A stretch of DNA of 32,000 nucleotides from positions 123,809-155,808 of the forward strand of contig NZ_WNKU01000006.1 in the NCBI RefSeq assembly GCF_009720735.1, in the 5' to 3' direction. Positions 1-32,000 of this stretch are shown one piece after another. This DNA comes from Heliobacterium mobile. Lineage in GTDB: Bacteria; Bacillota; Desulfitobacteriia; Heliobacteriales; Heliobacteriaceae. The number at the start of each line of letters is the position of its first letter. The stretch's first letter is position 1. The notes below the pieces were generated by a model, which worked only from the letters and a program-made list of their open reading frames with translations, had not been told where the DNA came from and made no database searches. Made by a program: the position numbers and the translations under genes.

Positions 1-44
1 CTGTTCCCTTGTTTTCTGCGTGGAACAATTAGTGAATCATTCAT

Positions 45-80
45 GAAAAAACGCCCCCCAAAGAGGGGACGTTTTTTTAC
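45..80. terminator. intrinsic-terminator-like hairpin at the window edge
   Basis: An A6 run, a CCCC/GGGG-cored stem (acgcccc...ggggacgt) and a T7 run. The symmetric A/T flanks make it potentially bidirectional. The gene it serves lies outside the window. Confidence 0.5.
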
Positions 81-154
81 ATTTTTCATACTTGCTGAAA
101 CCGAGATTATTGCCTACACTGAGATAATAGCTAAGAAATTGGGAGGTTGAAGCG

Positions 155-901
155 ATGACTCGGATTGCCGTTGAATTGGTTCCTCGTTCGGAAGAGGATC
201 TGATTTCCGAACTGGAATTGATAAAAAAAGAGTTTCCCGAAGTGAACGGGATTAACGTTCCCGATCTGTTACGTTTCGACCTCCGAAGTTGGGATGCCTG
301 CACCGTAGTCAAACGCTACTACCCGACGGCCATTCCCCATCTCCGGGCCATCGACATAAGCGTCCAGGACCCCCTGCCCATGATGGAAACGCTGCTGAAG
401 AACGAGATAACAGAAGTGCTGGTCTTGACGGGCGATCCTCCCCAGAGCATGACCCGAAAGGTATACCCGACGACCAGCATCGACATGATCCGAAAATTCA
501 AGAAAGAACTCCCTCATATTAAAGTATATGCTGCCATCGACCCCTACCGGGACAGCCTGCGCAAGGAATACGACTATATCCGCCGCAAGATCGATGCCGG
601 CGCAGACGGCTTTTTTACACAACCCTTTTTCGATCTCCGTTACATGGAAATCTTCGCAGAGCTGTTTGGTGGACTGGAAGTATTCTGGGGGGTCTCGCCG
701 GTCACTTCCGAAAAATCAGTCTCGTATTGGGAGACGAAAAATCACGTCGTCTTCCCAGCCGATTTTCAACCAACTCTAGCTTGGAACAGTGACTTCGCTC
801 GAAAAGCTCTGGCTTTTGCCCGTGAAACGAAGGGACACATCTACTTCATGCCCATCCGAACAGACCTGAAGGACTACTTGTCGCAGGTATTTGCGTCGTA
901 A
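155..901 (+). CDS. methylenetetrahydrofolate reductase (MetF/MTHFR) family protein
   Basis: 248-aa ORF with GGGAGG (141-146) 8 nt upstream of ATG 155. Motifs VELVPRS, LVLTGDPP and DAGADGFFTQPFFD resemble the MetF TIM-barrel family. This is recognised from memory and was not searched. Confidence 0.65.
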   Translation: MTRIAVELVPRSEEDLISELELIKKEFPEVNGINVPDLLRFDLRSWDACTVVKRYYPTAIPHLRAIDISVQDPLPMMETLLKNEITEVLVLTGDPPQSMTRKVYPTTSIDMIRKFKKELPHIKVYAAIDPYRDSLRKEYDYIRRKIDAGADGFFTQPFFDLRYMEIFAELFGGLEVFWGVSPVTSEKSVSYWETKNHVVFPADFQPTLAWNSDFARKALAFARETKGHIYFMPIRTDLKDYLSQVFAS

Positions 902-949
902 TGGCGAGATGCGCTCGCCCGCCTATTCGAAGGAAAGGGGACTGCATCG

Positions 950-1627
950 GTGGAACTACCGGATGAAAGCATACCGGGTTTGATTAAAGTACTCAGTCGC
1001 ATCCTCCCCTGGGAGGTTTCTATCGCCATTGCGGACAAGTCCCAATTTGTCTATTACCAGCCTAGCTCGACCTTGGATCTGAAAATCAAGCCCGGCGATC
1101 CGGTGAAAGAAGGCAGCGTGTCCATGCAAGCGCTCCACGCCGGCGGCCCCATTTCCATGTATATGGAGGAAGATCTCTACGGCGTTCCCTACTTTGCTAT
1201 CAGCACTCCTTTGACCGAAATGGGCATGGAGGACCGCTGTCTGACGGCGATCATTCCACCCTTTTTGGCGAACGAAATCTCCCGGCTTCCCCGGCATAAG
1301 TTCCTCATTGGGAAAGGGGACGAACGGTGGATTCCCATCCCTTTGGAACAGATTATGTACATCGACTCAGAGCATGGAAAAACACGCATCTTTACCGATG
1401 ATGATCAGTACACAAACAAGCACACCCTTTTCGAACTGGAGTGGATGCTTCCTCGGAACCAGTTCGTCCGTTGTCACCGAGCCTATATTATCAATATTGA
1501 TAAGGTAGCTGAAATCCTGCCGGATTTTCATTCCACCTTCCTTCTGGTGATGAAATCAAAACGAAAAATCCAAATCCCTGTCAGCCAGCGTTACGCAAGT
1601 CACTTTCGTCGTTTAATGGGTTTTTGA
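950..1627 (+). CDS. LytTR-domain DNA-binding regulator with unassigned N-terminal domain
   Basis: 225 aa with a GTG start 8 nt after AAGGAAAGGGGA. The C-terminal ~100 aa (IPLEQIMYIDSEHGKTRIFT...FVRCHRAYIINIDKV...IPVSQRY) matches the LytTR pattern. I saw no receiver-domain signature in the first ~120 aa. Confidence 0.75.
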   Translation: MELPDESIPGLIKVLSRILPWEVSIAIADKSQFVYYQPSSTLDLKIKPGDPVKEGSVSMQALHAGGPISMYMEEDLYGVPYFAISTPLTEMGMEDRCLTAIIPPFLANEISRLPRHKFLIGKGDERWIPIPLEQIMYIDSEHGKTRIFTDDDQYTNKHTLFELEWMLPRNQFVRCHRAYIINIDKVAEILPDFHSTFLLVMKSKRKIQIPVSQRYASHFRRLMGF

Positions 1628-1699
1628 TATTTTTTCTCGTTTAACATTGTTTTCTCTCGCTTATTAGAAAATGGCTGAAAAGCGCAAACTTTGTGTGAT

Positions 1700-1740
1700 A
1701 TCCTCCTGAGTGTTAATTTTAACATCAGGAGGATTTTTGA
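1700..1740 (+). promoter_or_regulatory. hairpin sequestering the ribosome-binding site of the CoA-transferase gene, followed by a T5 run
   Basis: atcctcctga (1700-1709) is the perfect complement of tcaggaggat (1725-1734). The 3' arm contains the AGGAGGA Shine-Dalgarno for ATG 1741 and is followed by ttttt. Confidence 0.5.
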
Positions 1741-3240
1741 ATGCTTTCCCAACGTTTGCGCAATGTAGCTTTACAGGAACGCGTCGTTACTGCCGAGGAA
1801 GCCTGTTCCTGGATTCATGACAGCATGACCCTTGGTCTCTCTGGTTTCACGTCGGCCGGGGATGTGAAGGTAATTCCCAAGGTACTGGTAGAGCGAGTAA
1901 AACGCGAGGGAAAGCCCTTCAAAGTCAACGTCTATACAGGTGCATCCATCAACTCTGAGATCGACGGCCTCTTGGCCGAAGCCAACATCGTGAACATGCG
2001 CCTCCCCTACCAGTCAGAAAAGCGGATGCGCGGACGCATCAATGAAGGCAATGTCAATTATATGGACCAACACTTGTCCCACACAGCTGAACTGCTCCGT
2101 TCGGGCGCCATCCCGCCGGTGGATATCGCCATCGTGGAAGCAATTTCCATCACCGAAGAAGGGCACATCGTCCCGAGTACCTCTGTGGGCAATTCCCACA
2201 TCTTCCTTTCTCAAGCGAAAGAGATCATCGTCGAACTGAACGTCGCCCAACCATTGGCGCTGGAAGGGGTTCACGACATCTACGATCCCGGCCACCAAGG
2301 CAGCCGTCAACCGATCCCCCTTACCCAAGTGGGCCAGCGCGTCGGCACGACAGCCATCGCCGTCGATCCCGCTAAAATCCGCGGCATCGTTGTGACCGAT
2401 CAACCAGACGTGAACTCTGCTATCGTTCCGCCTGATGAAGAGACGGAGATCATGGCCCAACACCTGCTCAACTTCCTAAAAGACGAAGTGGCCGCCGGAC
2501 GCCTCGGTCCTAACTTGGCTCCTCTGCAATCGGGTGTCGGTTCCGTAGCCAATGCCGTTTTCCACGGCTTCCTTTCGTCTGACTTCAAAGACTTAGAAGT
2601 ATATTCGGAAGTGCTGCAAGATTCCGTCTTCGAGCTGCTCGATGCTGACAAGATCAAAGTCGCTTCCGGCTGTTCCTTTACCTTATCTCCGAAAAAAAAT
2701 GAAGAGGTCATGTCCAACCTCAATAAGTACAAGGACAAGCTCGTCCTGCGCCCGCAGGAACTGTCCAATAACCCTGGTCTCATCCGCCGACTAGGCCTCA
2801 TCGCGATCAATACGGCCCTGGAAGTGGACATCTACGGCAACGTCAACTCGACCCATGTCATGGGCACACAGATGATGAACGGAATCGGCGGTTCCGGCGA
2901 CTTCGCCCGGAACGCTCGCCTCACCTTCTTCTGCACCAAGTCTTACGCCAAAAACGGAAAGATCTCGAGCATCGTCCCCATGGTCTCCCACGTGGATCAC
3001 ACAGAACACGACGTGGATATCATCGTGACTGAACAAGGCCTCGCTGATCTGCGCGGCCTCAGTCCCCGGGAACGGGCTAAGCGGATCATCGAAAACTGCG
3101 CCCATCCCTCCTACCGTCCGCAGCTTCTTGAGTACTTCGAAGAAGCCCTCCAACGGGGCGGCCACACACCGCACGTCATCGAAAAAGCCCTTTCCTGGCA
3201 TGGCAAGTATGTCAACGAAGGAACCATGTTGGCTGGTTAA
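1741..3240 (+). CDS. acetyl-CoA hydrolase/transferase family CoA-transferase (succinyl-CoA:acetate / ScpC / Cat1-like)
   Basis: 499 aa with a strong RBS. The size, the SEVLQDS segment and the C-terminal NGIGGSGDFARNA (GxGGxxDF-like) motif are typical of this family. Confidence 0.85.
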   Translation: MLSQRLRNVALQERVVTAEEACSWIHDSMTLGLSGFTSAGDVKVIPKVLVERVKREGKPFKVNVYTGASINSEIDGLLAEANIVNMRLPYQSEKRMRGRINEGNVNYMDQHLSHTAELLRSGAIPPVDIAIVEAISITEEGHIVPSTSVGNSHIFLSQAKEIIVELNVAQPLALEGVHDIYDPGHQGSRQPIPLTQVGQRVGTTAIAVDPAKIRGIVVTDQPDVNSAIVPPDEETEIMAQHLLNFLKDEVAAGRLGPNLAPLQSGVGSVANAVFHGFLSSDFKDLEVYSEVLQDSVFELLDADKIKVASGCSFTLSPKKNEEVMSNLNKYKDKLVLRPQELSNNPGLIRRLGLIAINTALEVDIYGNVNSTHVMGTQMMNGIGGSGDFARNARLTFFCTKSYAKNGKISSIVPMVSHVDHTEHDVDIIVTEQGLADLRGLSPRERAKRIIENCAHPSYRPQLLEYFEEALQRGGHTPHVIEKALSWHGKYVNEGTMLAG

Positions 3241-3311
3241 CCGGTCCCGAGTAAACCCTCTGGCAGCATCTGTAGATCTCCATAGCCTTTTGAATAGACC
3301 CTGCCCGTAAC

Positions 3312-3362
3312 GAAAAAAAGGCCCCCACTATTGACTTTGGTCAACGTGGGGGCCTTTTCTTT
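3312..3362. terminator. bidirectional intrinsic terminator between convergent genes
   Basis: aaaaaaa-ggcccccac (3320-3328) pairs with gtgggggcc (3346-3354). An inner ttgac/gtcaa pairing extends the stem, and ttttctttt follows. Confidence 0.85.
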
Positions 3363-3568
3363 TAGAAAAGTGCTTTGATTATCAACAAAACAAGAATGAT
3401 ACCTCCAAAGAGAACACTCGCCGATATCAATCCGTCATTTTCCCAGGCCCGCTGCTGCTTTTCCGCCTTTCGAAGGACCGATCCCAGTATCATTTGGGCC
3501 TTTTTGGCTTCCTCGTCCCAATTAGGAGGTTTCGGCTCCTTTACTCGATATTTCTCGAGAAAAGACAT
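3362..3568 (-). CDS. small tail-anchored membrane protein, hypothetical
   Basis: 68 aa with AAGGTGA upstream of the ATG. It has a charged N-terminal half and a single C-terminal hydrophobic helix (ISASVLFGGIILVLLIIKALF). Confidence 0.5.
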   Translation of the reverse strand: MSFLEKYRVKEPKPPNWDEEAKKAQMILGSVLRKAEKQQRAWENDGLISASVLFGGIILVLLIIKALF

Positions 3569-3730
3569 TTTTCATCACCTTAAAGGCAATCTACTGCCAA
3601 TCGTAGGATTAAGACAAAATCTATACTGCGGGTGAAGGGATAGATTCACATTCAACCTTGTCAGAAATAACCGAAAGGCGAAGAGATCCTGTGGACCTCA
3701 TCGCCTTTCATGCAAAAAAATATAATATGA

Positions 3731-4489
3731 CTACTCCTGAGTCGGGCCGTTTTCCTCTTGCTTGGCTTCTTCTTCAGATACGGCTGCTTCCTTAGAAGCG
3801 GTCGAACCTGTTGTGGAGACAATCAGACGGATCAAGCCAACGGCTATCACCAGCGCGGCCGCAGAGACCAAGGACATGTCAATCGGATTATACTGGTCAG
3901 TGGAGAAGTTGATCTCGTTGGGTTGACCAGGCTTGAGTTCCCAGATCAACACCTTGCCTCCCTTGTCCACAGCTGTAGCATTATGCTTTACGGCAGCGTT
4001 CGGGAGTTCCACAGTCAGAGTTAGCTTCGCTTGCTTCAGCGCCGATTCGAAAGACGGGGCCAGCCGTTCGTTGGCGGTGACGCTCATATCAGACAAATCG
4101 ATGACAGAATTCAGGCTGTATGTATCCTTCAAGAAAGATTTTTGTTTGACGAATCCTTCACCGAATTTGCCGAGTAAGATGTCGTCAGAAGCTTCTGCGG
4201 CCACATTTGCCACATGCTTGGCCGCATTTAATCCGACGAGACCGTCTTTCTCAACAGCTTCGACAGTGTACCCGGCTTTCTCCGCGTTCTGCTTGAGCTC
4301 ATCCATGGGGTTACCATTTTCCCCTGTGCCCAATAATGCCTGATTTACCAATACGGTATAGCGGATATCACCGCTACCGTCGGAATTGATCTTTACATTA
4401 ACATCTGATTGGACGCATCCAACCAGGAAAATGGCACAAAGGCCGAGCAGCAGGAACACTTGAAAGACTCTCTTCATCGTTCCTCGCAC
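3731..4489 (-). CDS. lipoprotein with C-terminal TM anchor and acidic tail, hypothetical
   Basis: The signal peptide has a lipobox (FLLLGLCAIFLVGC). There is a C-terminal TM (LVSAAALVIAVGLIRLIV) and an E/K-rich tail. AGGAGG lies 8 nt upstream of GTG 4489. The alternative start is ATG 4477, and the track start at 4498 overlaps the RBS. Confidence 0.75.
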   Translation of the reverse strand: MRGTMKRVFQVFLLLGLCAIFLVGCVQSDVNVKINSDGSGDIRYTVLVNQALLGTGENGNPMDELKQNAEKAGYTVEAVEKDGLVGLNAAKHVANVAAEASDDILLGKFGEGFVKQKSFLKDTYSLNSVIDLSDMSVTANERLAPSFESALKQAKLTLTVELPNAAVKHNATAVDKGGKVLIWELKPGQPNEINFSTDQYNPIDMSLVSAAALVIAVGLIRLIVSTTGSTASKEAAVSEEEAKQEENGPTQE

Positions 4490-4888
4490 ATATATCACCT
4501 CCTTTTATCCCCTGTCATAATGTTATTCTGGAACACCATGAAAAAATGCGATGCAAATATATAAAAATTTCCACAAATAATGAATGCCTCACCCTTTATT
4601 CGGGACGCTTGTCGGCATTCTTATATAAGCTGAGTTTCTTTGACGAATCACACAAAGAAAAGGTAGATCTCTAAATCTATTTTTCTATAGGAAATCCATC
4701 TTTCTAAAGGCCCTCTCCCGAACGCGCAATCGTGGCTACGGGTTCTCCTGTAAATAATCTATGCAATAATGGTACATTCTTGCCTATCCTTGTTACCCTT
4801 CTTTGTACTTAAATGCACAATCGATATACTTATCCTATTGATACCATACTGCAAACTAACCCGATCACATGCAAGGGAGGCCCTACTC

Positions 4889-6259
4889 ATGGCCGATGTC
4901 CAAGCATCCCTTCGAATGCCTGCCAGCGCGTCCGATTTGTTTAACTATATCAGCCGTTATATCGGATGTAACCACCAAATCCACTGTATCTTAAAGGTCA
5001 ACGGCCTTGTCGATGTCACCCTGCTGCGAAAAAGTTTGACTTTGGCGATTGAAGCCGAACCTGTCTTGAGATGCCGTTTTGTTGAACAAGATCCCTTTTC
5101 TTTTTGGGAACAATACGACGATATAGACTCCATAGAACTCTGCTCACTCGTCGAGACCGACCAGACAGAAGCCGAACTGCATCGCTTTGTAAATGCACCA
5201 GTAGATTCCTATCGGGATCCACAAATACAGATCCGCATCCTGCGTTCCGGTCCTTCGGACCTCCTCTGTTTTAAGATCGACCACGCTTGTAGTGATGCAG
5301 GAGGTCTTAAAGCTTGCGTCTCTCTTATCGCTTCCATGTACAACCGCCTATGCATAGATCCTGCTTACAAGCTCGAACATAAAAAAGTGGGGAATCGCGA
5401 TCAGAGTCAGCTCTTTCCCCATCTGAATATTTCCGACGTAAAAGAAGCTTGGGAGCGTCAACCTAACCGTTCACGGTCGACCATCCTATCGTTTCCATTT
5501 CGTTCTGATGACAACGTCACTCCCGAGTTTGTCACTACCCCTTTCGACCCTATACATTTTCACAAACTACGCCGCTATGCTCATCAAAAAGGTGTTACCC
5601 TCAACGATATTCTTCTGACGGCACTATACCGAACCTTGTTTGCCACGACAGATCCTCCGGCGGGGAGGCTGATACCACTGCAAGTGACCGTTGACCTCCG
5701 CCAGTTTCTTCCTATAAAGCAAGCCGACGCGATTTGTAATCTCTCCGGTATCATCACCCCGATGATAGAGCGAGTCTCCGGAGAGTCCTTTTCAGATACC
5801 TTGATGAAAGTGTCGACGATGATGCAGGAACTGAAACGATTTGCACCGGGAATTCGAAGCGTCCTGCTGAGCGAAATCTATGGCAGACTCGGTTTTAGGG
5901 AATATTACGATTGGCTCATGTCCGGTTGGAATCGCTCCGTAGAGACGAAGTCGTACCCGCCGATTTTTTCGAATATCGGCAAGATCAGCGATGGGAAAAT
6001 TCACTTTGGTGCGTTGGAAGTGACCGACGGGTACATGATTGGGCCGGCATTGTGCACTCCCGGATCTTTGATCGCAGCCAGTACCTACCAAGACCGCTTA
6101 ACGCTGGCGATGGCTTTTTATGAGCCCGCCATTTCTAGAAATAGGGTCGCTCAATTTTTTGACTCTATGATTCGGGAAATCTACCTTGCCATTGGTGCCC
6201 AACCTGCACAAGTTCCCGTACGCAAAAGCGTTATCGCTTACAACTTATCGGCTTATTGA
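4889..6259 (+). CDS. condensation-domain-like (HxxxD) acyltransferase
   Basis: AAGGGAGG (4873-4880) precedes ATG 4889. The KIDHACSDAGG motif fits the HHxxxDG/HxxxD active site of NRPS C-domain, PapA and WS/DGAT-type acyltransferases, and the ~456-aa size is appropriate. Confidence 0.65.
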   Translation: MADVQASLRMPASASDLFNYISRYIGCNHQIHCILKVNGLVDVTLLRKSLTLAIEAEPVLRCRFVEQDPFSFWEQYDDIDSIELCSLVETDQTEAELHRFVNAPVDSYRDPQIQIRILRSGPSDLLCFKIDHACSDAGGLKACVSLIASMYNRLCIDPAYKLEHKKVGNRDQSQLFPHLNISDVKEAWERQPNRSRSTILSFPFRSDDNVTPEFVTTPFDPIHFHKLRRYAHQKGVTLNDILLTALYRTLFATTDPPAGRLIPLQVTVDLRQFLPIKQADAICNLSGIITPMIERVSGESFSDTLMKVSTMMQELKRFAPGIRSVLLSEIYGRLGFREYYDWLMSGWNRSVETKSYPPIFSNIGKISDGKIHFGALEVTDGYMIGPALCTPGSLIAASTYQDRLTLAMAFYEPAISRNRVAQFFDSMIREIYLAIGAQPAQVPVRKSVIAYNLSAY

Positions 6260-6270
6260 TACTTGCAAAG

Positions 6271-6300
6271 AAACCATGGCCACATGCGGGCCATGGTTTT
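6271..6300 (+). terminator. intrinsic terminator of the acyltransferase gene
   Basis: aaccatggcc / ggccatggtt forms a 10-bp stem with a 7-nt loop, followed by tttt. Confidence 0.8.
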
Positions 6301-6323
6301 ATGTTACTTAGATTTAAAATAGT

Positions 6324-6360
6324 AAAACCCCCACTGCCCGCTCTGGGTAATAGGGGTTTC
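6324..6360 (-). terminator. possible terminator of the 6419-6691 gene
   Basis: aaacccc / ggggttt forms a stem with a large loop. On the minus strand it is followed by T-rich actattttaaatc. Confidence 0.4.
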
Positions 6361-6418
6361 GTTGAACCATTTTTATAACAGGACGGTCTAAACGACTATG
6401 TGGGTTTACAGGAACATA

Positions 6419-6691
6419 CTAGACCTCACCAGACATGCACGAAAATCGTATATTCTTGGGCATCCAAACTTCATACTTATTTTTCGCCTTGCATCTAGGG
6501 CAGACACAGATCATCTCGGCTAAGGCATGGGTTTCATCAGTGACATAGTGGGTGCTGCCAATGTAGATGAGATCGATAGGCTCCGTATTCGGCATCGTAT
6601 CGTTATAACTCTTCCCATTTACGAGTAACTCGAAACGACCACGACAAGCCCGACAAGTCAGAATCACCGGTTTTTGGCTGCTAATAATCAC
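6419..6691 (-). CDS. small zinc-ribbon protein, hypothetical
   Basis: Two CxxC pairs (CRACRG ... CPRCKAK). AAGAGGAGGA abuts the track GTG at 6700, so the second in-frame GTG at 6691, 9 nt downstream of the RBS, is the more plausible start. Confidence 0.6.
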   Translation of the reverse strand: MIISSQKPVILTCRACRGRFELLVNGKSYNDTMPNTEPIDLIYIGSTHYVTDETHALAEMICVCPRCKAKNKYEVWMPKNIRFSCMSGEV

Positions 6692-6899
6692 AAGAACCAC
6701 TCCTCCTCTTTAGCTACCTATGTACTACGTGTAATGACAATGACGCTTTTTAAAGCGAAAAGCGACCATCTCGTAGTCATCGACTAACAAAATGGCCGCT
6801 CTGCCATGCTATCCCTCTAATCACAATACCTTGTACTACTTCTCTTTATAAAATGATCATACACTGATTTTATAATCAATGTCAATCAGTTGAGCAATT

Positions 6900-7088
6900 T
6901 TACTTTCGCTTTCGGGAAAAGTGAGTCTCTGCCCAACCAAATTCCATTGCGGCACATTCTTCATCACAGTTGCCATAGAATATTTTTTTCGTCTCCCGCT
7001 TTTCGCTCCGCTCAAGGTCCGCATGCAATGCAGCTAGCGATTTTGCCAACTTATTTACGGCTTCATTCAGGCTGGACAAAATCCTCAC
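6900..7088 (-). CDS. possible small helical protein, hypothetical
   Basis: 62-aa ORF with a helical, charged N-terminal half (LNEAVNKLAKSLAALHADLERSEKRE). It has a GTG start with poor RBS spacing and lies in an A+T-rich spacer. Confidence 0.25.
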   Translation of the reverse strand: MRILSSLNEAVNKLAKSLAALHADLERSEKRETKKIFYGNCDEECAAMEFGWAETHFSRKRK

Positions 7089-7328
7089 CCCTTTCTTTCA
7101 ATGTGCAAAGTATAATCATTTATATGACAAAACATCAAGTCCCAACTTGCTATTCCCTTGTATAACAGCACTACTAACCTTGCACATGCTGGCTGGTTAG
7201 CTTTTGACATCCAATAGTATGCATATAGAGAAATATATCGTAAAAGTATGTCGAAAAAACAGGAAATTTTTGAGTTAGATCGAACATTCGAAATATAGGA
7301 AAAGACTTTGCAAAGGAGGACACCCCCT

Positions 7329-8480
7329 TTGAAAAAAGAGCATTTATATTTCCAGGACAAAGAATGCGGACATCCAAATCATCTCCGTCGCACCAGAGGT
7401 TTAGTGATCACCTACCAGTGCAACCTCGACTGTCTCTATTGTTATGTGTCGAACAAGTCTGATAAACAAATGCCTTTAGACGTAGCCAAACAAGCGATTG
7501 CAGACAGCTTTGTAGACAGATCGGGGAATTCCTTTCAAGAAGTGGAGATTGACTTTTTAGGCGCTGAACCCTTATGTGCTTTTGATAAGATAAAAGAGAT
7601 CGCCCACTGGATGTGGAACCAGCCATGGCCGAAACCCTATATCCTCTTTGCCACAACCAATGGAACCCTGCTCAATGAGGAAATGAAAGACTGGTTTCGT
7701 ACCCACCGAGAACGGTTTGTCCTCGGACTCAGCTACGATGGAGACGAAGAGACCCAAAACGTAAACCGCTCTGATTCATCCACACAAATCGATCTCGACT
7801 TTTTCCAAAAAAACTGGCCCCAACAACCGATTAAAATGACCATTTCCGAAAAAACCGTCCATCGGCTTGCCGATGGAATTATTTTTCTGCAAGAAAAAGG
7901 TTTTAATATTCACGCCAACCCAGCGAACGGCACAAATCCCTGGAGTGAGGCAAGTATCGCTGAATATAGCCGGCAGTTGGCCAAACTCATCGATTACTAC
8001 CTAGACCATCCCGAAGTACCTCCTGTTTCCTTGTTGGATGTGGACTTGAAAACACTCTTGACTTCCCGATCGAGTTTTGAGAACAAGTACTGCGGTGCCG
8101 GGGTCGCTTTTGACGTCGTCGATGTGGACGGCAAAGAATACCCCTGCCATCTCTTTTCACCGTTAGTCTTGTCGAAATCGAAAATCTATGCCTTGCGGTC
8201 ACTCAACTTCCATGCCAAAGAACCCTTCATCGATCCAAAATGCAAGAACTGTGTCTTAGAAAACATTTGCCCCACCTGTTATGGCATGAATTATCGTTCC
8301 ACATCCAATCCGGCACTGCGAGAAGTGACCTTATGCAAATTATATATGTTGCAAATCCTCGCCAATTGTAAGTTACAAGCAAAAATGTTGGCAAGAAAAC
8401 AAAGCTTGTCCGCGGAGGATAAAGAGATCGCTTACGTGATTCAAACCATCTATCAGTTACTGAACAAAAAAACAATGTAA
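7329..8480 (+). CDS. radical SAM / SPASM-domain peptide-modifying enzyme
   Basis: The CNLDCLYC cluster (CxxxCxxC, about 7419-7442) lies within ~30 residues of the start. The C-terminal region fits the SPASM pattern: CGAGVAFDVVDVDGKEYPC (C-x12-G-x4-C), then CKNCVLENICPTC, then a later Cys. AAAGGAGGA (7312-7320) precedes in-frame TTG 7329; the track start is TTG 7308. Confidence 0.85.
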   Translation: MKKEHLYFQDKECGHPNHLRRTRGLVITYQCNLDCLYCYVSNKSDKQMPLDVAKQAIADSFVDRSGNSFQEVEIDFLGAEPLCAFDKIKEIAHWMWNQPWPKPYILFATTNGTLLNEEMKDWFRTHRERFVLGLSYDGDEETQNVNRSDSSTQIDLDFFQKNWPQQPIKMTISEKTVHRLADGIIFLQEKGFNIHANPANGTNPWSEASIAEYSRQLAKLIDYYLDHPEVPPVSLLDVDLKTLLTSRSSFENKYCGAGVAFDVVDVDGKEYPCHLFSPLVLSKSKIYALRSLNFHAKEPFIDPKCKNCVLENICPTCYGMNYRSTSNPALREVTLCKLYMLQILANCKLQAKMLARKQSLSAEDKEIAYVIQTIYQLLNKKTM

Positions 8481-8495
8481 AAGAGGGGATCGTTG

Positions 8496-8750
8496 ATGAT
8501 AGAAAAGTCCGATATCCTTAAAGAATCTTTAGAGTTGGGCCATGAAGGAGCCGATGTGAAGCCCGATGCCCTTGAGCCCTTATCCCTGTCAAAAGAAGAG
8601 TTGGCCAACATCAAGGAGATCGCCGGAGAACATACCCCCCAAATCCATGAAACCCATTCGATCTCTTTTGGTTGCTCCTGTGGCGGAAGCTGTTACCTCG
8701 TCTGCCGCAACAGTTGTGCCTCAGCATGCTTATCCTCATACAGTCACTGA
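8496..8750 (+). CDS. Cys-rich candidate RiPP precursor peptide (SCIFF/ranthipeptide-like core)
   Basis: 84 aa, starting 16 nt after the maturase stop, with AAGAGGGGA as RBS. The leader is acidic and about 57 aa long. The C-terminal core is GCSCGGSCYLVCRNSCASACLSSYSH, with six Cys spaced C-x-C-x3-C-x3-C-x3-C-x3-C (8673-8729). Confidence 0.7.
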   Translation: MIEKSDILKESLELGHEGADVKPDALEPLSLSKEELANIKEIAGEHTPQIHETHSISFGCSCGGSCYLVCRNSCASACLSSYSH

Positions 8751-8768
8751 AGAAAGCGGGGAATCGAC

Positions 8769-10544
8769 GTGGCCAAATACATCCGTTATATCGGCATCGA
8801 TTTCGGTACAAACAACACCGTACTATGCTGGCGATTGTACAATACAGAAACCAAAGAATGGGGACAAATCCATACCTTGAATGAAGGCACCTCCTCTACC
8901 ATCCCGTCCTTAATCTATGTCTCCGGAAATGGTGAACCTCTCTTCGGCGAAAAAGTGGCCTCTCGGATCAGTTACTACAAAAGTATGGGGGACAAGGGGA
9001 CCTTATATAACCGCTTCAAGATGGACATCCCCAGTGAAGACGAGAAAAAGCGGAAAGCCGCCTTCGATGCATCCGTAACTTTTTTGAAGTATCTTTACGA
9101 TCGTTATAAACAGCAACCGATCGATGCTCTTCCCAAAGAGGTAAAACCGTCCGATATTGAAGAGCAAACCTATGTGAGTTACCCCACCCGTTGGCCTCAG
9201 TTTGCCCGGCGCCTTACGGAAGAGGCAGTGTCAGCGGCTGGATTCAAAAATGTCAATATCGATCATAAATGTACCGAAGAGCCTTATGCAGCCTTTCGGT
9301 ATCTCCTGTTGCATTCGAATGAACAAGTCTCTCAGCTTGAAGCGAAAGGCATCCTCATCCATGGAAGACCGGTCTTTGTGCTCGTGGTCGATATGGGGGC
9401 AGGCACGACGGACGTGTCCTTAATTCGATTCGTACCGGGAGACGCCGAGGATAAGCGAAACGAAGTCCTGTTAAACTACCCATCGCCATCGAATGATGCT
9501 GAAGCCAAAAAATGGACCTTCGGCGGTGGCGATATCGACAACGCCTTAATGGATTTGTTGAAAAACTTCCTCGTCAGCGACGCCAAAGAAGTGTTGAGCT
9601 CCTACGCGGAATGGTCGGAGGAACCTGTAGACAAGCTTTTGCAAGATCTGCTCTACCCTTTGAACATTCGAAGTTGGAAAGAAGAGAGCGTCAACTCGGT
9701 CCTGTCCGACAACAAAACCTGCACCACCTTCCCCAGCTCGTTTCATGGAATGCTAGCCAAAAAACTCCCTCCCTTGCGCCTTGACCGCACGACCTATGCC
9801 AAATACTGCGGCGATGGAATGAACCGCTTTTGCCATATCGTCAACGGTGCCGTCCAAAAAGCCATGGAACTCAAGCAGATCCCCAATGCCGAAGCCATCG
9901 ATCTCGTCGTATTGACCGGCGGTCATAGCAAGAGTTGGTTTGTTCGCGATTTGCTTTGTGGCAAAACCCTCCCGGGCACATCGACGACGATCGAACTGCC
10001 GAAGATCAAAAGAGAGCCAAACCGGATCATGCAGTGGAAGATCCCAGAGGAAACCGTCGCCCGTGGCCTTTGCACCTTATTGGAGTCGAAACCTTTTCGC
10101 CACCGCCTCACCCATTCCGTTTGGATTCGGGTCCAAGAAAAGTATTATGAACAATTCAAAGTGTCCAACTGCTCTGGCTGGAAGTGCCTCATCGATCACC
10201 GGGCAAGCGATATCATCCTTCCCGTGAAAAAGACAGCAACCCTCAATTTCACCGTCGAAAATCATCCCAAATACGATAACCTGCACTTTAATGTGGAGGT
10301 AGCCGTTGGCGAAACCCTCGATGAAGCCGTGAAAAAATCTTACCTCGCCGTCGTAGACCAATCGGTCGTGGCCAACCTCGTTGTCGACGTCATGTTACTA
10401 GGTACACGATGGTTGACGGATATCAGCGCCGACTACAGGATGGACAATACGATTCTGATCAAAGAAGACCTGTCCATCGACTGGAATTATGAACTGTCAG
10501 GCTATGGCGAACATGGCAATGGGAAAATCGAGTTGAAACCCTAA
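8769..10544 (+). CDS. non-canonical Hsp70/actin-fold ATPase (DnaK-like NBD plus beta-sandwich, no helical lid)
   Basis: IGIDFGTNNT (phosphate-1), VLVVDMGAGTTDVSL (phosphate-2) and DLVVLTGGHSKS (adenosine motif) are in Hsp70 order. The C-terminal beta-rich ~170 aa resembles SBD-beta. The GTG start lies 7 codons before IGIDFGT. Confidence 0.8.
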   Translation: MAKYIRYIGIDFGTNNTVLCWRLYNTETKEWGQIHTLNEGTSSTIPSLIYVSGNGEPLFGEKVASRISYYKSMGDKGTLYNRFKMDIPSEDEKKRKAAFDASVTFLKYLYDRYKQQPIDALPKEVKPSDIEEQTYVSYPTRWPQFARRLTEEAVSAAGFKNVNIDHKCTEEPYAAFRYLLLHSNEQVSQLEAKGILIHGRPVFVLVVDMGAGTTDVSLIRFVPGDAEDKRNEVLLNYPSPSNDAEAKKWTFGGGDIDNALMDLLKNFLVSDAKEVLSSYAEWSEEPVDKLLQDLLYPLNIRSWKEESVNSVLSDNKTCTTFPSSFHGMLAKKLPPLRLDRTTYAKYCGDGMNRFCHIVNGAVQKAMELKQIPNAEAIDLVVLTGGHSKSWFVRDLLCGKTLPGTSTTIELPKIKREPNRIMQWKIPEETVARGLCTLLESKPFRHRLTHSVWIRVQEKYYEQFKVSNCSGWKCLIDHRASDIILPVKKTATLNFTVENHPKYDNLHFNVEVAVGETLDEAVKKSYLAVVDQSVVANLVVDVMLLGTRWLTDISADYRMDNTILIKEDLSIDWNYELSGYGEHGNGKIELKP

Positions 10545-10568
10545 TGTGCAGATGGGCGGTGAACGATA

Positions 10569-13154
10569 GTGAAAATTTCAAAGCAAAGCAGTCAAGAGTT
10601 CAAAAAGCTGAGCCGGCCGATTGAAAAAAACTATGAACTACATATCCTTCCGGAAGAATCACAATGGAAAAACATCGTCAACTATGTGCTTGAACGGGCC
10701 TATTTGCAAGAACTCTCGTCGACAGAACAGTTTCCCGACGAAGCTGCCTTTGAGCAGAACCGGCAATTTTCTTGGATGCAAATCATTCGCATCCCTACAT
10801 CCCCTTCTGACGCACCCCATCCGTCCATTCAAGCACAATGGCAAAGTGTACTCAGTGCCTGCCACTGCTGGGGGAGCCGCTTTGTCTTTTTGCTGATTCG
10901 TCTGCAGGGAAAAACCTACCTTTGTCTAGGAAGCTGCAACTTAACAGGCAAGCTTTCCACCGAAGACGCGATACAGCAGCTCTGCCAAGCCGTTACCAGC
11001 CAGTTGGCAGGTTGTGAGATCAAGAAAATGAGCGAAGCAGAAGTCTATCGTACGATCGTAAGGCCGCTCGGCCGTTTCCCTGTTTTAGGCTGCGTTACTG
11101 GGATTCCATCCAAACGAAAAAATGTCTATGATTCTGATTTTGTTCAAACCTTAGATAAAGTTGCCTTCGGCCTGCGGGAACAAGATTTCGAAACGGACTA
11201 CGCCGTCGCCATAATCGCCGACCCGGTAAACGACGCGGAAATTGCCGAGATCATCGCCAACTATCGCGATTTTAGTTCCTCCGTCCATCAATGGGTCAAG
11301 CGAACGTCCACGACCAGCCAAGGCCAAGCCAAAGGGGAAAGCGTCAATGTCGGCGCATCGATCGGCTCCGGTAATCTCATTCCCGTCGATGTCAATGCCA
11401 GCGTAGGCTATGCCCGCTACAACGTCGATATCAACTCCCAATCGGTGGGCACCGAACTGGTCGATAAGATGGCCAAATATACAGAAGAACTAGTCGATAA
11501 ACACATTCAGCGGTTGCAGCAAGGCCGTAATCTCGGTTTCTGGAATGTGAGCGTCCATGTTCATGGCAACGACTACGCCACTACCCAAACCATCCTTGGG
11601 CTGCTCCGTTCCATATACTCCGGCGATGAATCCTATATTGAACCGATTCGGTTACACATCCTCCCCCCCGGCACAGGAGCGGCCACCTATGCCAAAGCAT
11701 TCAGCCATATTCCCCTGTCGAGCACGTTAAATCGACCCAAAAGCTCCTCCTGGGAAAATCCGCTCGGCCGCATCCTCGGCATGGCTTCCACCCCGATGAA
11801 TACAGAAGAACTGTCCATCGCCTCCAGCCTTCCACGCAAAGACGTTCCGGGCCTTCGCTTCGTCCGCAATGCCGTACGTTTTGCCACCAATCCGCCCATG
11901 CTCAAAGATAAAAACGCACCAACCATGAAGCTCGGCCGGATTATGGACACAGGCATCCGCCTATCGAGCCAATATACCTTCAACATCCATTCACTCACAC
12001 GGCATGCCTTTGTCACCGGCATCACCGGCAGCGGGAAATCGACTACCTGCCAGCAGATCCTCCGCGAAGTCGTCACATCGACAGAGGCACCCGTGTTCAT
12101 TCTCGAACCGGCGAAAGAGGAATATGTCAAGTGGGCACATGAAATGAATGAATCGTTGCCTCCGGAAAAGCAATTTTTCATTTATATGCCCGGAAACTTC
12201 GTCGATTCCAACCATTATAAAAAACTGCGGCTCAACCCTTTTGCCCCTGCCGTGGAAAAAGGGGCGACTGCCGATCATTATGGTCGCTGCGAACGACTAT
12301 CGACGATCTTCTCCACCAGTCTACCCATGGATGGAATTCTCCCTTACATTTTTGAAGAAGCCCTTTTTGAAACGATGCGGATCGCCTTAGCCGATGAAAG
12401 GTGCCCCGACCACGGCGTATGCCCCAGCTTACAGGAATATCCCACCCTTGAGGAAGTTCGAGAGATTGCCCTTTGCTTGCTTGCCACGCGAGGATATACG
12501 AGCGATTTTACAGACCAGTTGAAAGCAGCCATCACGACGCGGATTAACGCACTACAGCGGGGCTTTAAAAAAGACCTCTTCGGCTGCACAGCATCGACGC
12601 CCCCGACCGAACTCTTTGGCCGAAATGTGGTCATCAATTTGAGTCGACTCGCCAATGAAAAAGATCGGGCTTTGGTCATGTCTTTATTGTTAACGAACCT
12701 GTTTGAATACAGAAATGCGAAATATCAGCATGATTCGGCCTATCGCAGTAAAGCGAATGAAGGTGAATTATGTCATCTAGCGGTCATTGAAGAAGCCCAC
12801 AGGATTCTGAGAAATCCCCAGATGGATTTCAATAATACCGGAAATCCCCAGTCGGCCTTAGCCTCTCTTTTCAGCGAAATGTTGACGGAAATGCGCAGTT
12901 ATGGGCAAGGCGTGATGGTCGTCGACCAAGTCCCGTCCGATCTCATTCCGAACGTCATGAAAAATACCAATTTAAAAATCGTCCATCGCTTAGTTTCCCG
13001 CGACGACTGTGAAGCGGTAACCGCATCGATGAGCCTCAAAGAAGAACAAAAGGATATCATTGGCCTTCTGCCGATCGGCGAAGCCATCGTCTGCGGTGCT
13101 TTCGATGATGCAGCGGCCTGGGTGGAAGTAGATGGCGGGGGGACAAGACGATGA
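10569..13154 (+). CDS. FtsK/HerA-superfamily (DUF87-like) P-loop NTPase with large unassigned N-terminal region
   Basis: 861 aa. Walker A is GITGSGKST (about 12019-12045). Walker B is LAVIEEAH (about 12776-12800), followed by VVDQVPSDL and KIVHRL. The preceding MNTEELSIASSLPRKDVPGL segment is typical of HerA/VirB4-like ATPases. I could not assign the first ~480 aa. Confidence 0.75.
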   Translation: MKISKQSSQEFKKLSRPIEKNYELHILPEESQWKNIVNYVLERAYLQELSSTEQFPDEAAFEQNRQFSWMQIIRIPTSPSDAPHPSIQAQWQSVLSACHCWGSRFVFLLIRLQGKTYLCLGSCNLTGKLSTEDAIQQLCQAVTSQLAGCEIKKMSEAEVYRTIVRPLGRFPVLGCVTGIPSKRKNVYDSDFVQTLDKVAFGLREQDFETDYAVAIIADPVNDAEIAEIIANYRDFSSSVHQWVKRTSTTSQGQAKGESVNVGASIGSGNLIPVDVNASVGYARYNVDINSQSVGTELVDKMAKYTEELVDKHIQRLQQGRNLGFWNVSVHVHGNDYATTQTILGLLRSIYSGDESYIEPIRLHILPPGTGAATYAKAFSHIPLSSTLNRPKSSSWENPLGRILGMASTPMNTEELSIASSLPRKDVPGLRFVRNAVRFATNPPMLKDKNAPTMKLGRIMDTGIRLSSQYTFNIHSLTRHAFVTGITGSGKSTTCQQILREVVTSTEAPVFILEPAKEEYVKWAHEMNESLPPEKQFFIYMPGNFVDSNHYKKLRLNPFAPAVEKGATADHYGRCERLSTIFSTSLPMDGILPYIFEEALFETMRIALADERCPDHGVCPSLQEYPTLEEVREIALCLLATRGYTSDFTDQLKAAITTRINALQRGFKKDLFGCTASTPPTELFGRNVVINLSRLANEKDRALVMSLLLTNLFEYRNAKYQHDSAYRSKANEGELCHLAVIEEAHRILRNPQMDFNNTGNPQSALASLFSEMLTEMRSYGQGVMVVDQVPSDLIPNVMKNTNLKIVHRLVSRDDCEAVTASMSLKEEQKDIIGLLPIGEAIVCGAFDDAAAWVEVDGGGTRR

Positions 13155-13783
13155 AAAGTGGACGCGAGAAAAAGCCCTCCCTTCTTTCATCATGGTGGGA
13201 TAAGGTGACAACTAAAAAAACCTTCGTTGACGAAACGGTGATGGAAGAATCGGAAGACGCTCCATCGGAAGAACTTGATACCCCGGTTTGCCAAGCTAGC
13301 GAAGCCGAAGATACAAATCCGCTCATGTCCGCCCAAGAAGAATTCCAAGCACGTCTGAGCGATTTTCGCGACTGTTACGAACAGTTATATCGGGGGGTAC
13401 AAGGAGAAGAGGAACTCCTTCGCAATGCGATCGTCGAATGGTCCTATCGGATCGATAAAGAAAAATCTGGTCCCCTATCTCGATACTGGAATCAACTGGT
13501 TCAATCAGAAGGACTCGGCAGCGAACCGAACAAGTGGAATCAGTCCCCTCTGTTTATGCTGCAAAGGCTCGGCGAAACATGGTTAGCCCTCATACAAGAA
13601 TGGGGCGTCCGAAGAGATTCGATCGAAAATCCTGCTCCCTTTTCGATCGACTTGCTCGATAAGTACAGCTTTTTGGGAACGGCTGAACCCAACCAGCCCG
13701 TGTATGTACTCCGTTACGCCTGGTTATTTGGGGACAGGATTATTGAAAAAGGGGAACTGTCAAGAAAAAATCAATCCTTTTGA
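13151..13783 (+). CDS. acidic hypothetical protein, translationally coupled to the NTPase
   Basis: 210 aa. Its ATG overlaps the upstream TGA (ATGA at 13151-13154). It has an acidic, low-complexity N-terminus and no motif I recognise. Confidence 0.65.
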   Translation: MKSGREKKPSLLSSWWDKVTTKKTFVDETVMEESEDAPSEELDTPVCQASEAEDTNPLMSAQEEFQARLSDFRDCYEQLYRGVQGEEELLRNAIVEWSYRIDKEKSGPLSRYWNQLVQSEGLGSEPNKWNQSPLFMLQRLGETWLALIQEWGVRRDSIENPAPFSIDLLDKYSFLGTAEPNQPVYVLRYAWLFGDRIIEKGELSRKNQSF

Positions 13784-13792
13784 TACGGAAGT

Positions 13793-13838
13793 AAAAAAAA
13801 CCCCGTACGACTCCAATGAGGCGGCGGGGGATTTCTCT
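13793..13838. terminator. weak bidirectional terminator candidate between convergent genes
   Basis: An A8 run, then a ccccg ... cgggg 5-bp stem with a ~19-nt loop, then atttctctt. The structure is poor. Confidence 0.3.
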
Positions 13839-13881
13839 TCATAAACGTTTCGCTAGGGTAAAACTGTACGAATCGTCATTT

Positions 13882-15264
13882 TCAACTGTTCTTATCCAAA
13901 AAATCAGACAGGATTTCCTTTACCAGTTGATAGTTTTCTCTTCCTGCTTGATATTCGCAAGAAGATCCCGTCATGTGATTTGCCTCAAAGTTCGGTCTAT
14001 TATTATTAGTTAGGATCTGACCCTTTGCAACCATTAATTGATAAGATGATGGAATGATAAAATCATGAGCGTACGCTTTGACATTGAGTTCGCCAATTCC
14101 GTTCTGGTACTGATTAATCCTATCGGCAATCAACGGGTTAGAAATAGGCTGGCTTATCTTCTCATCCATGATCCGCTGATTAATGATTTTCTCGGCTTTG
14201 TCGTAATCGATATCAATGGACATGTTTGCTCGACTTTTTGCTAAATAAGAAAGGTTAGAGAAATCCGGTTCCGCAGGAGGAAGTGAATTCAAAGCTCGAT
14301 TTAACTGATACTTAAATACGTCATGAATCACCATCGCCGCTTGCGGATGAAGTATATCTCGCAGGCTGTTATTTGTCGATAGAATCGCTCTTTGTTTTAT
14401 ATCCACCGGTTGATTGACACATGAAAGAACAGACAGGCCTTCGTTTAACCGTAGAATGTTAAGATCAAAAAAAGCTGTCTTCGGATCGCCTAACAATCCT
14501 CCCAGCCAATCTAACCAGTTATCAAGCATTGCAATCAGTTCTTTTGCATAATCAGGGCATAGATTTTGAAGGGTGTTTCGAATATGTTTTAGCGTGGCAT
14601 ACACCCATTCAAACAAATCGCCTTGTGGTCTTTTTTCATGATTAGATAGTTCCTCCGCTTCCCCGAATAGTTTAATGCTTATGCAGGACAAAAGCTCAAA
14701 CAACGCTTCGGCAATATTTTCTCGATTATTCGGGTTGGCAAGAGGAGAGCCAAAGAGCGGACTGGAAATAGTGATAACAGCATCGATGACCCGTTTCTTC
14801 TTCTCCTTATTGAAAACATATTGATCGAGATAGGCCAGATATTTCGCCACCAATCCTCCTTGGCTGTAACCGACCAGTATGTTCGGAGCTGTTTTTTCAA
14901 GAATATCATAATACCCTATGAACTTGTCCGTCGCCATATAGCATCCGGTTTCCTTTTGGCTTCTTCCGTCCCAGTAATACTTGTAGTCCGGTTGTCCTTG
15001 TTTAGCGTAGAACGATTGAATCGCTTTTAACTCAGGGTATGCAGCCCCTTCTTCAAATCTTGCGCCGACACACTTGGCAATATCCGGGACAAAGTATTCC
15101 GGGCCAGGCATTAGATTATATTTGTTATCGTCGACTGGTTGCTTGTTGAAAGAAGTTCTTTCCCCAAGCGTTAATCTGTTGCCAAATGTACGATTAAAAT
15201 CTTCTACATTGGCTCCAATAATATCGGCGGCTTTGTTTAAACACCAGAGGGTTGTCTTGTTCAT
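13882..15264 (-). CDS. alpha/beta-hydrolase fold lipase/esterase
   Basis: GAAAGGAGAG lies 6 nt upstream of ATG 15264; the track GTG at 15282 overlaps the RBS. It has the nucleophile elbow LVGYSQGG (GxSxG). The gene is visibly more A+T-rich than its neighbours and is monocistronic. Confidence 0.7.
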   Translation of the reverse strand: MNKTTLWCLNKAADIIGANVEDFNRTFGNRLTLGERTSFNKQPVDDNKYNLMPGPEYFVPDIAKCVGARFEEGAAYPELKAIQSFYAKQGQPDYKYYWDGRSQKETGCYMATDKFIGYYDILEKTAPNILVGYSQGGLVAKYLAYLDQYVFNKEKKKRVIDAVITISSPLFGSPLANPNNRENIAEALFELLSCISIKLFGEAEELSNHEKRPQGDLFEWVYATLKHIRNTLQNLCPDYAKELIAMLDNWLDWLGGLLGDPKTAFFDLNILRLNEGLSVLSCVNQPVDIKQRAILSTNNSLRDILHPQAAMVIHDVFKYQLNRALNSLPPAEPDFSNLSYLAKSRANMSIDIDYDKAEKIINQRIMDEKISQPISNPLIADRINQYQNGIGELNVKAYAHDFIIPSSYQLMVAKGQILTNNNRPNFEANHMTGSSCEYQAGRENYQLVKEILSDFLDKNS

Positions 15265-15600
15265 GTTTTCCTCTCCTTTCACATCTGCCTAACATTGCTT
15301 TCCTCGATCTACATCCTTCCGTCATCTATTTGCCTTATTTGCCTTTTTGAAAAATGACAGTGTTCAAATCCCCCCTAGCTAAAACATATGGATTTTCAAG
15401 GATTGCATTCGCACTTGTTATGTCTAGTCTGCGAACGCTCTAACTATTCCTATCTTTTCCACACTATTTCTTTCTTCTCCTCCCTGTTTCAGTATATAGT
15501 TGAATAATTCATTCGTTATCTTTCGTTTAAAGCAAAGTCCCTATACCTGGAATTGGTCAACAGTGAAGCAACGTTCGAACCAAAAGAAATAGTCCCCCAT

Positions 15601-16377
15601 TCACCCCGTTTGGGGTAACAGAGGACTATTCTTGGTATATCGAAAATGATAGTCAATCTTTGCTGGCCAAAGGACGAGGGCATTTTCTTCTCGAGGTGTC
15701 GGACCACTGTTATGGATAACCAGCGGAATCCCGTCGCTTCGGCGTCGATCGGAAACAACGCCTATATGCTCTAAAGAAGTCCCGAGCCCGAAGACAACGA
15801 TGTCTCCCGGTTGCCACTCAACAAGCTTGGCAGCATCACCAGAAACTACATCGGTCGTCAACATCTGCCCGTATCGCTTAAAGAAAACAACCAGGTTAGG
15901 AACACGGCGAAAATCAATGTTCGGATCGGGACGCATAGCCACACGAGGATAAGCCCGGGGATTTTTTCGGATGTCTTCATCGACCAAAGCTTTTAGATCA
16001 TAGCCGGCGTCTCGAAAAGCCCGCCAGACCACATCGGTGCAGACGCCCTCGGTATCCGGTGGATAACCACCGACGTAGTAGTTGCTTTGGTATATAGGTT
16101 TTCGGTCTACCTCACTCCGTGCGCCTGCCGCGATGTCGAGAGAATCATCAAGCCCATCCCCATCTCGATCCTGTCCTGAAAGCACTAATGATACGTCCAC
16201 TTTGGGTTCAAAGGGAAGACCGGACTGGGACAATAAACCTGAGCCAAGTTCGATGATTCCCCCAAGCATTCGCCCGGCCAATTGGGGATTTGCCGTCTTT
16301 AGCCACCCTATCGCAAGGGCAAAAACGGTGAAAATGCCAATCGCCAGGACCGCAACGTGGGGCCTACCTTTTTGCAT
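15601..16377 (-). CDS. DUF1287-family (NlpC/P60-like fold) membrane-anchored protein
   Basis: It has an N-terminal TM (VAVLAIGIFTVFALAIGWL). GVCTDVVWRAFRDAGYDL...NIDFRRVPNLVVFF...HIGVV matches my memory of DUF1287. A DRDGDGLDD Ca-binding-like motif is present. Confidence 0.65.
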   Translation of the reverse strand: MQKGRPHVAVLAIGIFTVFALAIGWLKTANPQLAGRMLGGIIELGSGLLSQSGLPFEPKVDVSLVLSGQDRDGDGLDDSLDIAAGARSEVDRKPIYQSNYYVGGYPPDTEGVCTDVVWRAFRDAGYDLKALVDEDIRKNPRAYPRVAMRPDPNIDFRRVPNLVVFFKRYGQMLTTDVVSGDAAKLVEWQPGDIVVFGLGTSLEHIGVVSDRRRSDGIPLVIHNSGPTPREENALVLWPAKIDYHFRYTKNSPLLPQTG

Positions 16378-16512
16378 CAGCTAAACCCGTCCAATCCCAA
16401 AAAGTACTCGTTTTCGCACCCTCTCACGAGAGTACATCATCTTTTCCGATTCGATGTACAGAATGCATCTATTGTCCTAACTGAGACGGAGAAACAGGGG
16501 AGAAAGTGGTTT

Positions 16513-16962
16513 CTATTGCCCGATTGACACCTCACCATGTTCGACAACGAGCTTCACTCGGGTCACTAGGGATCGTTCTTTGGTATTTTTGTTTTCCCGA
16601 ACGATTTCTATAGCACCCCCTGCCCGTAAAACAGCTAAAAACTCGTAAGGCCCCACACTGATGAGAGACTTTTCAGCTAAACTCAGGTTGCTTACTCCTT
16701 GCCAATCGATACTTCCATCAGGACGAATTACCGTAGCCCCCTCGGCTTTCCACTGGTCATACTGGGCTTGCCACTTTTCTGTAACTAACCGAACAAGTTC
16801 GTCCCGACTGACGTTTGCAGCCGTGTCGGCCATAGTCCCAGCCACCGATTGGGCTTGATTCACTACATCTTTGGCTTGATTGATCGCCGTTTGCTTATCA
16901 ACGGTGCCACAACCGGCCAGCAGTATCCCTGTGAGTGTGATGGTGGTGATTAATTTACGCAT
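16513..16962 (-). CDS. lipoprotein, hypothetical
   Basis: AAAGGAG lies 8 nt upstream of ATG 16962. The signal peptide MRKLITTITLTGILLAGC carries a lipobox. The longer track ORF (to 17082) lacks an RBS. Confidence 0.7.
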   Translation of the reverse strand: MRKLITTITLTGILLAGCGTVDKQTAINQAKDVVNQAQSVAGTMADTAANVSRDELVRLVTEKWQAQYDQWKAEGATVIRPDGSIDWQGVSNLSLAEKSLISVGPYEFLAVLRAGGAIEIVRENKNTKERSLVTRVKLVVEHGEVSIGQ

Positions 16963-17103
16963 ACATAAGACTCCTTTAACTTCTGGTTGGGCGACTAGCT
17001 CTAGCACTTTCCCTATGTCAAGATAAGAATTAGCTTTCGATAATCTGGTATTAAAGATACCGCAGAAGGAGATATAGTGCAATCGCTTCCGACCTGGACA
17101 CGT

Positions 17104-17697
17104 TTAACCCCCAAAATGCCTAACTCGAAATTCGACGCCGATTTGCTGTGCCAACTCCCGACAAGCTTCGATGTCTTTCACAGATATGACATCGACGACG
17201 GATAACACAACACGAGGAATGTGCTTTTTGCATTTGGCCGCAAAGTCCAAAACCGCTGGGAAGGCTTTTTCTCCATAAACCGGTTTGCATAACTCTTGGT
17301 ACTCTTTCGCGTTTTTTGCGTTTAAACTGATAGATATGATGTCTATCCATCCTTCTAATAAGGGCGTTATGTCCGATTTAAAAATCAGGATTCCGTGACC
17401 GTTTGTGTTGACTCGGATCGGGAGGTTATATCTTTCTTTGAGTTTCTTAGATATCTCAATAAGATCATACAGGCGAATCGTCGGTTCACCATACCCACAA
17501 AATACGATTTCACGGCATTGGGAGAGATCTCTTTTCTCGATGTCATCGAGAACTTCTTTCACAGTCGGTTCCCGCTCCAGCCATAGGTTGTATTCACCTA
17601 GACCAGCCGGGCTGTTTCGAACGCAAAAGTTACAATCACAAGTACAGCGGTTAGTTATATTCAGATATAAGGAGTTATCGATTGTATATGTAATCAC
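17104..17697 (-). CDS. minimal radical SAM protein (resembles the TatD-associated small rSAM family)
   Basis: 197 aa with a GTG start. It has NITNRCTCDCNFC (CxxxCxxC) at residues 16-24 and FCGYGEPT. There are no auxiliary domains. Confidence 0.7.
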   Translation of the reverse strand: MITYTIDNSLYLNITNRCTCDCNFCVRNSPAGLGEYNLWLEREPTVKEVLDDIEKRDLSQCREIVFCGYGEPTIRLYDLIEISKKLKERYNLPIRVNTNGHGILIFKSDITPLLEGWIDIISISLNAKNAKEYQELCKPVYGEKAFPAVLDFAAKCKKHIPRVVLSVVDVISVKDIEACRELAQQIGVEFRVRHFGG

Positions 17698-17861
17698 CGT
17701 CTATGATCCCTCTCTCACATTAGATCTTCGTACTCATCGTATGGAATACCTAGTTTTGTCCCATCGTGCTAAGTCAAAGAGACCAGTTTTTCACTATTGT
17801 AACACACAGAGTATCACCTTATTGTCCAATATGTAACTGTAAGCATGTAACATCGCCTAAT

Positions 17862-17902
17862 CAAAAACAAAGCACCAACGACATGCACGTCATTGGTGCT
17901 TT
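17862..17902 (-). terminator. intrinsic terminator closing the intron-like RNA region
   Basis: On the minus strand, aaagcaccaatgacg-tgca-tgtcgttggtgcttt forms a perfect 15-bp stem followed by gtttttg. Confidence 0.75.
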
Positions 17903-18263
17903 ACGATATCCCTCAAAACTACACAGAGAGGAAAATTTGATTTGATTCCGCTACGGACGTCTCCCGGGTTGTACCGGCGCTAAAGCGCCGACGCCTAAGG
18001 TCGCCCAGTCCCGCTGCATCAAATCATTTTTTCTGGACAAAAGTTTTGCGCATGGTTAAGGTAAAGTCCTCGACCGATTCGTACCCGTCGACTGAACGCC
18101 TCACGGCGTGTACATCTCGGGCCGATCGACCAGGTCATCTTCCAGGGGTCTTACCTCTTTCGAGGAACCTCGCGATGAATACCCTTTCCCTTGGCTAACG
18201 GTTGGTACAGCCAACCTCCGTTCTGGACTTTCACCCTAGAGTTATTGCCCATTCCAAGCGCAC
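17903..18263 (-). mobile_element. group II intron-like RNA (class C-like domain I), ORF-less and probably truncated
   Basis: The minus strand starts GUGCGC one nt after the T6 run of the upstream terminator. CUCUAGGGUGAAAGUCCAGAAC, then a hairpin, then GUUAGCC parallels what I recall of Oceanobacillus iheyensis group IIC intron domain I (UAUAGGGUGAGAGUCCCGAAC, hairpin, GUUAGCC). GGUGAAAGUCC can pair with the downstream GGACUUUACC. I found no reverse transcriptase ORF and no convincing domain V. Confidence 0.45.
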
Positions 18264-18264
18264 C

Positions 18265-18300
18265 AAAAAAGAGCCGCCAGGTTTTACACCTGACGGCTAC
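18265..18300 (-). terminator. intrinsic terminator of the SLOG-TM/RyR operon
   Basis: On the minus strand, agccgtcagg-tgtaaaa-cctggcggct forms a 10-bp stem (one G-U pair) followed by tttttt, 8 nt after the RyR gene stop. Confidence 0.85.
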
Positions 18301-18308
18301 TCTTTAAA

Positions 18309-18599
18309 TCATTCGTCAACTTTTACAATCCGATATCCAAGCGCTACAATCGCCTTCAACGTCTGCATCGCCGCATTTCGATCATAGTCTTTTTCCGACT
18401 CTGGTAATTCTTCGTATGCAATTAGACAGGGATGAAGTTTCTTTTGGTCGTCACGCTGTTCACCGTATTGCCAGCCATCCTTGAACCGCTGTGTGGCCCA
18501 AACATCATGGGCATGTTTTGACAGCAACTCGGTTAATTTCAGGATTTCATTCGTCAGTTGTACTTTCGACGTGTCCATCGGCTTTGGAATATAAGTCAT
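18309..18599 (-). CDS. stand-alone RyR (ryanodine-receptor repeat) domain protein
   Basis: 96 aa with AAGGAG as RBS. HDVWATQRFKDGWQYGEQRDDQKKLHPCLIAYEELPESEKDYDRNAAMQTLKAIVALGYRI matches the bacterial RyR-domain consensus as I recall it. Confidence 0.8.
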   Translation of the reverse strand: MTYIPKPMDTSKVQLTNEILKLTELLSKHAHDVWATQRFKDGWQYGEQRDDQKKLHPCLIAYEELPESEKDYDRNAAMQTLKAIVALGYRIVKVDE

Positions 18600-18689
18600 C
18601 TTTTTTCTCCTTACTACGGAATTTATCGACAGTCAACTACTATTTTTATTATAACACAACTTTAGCATTATCGTTATCCAACGTCTACG

Positions 18690-20465
18690 TTACGCCCGGC
18701 GGACTTGTAGAGGCCGAGCCCGGTGCAGGTGAACCCAGTCACCGTTTTCAGCCAAGGCTTCTTTCCCTAGTTCTAGGACGAGTCCTTGAGCCGCTGAATA
18801 ATCGGAGGCGACTAGACAACGGCTCATTTCTGTGGCGGCCCGCTGAAAGATTTCACTCATTACCTCGTACTGCTTGGACTGATCTGAGAGTGCTGATTTT
18901 TCCGCGTAGCCCTCAAATGTAGCCGCGATGGCCGGAGTAAACCCCATGAATACGATCAGCAAGTGATGTAGATCGACTCCAAAGGCATGTTTGAAGTCTT
19001 CATATAAGTGATGCATATAGGGGTCGAGTGCAACAACGATGACCGATAAAGCGAGGCCGCCTACAAAAAAAATCTCAATCCACCGATCGAACCCTTCCAA
19101 TTTATGACGATCCCGCTTTGACGCTTTTTCAAAGAAATTGCATTGGTTCTGGATCCAATGGGTATTCAGTAATTCAAGTAATTTTCTCTCTTTCGATGTA
19201 GAAAGGGCATCCCTCTCCATCGTCATCTGCTGGTTGCCATCAGCGCACCCGGCAGCAATGTTGGCGAATCGAATGGCATTTCGAAGCCAAAGCAGTTCGT
19301 TTCGCTGTTTTCGAAGGTAGTGGTCAGCCACTTCATTGTCTAAACCTGCCAGATGCCAGAAAAACTGAATCCGCAATCCCTCCGCGAGGGCACGATAATC
19401 CAGATGTTTGTTCTGGTAGTTTTTCGAGTTAGCCCGACGGTAGATAAGATAGGCGATAAAAAGTGTGAGTGGGTATAGTCCCAGCATAAGCCGGGATTCC
19501 AGGAACATATGAGCATACAACTCAAAAAATAAAACGGCGGCTAAACCAAGAGCGAACAACTGTCCAATGGCACTACGGCGAATATCAGCAAAATGGATAG
19601 CCATCATATCGGATAAGGCGTAGTGATCTAACAATGATCGTGCCCTATCGGTTAGGACACTCTCCTCTTTGCCAGGCCAGAGCCATTCGCGACTTTGGCA
19701 GATGGCTTCGCTTTTTTTGGGGATTAGTTCTACGGCATCTGCGTTATACGCCTCGATCTGTTCAAATATCCGTCGTTCCGAATTCGCCGACGCTGCTCCT
19801 TTCTTCCCATCGCCGGGAAAAAGAGTAACCAACTGAAAAGGCTTCCCTTTAGGGGTTGGATTGCTATCCCGAGGCGTAACGATGTGGTACACCATCCCTG
19901 TATCAATAGGATCGAGCAAGTTCCGTGGAGGGGCATATGGCTCACCGATGCCTTGGCACTTGAACCGGACGACATGAGCGGATCCTCCGATGCGTCCGTT
20001 ATCTACACCATCCCAAAGAGCGATCAAGATATGGCTATGGCGAACGATGTAGGCCCCAATACGGGCGTAGCGTAGCGCGTCACTGTTCGGCTCGCCTTCC
20101 CTAACAGATAAAGGAATAGAAACAACTCTGTCCGCTTTTTTGACCAGTTCCAGATACTCGGCCCGTGACGACTCCGTGTCCGTTTCGGTAACATTGGCTT
20201 CCCCCTCTTCTAAAAGGGGGACTATTAATCGGCATCCGCAATCTAAGGCAACTTGAGCGACTAATCGGTCTGCTCCTTCCGCTAGCGGCGAAAGAAGGAC
20301 AACTGGTGTATGGGGATAGCTCGATCGCAGATCATTAAAGATTTTTCGTACCTGCTCTTCCAGTGACAAACGGTCGCCATTTCGCAGGTCCCGATGACCC
20401 GTCACACCAATAACAATAGGGATCAAAGGTTCGTTCCTGTCGTAAGTGCCCGTTGCTTTAATCAC
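18690..20465 (-). CDS. SLOG-like (YpsA/LOG/DprA-type Rossmannoid) domain fused to four TM helices (SLATT-like 2TM pairs)
   Basis: GAAGGAGG lies 7 nt upstream of GTG 20465; the track start at 20519 has no RBS. The N-terminal motifs are IVIGVTGHRDL, LSPLAEGADRLVAQVAL and ILIALWDG..GGSAHVV. There are two TM hairpins: LFALGLAAVLFFELY with LGLYPLTLFIAYLIY, and IFFVGGLALSVIVVAL with LLIVFMGFTPAIAATF. Confidence 0.6.
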   Translation of the reverse strand: MIKATGTYDRNEPLIPIVIGVTGHRDLRNGDRLSLEEQVRKIFNDLRSSYPHTPVVLLSPLAEGADRLVAQVALDCGCRLIVPLLEEGEANVTETDTESSRAEYLELVKKADRVVSIPLSVREGEPNSDALRYARIGAYIVRHSHILIALWDGVDNGRIGGSAHVVRFKCQGIGEPYAPPRNLLDPIDTGMVYHIVTPRDSNPTPKGKPFQLVTLFPGDGKKGAASANSERRIFEQIEAYNADAVELIPKKSEAICQSREWLWPGKEESVLTDRARSLLDHYALSDMMAIHFADIRRSAIGQLFALGLAAVLFFELYAHMFLESRLMLGLYPLTLFIAYLIYRRANSKNYQNKHLDYRALAEGLRIQFFWHLAGLDNEVADHYLRKQRNELLWLRNAIRFANIAAGCADGNQQMTMERDALSTSKERKLLELLNTHWIQNQCNFFEKASKRDRHKLEGFDRWIEIFFVGGLALSVIVVALDPYMHHLYEDFKHAFGVDLHHLLIVFMGFTPAIAATFEGYAEKSALSDQSKQYEVMSEIFQRAATEMSRCLVASDYSAAQGLVLELGKEALAENGDWVHLHRARPLQVRRA

Positions 20466-20583
20466 TGATTGGCCTCCTTCAGTGAAACATAGGGGTAGTA
20501 CAATATTTATGTACACCATTCTTTATTTCTTTGAACATTCCTTCAAAAGCAAGCCTATTTTTAGCATACTTACCTAAATAGAA

Positions 20584-22833
20584 CTAAATCGGCTGAAAGA
20601 GGATACCTAGTCGTCCTTTTACCTCTGAAATCGTTACACTGACTATATCGAAACGGTCTATACCGGCCGAACGCAGACATTGAACATTAACCGATCGTTC
20701 TTCCGGTGTCGCTTGAATAGCCGACAACAGGTCTTCATCATTTGTAACAGCTTTGCCATCATAACCGATGATGATGTCGTTTACCCGGATGCCGCTCTTT
20801 TCCGCGATTCCACCTTCGACGAGCTCTGAAACAAAAATTCCTCCGTCCACACCCAGCGTCTCGATTTGAGCCGTAAAGAGTTCCGATGCTTTGATGTAGG
20901 GCTTAAAGTCATCGGAAACCATTTGCTCGCATCGGGACAGTGCACCTAGAGACTCATAGATACGTCCTTCTCGCCTAAGCAGATAAGCTTTTCGCAGAAT
21001 CCCGTCGAACCGATCGGTAGGGCGAACTATTAAGGCATCAAAATCAATCGGTTCAGAAGGATTTTGATAGGGCATAGAGGTAATTAAGTGTTTCAATCGG
21101 GGCAAGTCGGGATGGTTTATGTTCCTAGAGACAAAAAAGTTTAGTGTCTCCAAGGCAATGCCGCCGAAATACTCGTCTTCGAAGTATTTGGTACCGCCGT
21201 CTGCCGAAAGGGTCAATAACCGTTTTACCTTCCGGTCCTTATGTTTAATAAAGATGTCTTTCGCCAAATCGAATTGGTTTGTAAAGAGGTACGCCACACC
21301 GAGATTTAAAATAGCTACATCTTCCTCTGGATTGGCGTCAAAAGCTAATTGTGCCGCATGAAGAGCCTGCGAGGGGTCTCCATCGAGCAAAAAGAAGGTT
21401 GTCGCCGAAACATACAATTGACCGATGTTTTCGTAGTCACCGATCGCCTTAAAGTTTTCTTCACTCTTGATTAGCGCTTCACGGGCCTCTGAAATATGGT
21501 CAATGGCCATATAGGCTTCACCCAATTGCCGGTACAGAATGCCGTTTAGCTGCCTAACTTGAGCTCGGACAGGAGGGTCCTCTGCATCTGCCAGCCCCCC
21601 CAAGAGATCGATGCTGTTTTGAAAGCATTCGACCGATTTATTCAACTCGTTCAGGTGAAGCCATCGTTCCCCCAAACGTTCGTAATTCGCCACCCGTTCC
21701 AATTTGGCGATTATATCGTCTTCATTACGGTCAATGAGTTGATCTAATGTCTTTATATTGGCATCCAAGATTTCGGTGACGATGGGACTTACTTGAGGAA
21801 AGCGACGTAGCCGATCAGGAATGTCAAAAGTCAACTGGTTAATCCGGTCCAAAGCTAGATTCTTTTGAAATTCTGCCCTTTCCTTCTCACTGTCAGCGAT
21901 AGACTTCTGCAAAAGTGCTTCTACTTTTTGCTCGTCCGCCAGGATGCGGGAGGCCTGCTCTTTTTCTCGAGCTTCTTCAGCGGTCAACCTAGCCTCCTTT
22001 TCCTTCCCTTCTGCATCTTCAGCATGCTTACGCATAAGCATTTCCTGAAGCTTGGCCCGTTCACTCTCCGAAAGTGCTTGTTCCGCCATCATACGGGCTT
22101 CCCGCTCATTTTCTCGGGCCTTTTCCGCCTCAATCCGAAGATTGTCCGTGTATTGCCACTGCCGATAACTGTACAATCCGAAAAGCAATAAAAGGGCCAT
22201 AACGGAAGCCGCAGTAATTTCCCACTGCCGGATTTGCCGCTCTCGGTGCCGCTGTTTCAAGTCGTCAAAGGTGCAACCAATAATGGGCGCTATCAGGCGA
22301 AGCTTTTCTGTCTTCAGCAGGGCCATTGATTTTCGAAAACTTGTAGCCCTAATATCGGCGGCCAGCGGTTCAATTTCTACGGAAGTACGGTTGACAGCAC
22401 CATTATCGTCGATAAAGGTCCGTTCGATGTTACAAAGTTGCTTAGGAAAGGATTCTGCAGGTTCTCCCTCAATAAGCAAGGCAAGAATTTGTTTTTCCCG
22501 GCCCAATTCCATAAAGATTTGAATCTCCCTGGCGATCCAATCTGATTGGGGCGTTCGCGGGGAGCAGATAACGATCAAAAACCTGGATTGATGCAAGGCC
22601 TCCCGGATGCTGTCACTGAGGTTGTTCGTTGTGGGGAGTTCATCACGGTCTCGGAAAACCCGCTCAAGCCGTCTCGGCACCCCCTTTTCTACTAGTATTC
22701 GGGGAACTTTATACGTTTCAAGAGCGGTATGCAGCTGTTCGGCGATTCTCTTATCTGGCTGGGTGTGCCGATAACTTATGAACGCGTCATAGCGAAAATC
22801 GATGATTTCTCGCAATCCCTTCCCCTCCCCCAT
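20584..22833 (-). CDS. TIR - single TM - coiled coil - TPR-like - PDZ protein
   Basis: The TIR signature is YDAFISYRH...FLIVICSPRTPQSDWIAREIQIF...LLIEGEP. A basic KQRHRERQIRQW stretch precedes the TM ITAASVMALLLLFGLYSY. An E/K/R-rich coiled coil and helical repeats follow. The C-terminal region is PDZ-like (GIFVSELVEGGIAEKSGIRVNDIIIGYDGKAV). The start is uncertain: ATG 22833 has a weak RBS. Confidence 0.85.
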   Translation of the reverse strand: MGEGKGLREIIDFRYDAFISYRHTQPDKRIAEQLHTALETYKVPRILVEKGVPRRLERVFRDRDELPTTNNLSDSIREALHQSRFLIVICSPRTPQSDWIAREIQIFMELGREKQILALLIEGEPAESFPKQLCNIERTFIDDNGAVNRTSVEIEPLAADIRATSFRKSMALLKTEKLRLIAPIIGCTFDDLKQRHRERQIRQWEITAASVMALLLLFGLYSYRQWQYTDNLRIEAEKARENEREARMMAEQALSESERAKLQEMLMRKHAEDAEGKEKEARLTAEEAREKEQASRILADEQKVEALLQKSIADSEKERAEFQKNLALDRINQLTFDIPDRLRRFPQVSPIVTEILDANIKTLDQLIDRNEDDIIAKLERVANYERLGERWLHLNELNKSVECFQNSIDLLGGLADAEDPPVRAQVRQLNGILYRQLGEAYMAIDHISEAREALIKSEENFKAIGDYENIGQLYVSATTFFLLDGDPSQALHAAQLAFDANPEEDVAILNLGVAYLFTNQFDLAKDIFIKHKDRKVKRLLTLSADGGTKYFEDEYFGGIALETLNFFVSRNINHPDLPRLKHLITSMPYQNPSEPIDFDALIVRPTDRFDGILRKAYLLRREGRIYESLGALSRCEQMVSDDFKPYIKASELFTAQIETLGVDGGIFVSELVEGGIAEKSGIRVNDIIIGYDGKAVTNDEDLLSAIQATPEERSVNVQCLRSAGIDRFDIVSVTISEVKGRLGILFQPI

Positions 22834-22974
22834 AAGCCCGTTAACGAATAATCAATAACCTCTTCTTTATACATATGTAACTTTATATTTATACCTATAG
22901 GAGGATATTTTTTACTTCCAGCGAATAATTCCTGCAAGATCAAGCTGGAATTTATGAAATTGGAGGGAGCGCCT

Positions 22975-23922
22975 GTGAAACAAAAACAGTTGGTTGGACT
23001 ACGTTCGACTGAGTACGAACACCCCTTTGATCGGAACGCGCTGGAAGCACTAAGAGGAACACCTGGGTTGGAAACGATCGTAAAAAAGTTCAACCATTAT
23101 GGTATCGAAAAACTTTTGAAAATCCGCTATACCGGCAGCAATATTAAGGTAGATGATCGTAACTATCCCGAACTCTATGATACGTTACGGCAAGTCTGCG
23201 CCATTATCGATCTGCCCGAAATACCCGATCTGTACATCCAGTGGGGGTACGAGATCAACGCCTTTACAGCCGGTGTGGAAAAACCGATCATCGTGCTGAA
23301 TTCAAGCTGTATTGATTTTTTGTCCAAAGAAGAGTTGATGTTCATCATCGGCCACGAGGCCGGCCACATCAAGAGCCAGCATGTCCTATACCATCAAATC
23401 GCTGAGGTCTTACCAATTATGGGCGACATCATAGGCAATGCCACTCTTGGCATTGGAAGCCTAATTTCTACCGGTGCCGAGATCGCCTTGTTGAACTGGC
23501 AGCGTATGTCCGAATTTACCGCCGACCGGGCCGGCCTGCTAGCTTGCCAGGATGCCAACATAGCTACCAAAGCCATGGTCAAGCTGGCCGGTGTACCGCA
23601 AAAATATTTCAACTCTATCAATGTTGAGGAATTCATTGCTCAGGCGAAAGAGTTTGAAGGCTATGACTATGATACGCTAGACAAGATCGTCAAGCTGATG
23701 AGCACGATGTGGATGAGCCACCCCTGGACGGTCATGCGCGGCGCCGAGTTTTTCAAGTGGATCGATACGGGCGAGTATGACCGTTTACTCAGTGCTAATC
23801 GGCTAGAAAACCTTATCGGAAACAGTAATGCGAGTGGTACCGGTAAAATGGCCTGCCCGAACTGCGGCGCAACCCTGAAAGGTGTTGAAAAGTTCTGTCC
23901 CTATTGTGGGAATAAGATATAA
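22975..23922 (+). CDS. M48-family zinc metallopeptidase with C-terminal zinc ribbon
   Basis: It has HEAGH (HExxH) and a downstream EFTADR third ligand. The C-terminus is CPNCGATLKGVEKFCPYCGNKI. GGAGGGAG lies 5 nt upstream of in-frame GTG 22975; the track ATG is at 22954. Confidence 0.8.
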   Translation: MKQKQLVGLRSTEYEHPFDRNALEALRGTPGLETIVKKFNHYGIEKLLKIRYTGSNIKVDDRNYPELYDTLRQVCAIIDLPEIPDLYIQWGYEINAFTAGVEKPIIVLNSSCIDFLSKEELMFIIGHEAGHIKSQHVLYHQIAEVLPIMGDIIGNATLGIGSLISTGAEIALLNWQRMSEFTADRAGLLACQDANIATKAMVKLAGVPQKYFNSINVEEFIAQAKEFEGYDYDTLDKIVKLMSTMWMSHPWTVMRGAEFFKWIDTGEYDRLLSANRLENLIGNSNASGTGKMACPNCGATLKGVEKFCPYCGNKI

Positions 23923-23926
23923 AAAT

Positions 23927-23961
23927 AAGCCGGTTGCTTTGTTACTGAAAGCATCCGGCTT
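23927..23961. terminator. terminator hairpin between convergent genes
   Basis: aagccggttgcttt / aaagcatccggctt forms a stem flanked by aaaaat upstream and ttcttc downstream. Confidence 0.55.
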
Positions 23962-24042
23962 TCTTCAGTTGTCGTTCATCGGGAACTTGACCATCTTGTG
24001 GTGCCAAAAACACTATGTATAAGAACGATTTGCTGGTGTAGA

Positions 24043-24501
24043 TTATTCAAACCGAGTCCCACAGTTTGGGCAAAACTTCCCCTCTCTACGTTCTTCACCA
24101 CAGTTTTGACAGAAACGGGTTGCCTTTTGGCCTATACCCTTTTGCAAAGCAGAGAATAGATCCTCCACTGCTTTATGGCAAAAACCTCCTCCCATAGCTT
24201 GAAAGGAAAGTAGCAGTCGAATCGACAAATTCACCTCGGAACAATTTCCCTGCGGCATCACCTTGGCATCCAACCTGTACGACGTAGTGGAATCGCTCAG
24301 TGCATTGAACATCTTTAAGGCGTTTTTGTATATTGCATAGGCCTCAATCGTACCGTTCGCTGGGTTCTTCTTCTCTATCTGCCACCACATATTCATGCCC
24401 ACCAGTTGGAGTGGTGTCGTTTCGATCGTTTGGATCAATTGTTCAAAGGCTTGTTGTGGTGATTCGGGAAATTGGCGTTTCTCTTCGTAATGAGCGGACA
24501 T
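24043..24501 (-). CDS. hypothetical protein with C-terminal zinc ribbon
   Basis: AGGGAGGA lies 7 nt upstream of ATG 24501; the track start at 24627 has no RBS. 152 aa, ending CQNCGEERREGKFCPNCGTRFE. Confidence 0.7.
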   Translation of the reverse strand: MSAHYEEKRQFPESPQQAFEQLIQTIETTPLQLVGMNMWWQIEKKNPANGTIEAYAIYKNALKMFNALSDSTTSYRLDAKVMPQGNCSEVNLSIRLLLSFQAMGGGFCHKAVEDLFSALQKGIGQKATRFCQNCGEERREGKFCPNCGTRFE

Positions 24502-24712
24502 ATTAAATTCCTCCCTATTTGCTGCTATATTTTTATAGTATTTAGAACGCAGCGTACTTCTCAAGACAATCAATAGCAGAGCCAACGTCTTCCGCATAAT
24601 CAACAGCTCTATCATTGACGCGCACAATTATATATCTTTCGTCAAGTCTAGCCTCTACGGTTGATTAATTGCCTCTTGAGTTTTCCCTTCGAATCGAAAT
24701 GTTCTAGTTAGT

Positions 24713-25837
24713 TCAATGAGTTGCATTAAAATCTGATGTATTTTCATCAAAAGAAATTTGAGAAGATTTTATTTTCCAAAGTGTATTGGCATTCTCATTG
24801 ATTATTTTATCTATAATCGGTTTTGCTTCCGGTATATGCCCTAATCTAGCGGGTATTTCTTGCATTAGCCGGTCGCTTGCTTCTAAAGCCATTTCTTTCT
24901 GTTGCTCAGCCACCACTCTCTCCTTTTCTGCCAACAATGCTCCCTCACATGCTCGTTTTGCTTGTATATTGGCCATACTCCTCTGTTCTTCCGCCATTAG
25001 AGCCTGCTGCACAGTCACTTGACGCTGTCTCTCTACTTCCATTGTAGCAGCTTGAGCTTCATTTTCTCGAATTATTGCCTGATCTCTAGCTTTCTCTGCC
25101 TTTTCTTTTTTCTCTACTGCTTCTAACGTCGCATTCTCTGCTTCTAACCTTTTGCCTTCGGCGTAGCGGTACTGCATAATGCTTGCCGTTCCAAAAATAA
25201 ACAAGCACAAGATTGAACCTAGAGCAAGCATTGTAACGTTTTTTACGAATCTTTCTCTGTGTCTCTGCCGAAGATTATCAAAGGTACAGTTTAATAACTT
25301 AGCGAGAAGACGCAATTTCTCTTCTTTTAACATTTGCAATGATTCAGAAATGCTATTCGATTCGTTCGTAATGTTAGCAGCTAATGGCTCAGCAATTTCT
25401 AATCGTTCGTATTCCTGACCACCGATCCGCACCCAATGCCGACGATGCTCCCGAAGAAGATCAGGGAAGGATTCTTCTGGTTTTCCTTCCACAAGCAACG
25501 TCAGAATCCGGTTTGAACGACCCATTTCTCGAAATAATCGAATTTCCTCCTTCACTCGTCGATCCTTGGGGGTTGCTGGCGAGCAAACAACGATAAGAAA
25601 GTTCGCACACTTCAGTGCTTGAGAGATATCCAATGGAGCTATTTCTTTACTTTCATATCCCAAATATGCAGGCATATATACTTTCACTTTTTCCGATAAG
25701 CCTTGCTTCACCAAGGCATTGGGTACCCGGTACGAATTTAATGCGTTTACTAGATGATTTGCTATGGAAAGGTCCAGCCTTCGCTGACAACAGGTGATAA
25801 CCGCATCGTATCGAAGGTCCTTTTCTTCGGAGGTCAT
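24713..25837 (-). CDS. degenerate TIR-like domain - TM - coiled-coil protein
   Basis: AAAGGAGGAG serves as RBS. It is a paralogue of the two other TIR proteins (FLIVVCSPATP, ILTLLVEGKPEESFP, EKLRLLAKLLNCTFDNLRQRHRER). The N-terminal signature reads YDAVITCCQ instead of YDAFISYRH. The TM is VTMLALGSILCLFIFGTASIM. Confidence 0.75.
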   Translation of the reverse strand: MTSEEKDLRYDAVITCCQRRLDLSIANHLVNALNSYRVPNALVKQGLSEKVKVYMPAYLGYESKEIAPLDISQALKCANFLIVVCSPATPKDRRVKEEIRLFREMGRSNRILTLLVEGKPEESFPDLLREHRRHWVRIGGQEYERLEIAEPLAANITNESNSISESLQMLKEEKLRLLAKLLNCTFDNLRQRHRERFVKNVTMLALGSILCLFIFGTASIMQYRYAEGKRLEAENATLEAVEKKEKAEKARDQAIIRENEAQAATMEVERQRQVTVQQALMAEEQRSMANIQAKRACEGALLAEKERVVAEQQKEMALEASDRLMQEIPARLGHIPEAKPIIDKIINENANTLWKIKSSQISFDENTSDFNATH

Positions 25838-25858
25838 GATTCACTCCTCCTTTAAAAC

Positions 25859-26515
25859 CTATTGCTTGTTGAGATTATAGGTTTCTTGTAGTTTTCTCCA
25901 TTTTAGAAAAGCCTTGTTTGCACTTTCTAAGTCCCCTAGTTCACGGGATATTTCTTCCGTTTTTTTCCATACAATATGTAGAAATCGTTGTGCTTCGATA
26001 TTTGTGGTGTCCTTTGCCAGTTCTTCGGCAATAACTAGTTCTTTTTCGTACCATTTGCGTGCATCTAAAAACTCACCTTCAGCGTAAGTAAAATCGCCAT
26101 AACTTTCGTAGAGAATGGCTAGGTCCCTTAGCGCCTTTGCATTCGTTTGGTCCTTTGCCAGTTCTTCACGTATCGCAAGAGCCTTCTCATACCACCCTCG
26201 GGCTAGCGACAGGTCCCCTTGGGCTACCGACACTTTCCCTAGGTTATTGTAACTGATTGATAAGTCCCGTTGCGCCTCTGCATTCATTTGGTCTTTTGCC
26301 AGTTCTACCGAAATCGCAAGAGCCTTCTCATACCACCCTCGGGCTCCCGATAGGTCCTCTCTGGCTACCGCCACTTCTCCTAGTCTTTCGTAACTGATCA
26401 ATAAGTCCCTCTGTGCCTGCGTATTTGTCTGGTCTTTTGCCAGTTCTTCAGCAATCTCAAGAGCCTTCTCATACCATATCCGGGCTCCCCACAGGTCCCC
26501 TTGGGCTATCGCCAC
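25859..26515 (-). CDS. TPR-like 47-aa-repeat protein; in-frame continuation of the 26531-28516 ORF
   Basis: 218-aa ORF with a GTG start and no clear RBS. It begins in the middle of a repeat unit (AIAQGDLWGARIWYEKAL...) and carries about 4 more repeat units. Confidence 0.6.
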   Translation of the reverse strand: MAIAQGDLWGARIWYEKALEIAEELAKDQTNTQAQRDLLISYERLGEVAVAREDLSGARGWYEKALAISVELAKDQMNAEAQRDLSISYNNLGKVSVAQGDLSLARGWYEKALAIREELAKDQTNAKALRDLAILYESYGDFTYAEGEFLDARKWYEKELVIAEELAKDTTNIEAQRFLHIVWKKTEEISRELGDLESANKAFLKWRKLQETYNLNKQ

Positions 26516-27400
26516 AACACCTATTCTTTCTTAACTGATCGATAAGTCCCGCTGTGCCTGTGTATTTGTCCGGTCTTTCGCCAGTTCTTCAGCAATCGTA
26601 AGAGCCTTCTCATACCATATCCGGGCTCCCGAAAGGTCCCCTTGGGCTATCGCCACTTCTCCTAGTCTTTCGTAACAGAGCGATAAGTACCGCTGCGCCT
26701 CTGCATTCATCCGGTCTTTCGCCAGTTCTTCAGCAATCGTAAGAGCCTTCTCATACCATATCCGGGCTCCCGACAAGTCACCTTGGGCTACCGCCACTTC
26801 TCCTATGTTATTGTAACTGATTGATAAGCCCCGTTGCGCCTCTGCATTCGTTTGGTCTTTTGCCAGTTCTTCACGTATCGCAAGAGCCTTCTCATACCAT
26901 ATCCGGGCTCCCGACAGGTCCCCTTGGGCTACCGACACTTCCCCTAGTCTATCGTAACTGAACGATAAATCCCGCTGCGCCTGCGCATTCGTAAGGTCTT
27001 TTGACAGTTCTTCAGTTATCGCAAGAGCCTTCTCATACCATATCCGGGCTCCCGACAGGTCCCCTTGGGCTACCGACACTTCCCCTAGTCTATCGTAACT
27101 GATCGATAAGTTCCGCTGCGCCTGCTCATTCGTCCGATCTTTCGCCAGTTCTTCAGCAATCGCAAGAGCCTTCTCAAACCATATCCGGGCTCCCGGTAGG
27201 TCCCCTTGGGTTATCGCCACGTCCCCTAGTCTTTCGTAACTGACCGATAAATCCCGCTGCGCCTGCGCATTCGTCCGATCTTTTCCCAGTTCCTCATTTA
27301 TCACAAGACCCTTCTCAAATTCTGCTTTAGCCCTTACTACATCACCCAATATAATCCACGTGTCTCCCATACGCGAAAAGTTTACACTCTTTTCACGCAA
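25900..27400 (-). repeat. tandem 141-nt (47-codon) coding repeats, about 10 units
   Basis: The 52-nt string ccagttcttcagcaatcgtaagagccttctcataccatatccgggctcccga occurs at 26581 and again at 26722, exactly 141 nt apart. The same period is seen throughout. The boundaries are approximate. Confidence 0.8.
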
Positions 27401-28516
27401 CACTTTCGGGTCCGATAGCTCTCTGCCTACATCCATAATCCTATCCAGCATCCCTAAGTTTCCTGCCAGCACGTCCACCAAAATCGTTTTGGTACCTGCT
27501 ATGTTTTGAAGCTTATCAGGAACATCATAAGTTAAGCTACGGATAACTTGCATAGCAAGGTTTTTCTGCTCTACGCTCTGCTTGCGCCGTTCTTCGGCAA
27601 GGGCATATAGCTTTTCTGAGGTCGCCCGTTGCGACTCAGCATCCTGTTTAGCTTGCTCCGTTTCGTTTTTATATTTTTCCGCCTCTTGTTCCAGTCGACG
27701 CGCTTCTTCATAGCGTGCTTCAGACCAGCGCTGCATTTCTCCGGCTTTCTGATACTGCTCGACAGCAATCTGCTCCGCTTCTTGTGCTTCAGCTAATTTG
27801 ATTGTGGCGACTCGACTTGATTCTTCTGCCTGCCTTCGTAAATCGTTGCTGTAAAAACCATAGATTGTAGCTATGGTTAAGGCTGCCGTTAGGGCTAAGC
27901 CTCTCTGCCAATACAGTCGCTGTTGGTGATAGTGCCAAAGTTCTTCCTTCTGAACACCTGCCAGTAGTGTAATTAGTTCCAACTTCTGTTCTTTCAGGTT
28001 GTTCAAAATTTGGCTCGTATCTTTTCCACGCAGGTCGGTTACAGGTAGTTTCCACTTCCCGTTAATCGACTCTTTTAAATTGCTATCGTCTTCCCGTGCC
28101 GCCGACCCTTCAAGATGATCCAATAGCGCTAATAGAGGAAGCGGGAACGAATCCCTTGGTTCTCCTTCGATAATCACCGGCAAGATACGCTGGGCTCTCC
28201 CTAACTCAATAAAAGTTTCTATCTCCCTGGCCACCCATTCCGACTCGGGGGTGCTTCGGGAGCACAATACAATGAGAAATTGCGATTGAGAAAGAGCGTA
28301 CGCAATGTCATCGCTAAGGTTGCTGGAACTGGGTAGTTCTGCTAGGTCCAAAAATATCCGAGTTATCGGCCATGCTCCCTTTTTGACCAGTGCCGAAGGA
28401 ACTTTGTACGTCTCCAAAAGCCGGTGCAGGCGGGCTGCGATAATCTTATCTGGAAAGCCGTGGCGGTAACTGATAAATGCATTGTAATGATAATCACTTT
28501 TAGGATTAAAAGTCAC
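26531..28516 (-). CDS. TIR - TM - coiled coil - TPR-like 47-aa repeat protein (ends at a TAA inside a repeat)
   Basis: GGGGGGAG lies 5 nt upstream of GTG 28516. The TIR signature is YNAFISYRH...FLIVLCSRSTPESEWVAREIETF...IIEGEP. The TM is LALTAALTIATIYGFY, followed by an E/K/Q-rich coiled coil. About 6 repeats of ...AQRDLSxSYERLGEVAVAQGDLSGARIWYEKALAIAEELAKDxTN follow. Confidence 0.85.
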   Translation of the reverse strand: MTFNPKSDYHYNAFISYRHGFPDKIIAARLHRLLETYKVPSALVKKGAWPITRIFLDLAELPSSSNLSDDIAYALSQSQFLIVLCSRSTPESEWVAREIETFIELGRAQRILPVIIEGEPRDSFPLPLLALLDHLEGSAAREDDSNLKESINGKWKLPVTDLRGKDTSQILNNLKEQKLELITLLAGVQKEELWHYHQQRLYWQRGLALTAALTIATIYGFYSNDLRRQAEESSRVATIKLAEAQEAEQIAVEQYQKAGEMQRWSEARYEEARRLEQEAEKYKNETEQAKQDAESQRATSEKLYALAEERRKQSVEQKNLAMQVIRSLTYDVPDKLQNIAGTKTILVDVLAGNLGMLDRIMDVGRELSDPKVLREKSVNFSRMGDTWIILGDVVRAKAEFEKGLVINEELGKDRTNAQAQRDLSVSYERLGDVAITQGDLPGARIWFEKALAIAEELAKDRTNEQAQRNLSISYDRLGEVSVAQGDLSGARIWYEKALAITEELSKDLTNAQAQRDLSFSYDRLGEVSVAQGDLSGARIWYEKALAIREELAKDQTNAEAQRGLSISYNNIGEVAVAQGDLSGARIWYEKALTIAEELAKDRMNAEAQRYLSLCYERLGEVAIAQGDLSGARIWYEKALTIAEELAKDRTNTQAQRDLSIS

Positions 28517-29053
28517 GTTTCTCCCCCCCTTTGAATTAGGAGCTTTCTCTTATCAAACTCATGTAATTTCGTAAATATCAACTTACATTAAGCTCTACGC
28601 TCGCCCTTTATTCCCTGGCGACAACTAATCTTATACCCTAATTATATCTTTATTACATTATTTCACCAACAAAACTTATTGTAACAAATCATTCTCGAGT
28701 CCTTGTGGGATATCGAGTAAAAATAATTTTTTTAACAAATTATCGTTAGCTATAGAAGGAACTTGAATGAATCTATTGAAAAATCTTATAGGTAGCATTT
28801 GTCTCTTTTTACTTCTTTGGGATTTGGGAACGGAATTTCCCCTTGAAATGCCACAAGTGCCCAATGCATATACTCTTAGTGACAGTCGATTCTTTTTAAA
28901 GCATCTGGTCTGAATGCAAAACCTATCGTCGTCCCCTCGACAGTTAGATAACAATAAAGATGAACCAATGCCACTATCGCATTAACGCAAGGCTTTCGAA
29001 GCACTGTTACCTGTTATGGTACAACTGTAATCGTTCATAAGGAGGTAATTTAA

Positions 29054-29308
29054 ATGAGTAAACCCTGGTTTGATCCGGAAACAGGAATACTGCTTCTCGA
29101 TGAGTATGTTTCCGGCACGGATTCCTTTCAAAGGATTATGAAAGACGGCACTGTTTCTGATCAGGAAATCATGGAGCAAAGTCATAAAGTCGTATCATTA
29201 TTAAAAGAACTGGAGAGTCGACTTTCGCCGGAAGAAAAATTACTGGTAACCGATGCCCTTTGTGAACTTTCCGTCTTATACGTTCTTGAGCGTCACCGTA
29301 CGCATTAA
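29054..29308 (+). CDS. small hypothetical protein
   Basis: 84 aa with AAGGAGG 8 nt upstream of the ATG. It looks helical and acidic, with no motif I recognise. Confidence 0.6.
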   Translation: MSKPWFDPETGILLLDEYVSGTDSFQRIMKDGTVSDQEIMEQSHKVVSLLKELESRLSPEEKLLVTDALCELSVLYVLERHRTH

Positions 29309-29340
29309 TTTCCAAGGTTGAAGTAAAGGAGGAAGTGGCA

Positions 29341-29853
29341 ATGGGGCTTTATGAGACAACGAAAATCGTCCCTGTCTCGCTCTCGGACCTAACTCCAGTG
29401 GCGAACGACGTTTTAGATTATTTTCGTGCCCAAGAGTATGATGTCAACGGTGAAGGGACTCCAACTCGGGGATGGCATATCAGTATCAGTAAGGGTGGGA
29501 TATTTAAAGCCGTCCTTGGCATGAAGACAGCACTGAATATTGAAATTGAGCCTACCCGTACAGGAACATCCCTTAAGGCGGGCATTGGTATATTCGGGAT
29601 GCAGGCCATTCCCACAGTGATCGCGCTTTTCGTGGCTTGGCCCGTCTTGCTCACTCAGATCTGGGGCCTTGTCAAAAATGCTGATTTGGATGAAGAGGCC
29701 ATTAATTGTGCCGAAAAAAGCCTATTGAGCCAAGCTACACATCATTCTGCCAGTAAAGCACAAGTTGACCCATCTCAAACTTTTTGTACTAATTGTGGTC
29801 ATCGACTTCAATCGGGAGATAAGTTCTGCCCTCAATGTGGTACCCGTCGGTAG
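29341..29853 (+). CDS. membrane protein with C-terminal zinc ribbon, hypothetical
   Basis: AAGGAGGA lies 7 nt upstream of ATG 29341; the track GTG at 29335 is too close to the RBS. It has one TM (IPTVIALFVAWPVLLTQIWGLV) and ends CTNCGHRLQSGDKFCPQCGTRR. Confidence 0.7.
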   Translation: MGLYETTKIVPVSLSDLTPVANDVLDYFRAQEYDVNGEGTPTRGWHISISKGGIFKAVLGMKTALNIEIEPTRTGTSLKAGIGIFGMQAIPTVIALFVAWPVLLTQIWGLVKNADLDEEAINCAEKSLLSQATHHSASKAQVDPSQTFCTNCGHRLQSGDKFCPQCGTRR

Positions 29854-29883
29854 ACTATCCATATCAGTTATACATAGAAACCA

Positions 29884-29914
29884 AAAAATTGGAGCAGAAA
29901 TGCTCCAATTTTTC
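29884..29914 (+). terminator. intrinsic terminator
   Basis: aaaaattggagca-gaaa-tgctccaattttt forms a perfect stem with a GAAA loop and a T5 run. Confidence 0.8.
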
Positions 29915-30020
29915 ATATGAAACTTCCATGACCTATTGGGTTACAGGCTACGATGAAAACAGCTTGCTCAAAAAGCTTGGCGCAGACAGATAATCTGTCG
30001 CGCAACCGTCAAAGTTCAAG

Positions 30021-31901
30021 TTGCATAGGTTAAAGAACTCGGAGGGAGAAGGACCATTGAAAAAAACTAGCAAACGACAAGGATTATCGTTTTGGGAAAT
30101 GTGGGATGACTATCAATGGTTGTTATTAGGCTTTCTTACAGTCATAGCAATGGTTTTGGGGATTACCGGATTTATTCAAATGGCGGCCCTATCAGAGGCC
30201 TCATTGCATGTTTCGACTATAAGCGATGCTCTTTATCAAACCCTTTTGTTATTTACTTTTGAAGGTGTGGCCACAAATCATGTACCACTTTCTCTTGATA
30301 TTTCCCGTTGGTTGACCGTCTGCGTGGCCGGATTTGCAGTCGTAAAAACATTCCTTACTATCACGCGAAAAGAATATGGTATTTTTCGGTTGCTCTTTTG
30401 CCGTGATCACATCGTTATCTGCGGGCTTGGACGAAAAGGCACATTGCTTATTGAGGATTTACTTTCGTCAACTGAACGTAAAAACCGTCATATCACTGTC
30501 ATCGAGTTGAATAACGATAATGACCAACTAGTGTCCTATCGAAAGAAAGGAATCACTATTATTCAAGGCAGCGCAACAGATCCAATAACCTTGCAAAAAG
30601 CTGGTATCTCTAAGGCCGCTTATCTGTTTATTTTGACAAATAACGATGATACCAATATTGAAATTGCCTTCAAAGCCTTTCAAACCGTTACCTCTTATGC
30701 GGTTAACGAAATCATGCCGAAGGTCAAAGATGGCATAATAAGTTCCCGCGATCTGAGAAAGAGGAAAAGCAATCTAAAATGTTATGCTCATGTCAGTAAT
30801 TCCATCATGTTTGATTTGTTCCGGCAGCACAAGTTATTTAACCACAACCACCGGTCTTTCGAGGGGAAACTTTTCAATTTATATGAAGCAAGTTCCCGTC
30901 AAGTTTTTAACCAATATCCCCCTGATGAACTTTGTGGTGGCCTATGCCATCTTCCCGATAGTGCTCCTATACACATCGTGATTGTGGGCTTTGTGACGAT
31001 AGGCCGGACTCTACTCCTTCACATCCTCCGGCAAGCCCACTACGGAAATTTAAAGAGAACAAGGATTACGATTATCGATAGCGCAGCAGACATCGAATCG
31101 TCACGGTTTCGGGGAGCTTATCCCGGTGTAGAACAAGTGGCAGAAGTACATTTTCTGAGCAAGGATCCACAAAGCTTAAATATGCATGATATTCTCCAAT
31201 TAAACGATATATGTCCGGTCCCCATCCTTTATATTAGCCTTGATGATGATACACTGACTTATCTTACAGCGTACCGACTAGCCGCACAAATTAATCACGT
31301 CGGCGATGCCCCTGTCAATGGCCTACAAATCGTGGCATGCATTCCAGAAATTACGCCTTTATATCCGCTGATGAAAGGAAAAGAACAGCTGACCACCTAT
31401 GACTCTGGACTTCAGCTCCCTGATCAAATGCAGATTTTTCATATGATCAGTGAATCCTGTAACTGGAAAGTGATTGTCCAGGAAGACTTGGACGAGCATG
31501 CCGAAAAACTACATCAAGATTATCTAAATACACGGACAGAGCTGACATCAGAAGAAATTTCTATGTCTTGGGACGAGCTGTCAGAAGAGTACCGTAACTC
31601 AAACCGCTATGCAGCGGATCATTATTCCATCAAACAACGGGCGATTCTCGCTGCTTTCCAAAATCTGCGTGATAAGGAAAAGGGCCTTCAACCACCTTTT
31701 GTGGACGATAATCTGGTAGAACGGCTGGCCCGAATGGAACATCAGCGCTGGACGGCGGAGAAGCTATTATCCGGATGGACCTACGGCCCCAAGCGGGATG
31801 ACGGAAAAAAGAAAAATCCCAATCTTGTCGATTGGGATCGGCTAGATGAGCAAGTTAAACTTTATAACCTAGAAAATGCGAGAAAACTATTTCGTCGATA
31901 A
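30021..31901 (+). CDS. 2TM channel-like domain - TrkA-N/RCK Rossmann domain(s) - C-terminal RyR domain protein
   Basis: Two TM helices (LLLGFLTVIAMVLGITGFI and WLTVCVAGFAVVKTFLTI) flank a pore-helix-like ALYQTLLLFTFEGVATN. IVICGLGRKG (GxGxxG) with ...GSATDP...ILTNNDDTNIE is TrkA-N-like, and IVIVGFVTIGR marks a second Rossmann-like domain. The C-terminus (MEHQRWTAEKLLSGWTYGPKRDDGKKKNPNLVDWDRLDEQVKLYN) is RyR-like. The true start may be TTG 30057 or ATG 30099. Confidence 0.75.
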   Translation: MHRLKNSEGEGPLKKTSKRQGLSFWEMWDDYQWLLLGFLTVIAMVLGITGFIQMAALSEASLHVSTISDALYQTLLLFTFEGVATNHVPLSLDISRWLTVCVAGFAVVKTFLTITRKEYGIFRLLFCRDHIVICGLGRKGTLLIEDLLSSTERKNRHITVIELNNDNDQLVSYRKKGITIIQGSATDPITLQKAGISKAAYLFILTNNDDTNIEIAFKAFQTVTSYAVNEIMPKVKDGIISSRDLRKRKSNLKCYAHVSNSIMFDLFRQHKLFNHNHRSFEGKLFNLYEASSRQVFNQYPPDELCGGLCHLPDSAPIHIVIVGFVTIGRTLLLHILRQAHYGNLKRTRITIIDSAADIESSRFRGAYPGVEQVAEVHFLSKDPQSLNMHDILQLNDICPVPILYISLDDDTLTYLTAYRLAAQINHVGDAPVNGLQIVACIPEITPLYPLMKGKEQLTTYDSGLQLPDQMQIFHMISESCNWKVIVQEDLDEHAEKLHQDYLNTRTELTSEEISMSWDELSEEYRNSNRYAADHYSIKQRAILAAFQNLRDKEKGLQPPFVDDNLVERLARMEHQRWTAEKLLSGWTYGPKRDDGKKKNPNLVDWDRLDEQVKLYNLENARKLFRR

Positions 31902-32000
31902 CTTAATTTTTCGGCATGATAAATCTGTTTTTTCCAAGATACTTCAGTAGGTTCTATAGCAATTTCACTCTTGATAAATGCGAATCTATCTATTTTTCCA

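Follow-up and report, generated by a model that had tools for sequence, protein, structure and literature searches.

The 84-residue open reading frame at positions 8496-8750 (plus strand) of the 32,000-nucleotide stretch of Heliobacterium mobile (H. mobilis) DNA analysed here, hereafter the window, is probably the substrate of the adjacent radical-SAM/SPASM enzyme, the two forming a RiPP-type pair of an uncharacterised PapB/CXXX-like clade. Membership of the general class of radical-SAM/SPASM RiPP pairs is evident both in the motifs and fold of the enzyme and in the conserved small ORF adjacent to it. The pair is unusual in that it is found repeatedly in the company of Hsp70-like, HerA-like or dynamin-like NTPases, and not with the usual exporter and protease.

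The maturase (7308-8480, plus strand, 390 residues), assigned from NCBIfam matches, motifs and an AF2 model, carries CX3CX2C at residues 38-45 and SPASM cysteines at 262, 280, 312, 315, 321, 324 and 343, and its cysteines are invariant among 30 homologues. The model (pLDDT 88.4) has CteB (E 2e-16), anSME and ChlB as its best PDB matches, and with residues 1-19 disordered and the SAM motif beginning at residue 38 there is no N-terminal RRE. PapB is the best curated HMM match, at 131 bits against the NF047865 cut-off of 340, and ten relatives score 117-156 bits on the same model. The CXXX-repeat maturase model TIGR04115 gives 106.8 bits (cut-off 350), an annotated member of that family from Anaerococcus prevotii being 25.5% identical, and the NCBIfam matches also include nif11-like, CcpM and cyclophane-forming SPASM enzymes. 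The enzyme class is thus supported both by the fold, whose nearest neighbours are anSME and CteB, a thioether-forming enzyme, and by the best HMMs, which are those of ranthipeptide and Cys-rich-peptide maturases. The family to which the enzyme belongs numbers more than 1,100 proteins at E ≤ 1e-10, and no curated model covers it. We read the maturase as a member of an uncharacterised clade, apparently sister to PapB (freyrasin) and the ‘CXXX-repeat target’ maturases.

The peptide itself is divided into a long leader and a short, cysteine-rich core. The core (residues 60-84, CSCGGSCYLVCRNSCASACLSSYSH; 8673-8750 on the plus strand, stop codon included) has its six cysteines at residues 60, 62, 66, 70, 74 and 78, i.e. 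C-x-C-x3-C-x3-C-x3-C-x3-C, the regular spacing given in the initial annotation, in which one C-x-C is followed by four consecutive CX3 units (Cys 62, 66, 70, 74 and 78), and it closes on a conserved SSYSH tail. Six Cys within 26 residues are unremarkable alone, as some frame has such a stretch in 80 of 200 shuffled windows, but the regular Cx1-3C(x3C)3 pattern occurs only once in the window and in none of 200 shuffles. Asp and Glu are absent from the core (26 residues scored, 59-84). The leader (residues 1-59, 8496-8672, plus strand) is acidic, with 13 D/E against 5 K/R over the 58 residues scored and a pI of 4.7, and it ends in a conserved S-F-G boundary motif, [IV]SFG standing directly 5' of the core in the window peptide and in four relatives (L090, P0153, L002 and L003).

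Core and leader have diverged to very different degrees. The nearest relatives carry an almost identical core, …SFGCSCGGxCxxVCxNSCASACLSxYSH, behind acidic leaders that cannot be aligned, and within the closest clade core conservation is far above leader conservation. Over ISFG and core together (29 residues) the window peptide is identical to P0153 at 25 of 29 positions and near-identical to L090, whereas the maturases are only about 57% identical. The tail motif C-[GLVR]-S-[SN]-Y-[SAT] is kept across sub-clades, as SSYSH, SSYTS, SSYAK and GSNYS. The sole leader segment alignable across relatives, LSLSKEELANIKEI (residues 29-42, 8580-8621, plus strand), is a candidate recognition helix on sequence grounds; the strict regular expression for its motif matches six of nine close-clade leaders, and the other three have looser variants. 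The length and acidity of the leader, which the initial annotation had set apart from SCIFF peptides, are a real, clade-specific feature.

On balance we favour thioether formation as the chemistry of this pair, by extrapolation from relatives that are only 25-30% identical, with no curated cut-off passed and no precursor family matched. In PapB and Tte1186 the substrate Cys or SeCys binds an auxiliary cluster (PMC10177961). By analogy, the maturase would bind the C-terminal core of the peptide, a core Cys thiolate would ligate an auxiliary [4Fe-4S] cluster, and the 5'-deoxyadenosyl radical would take a hydrogen from a nearby residue to give a C-S bond; such bond formation, recurring as many as six times down the Cx3C ladder, would produce a compact stack of small thioether rings. 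PapA/PapB of Paenibacillus polymyxa (freyrasin) is comparable in that a SPASM radical-SAM enzyme acts on a core at the C-terminus that holds six cysteines at regular intervals, the product expected in either case having several small thioether rings. However, PapB joins Cys to Asp or Glu in CX3D/E motifs (PMC12373016, PMC10739248), which the window core lacks, and these acceptors are excluded here because the core contains neither residue. PapB also has an N-terminal RRE at residues 1-86 (PMC12715619), a domain missing from the window maturase, and the PapA leader is about 18 residues long (minimal substrate) compared with the 59 acidic residues seen here. Since the enzyme has no RRE, the long acidic leader would need another mode of recognition, for which the L-x-x-[ST]-x-x-E-[LM]-x-x-[LIV] element and the S-F-G boundary are candidates.

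The CXXX-repeat targets (TIGR04114, TIGR04117, TIGR04118, TIGR04115) offer a second comparison. They share with the window peptide four consecutive repeats in which Cys recurs at every fourth residue, with small residues separating the cysteines, and an adjacent SPASM enzyme of similar length with no large N-terminal domain. Peptides of distant enzyme relatives pass or approach the models: that of L023 passes the curated TIGR04114 rSAM-target model (24.1 against a cut-off of 20), that of L008 reaches 16.1 on it, and that of L092 scores 17 bits on TIGR04117. In contrast, the window peptide has no match to TIGR04114 (cut-off 20 bits) at E ≤ 0.1, its maturase lies far below the TIGR04115 cut-off, and the family description contains no NTPase-linked operons. 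We know of no biochemical characterisation of the CXXX family.

Within the SPASM enzymes, chemistries other than a Cys-to-carbon thioether are also found, i.e. Cys-to-formylglycine oxidation, epimerisation and C-C or C-O cross-links, the last of which could here involve the conserved Tyr. Such an outcome we judge unlikely, while allowing it real weight, as the top curated models (PapB, CXXX-repeat, nif11-like, CcpM, SCIFF) are mostly those of Cys-rich or thioether-peptide maturases, and what stays invariant in the substrates of the family as a whole is the ladder of cysteines, with no such constancy in an aromatic residue. It does draw support from the structural match to anSME, which falls little short of that to CteB, from the cyclophane-forming enzymes among the HMM matches, from the lack of an Asp/Glu acceptor in the core, and from the retention of the Tyr-containing tail motif across sub-clades.

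Downstream of the pair lie the Hsp70-like and HerA-like ATPase genes, which proved the most unusual feature of the locus. The first, encoding a 591-residue Hsp70-family ATPase (8769-10544, plus strand), starts 18 nt past the precursor stop codon; the protein combines a nucleotide-binding domain with a β-rich C-terminal domain and has no helical lid, and while its Pfam HSP70 match is weak (20 bits), its AF2 model (pLDDT 82.6) finds DnaK and BiP as best Foldseek matches over the full length (E 1e-21). It is followed by an 861-residue HerA/FtsK-type (DUF87) P-loop ATPase (10569-13154, plus strand), which matches Pfam DUF87 and HerA_C, NCBIfam CedD and HerA, PADLOC HerA models and PDB HerA chains, and which has a Walker A motif, GITGSGKS, at residue 484 and an uncharacterised N-terminal region of about 450 residues. 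Last comes a 210-residue partner protein (13151-13783, plus strand), its gene overlapping the ATPase stop codon by 4 nt. The partner has no Pfam, NCBIfam or PADLOC match; it is homologous to the product of a 184-residue gene likewise placed 3' of the DUF87 gene in L094 (BLASTP E 8e-6), and its similarity to a 286-residue product in L092 is weak and positional. The initial annotation was silent on the two ATPase genes.

The gaps between the five genes are 15, 18, 24 and -4 nt, and this close spacing with one overlap argues for a single transcript, in which the pair would be co-transcribed with the Hsp70-like ATPase, the HerA/DUF87 ATPase and the 210-residue partner as one operon. Two flanking genes were rejected as parts of the system: between that of a condensation-domain protein (4769-6259) and the operon lie a gap and a gene on the opposite strand, and that of a 466-residue hydrolase (13882-15282, minus strand) is absent at the same position in Heliobacterium chlorum. 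NCBIfam, Pfam and hydropathy analysis found no exporter, protease or membrane protein in the H. mobilis operon, and no operon protein has a convincing transmembrane segment; hydropathy is highest in the Hsp70-like protein, where the peak is ambiguous. With PADLOC the only similarities were generic ones to HerA, viperin and mad8, and no system was assigned; an Rfam search of 6000-15000 gave no match, and scans for promoters and terminators told little, their counts being near those of shuffles.

Comparable NTPases adjoin the radical-SAM-peptide pair elsewhere. DUF87 ATPases do so in the window, L001, L092, L013 and L015, with Hsp70-like genes beside DUF87 confirmed in the window, L001, L092 and L015 and indicated by a weaker tblastn match in L013; dynamin-like GTPases are found in L002, L003, L093 and L035, and DUF697 in L004, L090/91 and L024. 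In all, a DUF87/Hsp70-like, dynamin-like or DUF697 association is present in at least ten loci, which differ in gene order and whose maturases are 35-57% identical. In a small, non-systematic sample, the core of Hsp70-like protein, DUF87 ATPase and small partner is seen in the window, L092 and L094, with accessories that vary (radical SAM and peptide, HExxH peptidase, papain-like peptidase). L094 has the three core genes without any radical SAM or peptide, indicating that the ATPase module is independent of the peptide. It is not a clean ‘effector swap’, as its HExxH peptidase also occurs with the radical-SAM-peptide pair in L013, L015 and L016 and is therefore an additional accessory. Nor is the NTPase link universal, since family members at greater distance (43-51% identity; L005, L008 and L009) have ABC-type ATPases or exporters and ClpP-like genes as neighbours, in the manner of ordinary RiPP clusters.

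These contexts bear on whether the peptide is simply an ordinary secreted antimicrobial or signalling RiPP, with the Hsp70-like and HerA-like genes belonging to an unrelated neighbouring system. Export and processing functions do accompany relatives, L008 having three tandem precursors with an ABC exporter, L009 (Sporomusa) an ABC transporter with ClpP, and L092 and L093 C39-like peptidase domains, but the H. mobilis operon has no transporter, protease or membrane protein, making a conventional exported bacteriocin unlikely. A LytTR regulator also counts in favour of this reading; it is encoded immediately upstream in L092 and, in the window, at a distance of about 5.7 kb on the upstream side. 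The tight spacing of the operon and the recurrence of the NTPase association across varied gene orders and divergent maturases argue against chance neighbours. Moreover, a conserved core behind a variable leader is the opposite of what is seen in typical diversifying bacteriocins. We therefore regard an ordinary secreted RiPP as improbable.

Radical-SAM and ‘peptide-effector’ modules have been described in NTPase-centred conflict systems by Kaur, Burroughs, Iyer and Aravind (2020; PMC7159879), who also cover GTPase systems including HSP70-family proteins. The window resembles these in having a radical SAM and a stand-alone small peptide gene in an operon of chaperone-like NTPases, and in also having a TIR-rich island, 7-15 kb away. 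However, the described modules are vWA-MoxR-FtsH ternary systems, and the paper describes no core that joins an Hsp70-like protein to HerA/DUF87, and no dynamin-like GTPases (‘dynamin’ occurs 0 times, ‘HerA’ in the references only). Literature searches for Hsp70 with DUF87/HerA and radical SAM, or for dynamin with radical SAM and a RiPP, found no description.

Beyond the enzyme-substrate pairing itself, we tentatively suggest, as a possibility some way short of probable, that the cross-linked peptide is a dedicated effector, client or cargo of undescribed NTPase machines, and so a new RiPP class acting inside the producer or at its membrane. Such machines would comprise an Hsp70-like protein, a HerA/FtsK-type ATPase and a small adaptor, or alternatively a dynamin-like GTPase/DUF697 cluster. 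In this proposal the long acidic leader, not an RRE, would couple the peptide to the chaperone-like ATPase. A functional tie between the modified peptide and the NTPases of its operon is, for its part, probable and belongs to our main reading; the peptide could be the effector, or cargo or client of the chaperone-like and pump-like ATPases.

That the peptide is a substrate at all is indicated by the constancy of the pairing, in line with the proposal of the initial annotation that a precursor-type gene is coupled to the adjacent enzyme and that homologous small ORFs should adjoin orthologous maturases. A co-oriented, Cys-rich small ORF is present upstream or downstream in about 37 of 49 loci with maturase homologues. 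Such ORFs adjoin the enzyme in L002, L003, L004, L005/6, L008, L009, L090, L092 and L093, and likewise in most of the 37 metagenome loci examined; stop and start codons of the pair overlap in L002, L003 and L092. A precursor 3' of its maturase, listed in the initial annotation as a difference from SCIFF, is common in the clade, occurring downstream in roughly 20 loci and upstream in 15. A genome-contig scan with one protein as query yielded the H. chlorum orthologue alone, which served the substitution test. The peptide matched nothing but itself in a k-mer search, and an exhaustive phmmer search with the single peptide recovered only two genuine relatives along with a spurious repeat protein (P0154), which is explained by a leader diverging too fast for single-sequence searches. 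Viral contigs yielded only two relatives, 37-38% identical, whose peptides are of the ordinary Cys-rich kind and which have no NTPases beside them, and in plasmids the maturase has only distant relatives and the Hsp70-like protein essentially none.

This tight, translational coupling to a SPASM maturase homologue across dozens of loci makes it highly improbable that the peptide is instead an unmodified small acidic metal- or Fe-S-binding (metallothionein-like) protein, or an accessory of the enzyme. A Cys-rich tail and the His/Asp-rich leaders of relatives (17 His in P0152, 10-12 in L002 and L003) would suit metal binding, but the H. mobilis leader has only 4 His, and relatives' peptides match curated rSAM-target models.

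Still less weight attaches to membership of the SCIFF (six-cysteines-in-forty-five) family with a SCIFF-type thioether synthase, which the HMM scores rule out. SCIFF peptides are about 45 residues long and their maturases, as in CteB, have an N-terminal peptide-binding (RRE) domain. The window pair resembles CteB-Tte1186 in its six Cys, separated by small residues in a highly conserved, non-diversifying core, and in an SPASM thioether synthase fold for which CteB is the best solved structural neighbour. However, the peptide, at 84 residues, has about double the length, and the enzyme lacks an RRE and stands in a different gene context. The search that the initial annotation proposed, with models of SCIFF and other Cys-rich precursors, returned no match, as hmmscan of the peptide gave 0 families at E ≤ 0.1 in NCBIfam and likewise 0 in Pfam, and on TIGR03974 (cut-off 425) the maturase reaches 70.6 bits, below its PapB and CXXX-repeat scores and over residues 31-160 only, i.e. 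the rSAM core. The SCIFF-like core noted at the outset is a generic resemblance.

The peptide gene is real, conserved and under strong purifying selection in frame 8496-8750. It starts at an ATG 15 nt past the rSAM stop codon (8478-8480), with an in-frame TTG one codon 5' at 8493, and encodes the C-terminal end GCSCGGSCYLVCRNSCASACLSSYSH. Direct reading of the sequence reveals a Shine-Dalgarno-like AGAGGGG at 8483-8489 (plus strand), 6 nt before the ATG and kept in H. chlorum one G shorter, bearing out the initial description of a good RBS directly after the maturase gene. At the orthologous H. chlorum locus the ORF has 10 nucleotide differences, 10/10 at codon position 3 and 10/10 synonymous (P about 2e-7, the synonymous share of all possible changes being 22%), whereas the same differences are non-synonymous in both overlapping ORFs, 8/8 in 8566-8880 and 1/1 in 8672-8884. 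It is this contrast that establishes purifying selection in the peptide frame, and the comparison of frames put forward in the initial annotation falls in its favour. The same annotation warned that the two overlapping ORFs could mask the gene; the ORFs exist, but the gene is already included in the NCBI annotation (hypothetical protein GJ688_07545 / WP_155475934.1). That one of them is the true gene and the peptide ORF spurious has virtually no probability, for although both are open in H. mobilis they are ruled out by the substitution pattern, both extend into the Hsp70-like gene, 8672-8884 is shortened in H. chlorum (60 against 70 residues), and the homologues found elsewhere are of the peptide and not of the alternative frames.

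The pair has several implications for the family. An RRE-less SPASM maturase acting on a core that lacks the acceptors of its nearest relative makes new cross-link chemistry or substrate recognition likely, and RRE-based RiPP censuses miss this maturase family by design. The persistence of the core in different lineages, with acidic leaders diverging freely in front of it, suggests that its target in the cell, or its structural role, is fixed. SCIFF and CXXX-repeat rSAM peptides are widespread, yet almost none has a known function, and the recurrent linkage to Hsp70-like/HerA-like, dynamin-like and DUF697 proteins suggests a setting in conflict, membrane stress or translocation. If the proposed tie to the NTPases is true, the RiPP would act within a conflict or stress system and not as an exported antibiotic. 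Such a setting could give a function both to Cys-rich rSAM peptides and to orphan bacterial Hsp70 and HerA paralogues.

The 84-residue open reading frame at 8496-8750 (+) begins 15 nt past the stop of the maturase gene (7308-8480, 390 aa product) and has a good ribosome-binding site, AGAGGGG, 6 nt upstream, as proposed in the initial annotation. Its product is identical to the hypothetical protein GJ688_07545/WP_155475934.1 of Heliobacillus mobilis, and is common to Heliobacterium chlorum, which places the window among the heliobacteria. Residues 1-58 contain 13 Asp/Glu and 5 Lys/Arg (pI 4.7), the remainder no acidic residue at all, and the six cysteines lie at residues 60, 62, 66, 70, 74 and 78. 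Cysteine density is not significant alone, 80 of 200 shuffles holding six Cys within 26 open codons in some frame, but the regular C-x(1-3)-C-(x3-C)3 ladder occurs once in the window and in none of 200 shuffles. The H. chlorum locus (L001) is co-linear with the window across the entire operon, and the peptide ORFs of the two species are separated by 10 nucleotide differences, every one at a third codon position and synonymous; with synonymous changes making up 22% of those possible, the chance expectation for this outcome is ~2e-7. Read in the two overlapping ORFs the same differences are all non-synonymous (8/8 in 8566-8880, 1/1 in 8672-8884), so conservation favours the peptide frame and not, as had been considered a possible refutation, one of its competitors. 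Nor do these ORFs mask the gene in automated calls, as had been feared, since automated annotation already calls it. The peptide ORF is a selected coding gene.

The adjacent maturase is a complete SPASM radical-SAM enzyme, in which the CX3CX2C motif (residues 38-45) and seven SPASM cysteines (262, 280, 312, 315, 321, 324 and 343) do not vary among 30 aligned homologues. The structure nearest to its AlphaFold model (pLDDT 88.4) is CteB, the thioether synthase of the SCIFF system (E 2e-16), followed by anSME, ChlB, TigE and SuiB. Membership of the SCIFF family is nevertheless rejected, the maturase scoring 70.6 bits against a cut-off of 425, and the likeness to SCIFF noted initially survives solely as a functional analogy. 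No NCBIfam cut-off is approached by the maturase, for which PapB gives the top score (131 bits, cut-off 340) and the CXXX-repeat maturase model the second (106.8, cut-off 350), ahead of nif11-like and CcpM, and ten of its relatives behave alike. One annotated CXXX-repeat maturase shares only 25.5% identity with the window enzyme. PapB (residues 1-86; PMC12715619) and CteB each have an N-terminal RRE, whereas the window maturase, with residues 1-19 disordered in the model and the SAM motif starting at residue 38, has no room for one. The maturase family comprises 1,193 proteins at E <= 1e-10, and no curated model covers it.

Homologous small ORFs, sought as a check on the precursor assignment, are present beside maturases 49-57% identical to that of the window. 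Downstream of the maturase are peptides of 120 aa (locus L002, …DISFGSSETISCSDCSGGCAAYCASLYR) and 111 aa (L003, …DISFGSGETISCSDCSGGCGAYCAGLFG), both overlapping the maturase stop, and of 102 aa (L092, …PSFGGACTSVACAGSCEGSCSGMCQASCNNRCVSSYTS); upstream are peptides of 113 aa (L090, …EVSFGCSCGGNCHMVCQNSCASACLSSYSH), 119 aa (L004, …NISFTGSSCSDCSGSCWLTCSGSCHSSND) and at least 201 aa (L093), the last with a core of the L004 type behind a fused C39-like peptidase domain. In this fusion (L093:2-607) the core (…GGSSCSDCSGSCWLTCSGSCKSSNN) is C-terminal to the Peptidase_C39_2-like domain instead of a free acidic leader, and it could be a self-processing precursor; the papain-like protein of L092, 35% identical to the C39-like counterpart in L093, is encoded by a separate gene. 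Exhaustive phmmer searching added P0153 (108 aa), identical at 25 of 29 residues over ISFG and the core, and P0152 (138 aa), with a very His- and Asp-rich leader. Across 49 loci, sampled down to 31% maturase identity, ~37 possess an ORF in the same orientation whose last 35 residues include four or more Cys. These lie downstream of the maturase in ~20 loci and upstream in ~15, so the gene order initially taken to set this locus apart is not distinguishing. The maturase-precursor pairing is conserved.

More distant sub-clades have classic CXXX repeats, one such peptide (L023) passing TIGR04114, or in some cases CxCxxxCGSNYS repeats. Conventional contexts accompany more distant maturases (43-51% identity): three tandem precursors and an ABC exporter in L008, an ABC transporter and ClpP in L009 (Sporomusa), and an ABC-type ATPase in L005. 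The L008 precursors are 61-aa paralogues (9264-10052, …CNGGCDGTCAWTCGGTCSGTMQF) downstream of a 47%-identical maturase, with the exporter next, a conventional RiPP layout inside the same enzyme family.

Close-clade leaders are 59-112 residues long with net charges of -8 to -29, few or no basic residues and, in several cases, abundant His. They are essentially unalignable apart from the S-F-G boundary and a loosely kept motif, L-x-x-[ST]-x-x-[DE]-[LMI]-x-x-[LIV]-x-x-[LIV], at residues 29-42 of the window peptide. The P0152 leader has 17 His and 29 Asp/Glu, those of L002 (9169-9531) and L003 (9169-9504) have 10-12 His, and all three lack Lys and Arg, a composition that suggests metal binding or intrinsic disorder. 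The core, in contrast, is near-invariant among lineages whose maturases are only ~57% identical. Diversifying bacteriocins usually show the opposite; a fixed core behind a free leader is more reminiscent of cofactor-like or housekeeping RiPPs, SCIFF among them.

Thioether formation is, by a modest margin of judgement, the chemistry we favour for the maturase, PapB and Tte1186 providing the precedent (PMC10177961; PMC12373016). By analogy with these enzymes a substrate cysteine would ligate an auxiliary cluster, the 5'-dAdo radical would take hydrogen from an acceptor carbon and the thioether would then form, the cycle recurring at successive steps of the Cx3C ladder. PapB uses Asp/Glu as acceptor and the window core contains neither, so the acceptor would have to be a small inter-Cys residue or one within the conserved SSYSH tail. 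The peptide might instead undergo another SPASM chemistry.

The precursor-maturase pair is linked in an operon-like arrangement to ATPases, three genes following the precursor at successive gaps of 18, 24 and -4 nt. The first (8769-10544) encodes a 591-aa Hsp70-like protein, modelled at pLDDT 82.6 and matching full-length DnaK/BiP without the lid (E 1e-21), the second (10569-13154) an 861-aa HerA/FtsK-type DUF87 ATPase whose Walker A motif is at residue 484, and the third (13151-13783) a 210-aa protein with no NCBIfam or Pfam match. None of the three has a convincing transmembrane segment, and the operon contains no transporter or protease. The same module is seen at other loci. L092 encodes LytTR, papain/C39-like, 169-aa, Hsp70-like, DUF87, 286-aa, rSAM and precursor products. 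L013 and L015, with 41%-identical maturases and peptides of the GSNYS type, combine the rSAM and precursor genes with DUF87, MORN-repeat and HExxH-peptidase genes; an Hsp70-like gene is confirmed in L015 (hhalign probability 97%) and is a weaker tblastn match in L013. Elsewhere the rSAM-precursor pair adjoins three or four dynamin-like GTPase genes (L002, L003, L093, L035) or a DUF697 membrane protein (L004, L090/91, L024). The Hsp70-like protein itself retrieves 30 homologues, some of which carry a fused domain of GTPase, WD40 or TPR/Sel1 type (among P0138, P0145 and P0146, some have an MMR_HSR1-type GTPase domain, others WD40 or TPR/Sel1), and the GTPase fusions tie the Hsp70-like and GTPase themes around the rSAM-peptide pair.

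One locus, L094, has Hsp70-like and DUF87 genes and a 184-aa gene homologous to the window 210-aa protein (E 8e-6); next come genes for an HExxH peptidase and for a protein of 101 aa, and neither rSAM nor precursor peptide is present. Homologues of this peptidase follow the precursor in L013, L015 and L016. The picture is one of ATPase genes that form a conserved core and of accessories that vary, the rSAM-peptide pair being one of the latter. SprT-like HExxH metallopeptidases (L013:9374-10132, L015:9321-10043, L016:1395-2114, L094:11224-12027, also L095/L096) recur in loci with the Hsp70-like gene, whether or not the rSAM-peptide pair is there too, and could be leader peptidases or second effectors; L094, L095 and L096 also hold a small partner protein. 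A LytTR-family regulator is encoded ~5.7 kb upstream of the window maturase (950-1627, +) and another is the first gene of the L092 cluster (299-1027), which may point to peptide-signal-type regulation.

Around the operon, three TIR-domain genes lie 7-15 kb downstream, fitting, if weakly, a conflict-gene neighbourhood. The TIR-rich island (20584-28516, and 29335-31901), which resembles a defence or conflict neighbourhood, encodes on the minus strand TIR-PDZ (749 aa, 20584-22833), TIR (374 aa, 24713-25837), TPR (218 aa, 25859-26515) and TIR-TPR (661 aa, 26531-28516) proteins. Alongside these genes are others for zinc-ribbon proteins, for an M48 peptidase bearing a zinc ribbon (22954-23922) and for a TrkA_N and RyR-domain protein (30021-31901). 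A 609-aa ORF without Pfam matches (18690-20519, minus) adjoins the TIR-PDZ gene. Convergent with the operon end is a 466-aa alpha/beta-hydrolase of DUF7379/PGAP1-like type (13882-15282, minus), with no counterpart at the corresponding position in H. chlorum (L001), which indicates an indel immediately after the 210-aa gene. Upstream, H. chlorum keeps both the 496-aa condensation-domain/PapA5-like acyltransferase (4769-6259, +; 85% identity) and the 93-aa zinc-ribbon-like protein (6419-6700, minus); a second, small radical-SAM protein (197 aa, 17104-17697, minus) is also conserved there. Within the maturase coding region the terminator scan flagged, on both strands, a perfect GC-rich 8-bp hairpin (7858-7877, TCCATCGG-CTTG-CCGATGGA) that has T-runs on each strand and is probably incidental.

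The selected frame, the complete SPASM enzyme and the conserved pairing support the original reading of the ORF as a precursor peptide. Radical-SAM enzymes with stand-alone small peptide genes were noted by Kaur et al. (PMC7159879) in NTPase-centred conflict systems of the vWA-MoxR-FtsH ternary type. Our literature searches found no account of a Cys-rich rSAM peptide associated with Hsp70-like and HerA/DUF87 proteins or with dynamin clusters. Judged by gene linkage, the ATPases might act on the peptide itself, handling, deploying or translocating it, or might serve as sensor and switch in a conflict system that has the peptide as its effector. The pair represents an uncharacterised SPASM clade, PapB/CXXX-like but RRE-less, in which the leaders are long and acidic and the six-Cys core is conserved; the recurrent NTPase association is the most interesting and least understood feature of this clade.

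Follow-up and report, generated by a model that had tools for sequence, protein, structure and literature searches.

Three adjacent genes of Heliobacillus mobilis encode a TIR protein (g1), a protein combining a SLOG domain with four hydrophobic helices (g2), and a stand-alone RyR protein (g3). Genes of these three types are linked across several phyla, and we consider it moderately probable that they form a Thoeris-like TIR second-messenger system equipped with a membrane effector and a built-in regulator of the signal.

According to this proposal, g1 would be anchored in the membrane, with the TIR domain in the cytoplasm and the coiled coil, TPR, and PDZ regions probably outside. In response to a stimulus, for instance infection by a phage or damage to the envelope, the TIR domains of g1 would associate and convert NAD+ to an ADP-ribose-derived signal, probably a cADPR isomer. 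Binding of the signal to the YpsA/DprA-like SLOG domain of g2 would cause the two SLATT-type 2-TM hairpins to oligomerize or open, thereby depolarizing or permeabilizing the membrane and leading to growth arrest or death (abortive infection). As a dimer-forming single RyR repeat, g3 would bind the same signal and either sequester it or hydrolyze it to linear ADPR, thus setting the activation threshold and switching the system off, like the ring nucleases in type III CRISPR. A channel-like RCK-RyR protein encoded in the same island would be a probable second effector reading the signal via its own RyR domain.

Organization of the gene set

ORF calling in the window (the whole 32,000-nucleotide stretch of H. 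mobilis DNA that was analyzed) identified g1, g2, and g3 as three co-directional genes of the minus strand (Table 1). The ORF of g2 extends from 18690 to 20519, and its likely start is the GTG at 20465, located 7 nt past a GGAGG motif, which gives a protein of 591 residues instead of the 592 previously reported. With this start, the gaps are 118 nt between g1 and g2 and 90 nt between g2 and g3. A terminator scan of the minus strand over the gene-set range revealed a sole strong terminator-like site (18298 to 18272), three weak matches that are all within the g2 coding sequence, and none between g1 and g2 or between g2 and g3. The layout proposed in the sequence-only reading, including the lack of an internal terminator and a strong terminator closing the set (then placed at 18265 to 18300), was therefore recovered. 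A perfect match to an extended -10 element (TGTTATAAT) is present 48 nt upstream of the ATG of g3, so that a separate promoter is possible and g3 may also be transcribed on its own, a caveat on the assignment of the three genes to a single operon.

Table 1. Features of the gene set and of neighboring genes in the window
Feature	Position	Strand	Basis
g1, TIR / single TM / coiled coil / TPR / PDZ protein, 749 aa, predicted signal-producing sensor	20584-22833	-	ORF, Pfam
g1 TIR domain, residues ~15-129, candidate catalytic Glu E103	22447-22791	-	Pfam, alignment
g1 hydrophobic segment, residues 204-222, probable single TM helix	22168-22224	-	Kyte-Doolittle
g1 PDZ domain, residues 663-723	20665-20847	-	Pfam PDZ_6 and PDZ_2, NCBIfam
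g2, SLOG + 4-TM SLATT protein, 591 aa, predicted signal-gated membrane effector	18690-20465	-	ORF, GTG start, AF2 model
g2 SLOG domain (YpsA/DprA-like Rossmannoid), residues ~15-215	19821-20423	-	Foldseek, family alignment, YAcAr matches
g2 all-helical membrane region, residues ~273-581	18723-19649	-	Model secondary structure, hydropathy, family Pfam matches
g3, single-repeat RyR domain, 96 aa, predicted binder/hydrolase of cADPR-type signal	18309-18599	-	Pfam RyR
Extended -10 TGTTATAAT in the g2-g3 spacer, candidate g3 promoter	18656-18648	-	Read from sequence; perfect match
Intrinsic terminator closing the gene set	18272-18298	-	Stem of 11 pairs, 7 GC, then CTTTTTTGG T-run
M48 zincin peptidase, C-terminal Zn ribbon, divergent, possible accessory gene	22954-23922	+	Pfam Peptidase_M48, E=1.8e-21
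g1 paralog, TIR-like, TM, coiled coil, 374 aa, degenerate TIR motifs	24713-25837	-	phmmer
g1 paralog, TIR, hydrophobic segment, coiled coil, TPR, 661 aa	26531-28516	-	Pfam, phmmer
2-TM, tandem-RCK (TrkA_N), C-terminal RyR membrane protein, channel-like	30021-31901	+	Pfam, AF2 model

Domain composition of g1 and g2

Residues 18 to 125 of g1 matched the Pfam models TIR_2 (E=1.7e-11; 45 bits, cutoff 28) and ThsB_TIR (E=1.9e-11; 44.7 bits, cutoff 21.2), in agreement with the clean TIR signature noticed earlier. The candidate catalytic Glu of the SDWIAREIQIF motif was likewise retained, since E103 aligned with the SxWCxxEL-motif Glu found in two plant TIR domains, 3jrn (AtTIR) and 7jlv (Roq1). We take this residue to be the catalytic Glu of TIR. 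In the C-terminal part, residues 667 to 720 matched PDZ_6 (E=3.7e-10) and PDZ_2 (E=4.7e-7) in Pfam and DegP/HtrA-type PDZ models in NCBIfam, and the Pfam matches to TPR were weak. The hydropathy maximum of the segment comprising residues 204 to 222 (1.55) is borderline for a TM helix, which counts against the Thoeris-like reading; at the equivalent position, the paralog encoded at 24713 to 25837 displays an unambiguous TM helix (2.16). If the helix of g1 is real, the coiled coil, TPR, and PDZ regions would be extracytoplasmic.

g2 is identical (100%) to H. mobilis GJ688_07590, which is named a "SMODS and SLOG-associating 2TM effector domain" protein in UniRef. Foldseek comparison of its AF2 model (pLDDT 86, pTM 0.87) with the PDB gave YpsA (2nx2) as the best match (E=8.7e-5; TM-score on the target, 0.60). 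The top matches of the N-terminal domain (2nx2, 8zva, 2iz7, 3uqz, 1rcu, and 7uxs) all belonged to the SLOG superfamily and included ShosA, the Moco-carrier protein, DprA, TM1055, and, at E=0.1, the SLOG domain of ThsA (7uxs). The modeled N-terminal domain is thus a SLOG fold, as the sequence-only reading had proposed. The model and the hydropathy profile also revealed the four hydrophobic helices expected for the two 2-TM hairpins of that reading; these hairpins are of the SLATT/DUF4231 type and are followed by a conserved C-terminal helix (LGxEALxENGDWxxxHR).

No direct match of g2 itself was above threshold in Pfam, NCBIfam, or PADLOC, a point against the Thoeris-like reading, and PDB sequences yielded no match either by direct comparison or with a profile. 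Among 33 close members of the g2 family, Pfam searches detected YAcAr (PF10686) in 10 (best E=0.0014), DUF4231 in 22, SLATT_3 in 9 (best E=2.3e-6), and SLATT_1 in 8. As judged from sequence comparison, SLATT membership is a property that g2 holds at the family level: it is 38 to 47% identical over the full length to the members matching SLATT/DUF4231, its own score being below threshold. The family alignment of the SLOG domain displayed three invariant motifs (GxTGHRD, LAEGAD, and ALWDG..GGT) and the invariant polar or loop residues H24, R25, D26, D66, W151, G160, G161, and T162, E63 being near-invariant.

g3 and its RyR-containing partners

The Pfam RyR model (PF02026) matched g3 over positions 1 to 90 of 91 (E=9.6e-35; 119 bits, cutoff 27.4), indicating that the protein is an RyR domain on its own, as previously described. 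Among PDB sequences, g3 matched the RyR protein of Bacteroides thetaiotaomicron (3nrt; E=1.3e-32) and Repeat12 of RyR1-3. Residues H31, W34, H56, and D73 are invariant in nine orthologs, and their spacing (+3, +25, and +42) is identical to that of H75, W78, H100, and D117 of the phage protein RyDEP, a presumed equivalence based on spacing and motifs. These four RyDEP residues are those through which phage RyR proteins bind or cleave 2'/3'cADPR, with nanomolar binding or hydrolysis depending on the protein; RyDEP homologs with high sequence conservation are not catalytic (PMC13232231). These experiments independently back the earlier guess that the RyR domain is a nucleotide-binding or regulatory subunit, and the sequence of g3 is compatible with roles as a signal degrader, sequesterer, or relay.

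Both RyDEP and g3 are small stand-alone members of PF02026, the RyDEP proteins being glycosidases and sponges for 2'/3'cADPR. RyDEP is encoded by phages for evasion, whereas g3 is encoded on the chromosome and shares an operon with an effector of the host itself, and it would therefore regulate immunity rather than evade it. An assignment of g3 as a phage-encoded immune-evasion gene was rejected on these grounds, together with the absence of phage genes (and of tRNA genes) among its neighbors and the near absence of the g2 family from IMG/VR, in which it had only 2 marginal matches, indicating a cellular rather than viral family.

The protein encoded at 30021 to 31901 matched TrkA_N (E=4.9e-17) and RyR (E=2.3e-13) in Pfam. 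Its AF2 model, of moderate quality (pLDDT 68), matched the TrkA gating ring and GsuK (E=1.5e-9), MthK, and Slo1 in Foldseek searches. Two TM helices separated by a short helix, the tandem RCK, and the RyR domain make this protein channel-like. It thus shares domains with RCK-gated 2-TM channels (GsuK, MthK, and Slo1) and animal ryanodine receptors and may conduct ions, but in place of a GYG-type selectivity filter its sequence is LLLFTFEG. Homologs of this protein adjoin g2 homologs, directly upstream, in L010, L042, L050-52, and L067 and TIR genes in L162.

A census of 80 metagenome loci seeded on small RyR genes (45 loci of at least 3 kb) identified the channel-like RCK-RyR membrane protein as a recurring partner of the small RyR proteins. 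This bears on a second possible role for g3, which we consider unlikely: g3 could be a co-sensor or adaptor rather than a signal sink, pairing with the single RyR repeat of the RCK-RyR protein or docking on g2, so that a two-repeat, Repeat12-like module would gate the effector. In animals, Repeat12 consists of two repeats forming a pseudo-dimer, the single-repeat protein of B. thetaiotaomicron has been crystallized, RyDEP is described as a homodimer (PMC13232231), and small RyR genes stand beside a large RyR gene in 13 of the 80 loci and in L042. Residues equivalent to H56 and D73 are retained in small RyR proteins but are frequently missing from fused RyR domains, suggesting a division of labor, and RyR is fused to other signaling modules in an adaptor- or sensor-like pattern (for example, TPR-S plus cyclase in L083). 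However, the large RyR protein of H. mobilis is encoded 11 kb from g3, most small RyR genes linked to g2 have no large partner, and signal sequestration and hydrolysis are the only activities experimentally shown for stand-alone RyR proteins (PMC13232231).

Linkage of TIR and RyR genes to g2 across genomes

The g2 family is patchily distributed over multiple phyla and large: a threshold of E<=1e-30 gave 3,665 cluster representatives. In a census of 80 genomic loci centered on g2 homologs, TIR genes were present within 6 kb in 33 loci (directly adjacent in ~25), and 14 loci had RyR genes, none of them on the opposite strand. Both partners were found in 8 loci. The linked loci come from several phyla, confirming that the co-occurrence seen in H. 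mobilis extends to other genomes. Sampled matches to the custom TIR model all passed the Pfam TIR_2 gathering score (10 of 10). Within 500 bp of g2, the densities were 3.45 TIR and 1.73 RyR genes per 10 kb, versus 0.14 to 0.21 and 0 to 0.1, respectively, further out, i.e., 15 to 25 times higher than at 0.5 to 6.5 kb in the same loci. Some arrangements were tight: L042 contains, in a row, genes for RCK-RyR, small RyR, SLOG-SLATT (3 nt past the RyR stop), and TIR-STAND proteins; in L050, the RCK-RyR gene overlaps the SLOG-SLATT gene by 4 nt and a TIR-kinase gene is convergent; and start and stop codons overlap or are 3 to 12 nt apart in L042, L050, and L053. In the RyR-centered census, TIR genes were present in 22 of the 80 loci (17 when only the 45 loci of 3 kb or more are counted) and SLATT-only or g2-like genes in 8 of the 80. 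RyR / SLATT-only / TIR triads were found in L092 and L124.

The adjacency of TIR and effector genes is thus conserved across genomes, although it is not universal. In 41 of the 80 g2-centered loci, neither a TIR nor an RyR gene was present within 6 kb; the three-gene operon proposed earlier holds as the layout of H. mobilis but not as a fixed unit. The TM-TPR-PDZ form of the TIR partner is not conserved either. The g2-adjacent TIR genes vary greatly in architecture and orientation (15 on the opposite strand and 11 on the same strand), and many of them encode TIR-STAND fusions; the TIR domain of such fusions is generally considered to be an effector that depletes NAD. The loci lacking both partners, the excess of opposite-strand TIR genes, and the STAND fusions all weigh against the Thoeris-like reading.

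The same island of H. mobilis encodes two paralogs of g1. The 374-residue paralog was identified by phmmer (E=6e-26), its TIR_2 score (23 bits) being below the Pfam cutoff (28). The 661-residue paralog matched TIR_2 (E=2.3e-10) and TPR in Pfam and the TIR domain of g1 in phmmer (E=1e-46), and a TPR ORF (25859 to 26515) may be its continuation. Homologs of the M48 peptidase occur near g2 homologs in L053 and L035, and a zincin peptidase has been noted in TIR-SLATT neighborhoods (PMC9503650). A HerA-like module is located upstream in the window.

These data could also reflect island neighbors acting without a shared pathway, g1 and its paralogs being self-contained TIR NADase receptor-effectors and g2 an independent sensor-effector of another nucleotide. 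The g2 homologs devoid of both partners (about half) and the diversity of the TIR partners are in keeping with this explanation, as is the packing of unrelated systems in such islands, exemplified by the HerA-like module. We nevertheless consider it improbable, since TIR and RyR genes are enriched at least 15-fold within 500 bp of g2, three loci have overlapping or nearly overlapping start and stop codons, the same triad recurs with SLATT-only effectors, and binding of TIR products is documented for RyR as well as for SLOG.

Comparison with known systems

The combination of g1 and g2 has a counterpart among putative, unvalidated Thoeris types, since TIR with "SLOG and 4TM" was catalogued by Yirmiya et al. 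(2025, bioRxiv 10.64898/2025.12.03.692087, Tables S1 and S2). In this type, as in g1/g2, a TIR gene adjoins the gene for an effector composed of SLOG and four TM helices and predicted to respond to the TIR signal, the likeness to g2 being one of description rather than of effector sequence comparison. The ~5 TIRs listed for this class matched those of this study weakly (best E=2e-5, to L004). When tested in E. coli, neither of the two cloned systems (from Streptomyces sp. GKU 895 and Ca. Nitrospira nitrosa) conferred defense (Table S2), a result that counts against the Thoeris-like reading insofar as the likeness by description holds. That preprint makes no mention of an RyR component, represented here by g3. 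Thus, the earlier view that the gene combination is not among named systems did not stand for TIR with SLOG-4TM, but the host-side link of RyR to TIR signaling appears to be undescribed.

Type VII Thoeris, which is validated and uses canonical cADPR, associates TIR with the SLATT effector ThsH (10.64898/2025.12.03.692087), thought to oligomerize on its ligand in a manner resembling that proposed for the SLATT module of g2. ThsH carries only a SLATT annotation; g2 additionally has an N-terminal SLOG domain and two hairpins. No RyR partner is described for type VII, unlike here, and type VII TIR domains had no match among the TIRs of this study. The triads of L092 and L124 likewise combine a TIR gene with a SLATT-only gene, together with an RyR gene. 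In type I Thoeris (ThsB TIR and ThsA SIR2-SLOG), the SLOG domain receives the TIR product, as predicted for g2, and that of ThsA binds 3'cADPR (10.64898/2025.12.03.692087, Introduction). Type III (several TIRs and a DprA-type SLOG effector) resembles the island in its TIR paralogs and its DprA/YpsA kind of SLOG, the effector again being likened by description. The output domain of g2 is a 4-TM SLATT module, not the SIR2 domain of ThsA. The TIRs of this study resemble validated Thoeris TIRs weakly, which also argues against the Thoeris-like reading. Among the curated PADLOC models, those for ThsA were not matched, g1 gave weak matches to ThsB (E=0.002 and 0.013), and g2 and g3 had no match. For the inferred role of g3, the ring nucleases of type III CRISPR provide a functional analogy, as host-encoded proteins removing the host's own messenger, but their folds and ligands are unrelated.

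It is quite unlikely that the SLOG domain of g2 is a LOG-like N-glycosidase processing a nucleotide, with a membrane part serving only as anchor or exporter. In favor of this reading, the invariant polar residues are at the expected active-site loops, the SLOG superfamily includes hydrolases such as LOG, and SLOG has been discussed as a possible signal generator (Kaur et al. 2020). However, the closest folds (YpsA and DprA), like the SLOG domain of ThsA, are those of binding proteins and not of hydrolases, fusion to SLATT marks effectors predicted to be nucleotide-gated pores, and the type VII Thoeris effector is a SLATT protein.

Rather than being antiviral, the gene set could serve as a signaling module for envelope stress, development, or kin conflict, with the TPR-PDZ part of g1 sensing cell wall or peptide cues outside the cytoplasm, a possibility to which we give little credence. 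To our knowledge, every bacterial TIR-signal system characterized so far is antiviral, and the patchy, multi-phylum distribution of the g2 family is typical of defense genes; phages also carry RyR-domain counter-measures (PMC13232231). Set against this, the PDZ domain of g1 belongs to the DegP/RseP type, whose ligands are C-terminal peptides in the envelope, and a single-TM topology would place it outside the cell with the TPR region. In addition, the neighboring nSTAND1, TCAD9, TPR-S, and DUF4062-NACHT families are those of multicellular-bacteria systems (Kaur et al. 2020), and the "SLOG and 4TM" systems gave no phage defense (10.64898/2025.12.03.692087).

We therefore retain, as the favored reading, a Thoeris-like system in which g3 would control the signal exchanged between g1 and g2. 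That the same genes are found together in many bacterial phyla points to the incorporation of RyR domains into immune-type TIR signaling systems belonging to the bacteria themselves.

Gene set and transcription signals

The sequence-only reading had proposed that a TIR protein (g1), a SLOG protein with four transmembrane (TM) segments (g2) and a small RyR protein (g3) form a three-gene operon on the minus strand. The g2 product is 100% identical to that of Heliobacillus mobilis (H. mobilis) locus GJ688_07590. Its likely GTG start, preceded at 7 nt by GGAGG, gives a protein of 591 aa, and with this start the proposed gaps of 118 nt and 90 nt between the three genes were reproduced. The strong terminator expected after g3 was recovered as a stem of 11 pairs (7 GC) followed by a T-run and is the sole convincing one on this strand; nothing terminator-like was found in the g1-g2 and g2-g3 spacers, in agreement with the proposed lack of an internal terminator. 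The g2-g3 spacer, as read from the sequence, contains a perfect extended -10 element, TGTTATAAT, indicating that g3 may also be transcribed separately. Chance open reading frames were rejected for g1, g2 and g3, since all three have strong domain or family support. Just past the g3 terminator, an isolated stretch of 95 nt matches bacterial 23S rRNA at its 3' end (Rfam RF02541 positions 2817-2912 of 2925; 62.8 bits; E=1.8e-16); no rRNA operon surrounds it.

Coordinates of the genes and signals discussed in the text
Feature	Position	Strand	Description
g1	20584-22833	-	749 aa; TIR/TM/coiled coil/TPR/PDZ
g2	18690-20519	-	Open frame; likely start GTG at 20465; SLOG + 4-TM SLATT
g3	18309-18599	-	96 aa; small RyR
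Extended -10	18656-18648	-	g2-g3 spacer
Terminator	18298-18272	-	After g3
23S rRNA 3'-end match	18070-18164	-	
M48 peptidase	22954-23922	+	Ends in Zn ribbon
Zn-ribbon protein	24043-24627	-	
g1 paralogue	24713-25837	-	Short, TIR-like, clear TM helix, coiled coil
TPR ORF	25859-26515	-	
g1 paralogue	26531-28516	-	TIR-TPR
Zn-ribbon protein	29335-29853	+	
RCK-RyR protein	30021-31901	+	Two TM helices, tandem RCK (TrkA_N), C-terminal RyR
Co-directional trio	8769-13783	+	
HSP70-like (trio)	8769-10544	+	
HerA-like ATPase (trio)	10569-13154	+	
210-aa protein (trio)		+	

Domain composition of the three proteins

Pfam analysis of g1 revealed a TIR domain at residues 18-125 (TIR_2, E=1.7e-11; ThsB_TIR, E=1.9e-11), a PDZ domain (E=3.7e-10) and weak TPR matches. 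The candidate catalytic Glu proposed in SDWIAREIQIF, E103, falls opposite the SxWCxxEL Glu when the domain is aligned to the plant TIRs 3jrn and 7jlv; we take this Glu to be the catalytic residue. Residues 204-222 are hydrophobic, and a coiled coil of high charge comes after them. The TIR domain must be on the cytoplasmic side because NAD+ has to be reached; if residues 204-222 do span the membrane as a helix, TPR and PDZ would be outside the cell, in a topology resembling that of Toll-like receptors.

The g2 protein had no direct match in Pfam, NCBIfam, PADLOC or, by phmmer, PDB sequences, and a g2-family profile found nothing among PDB sequences, so that annotation was possible solely through structure prediction and scans of family members. 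A confident AlphaFold2 model built with 33 homologues (pLDDT 86, pTM 0.87) comprises an alpha/beta domain at residues ~15-215, the best PDB matches of which all belong to the SLOG superfamily. YpsA ranked first (2nx2; E=8.7e-5; TM-score on target 0.60), and further matches included ShosA, the Moco-carrier protein, DprA, TM1055, TRPM2 and the ThsA SLOG domain bound to 3'cADPR (7uxs). The remainder is predicted to be helical, with four hydrophobic helices arranged as two hairpins according to both the model and hydropathy. Scanned singly, 22 of the 33 family members matched DUF4231, nine SLATT_3 and eight SLATT_1, and the SLOG family YAcAr was matched in 10/33. The predicted fold and these family-level matches bear out the earlier assignment of g2 as a SLOG-4TM protein.

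As claimed, g3 is a lone RyR domain of textbook type (Pfam, 119 bits against a cutoff of 27.4), similar to Bacteroides thetaiotaomicron 3nrt (E=1.3e-32) and to Repeat12 of RyR1-3 (~1e-20 per repeat). A search of phage proteins with g3 returned 257 records, every one below 60% identity. Phage RyR-domain proteins (RyDEP) act on 2'/3'cADPR either by cleavage or by sequestration with nanomolar affinity, and their homology with RyR Repeat12 has been pointed out; cleavage is the work of a glycosidase whose dyad is H75/D117 and whose pocket contains W78 and H100 (Lopez Rivera et al., PMC13232231). Residues H31, W34, H56 and D73 of g3 have the spacings of these four RyDEP residues (H75/W78/H100/D117) and are invariant among orthologues; by spacing and motif, they may be the equivalents of the RyDEP residues. 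Several fused RyR domains are devoid of equivalents of H56 and D73.

Distribution and gene neighbourhoods

A profile search over 1.84 billion cluster representatives retrieved 3,665 g2-family representatives at E<=1e-30 (10,883 at E<=1e-3); among the 150 best matches listed, almost all were full length. Relatives were found in Bacillota, Acidobacteriota, Nitrospirota, Ignavibacteriota, Bacteroidota, Chloroflexota, Planctomycetota, Verrucomicrobiota, several classes of proteobacteria and further phyla. In 2.9 million viral contigs the family is nearly missing; a prophage or mobile-element origin was rejected on this ground and because of the absence of tRNA genes and of a GC anomaly.

To analyze 80 genomic loci around g2 homologues, six-frame ORFs were compared with TIR and RyR models that we constructed from seeds verified in Pfam. 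TIR genes were detected near g2 in 33 loci, RyR genes in 14, both in 8 and either in 39. A first phmmer count with the TIR of the window itself had detected TIR genes in 4/80 loci, a sensitivity artefact; the model from Pfam-verified neighbours raised this to 33, and 10/10 sampled calls passed the Pfam gathering score. Within 500 bp of g2, gene density per 10 kb reached 3.45 for TIR and 1.73 for RyR, in comparison to 0.14-0.21 and 0-0.1, respectively, at 0.5-6.5 kb. Co-occurrence of TIR and RyR genes with g2 in other genomes, densest at <=500 bp, was therefore verified. One main rival explanation is that independent systems are merely co-located in one island.

RyR partners were on the same strand as g2 in all cases and took two forms, namely, a g3 orthologue of ~100 aa (54-70% identity across phyla) and a protein of ~600-800 aa with TrkA_N and a C-terminal RyR domain (RCK-RyR), encoded directly upstream of g2. 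TIR partners were very diverse (TIR-TPR, TIR-kinase, SIR2-TIR, TIR-NB-ARC/NACHT-TPR and TIR-STAND-WD40) and were located on the same strand as g2 in 11 cases and on the opposite strand in 15. An uncultured deltaproteobacterium displays the order RCK-RyR, small RyR, SLOG-SLATT, TIR-STAND-WD40, with SLOG-SLATT starting 3 nt past the RyR stop (L042); in an acidobacterium, RCK-RyR overlaps SLOG-SLATT by 4 nt and a TIR-kinase gene is convergent (L050). A Blastocatellia contig has two g2 homologues with small RyR and TIR genes between them (L017, 2793-7689), and elsewhere a SIR2_2 + TIR fusion adjoins a g2 homologue (L020, 7854-9332).

Among 80 metagenome loci around small RyR genes, many of which are merely 1-4 kb long, 22 contained TIR genes (17/45 among loci of at least 3 kb), 8 contained g2-like or SLATT-only genes and 13 combined the small RyR with a large RyR protein. 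The recurrent modules were [RCK-RyR][small RyR][TIR] and [small RyR][SLATT][TIR]. In one locus (L162), a homologue of the window RCK-RyR protein has two TIR genes and another RCK-RyR gene as its neighbours; in another, a SIR2_2 + TIR fusion follows [RCK-RyR][small RyR] (L155, 3904-5262). RyR also forms the N-terminal part of a fusion with TPR-S and an adenylate/guanylate cyclase (L083, 5977-8313), and a small RyR gene adjoins a TCAD9/TPR-S protein (L084, 975-3329). By these two arrangements, RyR domains are also represented in the conflict systems centred on NTPases that Kaur et al. 2020 described. Together, these results indicate that the H. mobilis gene set is real and that it represents one form of a loosely associated, recurrent group of genes, not a fixed operon.

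The surrounding island

Two paralogues of g1, an M48 peptidase, two further Zn-ribbon proteins and the RCK-RyR gene are all located within 9 kb beyond the three-gene set. The island of H. mobilis thus contains every component seen together elsewhere. In the short g1 paralogue the TIR motifs are degenerate, TIR_2 scores below the Pfam cutoff and the Trp of SxW..E is replaced; the protein may be a non-catalytic partner. The TIR-TPR ORF ends within its TPR array and the repeats go on in the next ORF; the region 25859-28516 may hold two genes or a single frameshifted one. The M48 peptidase and the two Zn-ribbon proteins, otherwise different, have a common double Zn-ribbon end (CxxCG..KFCPxCG), which may be a shared docking tag. 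M48 and Zn-ribbon genes are also present near the g2 homologue of Pelotomaculum (L053).

The model of the RCK-RyR protein, of moderate confidence (pLDDT 68), comprises a TM helix, a short helix, a second TM helix, tandem Rossmann domains and RyR. It matched the TrkA gating ring and the full-length GsuK channel (E=1.5e-9 each) and, further, MthK, Slo1 and CASTOR. No GYG filter was found in the RCK-RyR sequence. Homologues in other phyla adjoin TIR genes and sit directly upstream of g2 homologues.

In the upstream trio, the HerA-like ATPase matched PADLOC HerA (E=1.3e-18) and the 210-aa protein had no family match; the trio may be a separate defence-like module. No named defence system was matched by the upstream HerA-like, HSP70-like and radical-SAM genes. 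Matches of these genes to viperin models look like generic radical-SAM similarity.

Relationship to known systems

Earlier work predicted that SLATT is a pore-forming effector responding to nucleotides and described TIR-SLATT neighbourhoods, some of which include a zincin peptidase (PMC7159879; PMC9503650). Type III Thoeris combines several TIRs with a DprA-type SLOG effector. A catalogue of 29 putative Thoeris types includes the validated type VII (TIR + SLATT, with canonical cADPR as the signal) and a 'SLOG and 4TM' effector class with ~5 TIRs, of which two systems were tested and afforded no defence in E. coli; it makes no mention of RyR domains (Yirmiya et al., 10.64898/2025.12.03.692087). 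By description, g2 resembles the effectors of this class (IMG genes 2862473379 and 2691454910); when the published TIR domains were compared with all TIRs collected here, the matches were no better than weak, and in a search with the Ca. Nitrospira nitrosa TIR domain, the neighbours of the homologue examined were uninformative as to whether the 'SLOG and 4TM' effector is the g2 family. The core logic of TIR, SLOG and SLATT is of a known kind, already catalogued as an unvalidated type. Our literature search found no paper linking host-encoded RyR genes to TIR, SLOG or SLATT genes, and the systematic tie between TIR systems and host RyR genes, of the small form as well as of the form joined to a channel-like protein, appears to be undescribed.

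Proposed mechanism and significance

The sequence-only reading stands as an observation, and its interpretation is supported. From the domain identities, predicted fold, residues and gene linkage, we infer a messenger, binding events, membrane damage and an immune role. Most likely, the TIR protein would produce an ADPR-derived messenger. The SLOG domain of g2 would take up this messenger and the SLATT hairpins would disrupt the membrane, and g3 would bind or hydrolyze it, so as to impose a threshold or terminate the response. The RCK-RyR protein would probably be a second effector, receiving the messenger via its own RyR domain. Three further rivals bear on these steps: g3 may pair with the RyR domain in the channel-like protein and act as an adaptor or co-sensor; g2 may have an enzymatic SLOG domain; and the role may be nonantiviral, for instance in envelope-stress or kin-conflict signalling.

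ADP-ribose signals made by TIR domains are an immune language common to bacteria, plants and animals. To our knowledge, the destroyers of 2'/3'cADPR are so far phage proteins only. A host RyR gene travelling with TIR and SLATT-type effectors across many phyla is a candidate for a built-in signal regulator. We tentatively suggest, with the balance of probability somewhat against us, that RyR, besides being a weapon of phages against it, is a native part of bacterial TIR signalling, the small form acting in buffering or clearance of the messenger and the RCK-fused form as its receptor. If this were true, gating of a RyR-domain channel by a TIR product would be a prokaryotic antecedent of the animal cADPR/ryanodine-receptor axis, and none of the parts, namely, three TIR paralogues, SLOG-SLATT, small RyR and RCK-RyR, would be missing from the H. 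mobilis island. Accessory RyR genes or cognate TIR partners may have been absent from the failed E. coli tests of SLOG-4TM. For the SLOG-4TM family, which comprises thousands of clusters, a working hypothesis would become available, and the old question of whether Repeat12 of ryanodine receptors senses cADPR would become approachable via a simple bacterial RCK-RyR protein.

Follow-up and report, generated by a model that had tools for sequence, protein, structure and literature searches.

Within the window, the whole stretch of 32,000 nucleotides of Heliobacterium mobile DNA that was analysed, one gene encodes a 591-residue protein that I consider to be, probably, both the membrane effector and the receptor of a Thoeris-like TIR signalling system. 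By analogy with characterised systems, it is most likely a TIR-signal-gated membrane-disrupting effector, a known category in a different variant, and the system would be a variant of a known bacterial immune pathway since a SLOG domain is here joined to a four-helix membrane module like those through which Thoeris anti-phage systems kill cells and the gene lies between a TIR gene and a RyR gene. Thoeris-type immunity, in which an effector responds to an ADPR-derived messenger produced by a TIR enzyme, is a field whose mapping is moving quickly; the target family appears to be a large branch of it, with approximately 11,000 clusters at 50% identity, and joins a SLOG domain, the kind of sensor used in type I, to a module resembling the type VII effector. 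The features of the locus are as follows.

20584..22833 (-), upstream gene encoding a 749-residue TIR protein (TIR749), 118 nt from the target
20480..20473 (-), ribosome-binding site GAAGGAGG, read from the sequence, followed by 7 nt and then the GTG start
18690..20465 (-), target gene, stop codon included, encoding the 591-residue SLOG plus 4-TM (DUF4231/SLATT, ThsH-like) protein
19818..20423 (-), SLOG domain (YpsA/DprA-like Rossmannoid), residues ~15-216, from Foldseek and invariant columns
19566..19817 (-), helical connector, residues ~217-300, leading into TM1, from the AlphaFold (AF2) model, pLDDT mostly >90
19434..19565 (-), first TM hairpin: TM1 ~301-321, a 5-residue outer loop, TM2 ~325-344
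19083..19433 (-), cytoplasmic helical insert, residues 345-461 (~117 aa)
18915..19082 (-), second TM hairpin: TM3 ~462-481, a 17-residue outer loop, TM4 ~499-517
18693..18914 (-), C-terminal cytoplasmic helical tail, residues 518-591, from conservation and AF2
18309..18599 (-), downstream gene encoding a 96-residue stand-alone RyR (R12-type, PF02026) protein, 90 nt away
18272..18298 (-), terminator-like hairpin of 11 pairs (7 G-C) followed by CTTTTTTGGT, 10 nt past the RyR stop codon

The open frame of the target spans 18690..20519 (-), and the earlier note had re-set its start to the GTG at 20465..20463 with the ribosome-binding site 7 nt upstream. This choice matches the NCBI annotation of GJ688_07590 (Heliobacillus mobilis), with 100% identity from end to end, and the GTG is favoured over the ATG at 20519 because homologue alignments start at approximately residue 11-15. 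UniRef already names this product a SLATT-domain protein. By hmmscan, the target gave no significant match in Pfam, NCBIfam or PADLOC, and the profile of the 53-member family found only a chance match among PDB sequences (a TIM chimera, E 0.38); the AF2 model of the whole protein has a pLDDT of 89.4 and a pTM of 0.90.

In this model the N-terminal domain is a three-layer alpha/beta Rossmannoid whose best Foldseek match in the PDB is YpsA (2nx2, E 2.6e-4, TM 0.60 on the target), with ShosA (8zva), DprA (3uqz), a Moco carrier protein (2iz7) and TM1055 (1rcu) as further top matches and, in BFVD, viral DprA-like, DUF2493 and YspA models (E 7e-6 to 2e-5, TM 0.6 to 0.8). As modelled, and by structure search, the domain is a member of the SLOG superfamily; the proposal that the first ~190 residues are Rossmannoid and SLOG-like therefore stands as to the fold and shifts as to the boundary, the core extending to approximately residue 216. 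The target matched no curated SLOG family in Pfam at E up to 1, and the YAcAr matches found in 19 of the 53 family members were all below threshold (best E 0.0014; 14-17 bits against a cut-off of 28.2 where per-protein scores were listed). The G-x-T-G-H-R and GG-S motifs on which the proposal had been built are present as GVTGHR (residues 20-25) and GGS (160-162) and are strongly conserved across the 53 sequences, G23, H24 and R25 being invariant and the G160, G161 and T162 column nearly so; other conserved loops are SPLAEGAD (59-66), WDG (151-153) and TPR (197-199). In the AF2 model, G23/H24/R25 follow the strand at 17-23, S59-D66 that at 55-58, W151/D152/G153 that at 146-151 and T197/P198/R199 that at 191-196, and G160/G161/T162 begin the helix at 162-171; by alignment and model together, the invariant residues gather on the ligand face of the Rossmannoid, at the C-terminal strand ends. 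As a counterpoint, the invariant His, Arg, Asp and Glu of this domain could mean catalysis and not sensing.

It is distinctly unlikely that the SLOG domain is a membrane-anchored enzyme making or removing the signal, whether through N-glycosidic cleavage as in LOG or through processing of a TIR product. The charged pocket residues H24, R25, D31, D66 and D152 are invariant (E63 nearly so) and SLOG clades comprise both enzymes and sensors (PMC9503650, PMC6459960), but in place of the LOG-type PGGxGTxxE and its catalytic Glu the family has GGTAQIV, and the nearest folds, those of YpsA and DprA, are non-catalytic; moreover, the fused module is an effector in type VII Thoeris and the cluster already encodes a separate candidate signal-degrading protein (RyR). 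Between this domain and the membrane, a linker of ~100 residues had been proposed, and such a stretch does exist, but it is not disordered: AF2 confidently predicts helices at 220-247, 252-262 and 265-270 and then a 47-residue helix ending in TM1.

The remainder of the architecture had been read as four hydrophobic helices in two hairpins, a soluble insert of ~110 residues between them and a C-terminal helical tail, and each element was recovered. Kyte-Doolittle peaks lie at 303-321, 324-342, 462-480 and 499-517 (values 1.4 to 2.4) and AF2 places helical hairpins there, the insert is slightly longer than proposed, and the tail helices span 518-582 with a conserved ELGKEALxENGDWVxLHRxRP. The outer loops are poor in K/R, that of the first hairpin having none, and the cytoplasmic flanks are rich in both. 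That the protein is soluble, with the four segments buried inside it and no membrane function, is hardly credible: AF2 by itself cannot separate membrane from buried helices, but each segment is 19-21 residues long, Kyte-Doolittle means reach 2.36, the two antiparallel hairpins protrude from the cytoplasmic bundle, the charges obey the positive-inside rule, and the Pfam families matched here by homologues are by definition 2-TM modules. Two TM hairpins with cytoplasmic flanking helices, the layout of SLATT modules, are present, at 301-344 and 462-517. Profile similarity to SLATT (DUF4231), which the earlier note had anticipated, resides in the homologues, the target itself being without a Pfam match: among the 53 sequences (52 aligned homologues and the target), 43 match DUF4231, 19 SLATT_3 and 12 SLATT_1, the last all below threshold, and the curated cut-offs are exceeded by P0010 for DUF4231 (28.3 bits versus 24.7) and by P0111 for SLATT_3 (28.3 versus 26.3). 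The Pfam-matching homologues are full-length and 40-47% identical to the target; their DUF4231/SLATT_3-matching region is the first hairpin and their SLATT_1-matching region the second (residues 425-523 of P0104 and 1462-1559 of L035). When hairpin 1 was compared with hairpin 2 by hhalign (probability 7%, 27 columns, TM2 and TM4 in register), duplication was not shown.

The insert holds the most conserved motif of the family, NKHLDYRALAEGLRVQFFW ... HYLRKQRSELDWIR ... HWxxDQ, with K353, Y357, R358, A361, E362, G363, R365, W370, Y383, W393, W437 and Q441 invariant, and in alignment it corresponds to WY..RA..ES.K...W and RI.DQ..WY.KKA in the TIR-adjacent DUF4231 proteins, just as the tail corresponds to the helices at the C-terminus of ThsH-like proteins. 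Residues 282-559 of the target are colinear by hhalign with residues 8-266 of six TIR-adjacent DUF4231 proteins of 289 residues, a remote match (probability 65.9%, E 5.7e-5, 235 columns for the family against these proteins), and the family HMM gives only 7.6 bits against one ThsH-like sequence. Judged from these alignments, the hairpins, insert and tail would correspond to one pre-existing module that is also free-standing in the 289-residue proteins. When the C-terminal module was modelled separately (pLDDT 92.4), Foldseek against the PDB gave no significant match (best E 0.066), so that the word pore is used by analogy only. The weak top matches of this model were the ClyA-family alpha-pore-forming toxins SmhA, AhlC and NheA (TM ~0.22), a likeness suggestive in theme only and not evidence. 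Because the PDB holds no SLATT effector structure, the membrane module could provide the first.

The family comprises 10,980 clusters at 50% identity, is taxonomically broad with members in many phyla, and is linked to TIR genes. These lie within 500 nt at 34 of the 80 genome loci and within 6 kb at 46 (jackhmmer plus Pfam count), all 51 TIR proteins at the 46 loci being confirmed as Pfam TIR_2, and their density beside the family gene is 45 per 100 kb versus 0.6-3.5 farther off. In Gimesia (L035), a single ORF of 1604 residues runs through TIR, NB-ARC and TPR into the target-family protein, and among the 54 partner TIRs 96% keep the catalytic Glu, which at the target locus is Glu103. The association with SLOG, SMODS or TIR domains that marks SLATT proteins is accordingly seen in three forms, as the SLOG fusion, the TIR neighbours and the Gimesia TIR fusion. 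Of the 56 loci whose flanks each reach 3 kb or more, 17 have no TIR within 6 kb, and therefore some members may work without a dedicated TIR. The suggestion of a ligand-gated membrane effector, made in the earlier note, fits both the strong TIR linkage and, by analogy, the validated type VII Thoeris.

Two counterpoints belong beside these counts: the partner TIRs are large sensor-type or membrane-anchored proteins and not small like ThsB, and a TIR domain may itself be an effector that depletes NAD+. The roles could in principle be reversed, with the SLOG-SLATT protein as a membrane sensor or scaffold that activates the TIR and the TIR as an NAD+-depleting effector, which I find very unlikely. 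TIR is indeed the NADase effector in CBASS, Pycsar, Avs and pAgo systems, the adjoining TIR protein at one locus (L004) is a TIR-STING, a known effector architecture, and many partners are large STAND-type proteins; however, those TIRs are fused to a sensor of their own (STING, SAVED, STAND) and manage without a SLOG partner, TIR acts upstream of both the SLOG domain of ThsA and the SLATT module of ThsH, and the RyR protein is most sensible with a diffusible cADPR-type signal.

At the locus itself, TIR749 consists of a TIR domain (~15-130, with Glu103), a predicted TM at 204-222, a coiled coil, TPR and a C-terminal PDZ at 663-723 (Pfam TIR_2 1.7e-11, ThsB_TIR 1.9e-11, PDZ_6 3.7e-10), and is presumed to be the signal-producing sensor. 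The 96-residue RyR protein (Pfam RyR 9.6e-35; PDB RyR repeats, B. thetaiotaomicron 3nrt at 1e-32) carries H31-x-x-W34, H56 and D73 and is presumed, by analogy with PF02026 RyR-domain proteins that bind or cleave 2'cADPR and 3'cADPR (PMC13232231), to bind or hydrolyse the TIR-made ADPR-type signal. RyR domains turn up at 8 of the 80 family loci. The intergenic gaps between TIR749 and the target and between the target and the RyR gene hold no terminator-like hairpin, the remaining hairpins listed on the same strand from the TIR stop to the RyR stop all lie inside the target coding sequence, and the terminator-like hairpin beyond the RyR gene likely marks the end of a three-gene transcription unit (TIR749, target, RyR).

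TIR749 also bears on a reading other than anti-phage defence, which I hold to be unlikely, namely that the target is a membrane protein gated by a nucleotide and serves signalling in envelope stress or cell-cell conflict. A transmembrane TIR would then sense an extracytoplasmic cue via TPR and PDZ, its product would gate both the target and RyR-bearing channels, and ion flux would change without killing. In its favour, TIR749 has one TM with a flank richer in K/R on the TIR side, and its PDZ most resembles the extracytoplasmic PDZs of DegP, DegS and HtrA; the layout of an N-terminal TIR and one TM 35-70 residues later is found in at least 16 partner TIRs of the genome loci and in both TM-bearing TIRs of the window; K+-channel/TrkA_N/RyR proteins recur beside family members; the family is very large and broad; and neither a GC anomaly at the locus nor a meaningful PADLOC match for the target and its two neighbours was found. 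Yet all characterised TIR+SLATT, TIR+SLOG and TIR+Macro-TM pairs are abortive-infection defence, the TIR-NB-ARC-TPR and TIR-WD40 partners resemble immune pattern-recognition proteins, and the window has three TIR genes in 8 kb, as is often so in defence islands. Many partner TIRs are single-pass membrane proteins whose sensor domains are probably outside the cell. A possible, if doubtful, reading is that the cluster is a transmembrane TIR pathway and not a classical cytoplasmic Thoeris system, in which a TLR-style receptor, with its coiled coil, TPR and PDZ outside the cytoplasm, one TM and a cytoplasmic TIR, would report an envelope event via a cADPR-type messenger; the readers of this messenger would be SLOG-gated SLATT modules and K+-channel/RCK proteins with a C-terminal RyR, and a host-encoded stand-alone RyR protein would buffer or hydrolyse it.

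On the preferred reading, in which the target serves a Thoeris-like system as membrane effector and receptor, TIR749 would keep its TIR, with the catalytic Glu intact, in the cytoplasm and cross the membrane once, with the coiled coil, TPR and PDZ probably outside, and on sensing a threat would use NAD+ to make a signal derived from ADP-ribose, for which a cADPR isomer is the most plausible candidate. The SLOG domain, YpsA-like and cytoplasmic, would bind this signal in its conserved pocket; the helical connector would pack the domain rigidly onto the ThsH-like four-helix module (two SLATT hairpins), and binding may shift the cytoplasmic helical bundle such that the hairpins open or oligomerise, the membrane is permeabilised or depolarised, and the infected cell ceases to grow or dies, with the apparently co-transcribed RyR protein perhaps binding or hydrolysing the same signal to set a threshold or a reset. 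The isolated SLOG domain offers a handle for identifying which TIR product is read, and the side features, the single-pass membrane TIR partners and the host-encoded RyR protein, may outweigh the protein itself.

Among known systems, type VII Thoeris (TIR+SLATT) has been validated against phages and uses a cADPR signal (bioRxiv 10.64898/2025.12.03.692087); as at the target locus, a TIR gene adjoins a DUF4231/SLATT membrane protein, and the 289-residue TIR-adjacent DUF4231 proteins have the same layout (hairpin, ~110-residue insert, hairpin, helical tail) and common motifs, these plasmid proteins having been put in type VII by their gene arrangement and by one adjacent TIR 62% identical to a type VII TIR in Table S1 of the preprint, and not by ThsH sequence. 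ThsH-like proteins are without SLOG, whereas the target adds a 216-residue SLOG domain and the helical connector in front; cADPR is proposed to bind between SLATT protomers in ThsH; and the TIR of type VII is of the small ThsB type, whereas the partner TIRs of the target family are large, often membrane-anchored sensor proteins. The two-gene layout of type VII is not found at the locus, which has a 749-residue TIR-TM-TPR-PDZ partner, the added SLOG and a third gene (RyR). In type I Thoeris, the SLOG domain of ThsA (SIR2-SLOG) is the receptor for a TIR-made cADPR isomer and controls the fused killing domain, but ThsA is a soluble SIR2 NADase with a SLOG of the STALD type and the fold of the target is nearest YpsA/DprA; SIR2_2 and STALD were unmatched in the target and absent from the 25 families most matched by the 53 members, whereas a type I locus (L090) shows both SIR2 and STALD. 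Type III Thoeris (multi-TIR plus the SLOG effector ThsD) was set aside as the same system, the likely type III locus being different: L092, reached via a TIR 91% identical to the type III 'TIR 2' of Table S1 and inferred to be type III, holds six TIR genes and a 189-residue LD_cluster3 SLOG protein without TM helices, and LD_cluster3 was likewise unmatched in the target and absent from the same 25 families.

A candidate Thoeris effector described as 'SLOG and 4TM', for which no defence was seen in E. coli (10.64898/2025.12.03.692087, Table S2), matches the target in words, as a SLOG domain with four TM helices, and is likewise found beside TIR genes. Its identity with the target family was rejected, since its relative L087:1949-3025 (359 aa), adjoining a TIR domain 60% identical to the Nitrospira nitrosa TIR domain of Table S1, is an unrelated protein in which four contiguous TM helices at the C-terminus come after a LOG-like GGGNST SLOG; against the target it gave no tblastn match and an hhalign probability of 0.35%. 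Type II Thoeris (Macro plus 2 TM) and the TM effectors of CBASS and Pycsar similarly place a cytoplasmic nucleotide-binding domain on TM helices for signal-triggered membrane disruption, but their sensors are Macro, SAVED and cNMP-binding domains and their TM modules are others. The name SLATT comes from Burroughs et al. (2015, NAR 43:10633); according to passages in PMC7159879 and PMC9503650, SLATT was defined as a 2-TM effector tied to SMODS and SLOG, with a predicted function as a pore gated by nucleotides. The target differs from the SLOG-SLATT associations predicted by Burroughs et al. in that its SLOG part is unrecognised by current Pfam models.

RyDEP, a phage-encoded immune-evasion protein, is assigned to PF02026 (PMC13232231), and the 96-residue RyR protein has His-x-x-Trp, His +25 and Asp +42 at the spacing of RyDEP (H75, W78, H100, D117), a likeness in spacing only. 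RyDEP comes from a phage, whereas the gene here is chromosomal and apparently shares a transcript with the genes for TIR749 and the effector, an arrangement that hints at regulation or sensing on the host side. By tblastn, the 96-residue protein matched 257 records among phage genomes, with DyoEdafos neither among the matches listed (best 40 of 257) nor in the organism summary. A host-encoded RyR protein within the system, considered together with phage RyR proteins that bind or cleave cADPR isomers, suggests host-side control of the signal; if this is true, host-encoded RyR-domain proteins would be built-in regulators or sensors of TIR signals, and the findings also point to RyR domains as sensors on channel proteins.

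The same logic extends to animals. TRPM2 carries an N-terminal SLOG-like MHR1/2 that binds ADPR, fused to a TM channel, and channels of this type share with the target a cytoplasmic SLOG-type sensor of an ADPR-type ligand on a membrane-permeability module. The TRPM kinship raised in the earlier note is an analogy: LSDAT was unmatched in the target and absent from the 25 families most matched by the 53 members, the membrane part gave no sign of homology, and the only TRPM match by Foldseek was TRPM8 (E 0.069, probability 0.30, rmsd 27.7). If the transmembrane TIR pathway is true, it would be the bacterial counterpart of animal ADPR-type gating, with TRPM2 (SLOG-like) and the ryanodine receptor (RyR-repeat) as its equivalents.

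The open reading frame at window 18690..20519 on the reverse strand is real, and the start that the earlier note had re-set to GTG 20465 is the right one for the target, since the alignment of homologues begins at about residue 11-15; a ribosome-binding site lies 7 nt upstream of this GTG. The 591-aa product is identical over its full length to NCBI protein GJ688_07590 of Heliobacillus mobilis (P0001 in the family alignment) and bears the UniRef name 'SMODS and SLOG-associating 2TM' protein; the target and its homologues will be called the SLOG-SLATT family. The operon is laid out as follows:

20584..22833, reverse strand: gene for TIR749, a TIR protein of 749 aa, 118 nt upstream of the target on the same strand (TIR_2 1.7e-11, ThsB_TIR 1.9e-11)
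20480..20473, reverse strand: ribosome-binding site GAAGGAGG, 7 nt spacer, then GTG 20465
18690..20465, reverse strand: target gene
18309..18599, reverse strand: RyR gene, 90 nt downstream of the target on the same strand, encoding a 96-aa stand-alone RyR domain (PF02026 9.6e-35)
18298..18272, reverse strand: strong terminator-like hairpin after the RyR stop codon

Neither intergenic gap (TIR749 to target, target to RyR) holds a terminator-like hairpin, and the weaker hairpins listed on this strand from the TIR stop to the RyR stop all lie within the target coding sequence.

Judged on its predicted structure, the N-terminal domain of the target is a SLOG domain. When the model was compared with the PDB by Foldseek, the best match was YpsA (2nx2, E 2.6e-4, TM 0.60 on the target), followed by ShosA, DprA, the Moco carrier protein and TM1055, all members of the SLOG superfamily, which bears out the likeness proposed from the sequence; among viral models the best matches were DprA-like, DUF2493 and YspA/cpYpsA-related SLOG proteins (E 7e-6 to 2e-5, TM up to 0.8). 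The target sequence matched no Pfam, NCBIfam or PADLOC profile, and a profile search returned YAcAr matches, sub-threshold only, in 19 of the 53 family members. Both motifs that had been named earlier are in place, G-x-T-G-H-R as GVTGHR at residues 20-25 (G23, H24 and R25 invariant) and GG-S as GGS at 160-162 (G160, G161 and T162 nearly invariant in the family). Taking alignment and AlphaFold2 model together, invariant family residues sit at the C-terminal ends of predicted strands, the usual Rossmannoid ligand site. Charged ones among them speak for a rival, less likely reading that makes the SLOG domain catalytic; against it, the family lacks the LOG catalytic motif PGGxGTxxE and has GGTAQIV in its place.

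The AlphaFold2 model, built from 53 family sequences, is confident (mean pLDDT 89.4, pTM 0.90) and divides the target into six parts:

Residues to about 216: alpha/beta domain
Residues 220-270: helical connector
First hairpin: 47-residue helix ending as TM1, tight turn, TM2
Between the hairpins: cytoplasmic insert, helical
Second hairpin: 73-residue helix ending as TM3, 17-residue loop, TM4
Tail: pair of long C-terminal helices

The high pTM points to a single rigid unit made up of SLOG domain and helical bundle. The four hydrophobic helices, which the earlier note had drawn as two hairpins around a soluble insert, reappear as two pairs of hydrophobic windows about 117 residues apart (303-321 and 324-342, then 462-480 and 499-517; Kyte-Doolittle means 1.4 to 2.4), and it is very unlikely that the target is a soluble protein. 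The short loops at the hairpin tips hold 0 and 1 Lys/Arg, whereas the flanks on the opposite side hold 2 to 6, a contrast that fits a cytoplasmic N-terminus, insert and tail with the hairpin tips outside. Foldseek found nothing significant for the membrane module in the PDB, the best hits being ClyA-family alpha-pore-forming toxins (E 0.066, TM ~0.22).

The predicted SLATT (DUF4231) similarity comes by way of the homologues: Pfam gives DUF4231 hits in 43 of the 53 aligned family members, SLATT_3 hits in 19 and SLATT_1 hits in 12, with P0010 above the curated DUF4231 cut-off (28.3 bits vs 24.7) and P0111 above that for SLATT_3 (28.3 bits vs 26.3). DUF4231 and SLATT_3 match at the first hairpin and SLATT_1 at the second (P0104, residues 425-523). 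Type VII Thoeris is a validated TIR+SLATT system with ThsH as effector and canonical cADPR as signal (bioRxiv 10.64898/2025.12.03.692087), and starting from a type VII TIR sequence in Table S1 of that work, TIR-DUF4231 pairs were found on plasmids of Neorhizobium, Rhizobium, Vibrio, Klebsiella, Morganella and Yersinia. The DUF4231 proteins of these pairs, called ThsH-like and assigned to type VII by gene arrangement and TIR identity, are ~289 aa long and, like the C-terminal part of the target, run from a hairpin through an insert of ~110 aa to a second hairpin and a helical tail. In a profile-profile comparison, 235 columns align colinearly between target residues 282-559 and ThsH-like 8-266 (E 5.7e-5, probability 65.9%). 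This match is remote, and the family HMM scores 7.6 bits on one single ThsH-like sequence; among the shared motifs are WY..RA..ES.K...W in ThsH-like proteins vs YQNKHLDYRALAEGLRVQFFW in the target family, and RI.DQ..WY.KKA vs HWV.DQ..FF.KA. Together, the profile-profile alignment and the Pfam matches support a target in which a SLOG domain has been placed ahead of a ThsH-like module, and the earlier interpretation of a SLOG domain joined to a membrane effector is likewise supported.

A full HMMER scan over 1.84 billion representatives returned 10,980 family clusters with an E-value limit of 1e-3 and 3,749 with a limit of 1e-30; the best 150 of the 10,980 are mostly 560-650 aa with a match spanning nearly the whole profile, and a minority of them exceed that length (reaching 884 aa) or align to the profile in two or three separate segments. 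Species-representative genomes place the family in Bacillota, Acidobacteriota, Ignavibacteriota, Pseudomonadota, Planctomycetota, Armatimonadota, Eremiobacterota, Chloroflexota and other phyla. In 46 of 80 genome loci an iterative search turned up TIR proteins no farther than 6 kb from the family gene, and all 51 of these proteins were confirmed as TIR_2 in Pfam; a TIR gene lies within 500 nt in 34 of the 80 and is present in 39 of the 56 loci having at least 3 kb on both flanks, and TIR density is 45 per 100 kb adjoining the family gene vs 0.6-3.5 farther away. Among 54 partner TIR domains, 96% keep the catalytic Glu column, and TIR749 has it as Glu103. In a Gimesia sp. MAG (L035 2905-7719), TIR (24-123), NB-ARC, many TPR and the SLOG-SLATT protein form one continuous 1604-aa ORF with a SLATT_1 match at 1462-1559, and a RyR-bearing STAND NTPase is encoded upstream of it (47-2869). 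Next to P0007 (L001-L003 7809-8144), a 111-aa TIR gene 30 nt downstream of the family member looks truncated, its C-terminus reading ARVHRRHRARASTSSNCN and the conserved Glu missing, which may reflect a frameshift or the decay of a partner gene.

The partner TIR proteins are large (TIR-TPR, TIR-WD40, TIR-NB-ARC-TPR). In TIR749 itself the N-terminal TIR is followed by a single predicted TM helix (204-222), then by a charged coiled coil and TPR repeats, with a PDZ at the C-terminus, and at least 16 partners in the genome loci place one strongly hydrophobic helix 35-70 residues after an N-terminal TIR, a layout shared by both TM-bearing TIR proteins of the window (20584..22833, 24713..25837). Partners of this kind (L015, L026, L028, L036, L039-L043, L055, L056, L064, L075, L079) carry a sensor-like region (TPR, WD40 or PDZ) after the helix, and those of L052, L053, L072 and L077 have several TM helices ahead of a C-terminal TIR. 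These layouts suggest TIR receptors anchored in the membrane, whose sensors may lie outside the cell, and the layout with an N-terminal TIR and one helix speaks for a further, less likely rival reading that places the target in non-lethal envelope signalling.

Phage-encoded PF02026 proteins (RyDEP) bind 2'cADPR and 3'cADPR, and the founding member cleaves the ribose-ribose bond via H75 and D117, with W78 and H100 contacting the ligand (PMC13232231, preprint of May 2026). The 96-aa RyR protein has H31, W34, H56 and D73 at exactly the spacing of H75, W78, H100 and D117, an equivalence drawn from spacing, and is very close to a B. thetaiotaomicron RyR protein and to animal RyR repeats. Of the 80 family loci, 8 have RyR domains, which take three forms: they stand alone in L004 and L023, form the C-terminus of Ion_trans_2/TrkA_N proteins in L023, L054 and L056, and are attached to STAND-type proteins in L008 and L035. 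The TrkA_N proteins with C-terminal RyR (L023 4042-5850, L054 7754-9433, L056 3495-5228) stand directly beside SLOG-SLATT members, L056 also having three TIR-TM genes, and with the one in the window (30021..31901) they measure 560-630 aa; the L023 protein matches the K+-channel model Ion_trans_2 at its N-terminus, and a search for a channel domain returned none in the L054, L056 and window proteins. The RyR domain may be what senses the signal in a channel-type effector. In a Pelotomaculum sp. MAG (L004 1015-4372), among the closest genome homologues at 43% identity, a stand-alone RyR protein (99 aa) comes first, a TIR-STING protein (355 aa) second and the SLOG-SLATT protein third. TIR-STING is normally a CBASS effector, and no cyclase is visible on this short contig.

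Other features of the window are these:

24713..28516, reverse strand: second TIR cluster, with a 374-aa TIR protein bearing one TM, a 218-aa TPR protein and a 661-aa TIR-TPR protein, its TIR domains paralogues of that of TIR749
30021..31901, forward strand, adjoining that cluster: 626 aa, two N-terminal TM helices, TrkA_N (RCK), C-terminal RyR
22954..23922, forward strand: M48 metallopeptidase with C-terminal zinc ribbon, divergent from the TIR749 gene
24043..24627, reverse strand, and 29335..29853, forward strand: two small membrane proteins, each with a zinc ribbon at its end, encoded in between the TIR genes
18070..18164, reverse strand: isolated stretch of 95 nt that matches bacterial 23S rRNA at its 3' end (62.8 bits and E 1.8e-16 to Rfam LSU_rRNA_bacteria, positions 2817-2912 of 2925), in the 611-nt gap from the RyR gene to a radical-SAM gene
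17904..17867, reverse strand: second long terminator-like hairpin
8769..13154, forward strand: in order, proteins of 591 aa (weak Hsp70/actin-like match, E 2e-4), 861 aa (HerA/DUF87-type ATPase motif) and 210 aa (no match)

The second TIR cluster and 30021..31901 could be another Thoeris-like system with a channel-like, RyR-bearing effector; the rRNA match may be a recombination scar or an rRNA operon remnant; the window has no tRNA; and the genes at 8769..13154 may be another conflict system, their 591-aa protein being unrelated to the target despite its equal length.

The best-supported reading of the target locus is a Thoeris-like pathway, in which TIR749 would make an ADPR-derived messenger, the messenger would bind the SLOG pocket of the target, the rigidly coupled ThsH-like module would open or oligomerise so that the membrane is breached, and the RyR protein would bind or hydrolyse the messenger and thereby set a threshold or switch the system off. 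Of this, the analysis establishes the domain identities, topology, TIR linkage, TIR fusion and operon layout, and infers which ligand is read, how gating and pore formation proceed, a defence phenotype and what the RyR protein does. A less likely rival reverses the roles and makes the TIR protein the NADase effector. The general principle has been predicted since 2015, when the definition of SLATT as the 2-TM module that accompanies SMODS and SLOG came with the prediction of a nucleotide-gated pore (quoted in PMC7159879 and PMC9503650), and closely analogous systems have been validated; what carries weight here is the size of the family, the anchoring of its TIR partners in the membrane and the connection to a host RyR protein. 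Type I Thoeris (TIR + SIR2-SLOG) has only the idea of a SLOG sensor in common with the target, and a type III locus (multi-TIR, so assigned by inference) has, unlike the target, a small LD_cluster3 SLOG without TM helices. A 'SLOG and 4TM' candidate effector gave no defence in E. coli (bioRxiv 10.64898/2025.12.03.692087) and was rejected as a member of the target's family, the relative traced for it (L087) having no tblastn or hhalign similarity to the target. The closest relative of the membrane module is the validated type VII Thoeris (TIR + SLATT), whose ThsH-like proteins have no SLOG domain, whereas the target carries one ahead of the module. On these comparisons the target is therefore not a new category, but an uncharacterised variant in which a YpsA-like SLOG sensor and a ThsH-like effector are combined, and whose partners are large, often membrane-anchored TIRs and, in some loci, a host-encoded RyR-domain protein.

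Follow-up and report, generated by a model that had tools for sequence, protein, structure and literature searches.

What do two closely spaced TIR genes of unequal length do together in Heliobacterium mobile, and through which output would they act? The window (the whole 32,000-nucleotide [nt] stretch of DNA analyzed here) carries them on the minus strand, where the first-pass annotation had placed a long TIR gene, a degenerate TIR paralogue, and a zinc-ribbon gene in one operon. The minus-strand gaps given there were confirmed, at 21 nt between genes 1b and 2 and 211 nt between genes 2 and 3. The reading that we favor, and that we rate somewhat above an even chance, is that the first two genes form a long/short membrane TIR pair within a multisensor Thoeris-like system. 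That system would occupy an island from 18.3 to 31.9 kb, which holds the pair, a third TIR-TM gene, and genes for SLOG-SLATT, RyR, and TM-TrkA_N-RyR proteins. The TIR genes are as follows.

26531 to 28516, minus strand: gene 1a, long TIR-TM protein, 661 amino acids (aa) as read, from open reading frame (ORF) and translation
26531 to 26533, minus strand: in-frame TAA stop in gene 1, from the sequence and the repeat register
25859 to 26530, minus strand: gene 1b, the gene 1a frame continued, with 4.5 more TPR-like repeats and a C-terminal tail
26131 to 27317: tandem DNA repeat array coding for the TPR-like sensor, from Tandem Repeats Finder
24713 to 25837, minus strand: gene 2, short, sensorless, degenerate TIR-TM protein, 374 aa
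20584 to 22833, minus strand: third paralogue, a canonical 749-aa TIR-TM protein with a coiled coil, a TPR-like region, and a C-terminal PDZ domain

Gene 1 starts with a GTG at 28516 behind a strong Shine-Dalgarno sequence (GGGGGGAG) and encodes, in order, an N-terminal TIR domain, a divergent linker, a weak TM segment (Kyte-Doolittle value of about 1.1), a coiled coil, and 5.5 TPR-like repeats of 47 aa before the in-frame TAA. Its TIR domain is intact by several measures, as had been noticed: the SEWVAREIETF motif is present, the Pfam TIR_2 score is 41 bits (cut-off, 28 bits), and every catalytic TIR hallmark is kept. Pfam also matched TPR_10 (95 bits) and TPR_12 (94 bits). The first gene had been drawn from 28516 to 25859; it does start and end there, but it is not one open gene, being interrupted by the TAA at 26533 to 26531. 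This stop is a TAC-to-TAA change at a conserved Tyr codon in repeat 6 of ten, and the same repeat has three more nonconsensus substitutions. The DNA array has a period of 141 nt, 8.4 copies, and 86% matches. Past the stop, 223 codons are open, and the repeats among them still match the repeat consensus, so the stop is either recent or an artifact. (An ORF finder reports gene 1b as 25859 to 26515, 218 aa with a GTG start; its TPR_12 score is 58 bits.) Its origin may lie in a nonsense mutation that arose very recently or in a misassembly of the tandem repeats, or the truncation may be tolerated.

Gene 2 begins at ATG 25837, 21 nt past the gene 1b stop, with a strong AGGAGG Shine-Dalgarno sequence. 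It encodes a TIR fold, a conserved linker, a TM segment, and a coiled coil with a stalk segment, and then stops. The observation that it retains the TIR fold and linker and lacks a C-terminal sensor was correct: the sequence is TIR-like, a TM segment follows, and there are no C-terminal repeats. The linker itself was described as almost identical to its counterpart in the 749-aa protein, which overstates an identity of 17 of 24 residues. The TIR_2 score of gene 2 (23 bits) is under the cut-off, and in the alignment gene 2 lacks the FISYRH strand motif, the FRD..ELP BB-loop motif, and the Trp residue; the Glu residue is kept. All top Foldseek matches to its AF2 model (pLDDT, 87.6) are TIR domains, including those of RUN1, Roq1, SARM1, TLR10, RPS4, ThsB, AbTir, and MyD88.

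The stop in gene 1 and the lost motifs in gene 2 raise the question of whether the module is simply decaying, with gene 1 reduced to a pseudogene by its nonsense codon and gene 2 left over from a receptor duplication, its sensor and catalytic motifs gone. The other three substitutions in repeat 6, the subthreshold TIR_2 score, and the absence of any gene 2 relative above 36% identity in a 5.8-billion-protein database all fit such a history. Nevertheless, we consider it improbable. The open codons and on-consensus repeats past the stop would make the inactivation very recent or else point to misassembly of an array whose copies are 86% identical, and the 661-aa product would still hold the TIR domain, TM segment, stalk, and 5.5 repeats. 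Gene 2 is an intact ORF of 374 codons with a strong Shine-Dalgarno sequence and a confidently modeled TIR fold. Furthermore, short, sensorless partners with the same end point recur beside long TIR-TM genes at three other loci (L089, L091, and L092), and thus the shortness is a conserved state, not decay.

An alignment and phylogeny of the three TIR domains had been proposed as a check. The three paralogues do have a common architecture, and two of them are canonical, but gene 2 never clusters with either of the others (0 of 300 bootstraps). It grouped weakly with other degenerate forms (48 to 57% bootstrap), a clade that itself has only 48% bootstrap and that long-branch attraction could explain. 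The short forms of L091 and L092 are 42 to 43% identical to gene 2. As judged by sequence, then, gene 2 is no recent copy of the neighboring TIR genes, and its nearest kin are other short or degenerate TIR-TM proteins. Of 14 such degenerate members, at least 10 adjoin a canonical TIR gene (the window, L002, L089, L090, L091, L092, L116, L153, L155, and L156), so that genes 1 and 2 are, by gene order and domain content, a recurrent long/short TIR-TM pair. Among L156, L090, and L002, the canonical partners fall into one clade and the degenerate partners into a parallel one, both at 100% bootstrap.

The two canonical paralogues differ in their predicted extracytoplasmic sensors, as first noted: Pfam finds ten TPR-like repeats in gene 1 and a TPR-like region plus PDZ in the 749-aa protein (TIR_2, 45 bits; PDZ_6, 40 bits). 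Lys plus Arg residues are more numerous before the TM segment than after it in 80 of 83 family proteins (5.9 versus 2.3), and the reverse holds in none; the positive-inside signal of gene 1 itself is ambiguous by the family Lys-plus-Arg count and a hand count. We propose that genes 1 and 2 encode single-pass membrane proteins, each with a cytoplasmic N-terminal TIR domain, a juxtamembrane linker, a TM segment, and an extracytoplasmic coiled-coil stalk, and that the TPR-like array of gene 1 would be the extracytoplasmic sensor.

Would these TIR domains be enzymes? Both the gene 1 product and the 749-aa protein retain a W(V/I)AREI motif with the catalytic Glu, as well as the BB-loop motif, features typical of NADase TIRs. 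These features speak against the idea that the TIR domains are nonenzymatic adaptors, as in TLR/MyD88 signaling, which build a membrane complex with the degenerate TIR as a scaffold subunit and make no nucleotide signal. That idea draws on the scaffold TIRs MyD88, TLR10, and TRIF, which are among the Foldseek matches with the best TM-scores, and on the conservation of degenerate partners despite their lost catalytic residues. We nonetheless give it very little credence, since the neighborhood is full of nucleotide-sensing and -processing domains (SLOG, RyR, and TrkA_N) and the bacterial TIR systems characterized in the literature to date are all enzymatic. The genes encoding these domains, with the terminator that closes one gene row, are as follows.

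18690 to 20519, minus strand: SLOG-SLATT protein, 609 aa, candidate effector
18309 to 18599, minus strand: stand-alone RyR-domain protein, 96 aa, candidate signal hydrolase (Pfam RyR, 119 bits)
18272 to 18298, minus strand: strong intrinsic terminator closing the row of the 749-aa TIR-TM, SLOG-SLATT, and RyR genes (11-bp stem with 7 GC pairs, T-run)
30021 to 31901, plus strand: TM-TrkA_N-RyR protein, 626 aa, second candidate sensor/effector (TrkA_N, 63 bits; RyR, 51 bits)

The 609-aa protein, whose gene lies 65 nt downstream of the 749-aa TIR-TM gene, had been called SLOG-TM. On its AF2 model (pLDDT, 80.5), Foldseek, and Pfam matches at the family level, it is a YpsA-like SLOG domain fused to SLATT, that is, an N-terminal YpsA/YspA-like SLOG sensor and a C-terminal SLATT membrane domain. 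The best Foldseek match is YpsA (2nx2), and ShosA, DprA, and a MoCo carrier protein also match; among 16 family members, Pfam finds DUF4231 in 13, SLATT_1 in 6, SLATT_3 in 4, and YAcAr in 5. The first-pass annotation saw in it the only obvious candidate output in the window, which is too narrow. Homologues of the TM-TrkA_N-RyR gene lie directly upstream of SLOG-SLATT at seven loci (L015, L045, L049, L051, L080, L144, and L165). The RyR repeats of the window protein lack the catalytic dyad. The 96-aa RyR protein has H31, W34, H56, and D73 at the spacing of H75, W78, H100, and D117 in RyDEP, and the small RyR proteins, which recur beside SLOG-SLATT elsewhere, all keep these H/W/H/D residues; the 96-aa protein is therefore likely to be a signal hydrolase.

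TIR genes occur within 5 kb of SLOG-SLATT homologues in 29 of 80 genomic loci, with 32 TIR ORFs at 0 to 5 kb and none at 5 to 10 kb. Members of the TIR-TM family abut SLOG-SLATT in L066, L047, L135, L144, L148, and L165. In the window, genes 2 and 1 are 4.2 and 6.0 kb from SLOG-SLATT, which puts gene 1 outside the range that holds all 32 TIR neighbors, and a convergent gene pair (M48 and gene 3) with a terminator stands between. Gene 2 has its closest relatives at L091 and L092, within a SLOG-SLATT/multi-TIR/RyR locus. The best analogue of the window island, judging by gene content, is the metagenome locus L091, with a short and a long TIR-TM gene, SLOG-SLATT, five more TIR genes, and an AAA-RyR protein. 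The proposed co-occurrence with SLOG-TM thus held in part: the 29 loci, L091, and L092 agree with it, and the L089, L090, and L002 pairs do not. Within 8 to 10 kb, these three lack SLOG-SLATT, RyR, and any other known effector, so dependence on SLOG-SLATT is not general. All three sit among housekeeping genes, and L090 and L002 have purA, purB, trmB, and ABC-transporter genes in common.

These counts also bear on whether the pair is an autonomous module with no role in SLOG-SLATT signaling, such as a self-contained abortive-infection device that depletes NAD+ or a receptor for envelope or cell-cell signaling with some other output. Its place in the island would then reflect the ordinary clustering of defense and accessory genes in a variable region; the island does begin at a synteny break with Heliobacterium chlorum, which has an IS110 insertion there. 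The three pairs without effectors, the intervening genes and terminator, and the metagenomic loci of the family (of 80, about 70 are solo genes and only 6 have SLOG-SLATT nearby) all agree with this account, which we hold to be possible but doubtful. Even 6 of 80, however, greatly exceeds the chance expectation, given that the gene family is present in roughly 600 of 185,579 genomes. The nearest relatives of gene 2 adjoin SLOG-SLATT, and the window pair lies between SLOG-SLATT and TM-TrkA_N-RyR, genes that neighbor each other directly at seven loci elsewhere. A link of the gene 1/gene 2 module to SLOG-SLATT is thus plausible.

In the multisensor, Thoeris-like system that we favor, the short partner would join the long one through their common linker, TM segment, and stalk and would either restrain or nucleate TIR assembly. 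Binding of an extracellular ligand, or perturbation of the envelope, would drive TIR oligomerization, and the oligomerized TIRs might then convert NAD+ into a cADPR-type signal. Several TIR receptors may make a nucleotide that opens or activates membrane effectors, presumably in defense, and the RyR enzyme would clear it.

Thoeris systems use one or more ThsB TIR sensors to generate an ADPR-derived signal, which switches on an effector (Doron 2018; Ofir 2021; Yirmiya et al., bioRxiv 10.64898/2025.12.03.692087), and islands holding as many as seven ThsB genes alongside several effectors have been reported (bioRxiv 10.64898/2025.12.03.692087). Thoeris effectors contain SLOG in types I and III and SLATT in type VII, with a cADPR signal (same preprint). 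Likewise, the TIR genes of the window cluster with genes for proteins that have signal-binding (SLOG) and membrane-disrupting (SLATT) domains, and TIR genes are strongly enriched beside this SLOG-SLATT effector family. To our knowledge, the characterized ThsB proteins are cytoplasmic, whereas the window TIRs are predicted single-pass membrane proteins with large extracytoplasmic repeat sensors. They also come in canonical and degenerate pairs, unlike Thoeris, and the PADLOC Thoeris models gave no call for genes 1 and 2.

Type III Thoeris (van den Berg et al. 2024) couples multiple TIRs to a SLOG effector, ThsD, reported to be of the Smf/DprA type. The window resembles it in coupling more than one TIR gene to a SLOG-domain effector, but its SLOG domain is nearest to the YpsA/YspA type (Foldseek and YAcAr matches) and is fused to SLATT. 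Type VII pairs a TIR with the SLATT effector ThsH and uses canonical cADPR as its signal (bioRxiv 10.64898/2025.12.03.692087). Here, too, a SLATT membrane effector lies beside TIR genes, and a cADPR-type signal is plausible; unlike ThsH, for which only SLATT is annotated and which we compared by its description, the window effector adds an N-terminal SLOG domain. Burroughs, Zhang, Schaffer, Iyer, and Aravind (NAR 2015), as relayed by PMC9503650 and PMC7159879, described SLATT as a SLOG-associated two-TM effector and predicted that TIR-SLOG systems signal via ADPR derivatives. In those parts of the SLOG/SLATT/TIR conflict-system literature available to us, we found no description of long/short paired membrane TIR-TM receptors or of host RyR-domain proteins as standard SLOG-SLATT partners.

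RyDEP is a phage cADPR glycosidase with H/W/H/D residues (PMC13232231), and the 96-aa window protein is similarly a single RyR domain (PF02026) with these residues at RyDEP spacing. Unlike RyDEP it is host encoded, in the gene row of the effector, and hence would tune or reset the signal, not evade it. As in animal Toll-like receptors, a solenoid repeat sensor outside, one TM segment, and a cytoplasmic TIR are predicted, and, as in plant RPS4/RRS1, one member of a genetically linked pair seems signaling competent and the other not. The TIR is N-terminal, however, giving the reverse order and a type II orientation; the TIR-TM family has sensors of TPR, WD40, PQQ, or PDZ domains in place of the leucine-rich repeats of TLRs and, unlike TIR-NLRs, no NB-ARC. 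The resemblance to TLRs and RPS4/RRS1 is one of logic, by analogy, not of demonstrated common descent.

The zinc-ribbon gene and its surroundings, together with a second ribbon gene, complete the layout.

24043 to 24501, minus strand: gene 3, near-orphan protein of 152 aa with a zinc ribbon at its C terminus
23929 to 23961: hairpin that separates gene 3 from the convergent M48 gene and resembles a terminator on either strand
22954 to 23922, plus strand: M48 zinc metallopeptidase with a C-terminal zinc ribbon (Peptidase_M48, 77 bits; Zn_Ribbon_1, 28 bits)
29335 to 29853, plus strand: 172-aa membrane protein with a gene 3-type C-terminal zinc ribbon (Zn_Ribbon_1, 37.5 bits)

Promoter and terminator scans over the region were at chance level and pointed neither for nor against one operon. 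Gene 3 starts at ATG 24501 behind a strong GGGAGG Shine-Dalgarno sequence; its Pfam zinc-ribbon matches are all below threshold, and only two homologues beyond the ribbon occur among 1.84 billion representative proteins. The sole full-length homologue (P0165, in L171) begins 30 nt after a homologue of the M48 plus zinc-ribbon gene that is 56% identical to the window M48, a link based on one 2.5-kb contig, and none of about 160 related TIR/SLOG loci contains gene 3. Given this adjacency and this absence, gene 3 probably goes with the convergent M48 peptidase rather than with the TIR operon to which it had been assigned. The hairpin that the two genes were said to share is present, with a stem-loop followed by the U-run UUAUUUUUAU on the minus strand and a weaker U-run on the plus strand, and is plausibly a bidirectional terminator common to both. 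The 172-aa protein has a ribbon similar to that of gene 3 and a hydrophobic segment at residues 82 to 100.

Comparative data support a reading of the two TIR genes of the second module as a long receptor (gene 1) and a degenerate partner (gene 2). The following features of the window enter the analysis:

18309..18599, minus strand: 96-aa stand-alone RyR protein
18690..20519, minus strand: 609-aa SLOG-SLATT protein (the "SLOG-TM" protein of the first-pass annotation)
20584..22833, minus strand: 749-aa TIR-TM protein
22954..23922, plus strand: M48 peptidase
24043..24501, minus strand: gene 3, 152-aa zinc-ribbon protein
24713..25837, minus strand: gene 2, 374-aa short degenerate TIR-TM protein
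28516..25859, minus strand: gene 1, long TIR-TM-TPR-like gene
30021..31901, plus strand: 626-aa TM-TrkA_N-RyR protein

The minus-strand positions of genes 1 to 3 and the gaps of 21 nt and 211 nt between them are as first annotated. All three genes have strong Shine-Dalgarno sequences: GGGGGGAG before the GTG at 28516 in gene 1, AGGAGG before the ATG at 25837 in gene 2, and GGGAGG before the ATG at 24501 in gene 3. Gene 1 had been taken for one open gene, which it is not; an in-frame TAA lies at 26533..26531, and the frame is then open to 25859. The gene 1 repeat DNA is a tandem array (141-nt period, 8.4 copies, 86% identity), and the repeat alignment places the stop, a TAC→TAA change, at a conserved Tyr in repeat 6 of ten 47-aa TPR-like repeats. 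Repeat 6 has three other nonconsensus changes. Because the 223 codons downstream of the TAA are open and the repeats there match the consensus, the TAA must have arisen very recently or else be a consensus error, the array being hard to assemble; with TAC in its place, the gene would have 885 codons. The product as read has 661 aa, with the TIR domain, the TM helix, the coiled coil, and 5.5 repeats. We rejected recoding or programmed read-through of the TAA for lack of sequence support (the context is TAA-G, and no recoding signal was noticed). The window contains only one, damaged instance of the module, which is of value as a way into the TIR-TM family.

The TIR domain of gene 1 was described as intact-looking, and it scores well over the Pfam cutoffs (TIR_2, 41.4 bits versus 28; ThsB_TIR, 33.7 bits versus 21.2). 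The catalytic Glu and the BB-loop motifs are kept: in the alignment, SEWVAREIETF falls on S.W(V/C)..EI of the family consensus (alpha-C motif with the conserved Glu, Glu98 in gene 1) and IFLDLAELPSSSNLSD on FRD..ELP (BB loop). The 749-aa protein, which has a PDZ domain at its C terminus, is also over the TIR_2 cutoff, at 45 bits. That the TIR domains are purely scaffolding is highly improbable, given that the catalytic motifs are intact in the long proteins.

Gene 2 falls under both cutoffs (TIR_2, 23.0 bits versus 28; ThsB_TIR, 19.6 versus 21.2). It keeps the catalytic Glu (RVKEEI) but has Arg at the position of Trp, VITCCQ where the family has FISYRH, and, through a deletion, a shortened YLGYESKEIAPL for FRD..ELP. 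The suggestion that gene 2 retains the TIR fold held up. The AF2 model of its first 200 residues has a pLDDT of 87.6. Structurally, it is closest to TIR domains; the top Foldseek matches in the PDB are almost all TIR (RUN1, Roq1, SARM1, TLR10, RPS4, ThsB, AbTir, and MyD88; probability, 0.98 to 1.0; E about 1e-3) and span plants, animals, and bacteria. The confident model and these matches argue for a retained fold, in a test that is not fully independent, the model having been built from an alignment of TIR relatives. Gene 2 stops directly after the stalk segment and so lacks a sensor domain, as first noted.

The three TIR-TM proteins (gene 1, gene 2, and the 749-aa protein) can be aligned across their entire N-terminal 340 to 370 residues. 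They have in common the TIR domain, a conserved linker, one hydrophobic helix, a coiled coil, and a conserved segment. The linker consensus is EPLAA(D/N)I … EKLRL(I/L)A..(L/I).CTFD.L.QRHRER, and that of the segment after the coiled coil is L(T/M).(D/E)(I/V)P.(K/R)L … PI. The linkers of gene 2 and the 749-aa protein, previously called almost identical, are only similar (17/24 residues identical). When the proposed phylogeny and alignment of the three TIR domains were run, the shared N-terminal architecture was upheld. The idea of three recent paralogues was not: gene 2 grouped with the others in 0/300 bootstraps. A recent tandem duplication of gene 1 or of the 749-aa gene as the source of gene 2 was rejected on the same count and on identities of only 29 to 38%. 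No gene 2 orthologue of >36% identity was found in a database of 5.8 billion proteins. The matches to gene 2 were either canonical TIR-TM proteins or proteins without any Pfam hit.

We compared the charged residues on the two sides of the TM helix in 83 proteins of the family. The 15 residues before the helix contain a mean of 5.9 K+R, versus 2.3 after it; the count is larger before the helix in 80/83 proteins, among them gene 2 and the 749-aa protein, and larger after it in 0/83. By the positive-inside rule, this excess would place the TIR domain in the cytoplasm and the coiled coil and repeats (TPR, WD40, PQQ, PDZ) outside the membrane. The signal in gene 1 is ambiguous (2 versus 3 K+R, with a weak TM), and its predicted topology rests on homology.

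Pairing of TIR-TM genes in other genomes was assessed from gene-context look-ups and a metagenome scan, with 80 loci annotated by our own ORF and HMM pipeline; the query of the scan was an alignment of 6 sequences. The family alignment contains two classes of degenerate members. The first consists of pseudo-TIR proteins of ∼640 to 650 aa, from which the entire BB-loop/αB segment is deleted and the Trp and Glu are gone. The second consists of short, sensor-less proteins: gene 2, the homologue P0011, and the 308-aa and 330-aa proteins of the loci L091 and L092. The latter two have 42 to 43% identity to gene 2 and the same end point, with Gln where Glu is expected. A canonical TIR gene directly adjoins a degenerate member in at least 10 of 14 cases, and canonical members are mostly solo. 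In a distance-based neighbor-joining tree (300 bootstraps), gene 2 clusters with other degenerate forms at a weak support of 48 to 57%, for which long-branch attraction may be responsible. Within the group formed by loci L156, L090, and L002, the canonical and degenerate partners make up parallel clades, each with 100% bootstrap support, which indicates that these pairs were co-inherited.

That a catalytically intact TIR protein repeatedly has a degenerate partner, in some cases one without a sensor, suggests a regulatory subunit of the pseudo-enzyme type; the paired plant TIR-NLRs offer a parallel. The premature stop in gene 1 might alternatively be read as a sign that the module is decaying. 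We consider this improbable, since short partners are conserved elsewhere and the frame of gene 1 is intact past the stop. A different arrangement was seen in locus L001 (10001-13118), in which a 351-aa TIR-TM protein and a 675-aa WD40 protein are encoded, in this order, by two separate genes in ESX/type VII secretion-like surroundings (FtsK/SpoIIIE, WXG100); this pair may be a split TIR and sensor.

Gene 3 had been placed in the TIR operon, and here the evidence points elsewhere. It is a near-orphan, with only two matches beyond the zinc ribbon among 1.84 billion representative proteins. The sole full-length homologue, P0165, is encoded 30 nt downstream of a peptidase with M48 and zinc-ribbon domains that is 56% identical to the M48 protein of the window, and its contig has no TIR gene. 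The other gene 3-like protein, P0167, is on a 1.6-kb contig with an unrelated neighbor. Neither gene 3 nor M48 was found in about 160 other TIR-TM or SLOG-SLATT loci. Because of the adjacency of P0165 to M48, the absence from these loci, and the 211-nt gap, we consider it more likely, from a single contig, that gene 3 is a partner of M48 than that it belongs to the TIR operon. The hairpin said to be common to the convergent gene 3 and M48 genes is real (23929-23961, followed on the minus strand by UUAUUUUUAU), and its position between them makes it a plausible bidirectional terminator. A scan for sigma-70 promoters and terminators from 18 to 30.2 kb gave counts equal to those of shuffled controls and was uninformative on operon structure; the exceptions were this hairpin and a clear terminator after the RyR gene. 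A zinc ribbon of one type (CxxCG, a spacer of 7 to 8 residues, KFCPxCG) ends three otherwise unrelated proteins of the island, encoded at 22954..23922, 24043..24501, and 29335..29853.

The 609-aa protein has no Pfam match of its own and more than 2,000 full-length homologues. Searching PDB sequences with a profile of the SLOG-SLATT alignment yielded no match, and a fold search was used instead. The AF2 model (pLDDT, 80.5) matched YpsA, ShosA, MoCo carrier protein, DprA, TM1055, and PpnN in Foldseek. The best match was YpsA (2nx2; E, 6e-5; target-normalized TM-score, 0.62), and the DprA matches were weaker (E about 6e-3 to 5e-2). Among 16 aligned family members, to which the 609-aa protein is 40 to 47% identical over its full length, Pfam detected DUF4231 in 13, SLATT_1 in 6, SLATT_3 in 4, and YAcAr (the YspA/cpYpsA SLOG family) in 5; the L091 homologue is over the SLATT_1 cutoff. 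By the predicted fold of the one part and family-level matches to the other, the 609-aa protein is a SLOG-SLATT fusion.

We counted the neighbors of SLOG-SLATT homologues in 80 genomic loci. A TIR gene lies within 5 kb of the homologue in 29/80, a small or other RyR protein is present in 8/80, and TM-TrkA_N-RyR is directly upstream in 5/80. An internal control gave 32 TIR ORFs at 0 to 5 kb (565 kb scanned) versus 0 at 5 to 10 kb (437 kb scanned). Genes of the TIR-TM-linker family abut SLOG-SLATT in six loci (L066, L047, L135, L144, L148, and L165), with the order TIR-TM, TrkA_N-RyR, SLOG-SLATT in L144 and L165. Locus L091 closely resembles the window. Five TIR genes come after its SLOG-SLATT gene, and divergent from these are genes for a short TIR-TM protein, a long TIR-TM-TPR protein, and an AAA-RyR protein. 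The five TIR genes (L091 1-7912, minus strand) form an unbroken row 3′ of the single SLOG-SLATT gene. PQQ beta-propellers are fused to at least two of them, and two TIR domains are apparently present in one; L091 is an extreme multi-sensor locus.

Co-occurrence of TIR genes with SLOG-SLATT was found in the 29 loci, the six abutting loci, and L091, and it did not extend to the long/short pairs of L089, L090, and L002, which have no SLOG-SLATT gene within 8 to 10 kb and lie among housekeeping genes. In the window, the 749-aa gene is 65 nt upstream of the SLOG-SLATT gene; gene 2 is 4.2 kb and gene 1 is 6.0 kb away from it, past a convergent gene pair and a terminator. The separation in the window and the three pairs without SLOG-SLATT favor the main rival to a role in the island, namely, that the long/short TIR pair is autonomous, which we regard as rather unlikely.

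The 96-aa protein scores 119 bits against RyR (PF02026). Its residues H31, W34, H56, and D73 have the spacing (+3, +25, +42) of H75, W78, H100, and D117 in the phage cADPR glycosidase RyDEP (PMC13232231), a comparison of spacing and family alignment only. The H/W/H/D set is kept in all six other small RyR proteins adjoining SLOG-SLATT (L003, L008, L009, L022, L045, and L068). The TrkA_N-RyR proteins have two C-terminal RyR repeats, from which the catalytic dyad is mostly absent, and TM-TrkA_N-RyR is a recurrent direct upstream neighbor of SLOG-SLATT (L015, L045, L049, L051, L080, L144, and L165). The first pattern would suit a hydrolase and the second a sensor. That small RyR proteins with cADPR-glycosidase residues are standard neighbors of SLOG-SLATT suggests built-in signal clearance, with the host-encoded proteins as putative cADPR-removing enzymes, and TM-TrkA_N-RyR may be a second nucleotide-gated membrane effector. 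These neighbors tie the animal cADPR/ryanodine-receptor connection to a prokaryotic gene neighborhood. A common nucleotide output for the TIR proteins, as first proposed, remains a reasonable idea; SLOG-SLATT as the only candidate does not, since two proteins of the island are candidate effectors and a third may clear the signal.

We favor, with moderate confidence, the reading that genes 1 and 2 form a heteromeric membrane TIR receptor. The degenerate short subunit would regulate the assembly of the catalytic long subunit, and the two would serve the island as additional sensors of a Thoeris-like system. The messenger would act on SLOG-SLATT and/or TrkA_N-RyR, and the RyR enzyme would clear it.

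We compared the island with known Thoeris systems. With the PADLOC models, including ThsA/ThsB, gene 2 and SLOG-SLATT had no match, gene 1 matched only PDC-S66 and a TPR model, and the 749-aa protein matched ThsB1 at an E of 0.002. The Thoeris adjacency of a TIR gene to the gene for the signal-sensing effector is present for the 749-aa gene, whereas genes 1 and 2 are distant. Type III Thoeris (ThsD) reportedly has a Smf/DprA-type SLOG effector; the SLOG domain of the 609-aa protein is closest to YpsA. With its modeled N-terminal SLOG Rossmannoid fold and a C-terminal SLATT 2TM region assigned at the family level, the 609-aa protein would be an effector of the SLOG-SLATT kind, which Burroughs et al. 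reportedly described in 2015. Multi-TIR Thoeris, SLOG effectors (types I and III), a SLATT effector (type VII, cADPR signal), and multi-effector islands are known or predicted (bioRxiv 10.64898/2025.12.03.692087 among the sources). Within our incomplete coverage of the literature, we found no published description of the TIR-TM-repeat architecture, the pairing with degenerate partners, or host RyR proteins as regular SLOG-SLATT neighbors.

More tentatively, the family may consist of bacterial TLR-like outside-in immune or stress receptors, each with an external repeat sensor (TPR, WD40, PQQ, or PDZ), one TM helix, a conserved juxtamembrane linker, and a cytoplasmic TIR enzyme. They would be obligate heteromers in which a short or pseudo-TIR subunit gates assembly, and an envelope or extracellular cue would lead to a cADPR-type messenger that opens SLOG-SLATT and TM-TrkA_N-RyR and is cleared by the host RyR glycosidase. 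If this were true, RyR would be an ancestral cADPR-sensing and -processing module linked to TIR signaling. To our knowledge, the Thoeris TIR sensors characterized so far are cytoplasmic. A membrane-anchored TIR protein with large external repeats would let the outside or the envelope trigger bacterial TIR/NAD signaling, as in Toll-like receptors.

The genes flanking the island have at least 90% protein identity and 88 to 97% DNA identity to those of Heliobacterium chlorum, with which synteny reaches about window position 18,160. No 90%-identity cluster mate from H. chlorum was found for any of the island proteins checked. From the break in synteny and the lack of cluster mates, the TIR/SLOG island is probably strain-variable, and H. 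chlorum may lack it. At the island start (window ∼18035-18164), H. chlorum has a 5.7-kb insertion (L088 228-5936) with an IS110 transposase, an S-layer protein, and AAA_22 fragments, next to the contig end, and the site looks like a hot spot for variable DNA. An origin from a phage or prophage was rejected: among 2.9 million viral contigs, the TIR-TM family had 0 relatives and SLOG-SLATT had one weak relative.

Three other segments of the window were noted. A three-gene row at 8769..13783 (plus strand) encodes a 591-aa protein with weak actin/Hsp70-fold matches, an 861-aa HerA/DUF87 ATPase (PADLOC HerA/mad8, E about 1e-18), and a 210-aa orphan; it has 96.7% nt identity in H. chlorum and looks like a HerA-based defense candidate. 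The segment at 13843..15564, with a 466-aa DUF7379 gene (minus strand), is missing from an otherwise syntenic H. chlorum stretch and is a small strain-specific insertion. At 4769..8480 (plus strand), a Condensation-domain protein adjoins a radical SAM protein in a region syntenic with H. chlorum, which may be a small natural-product or RiPP cluster.
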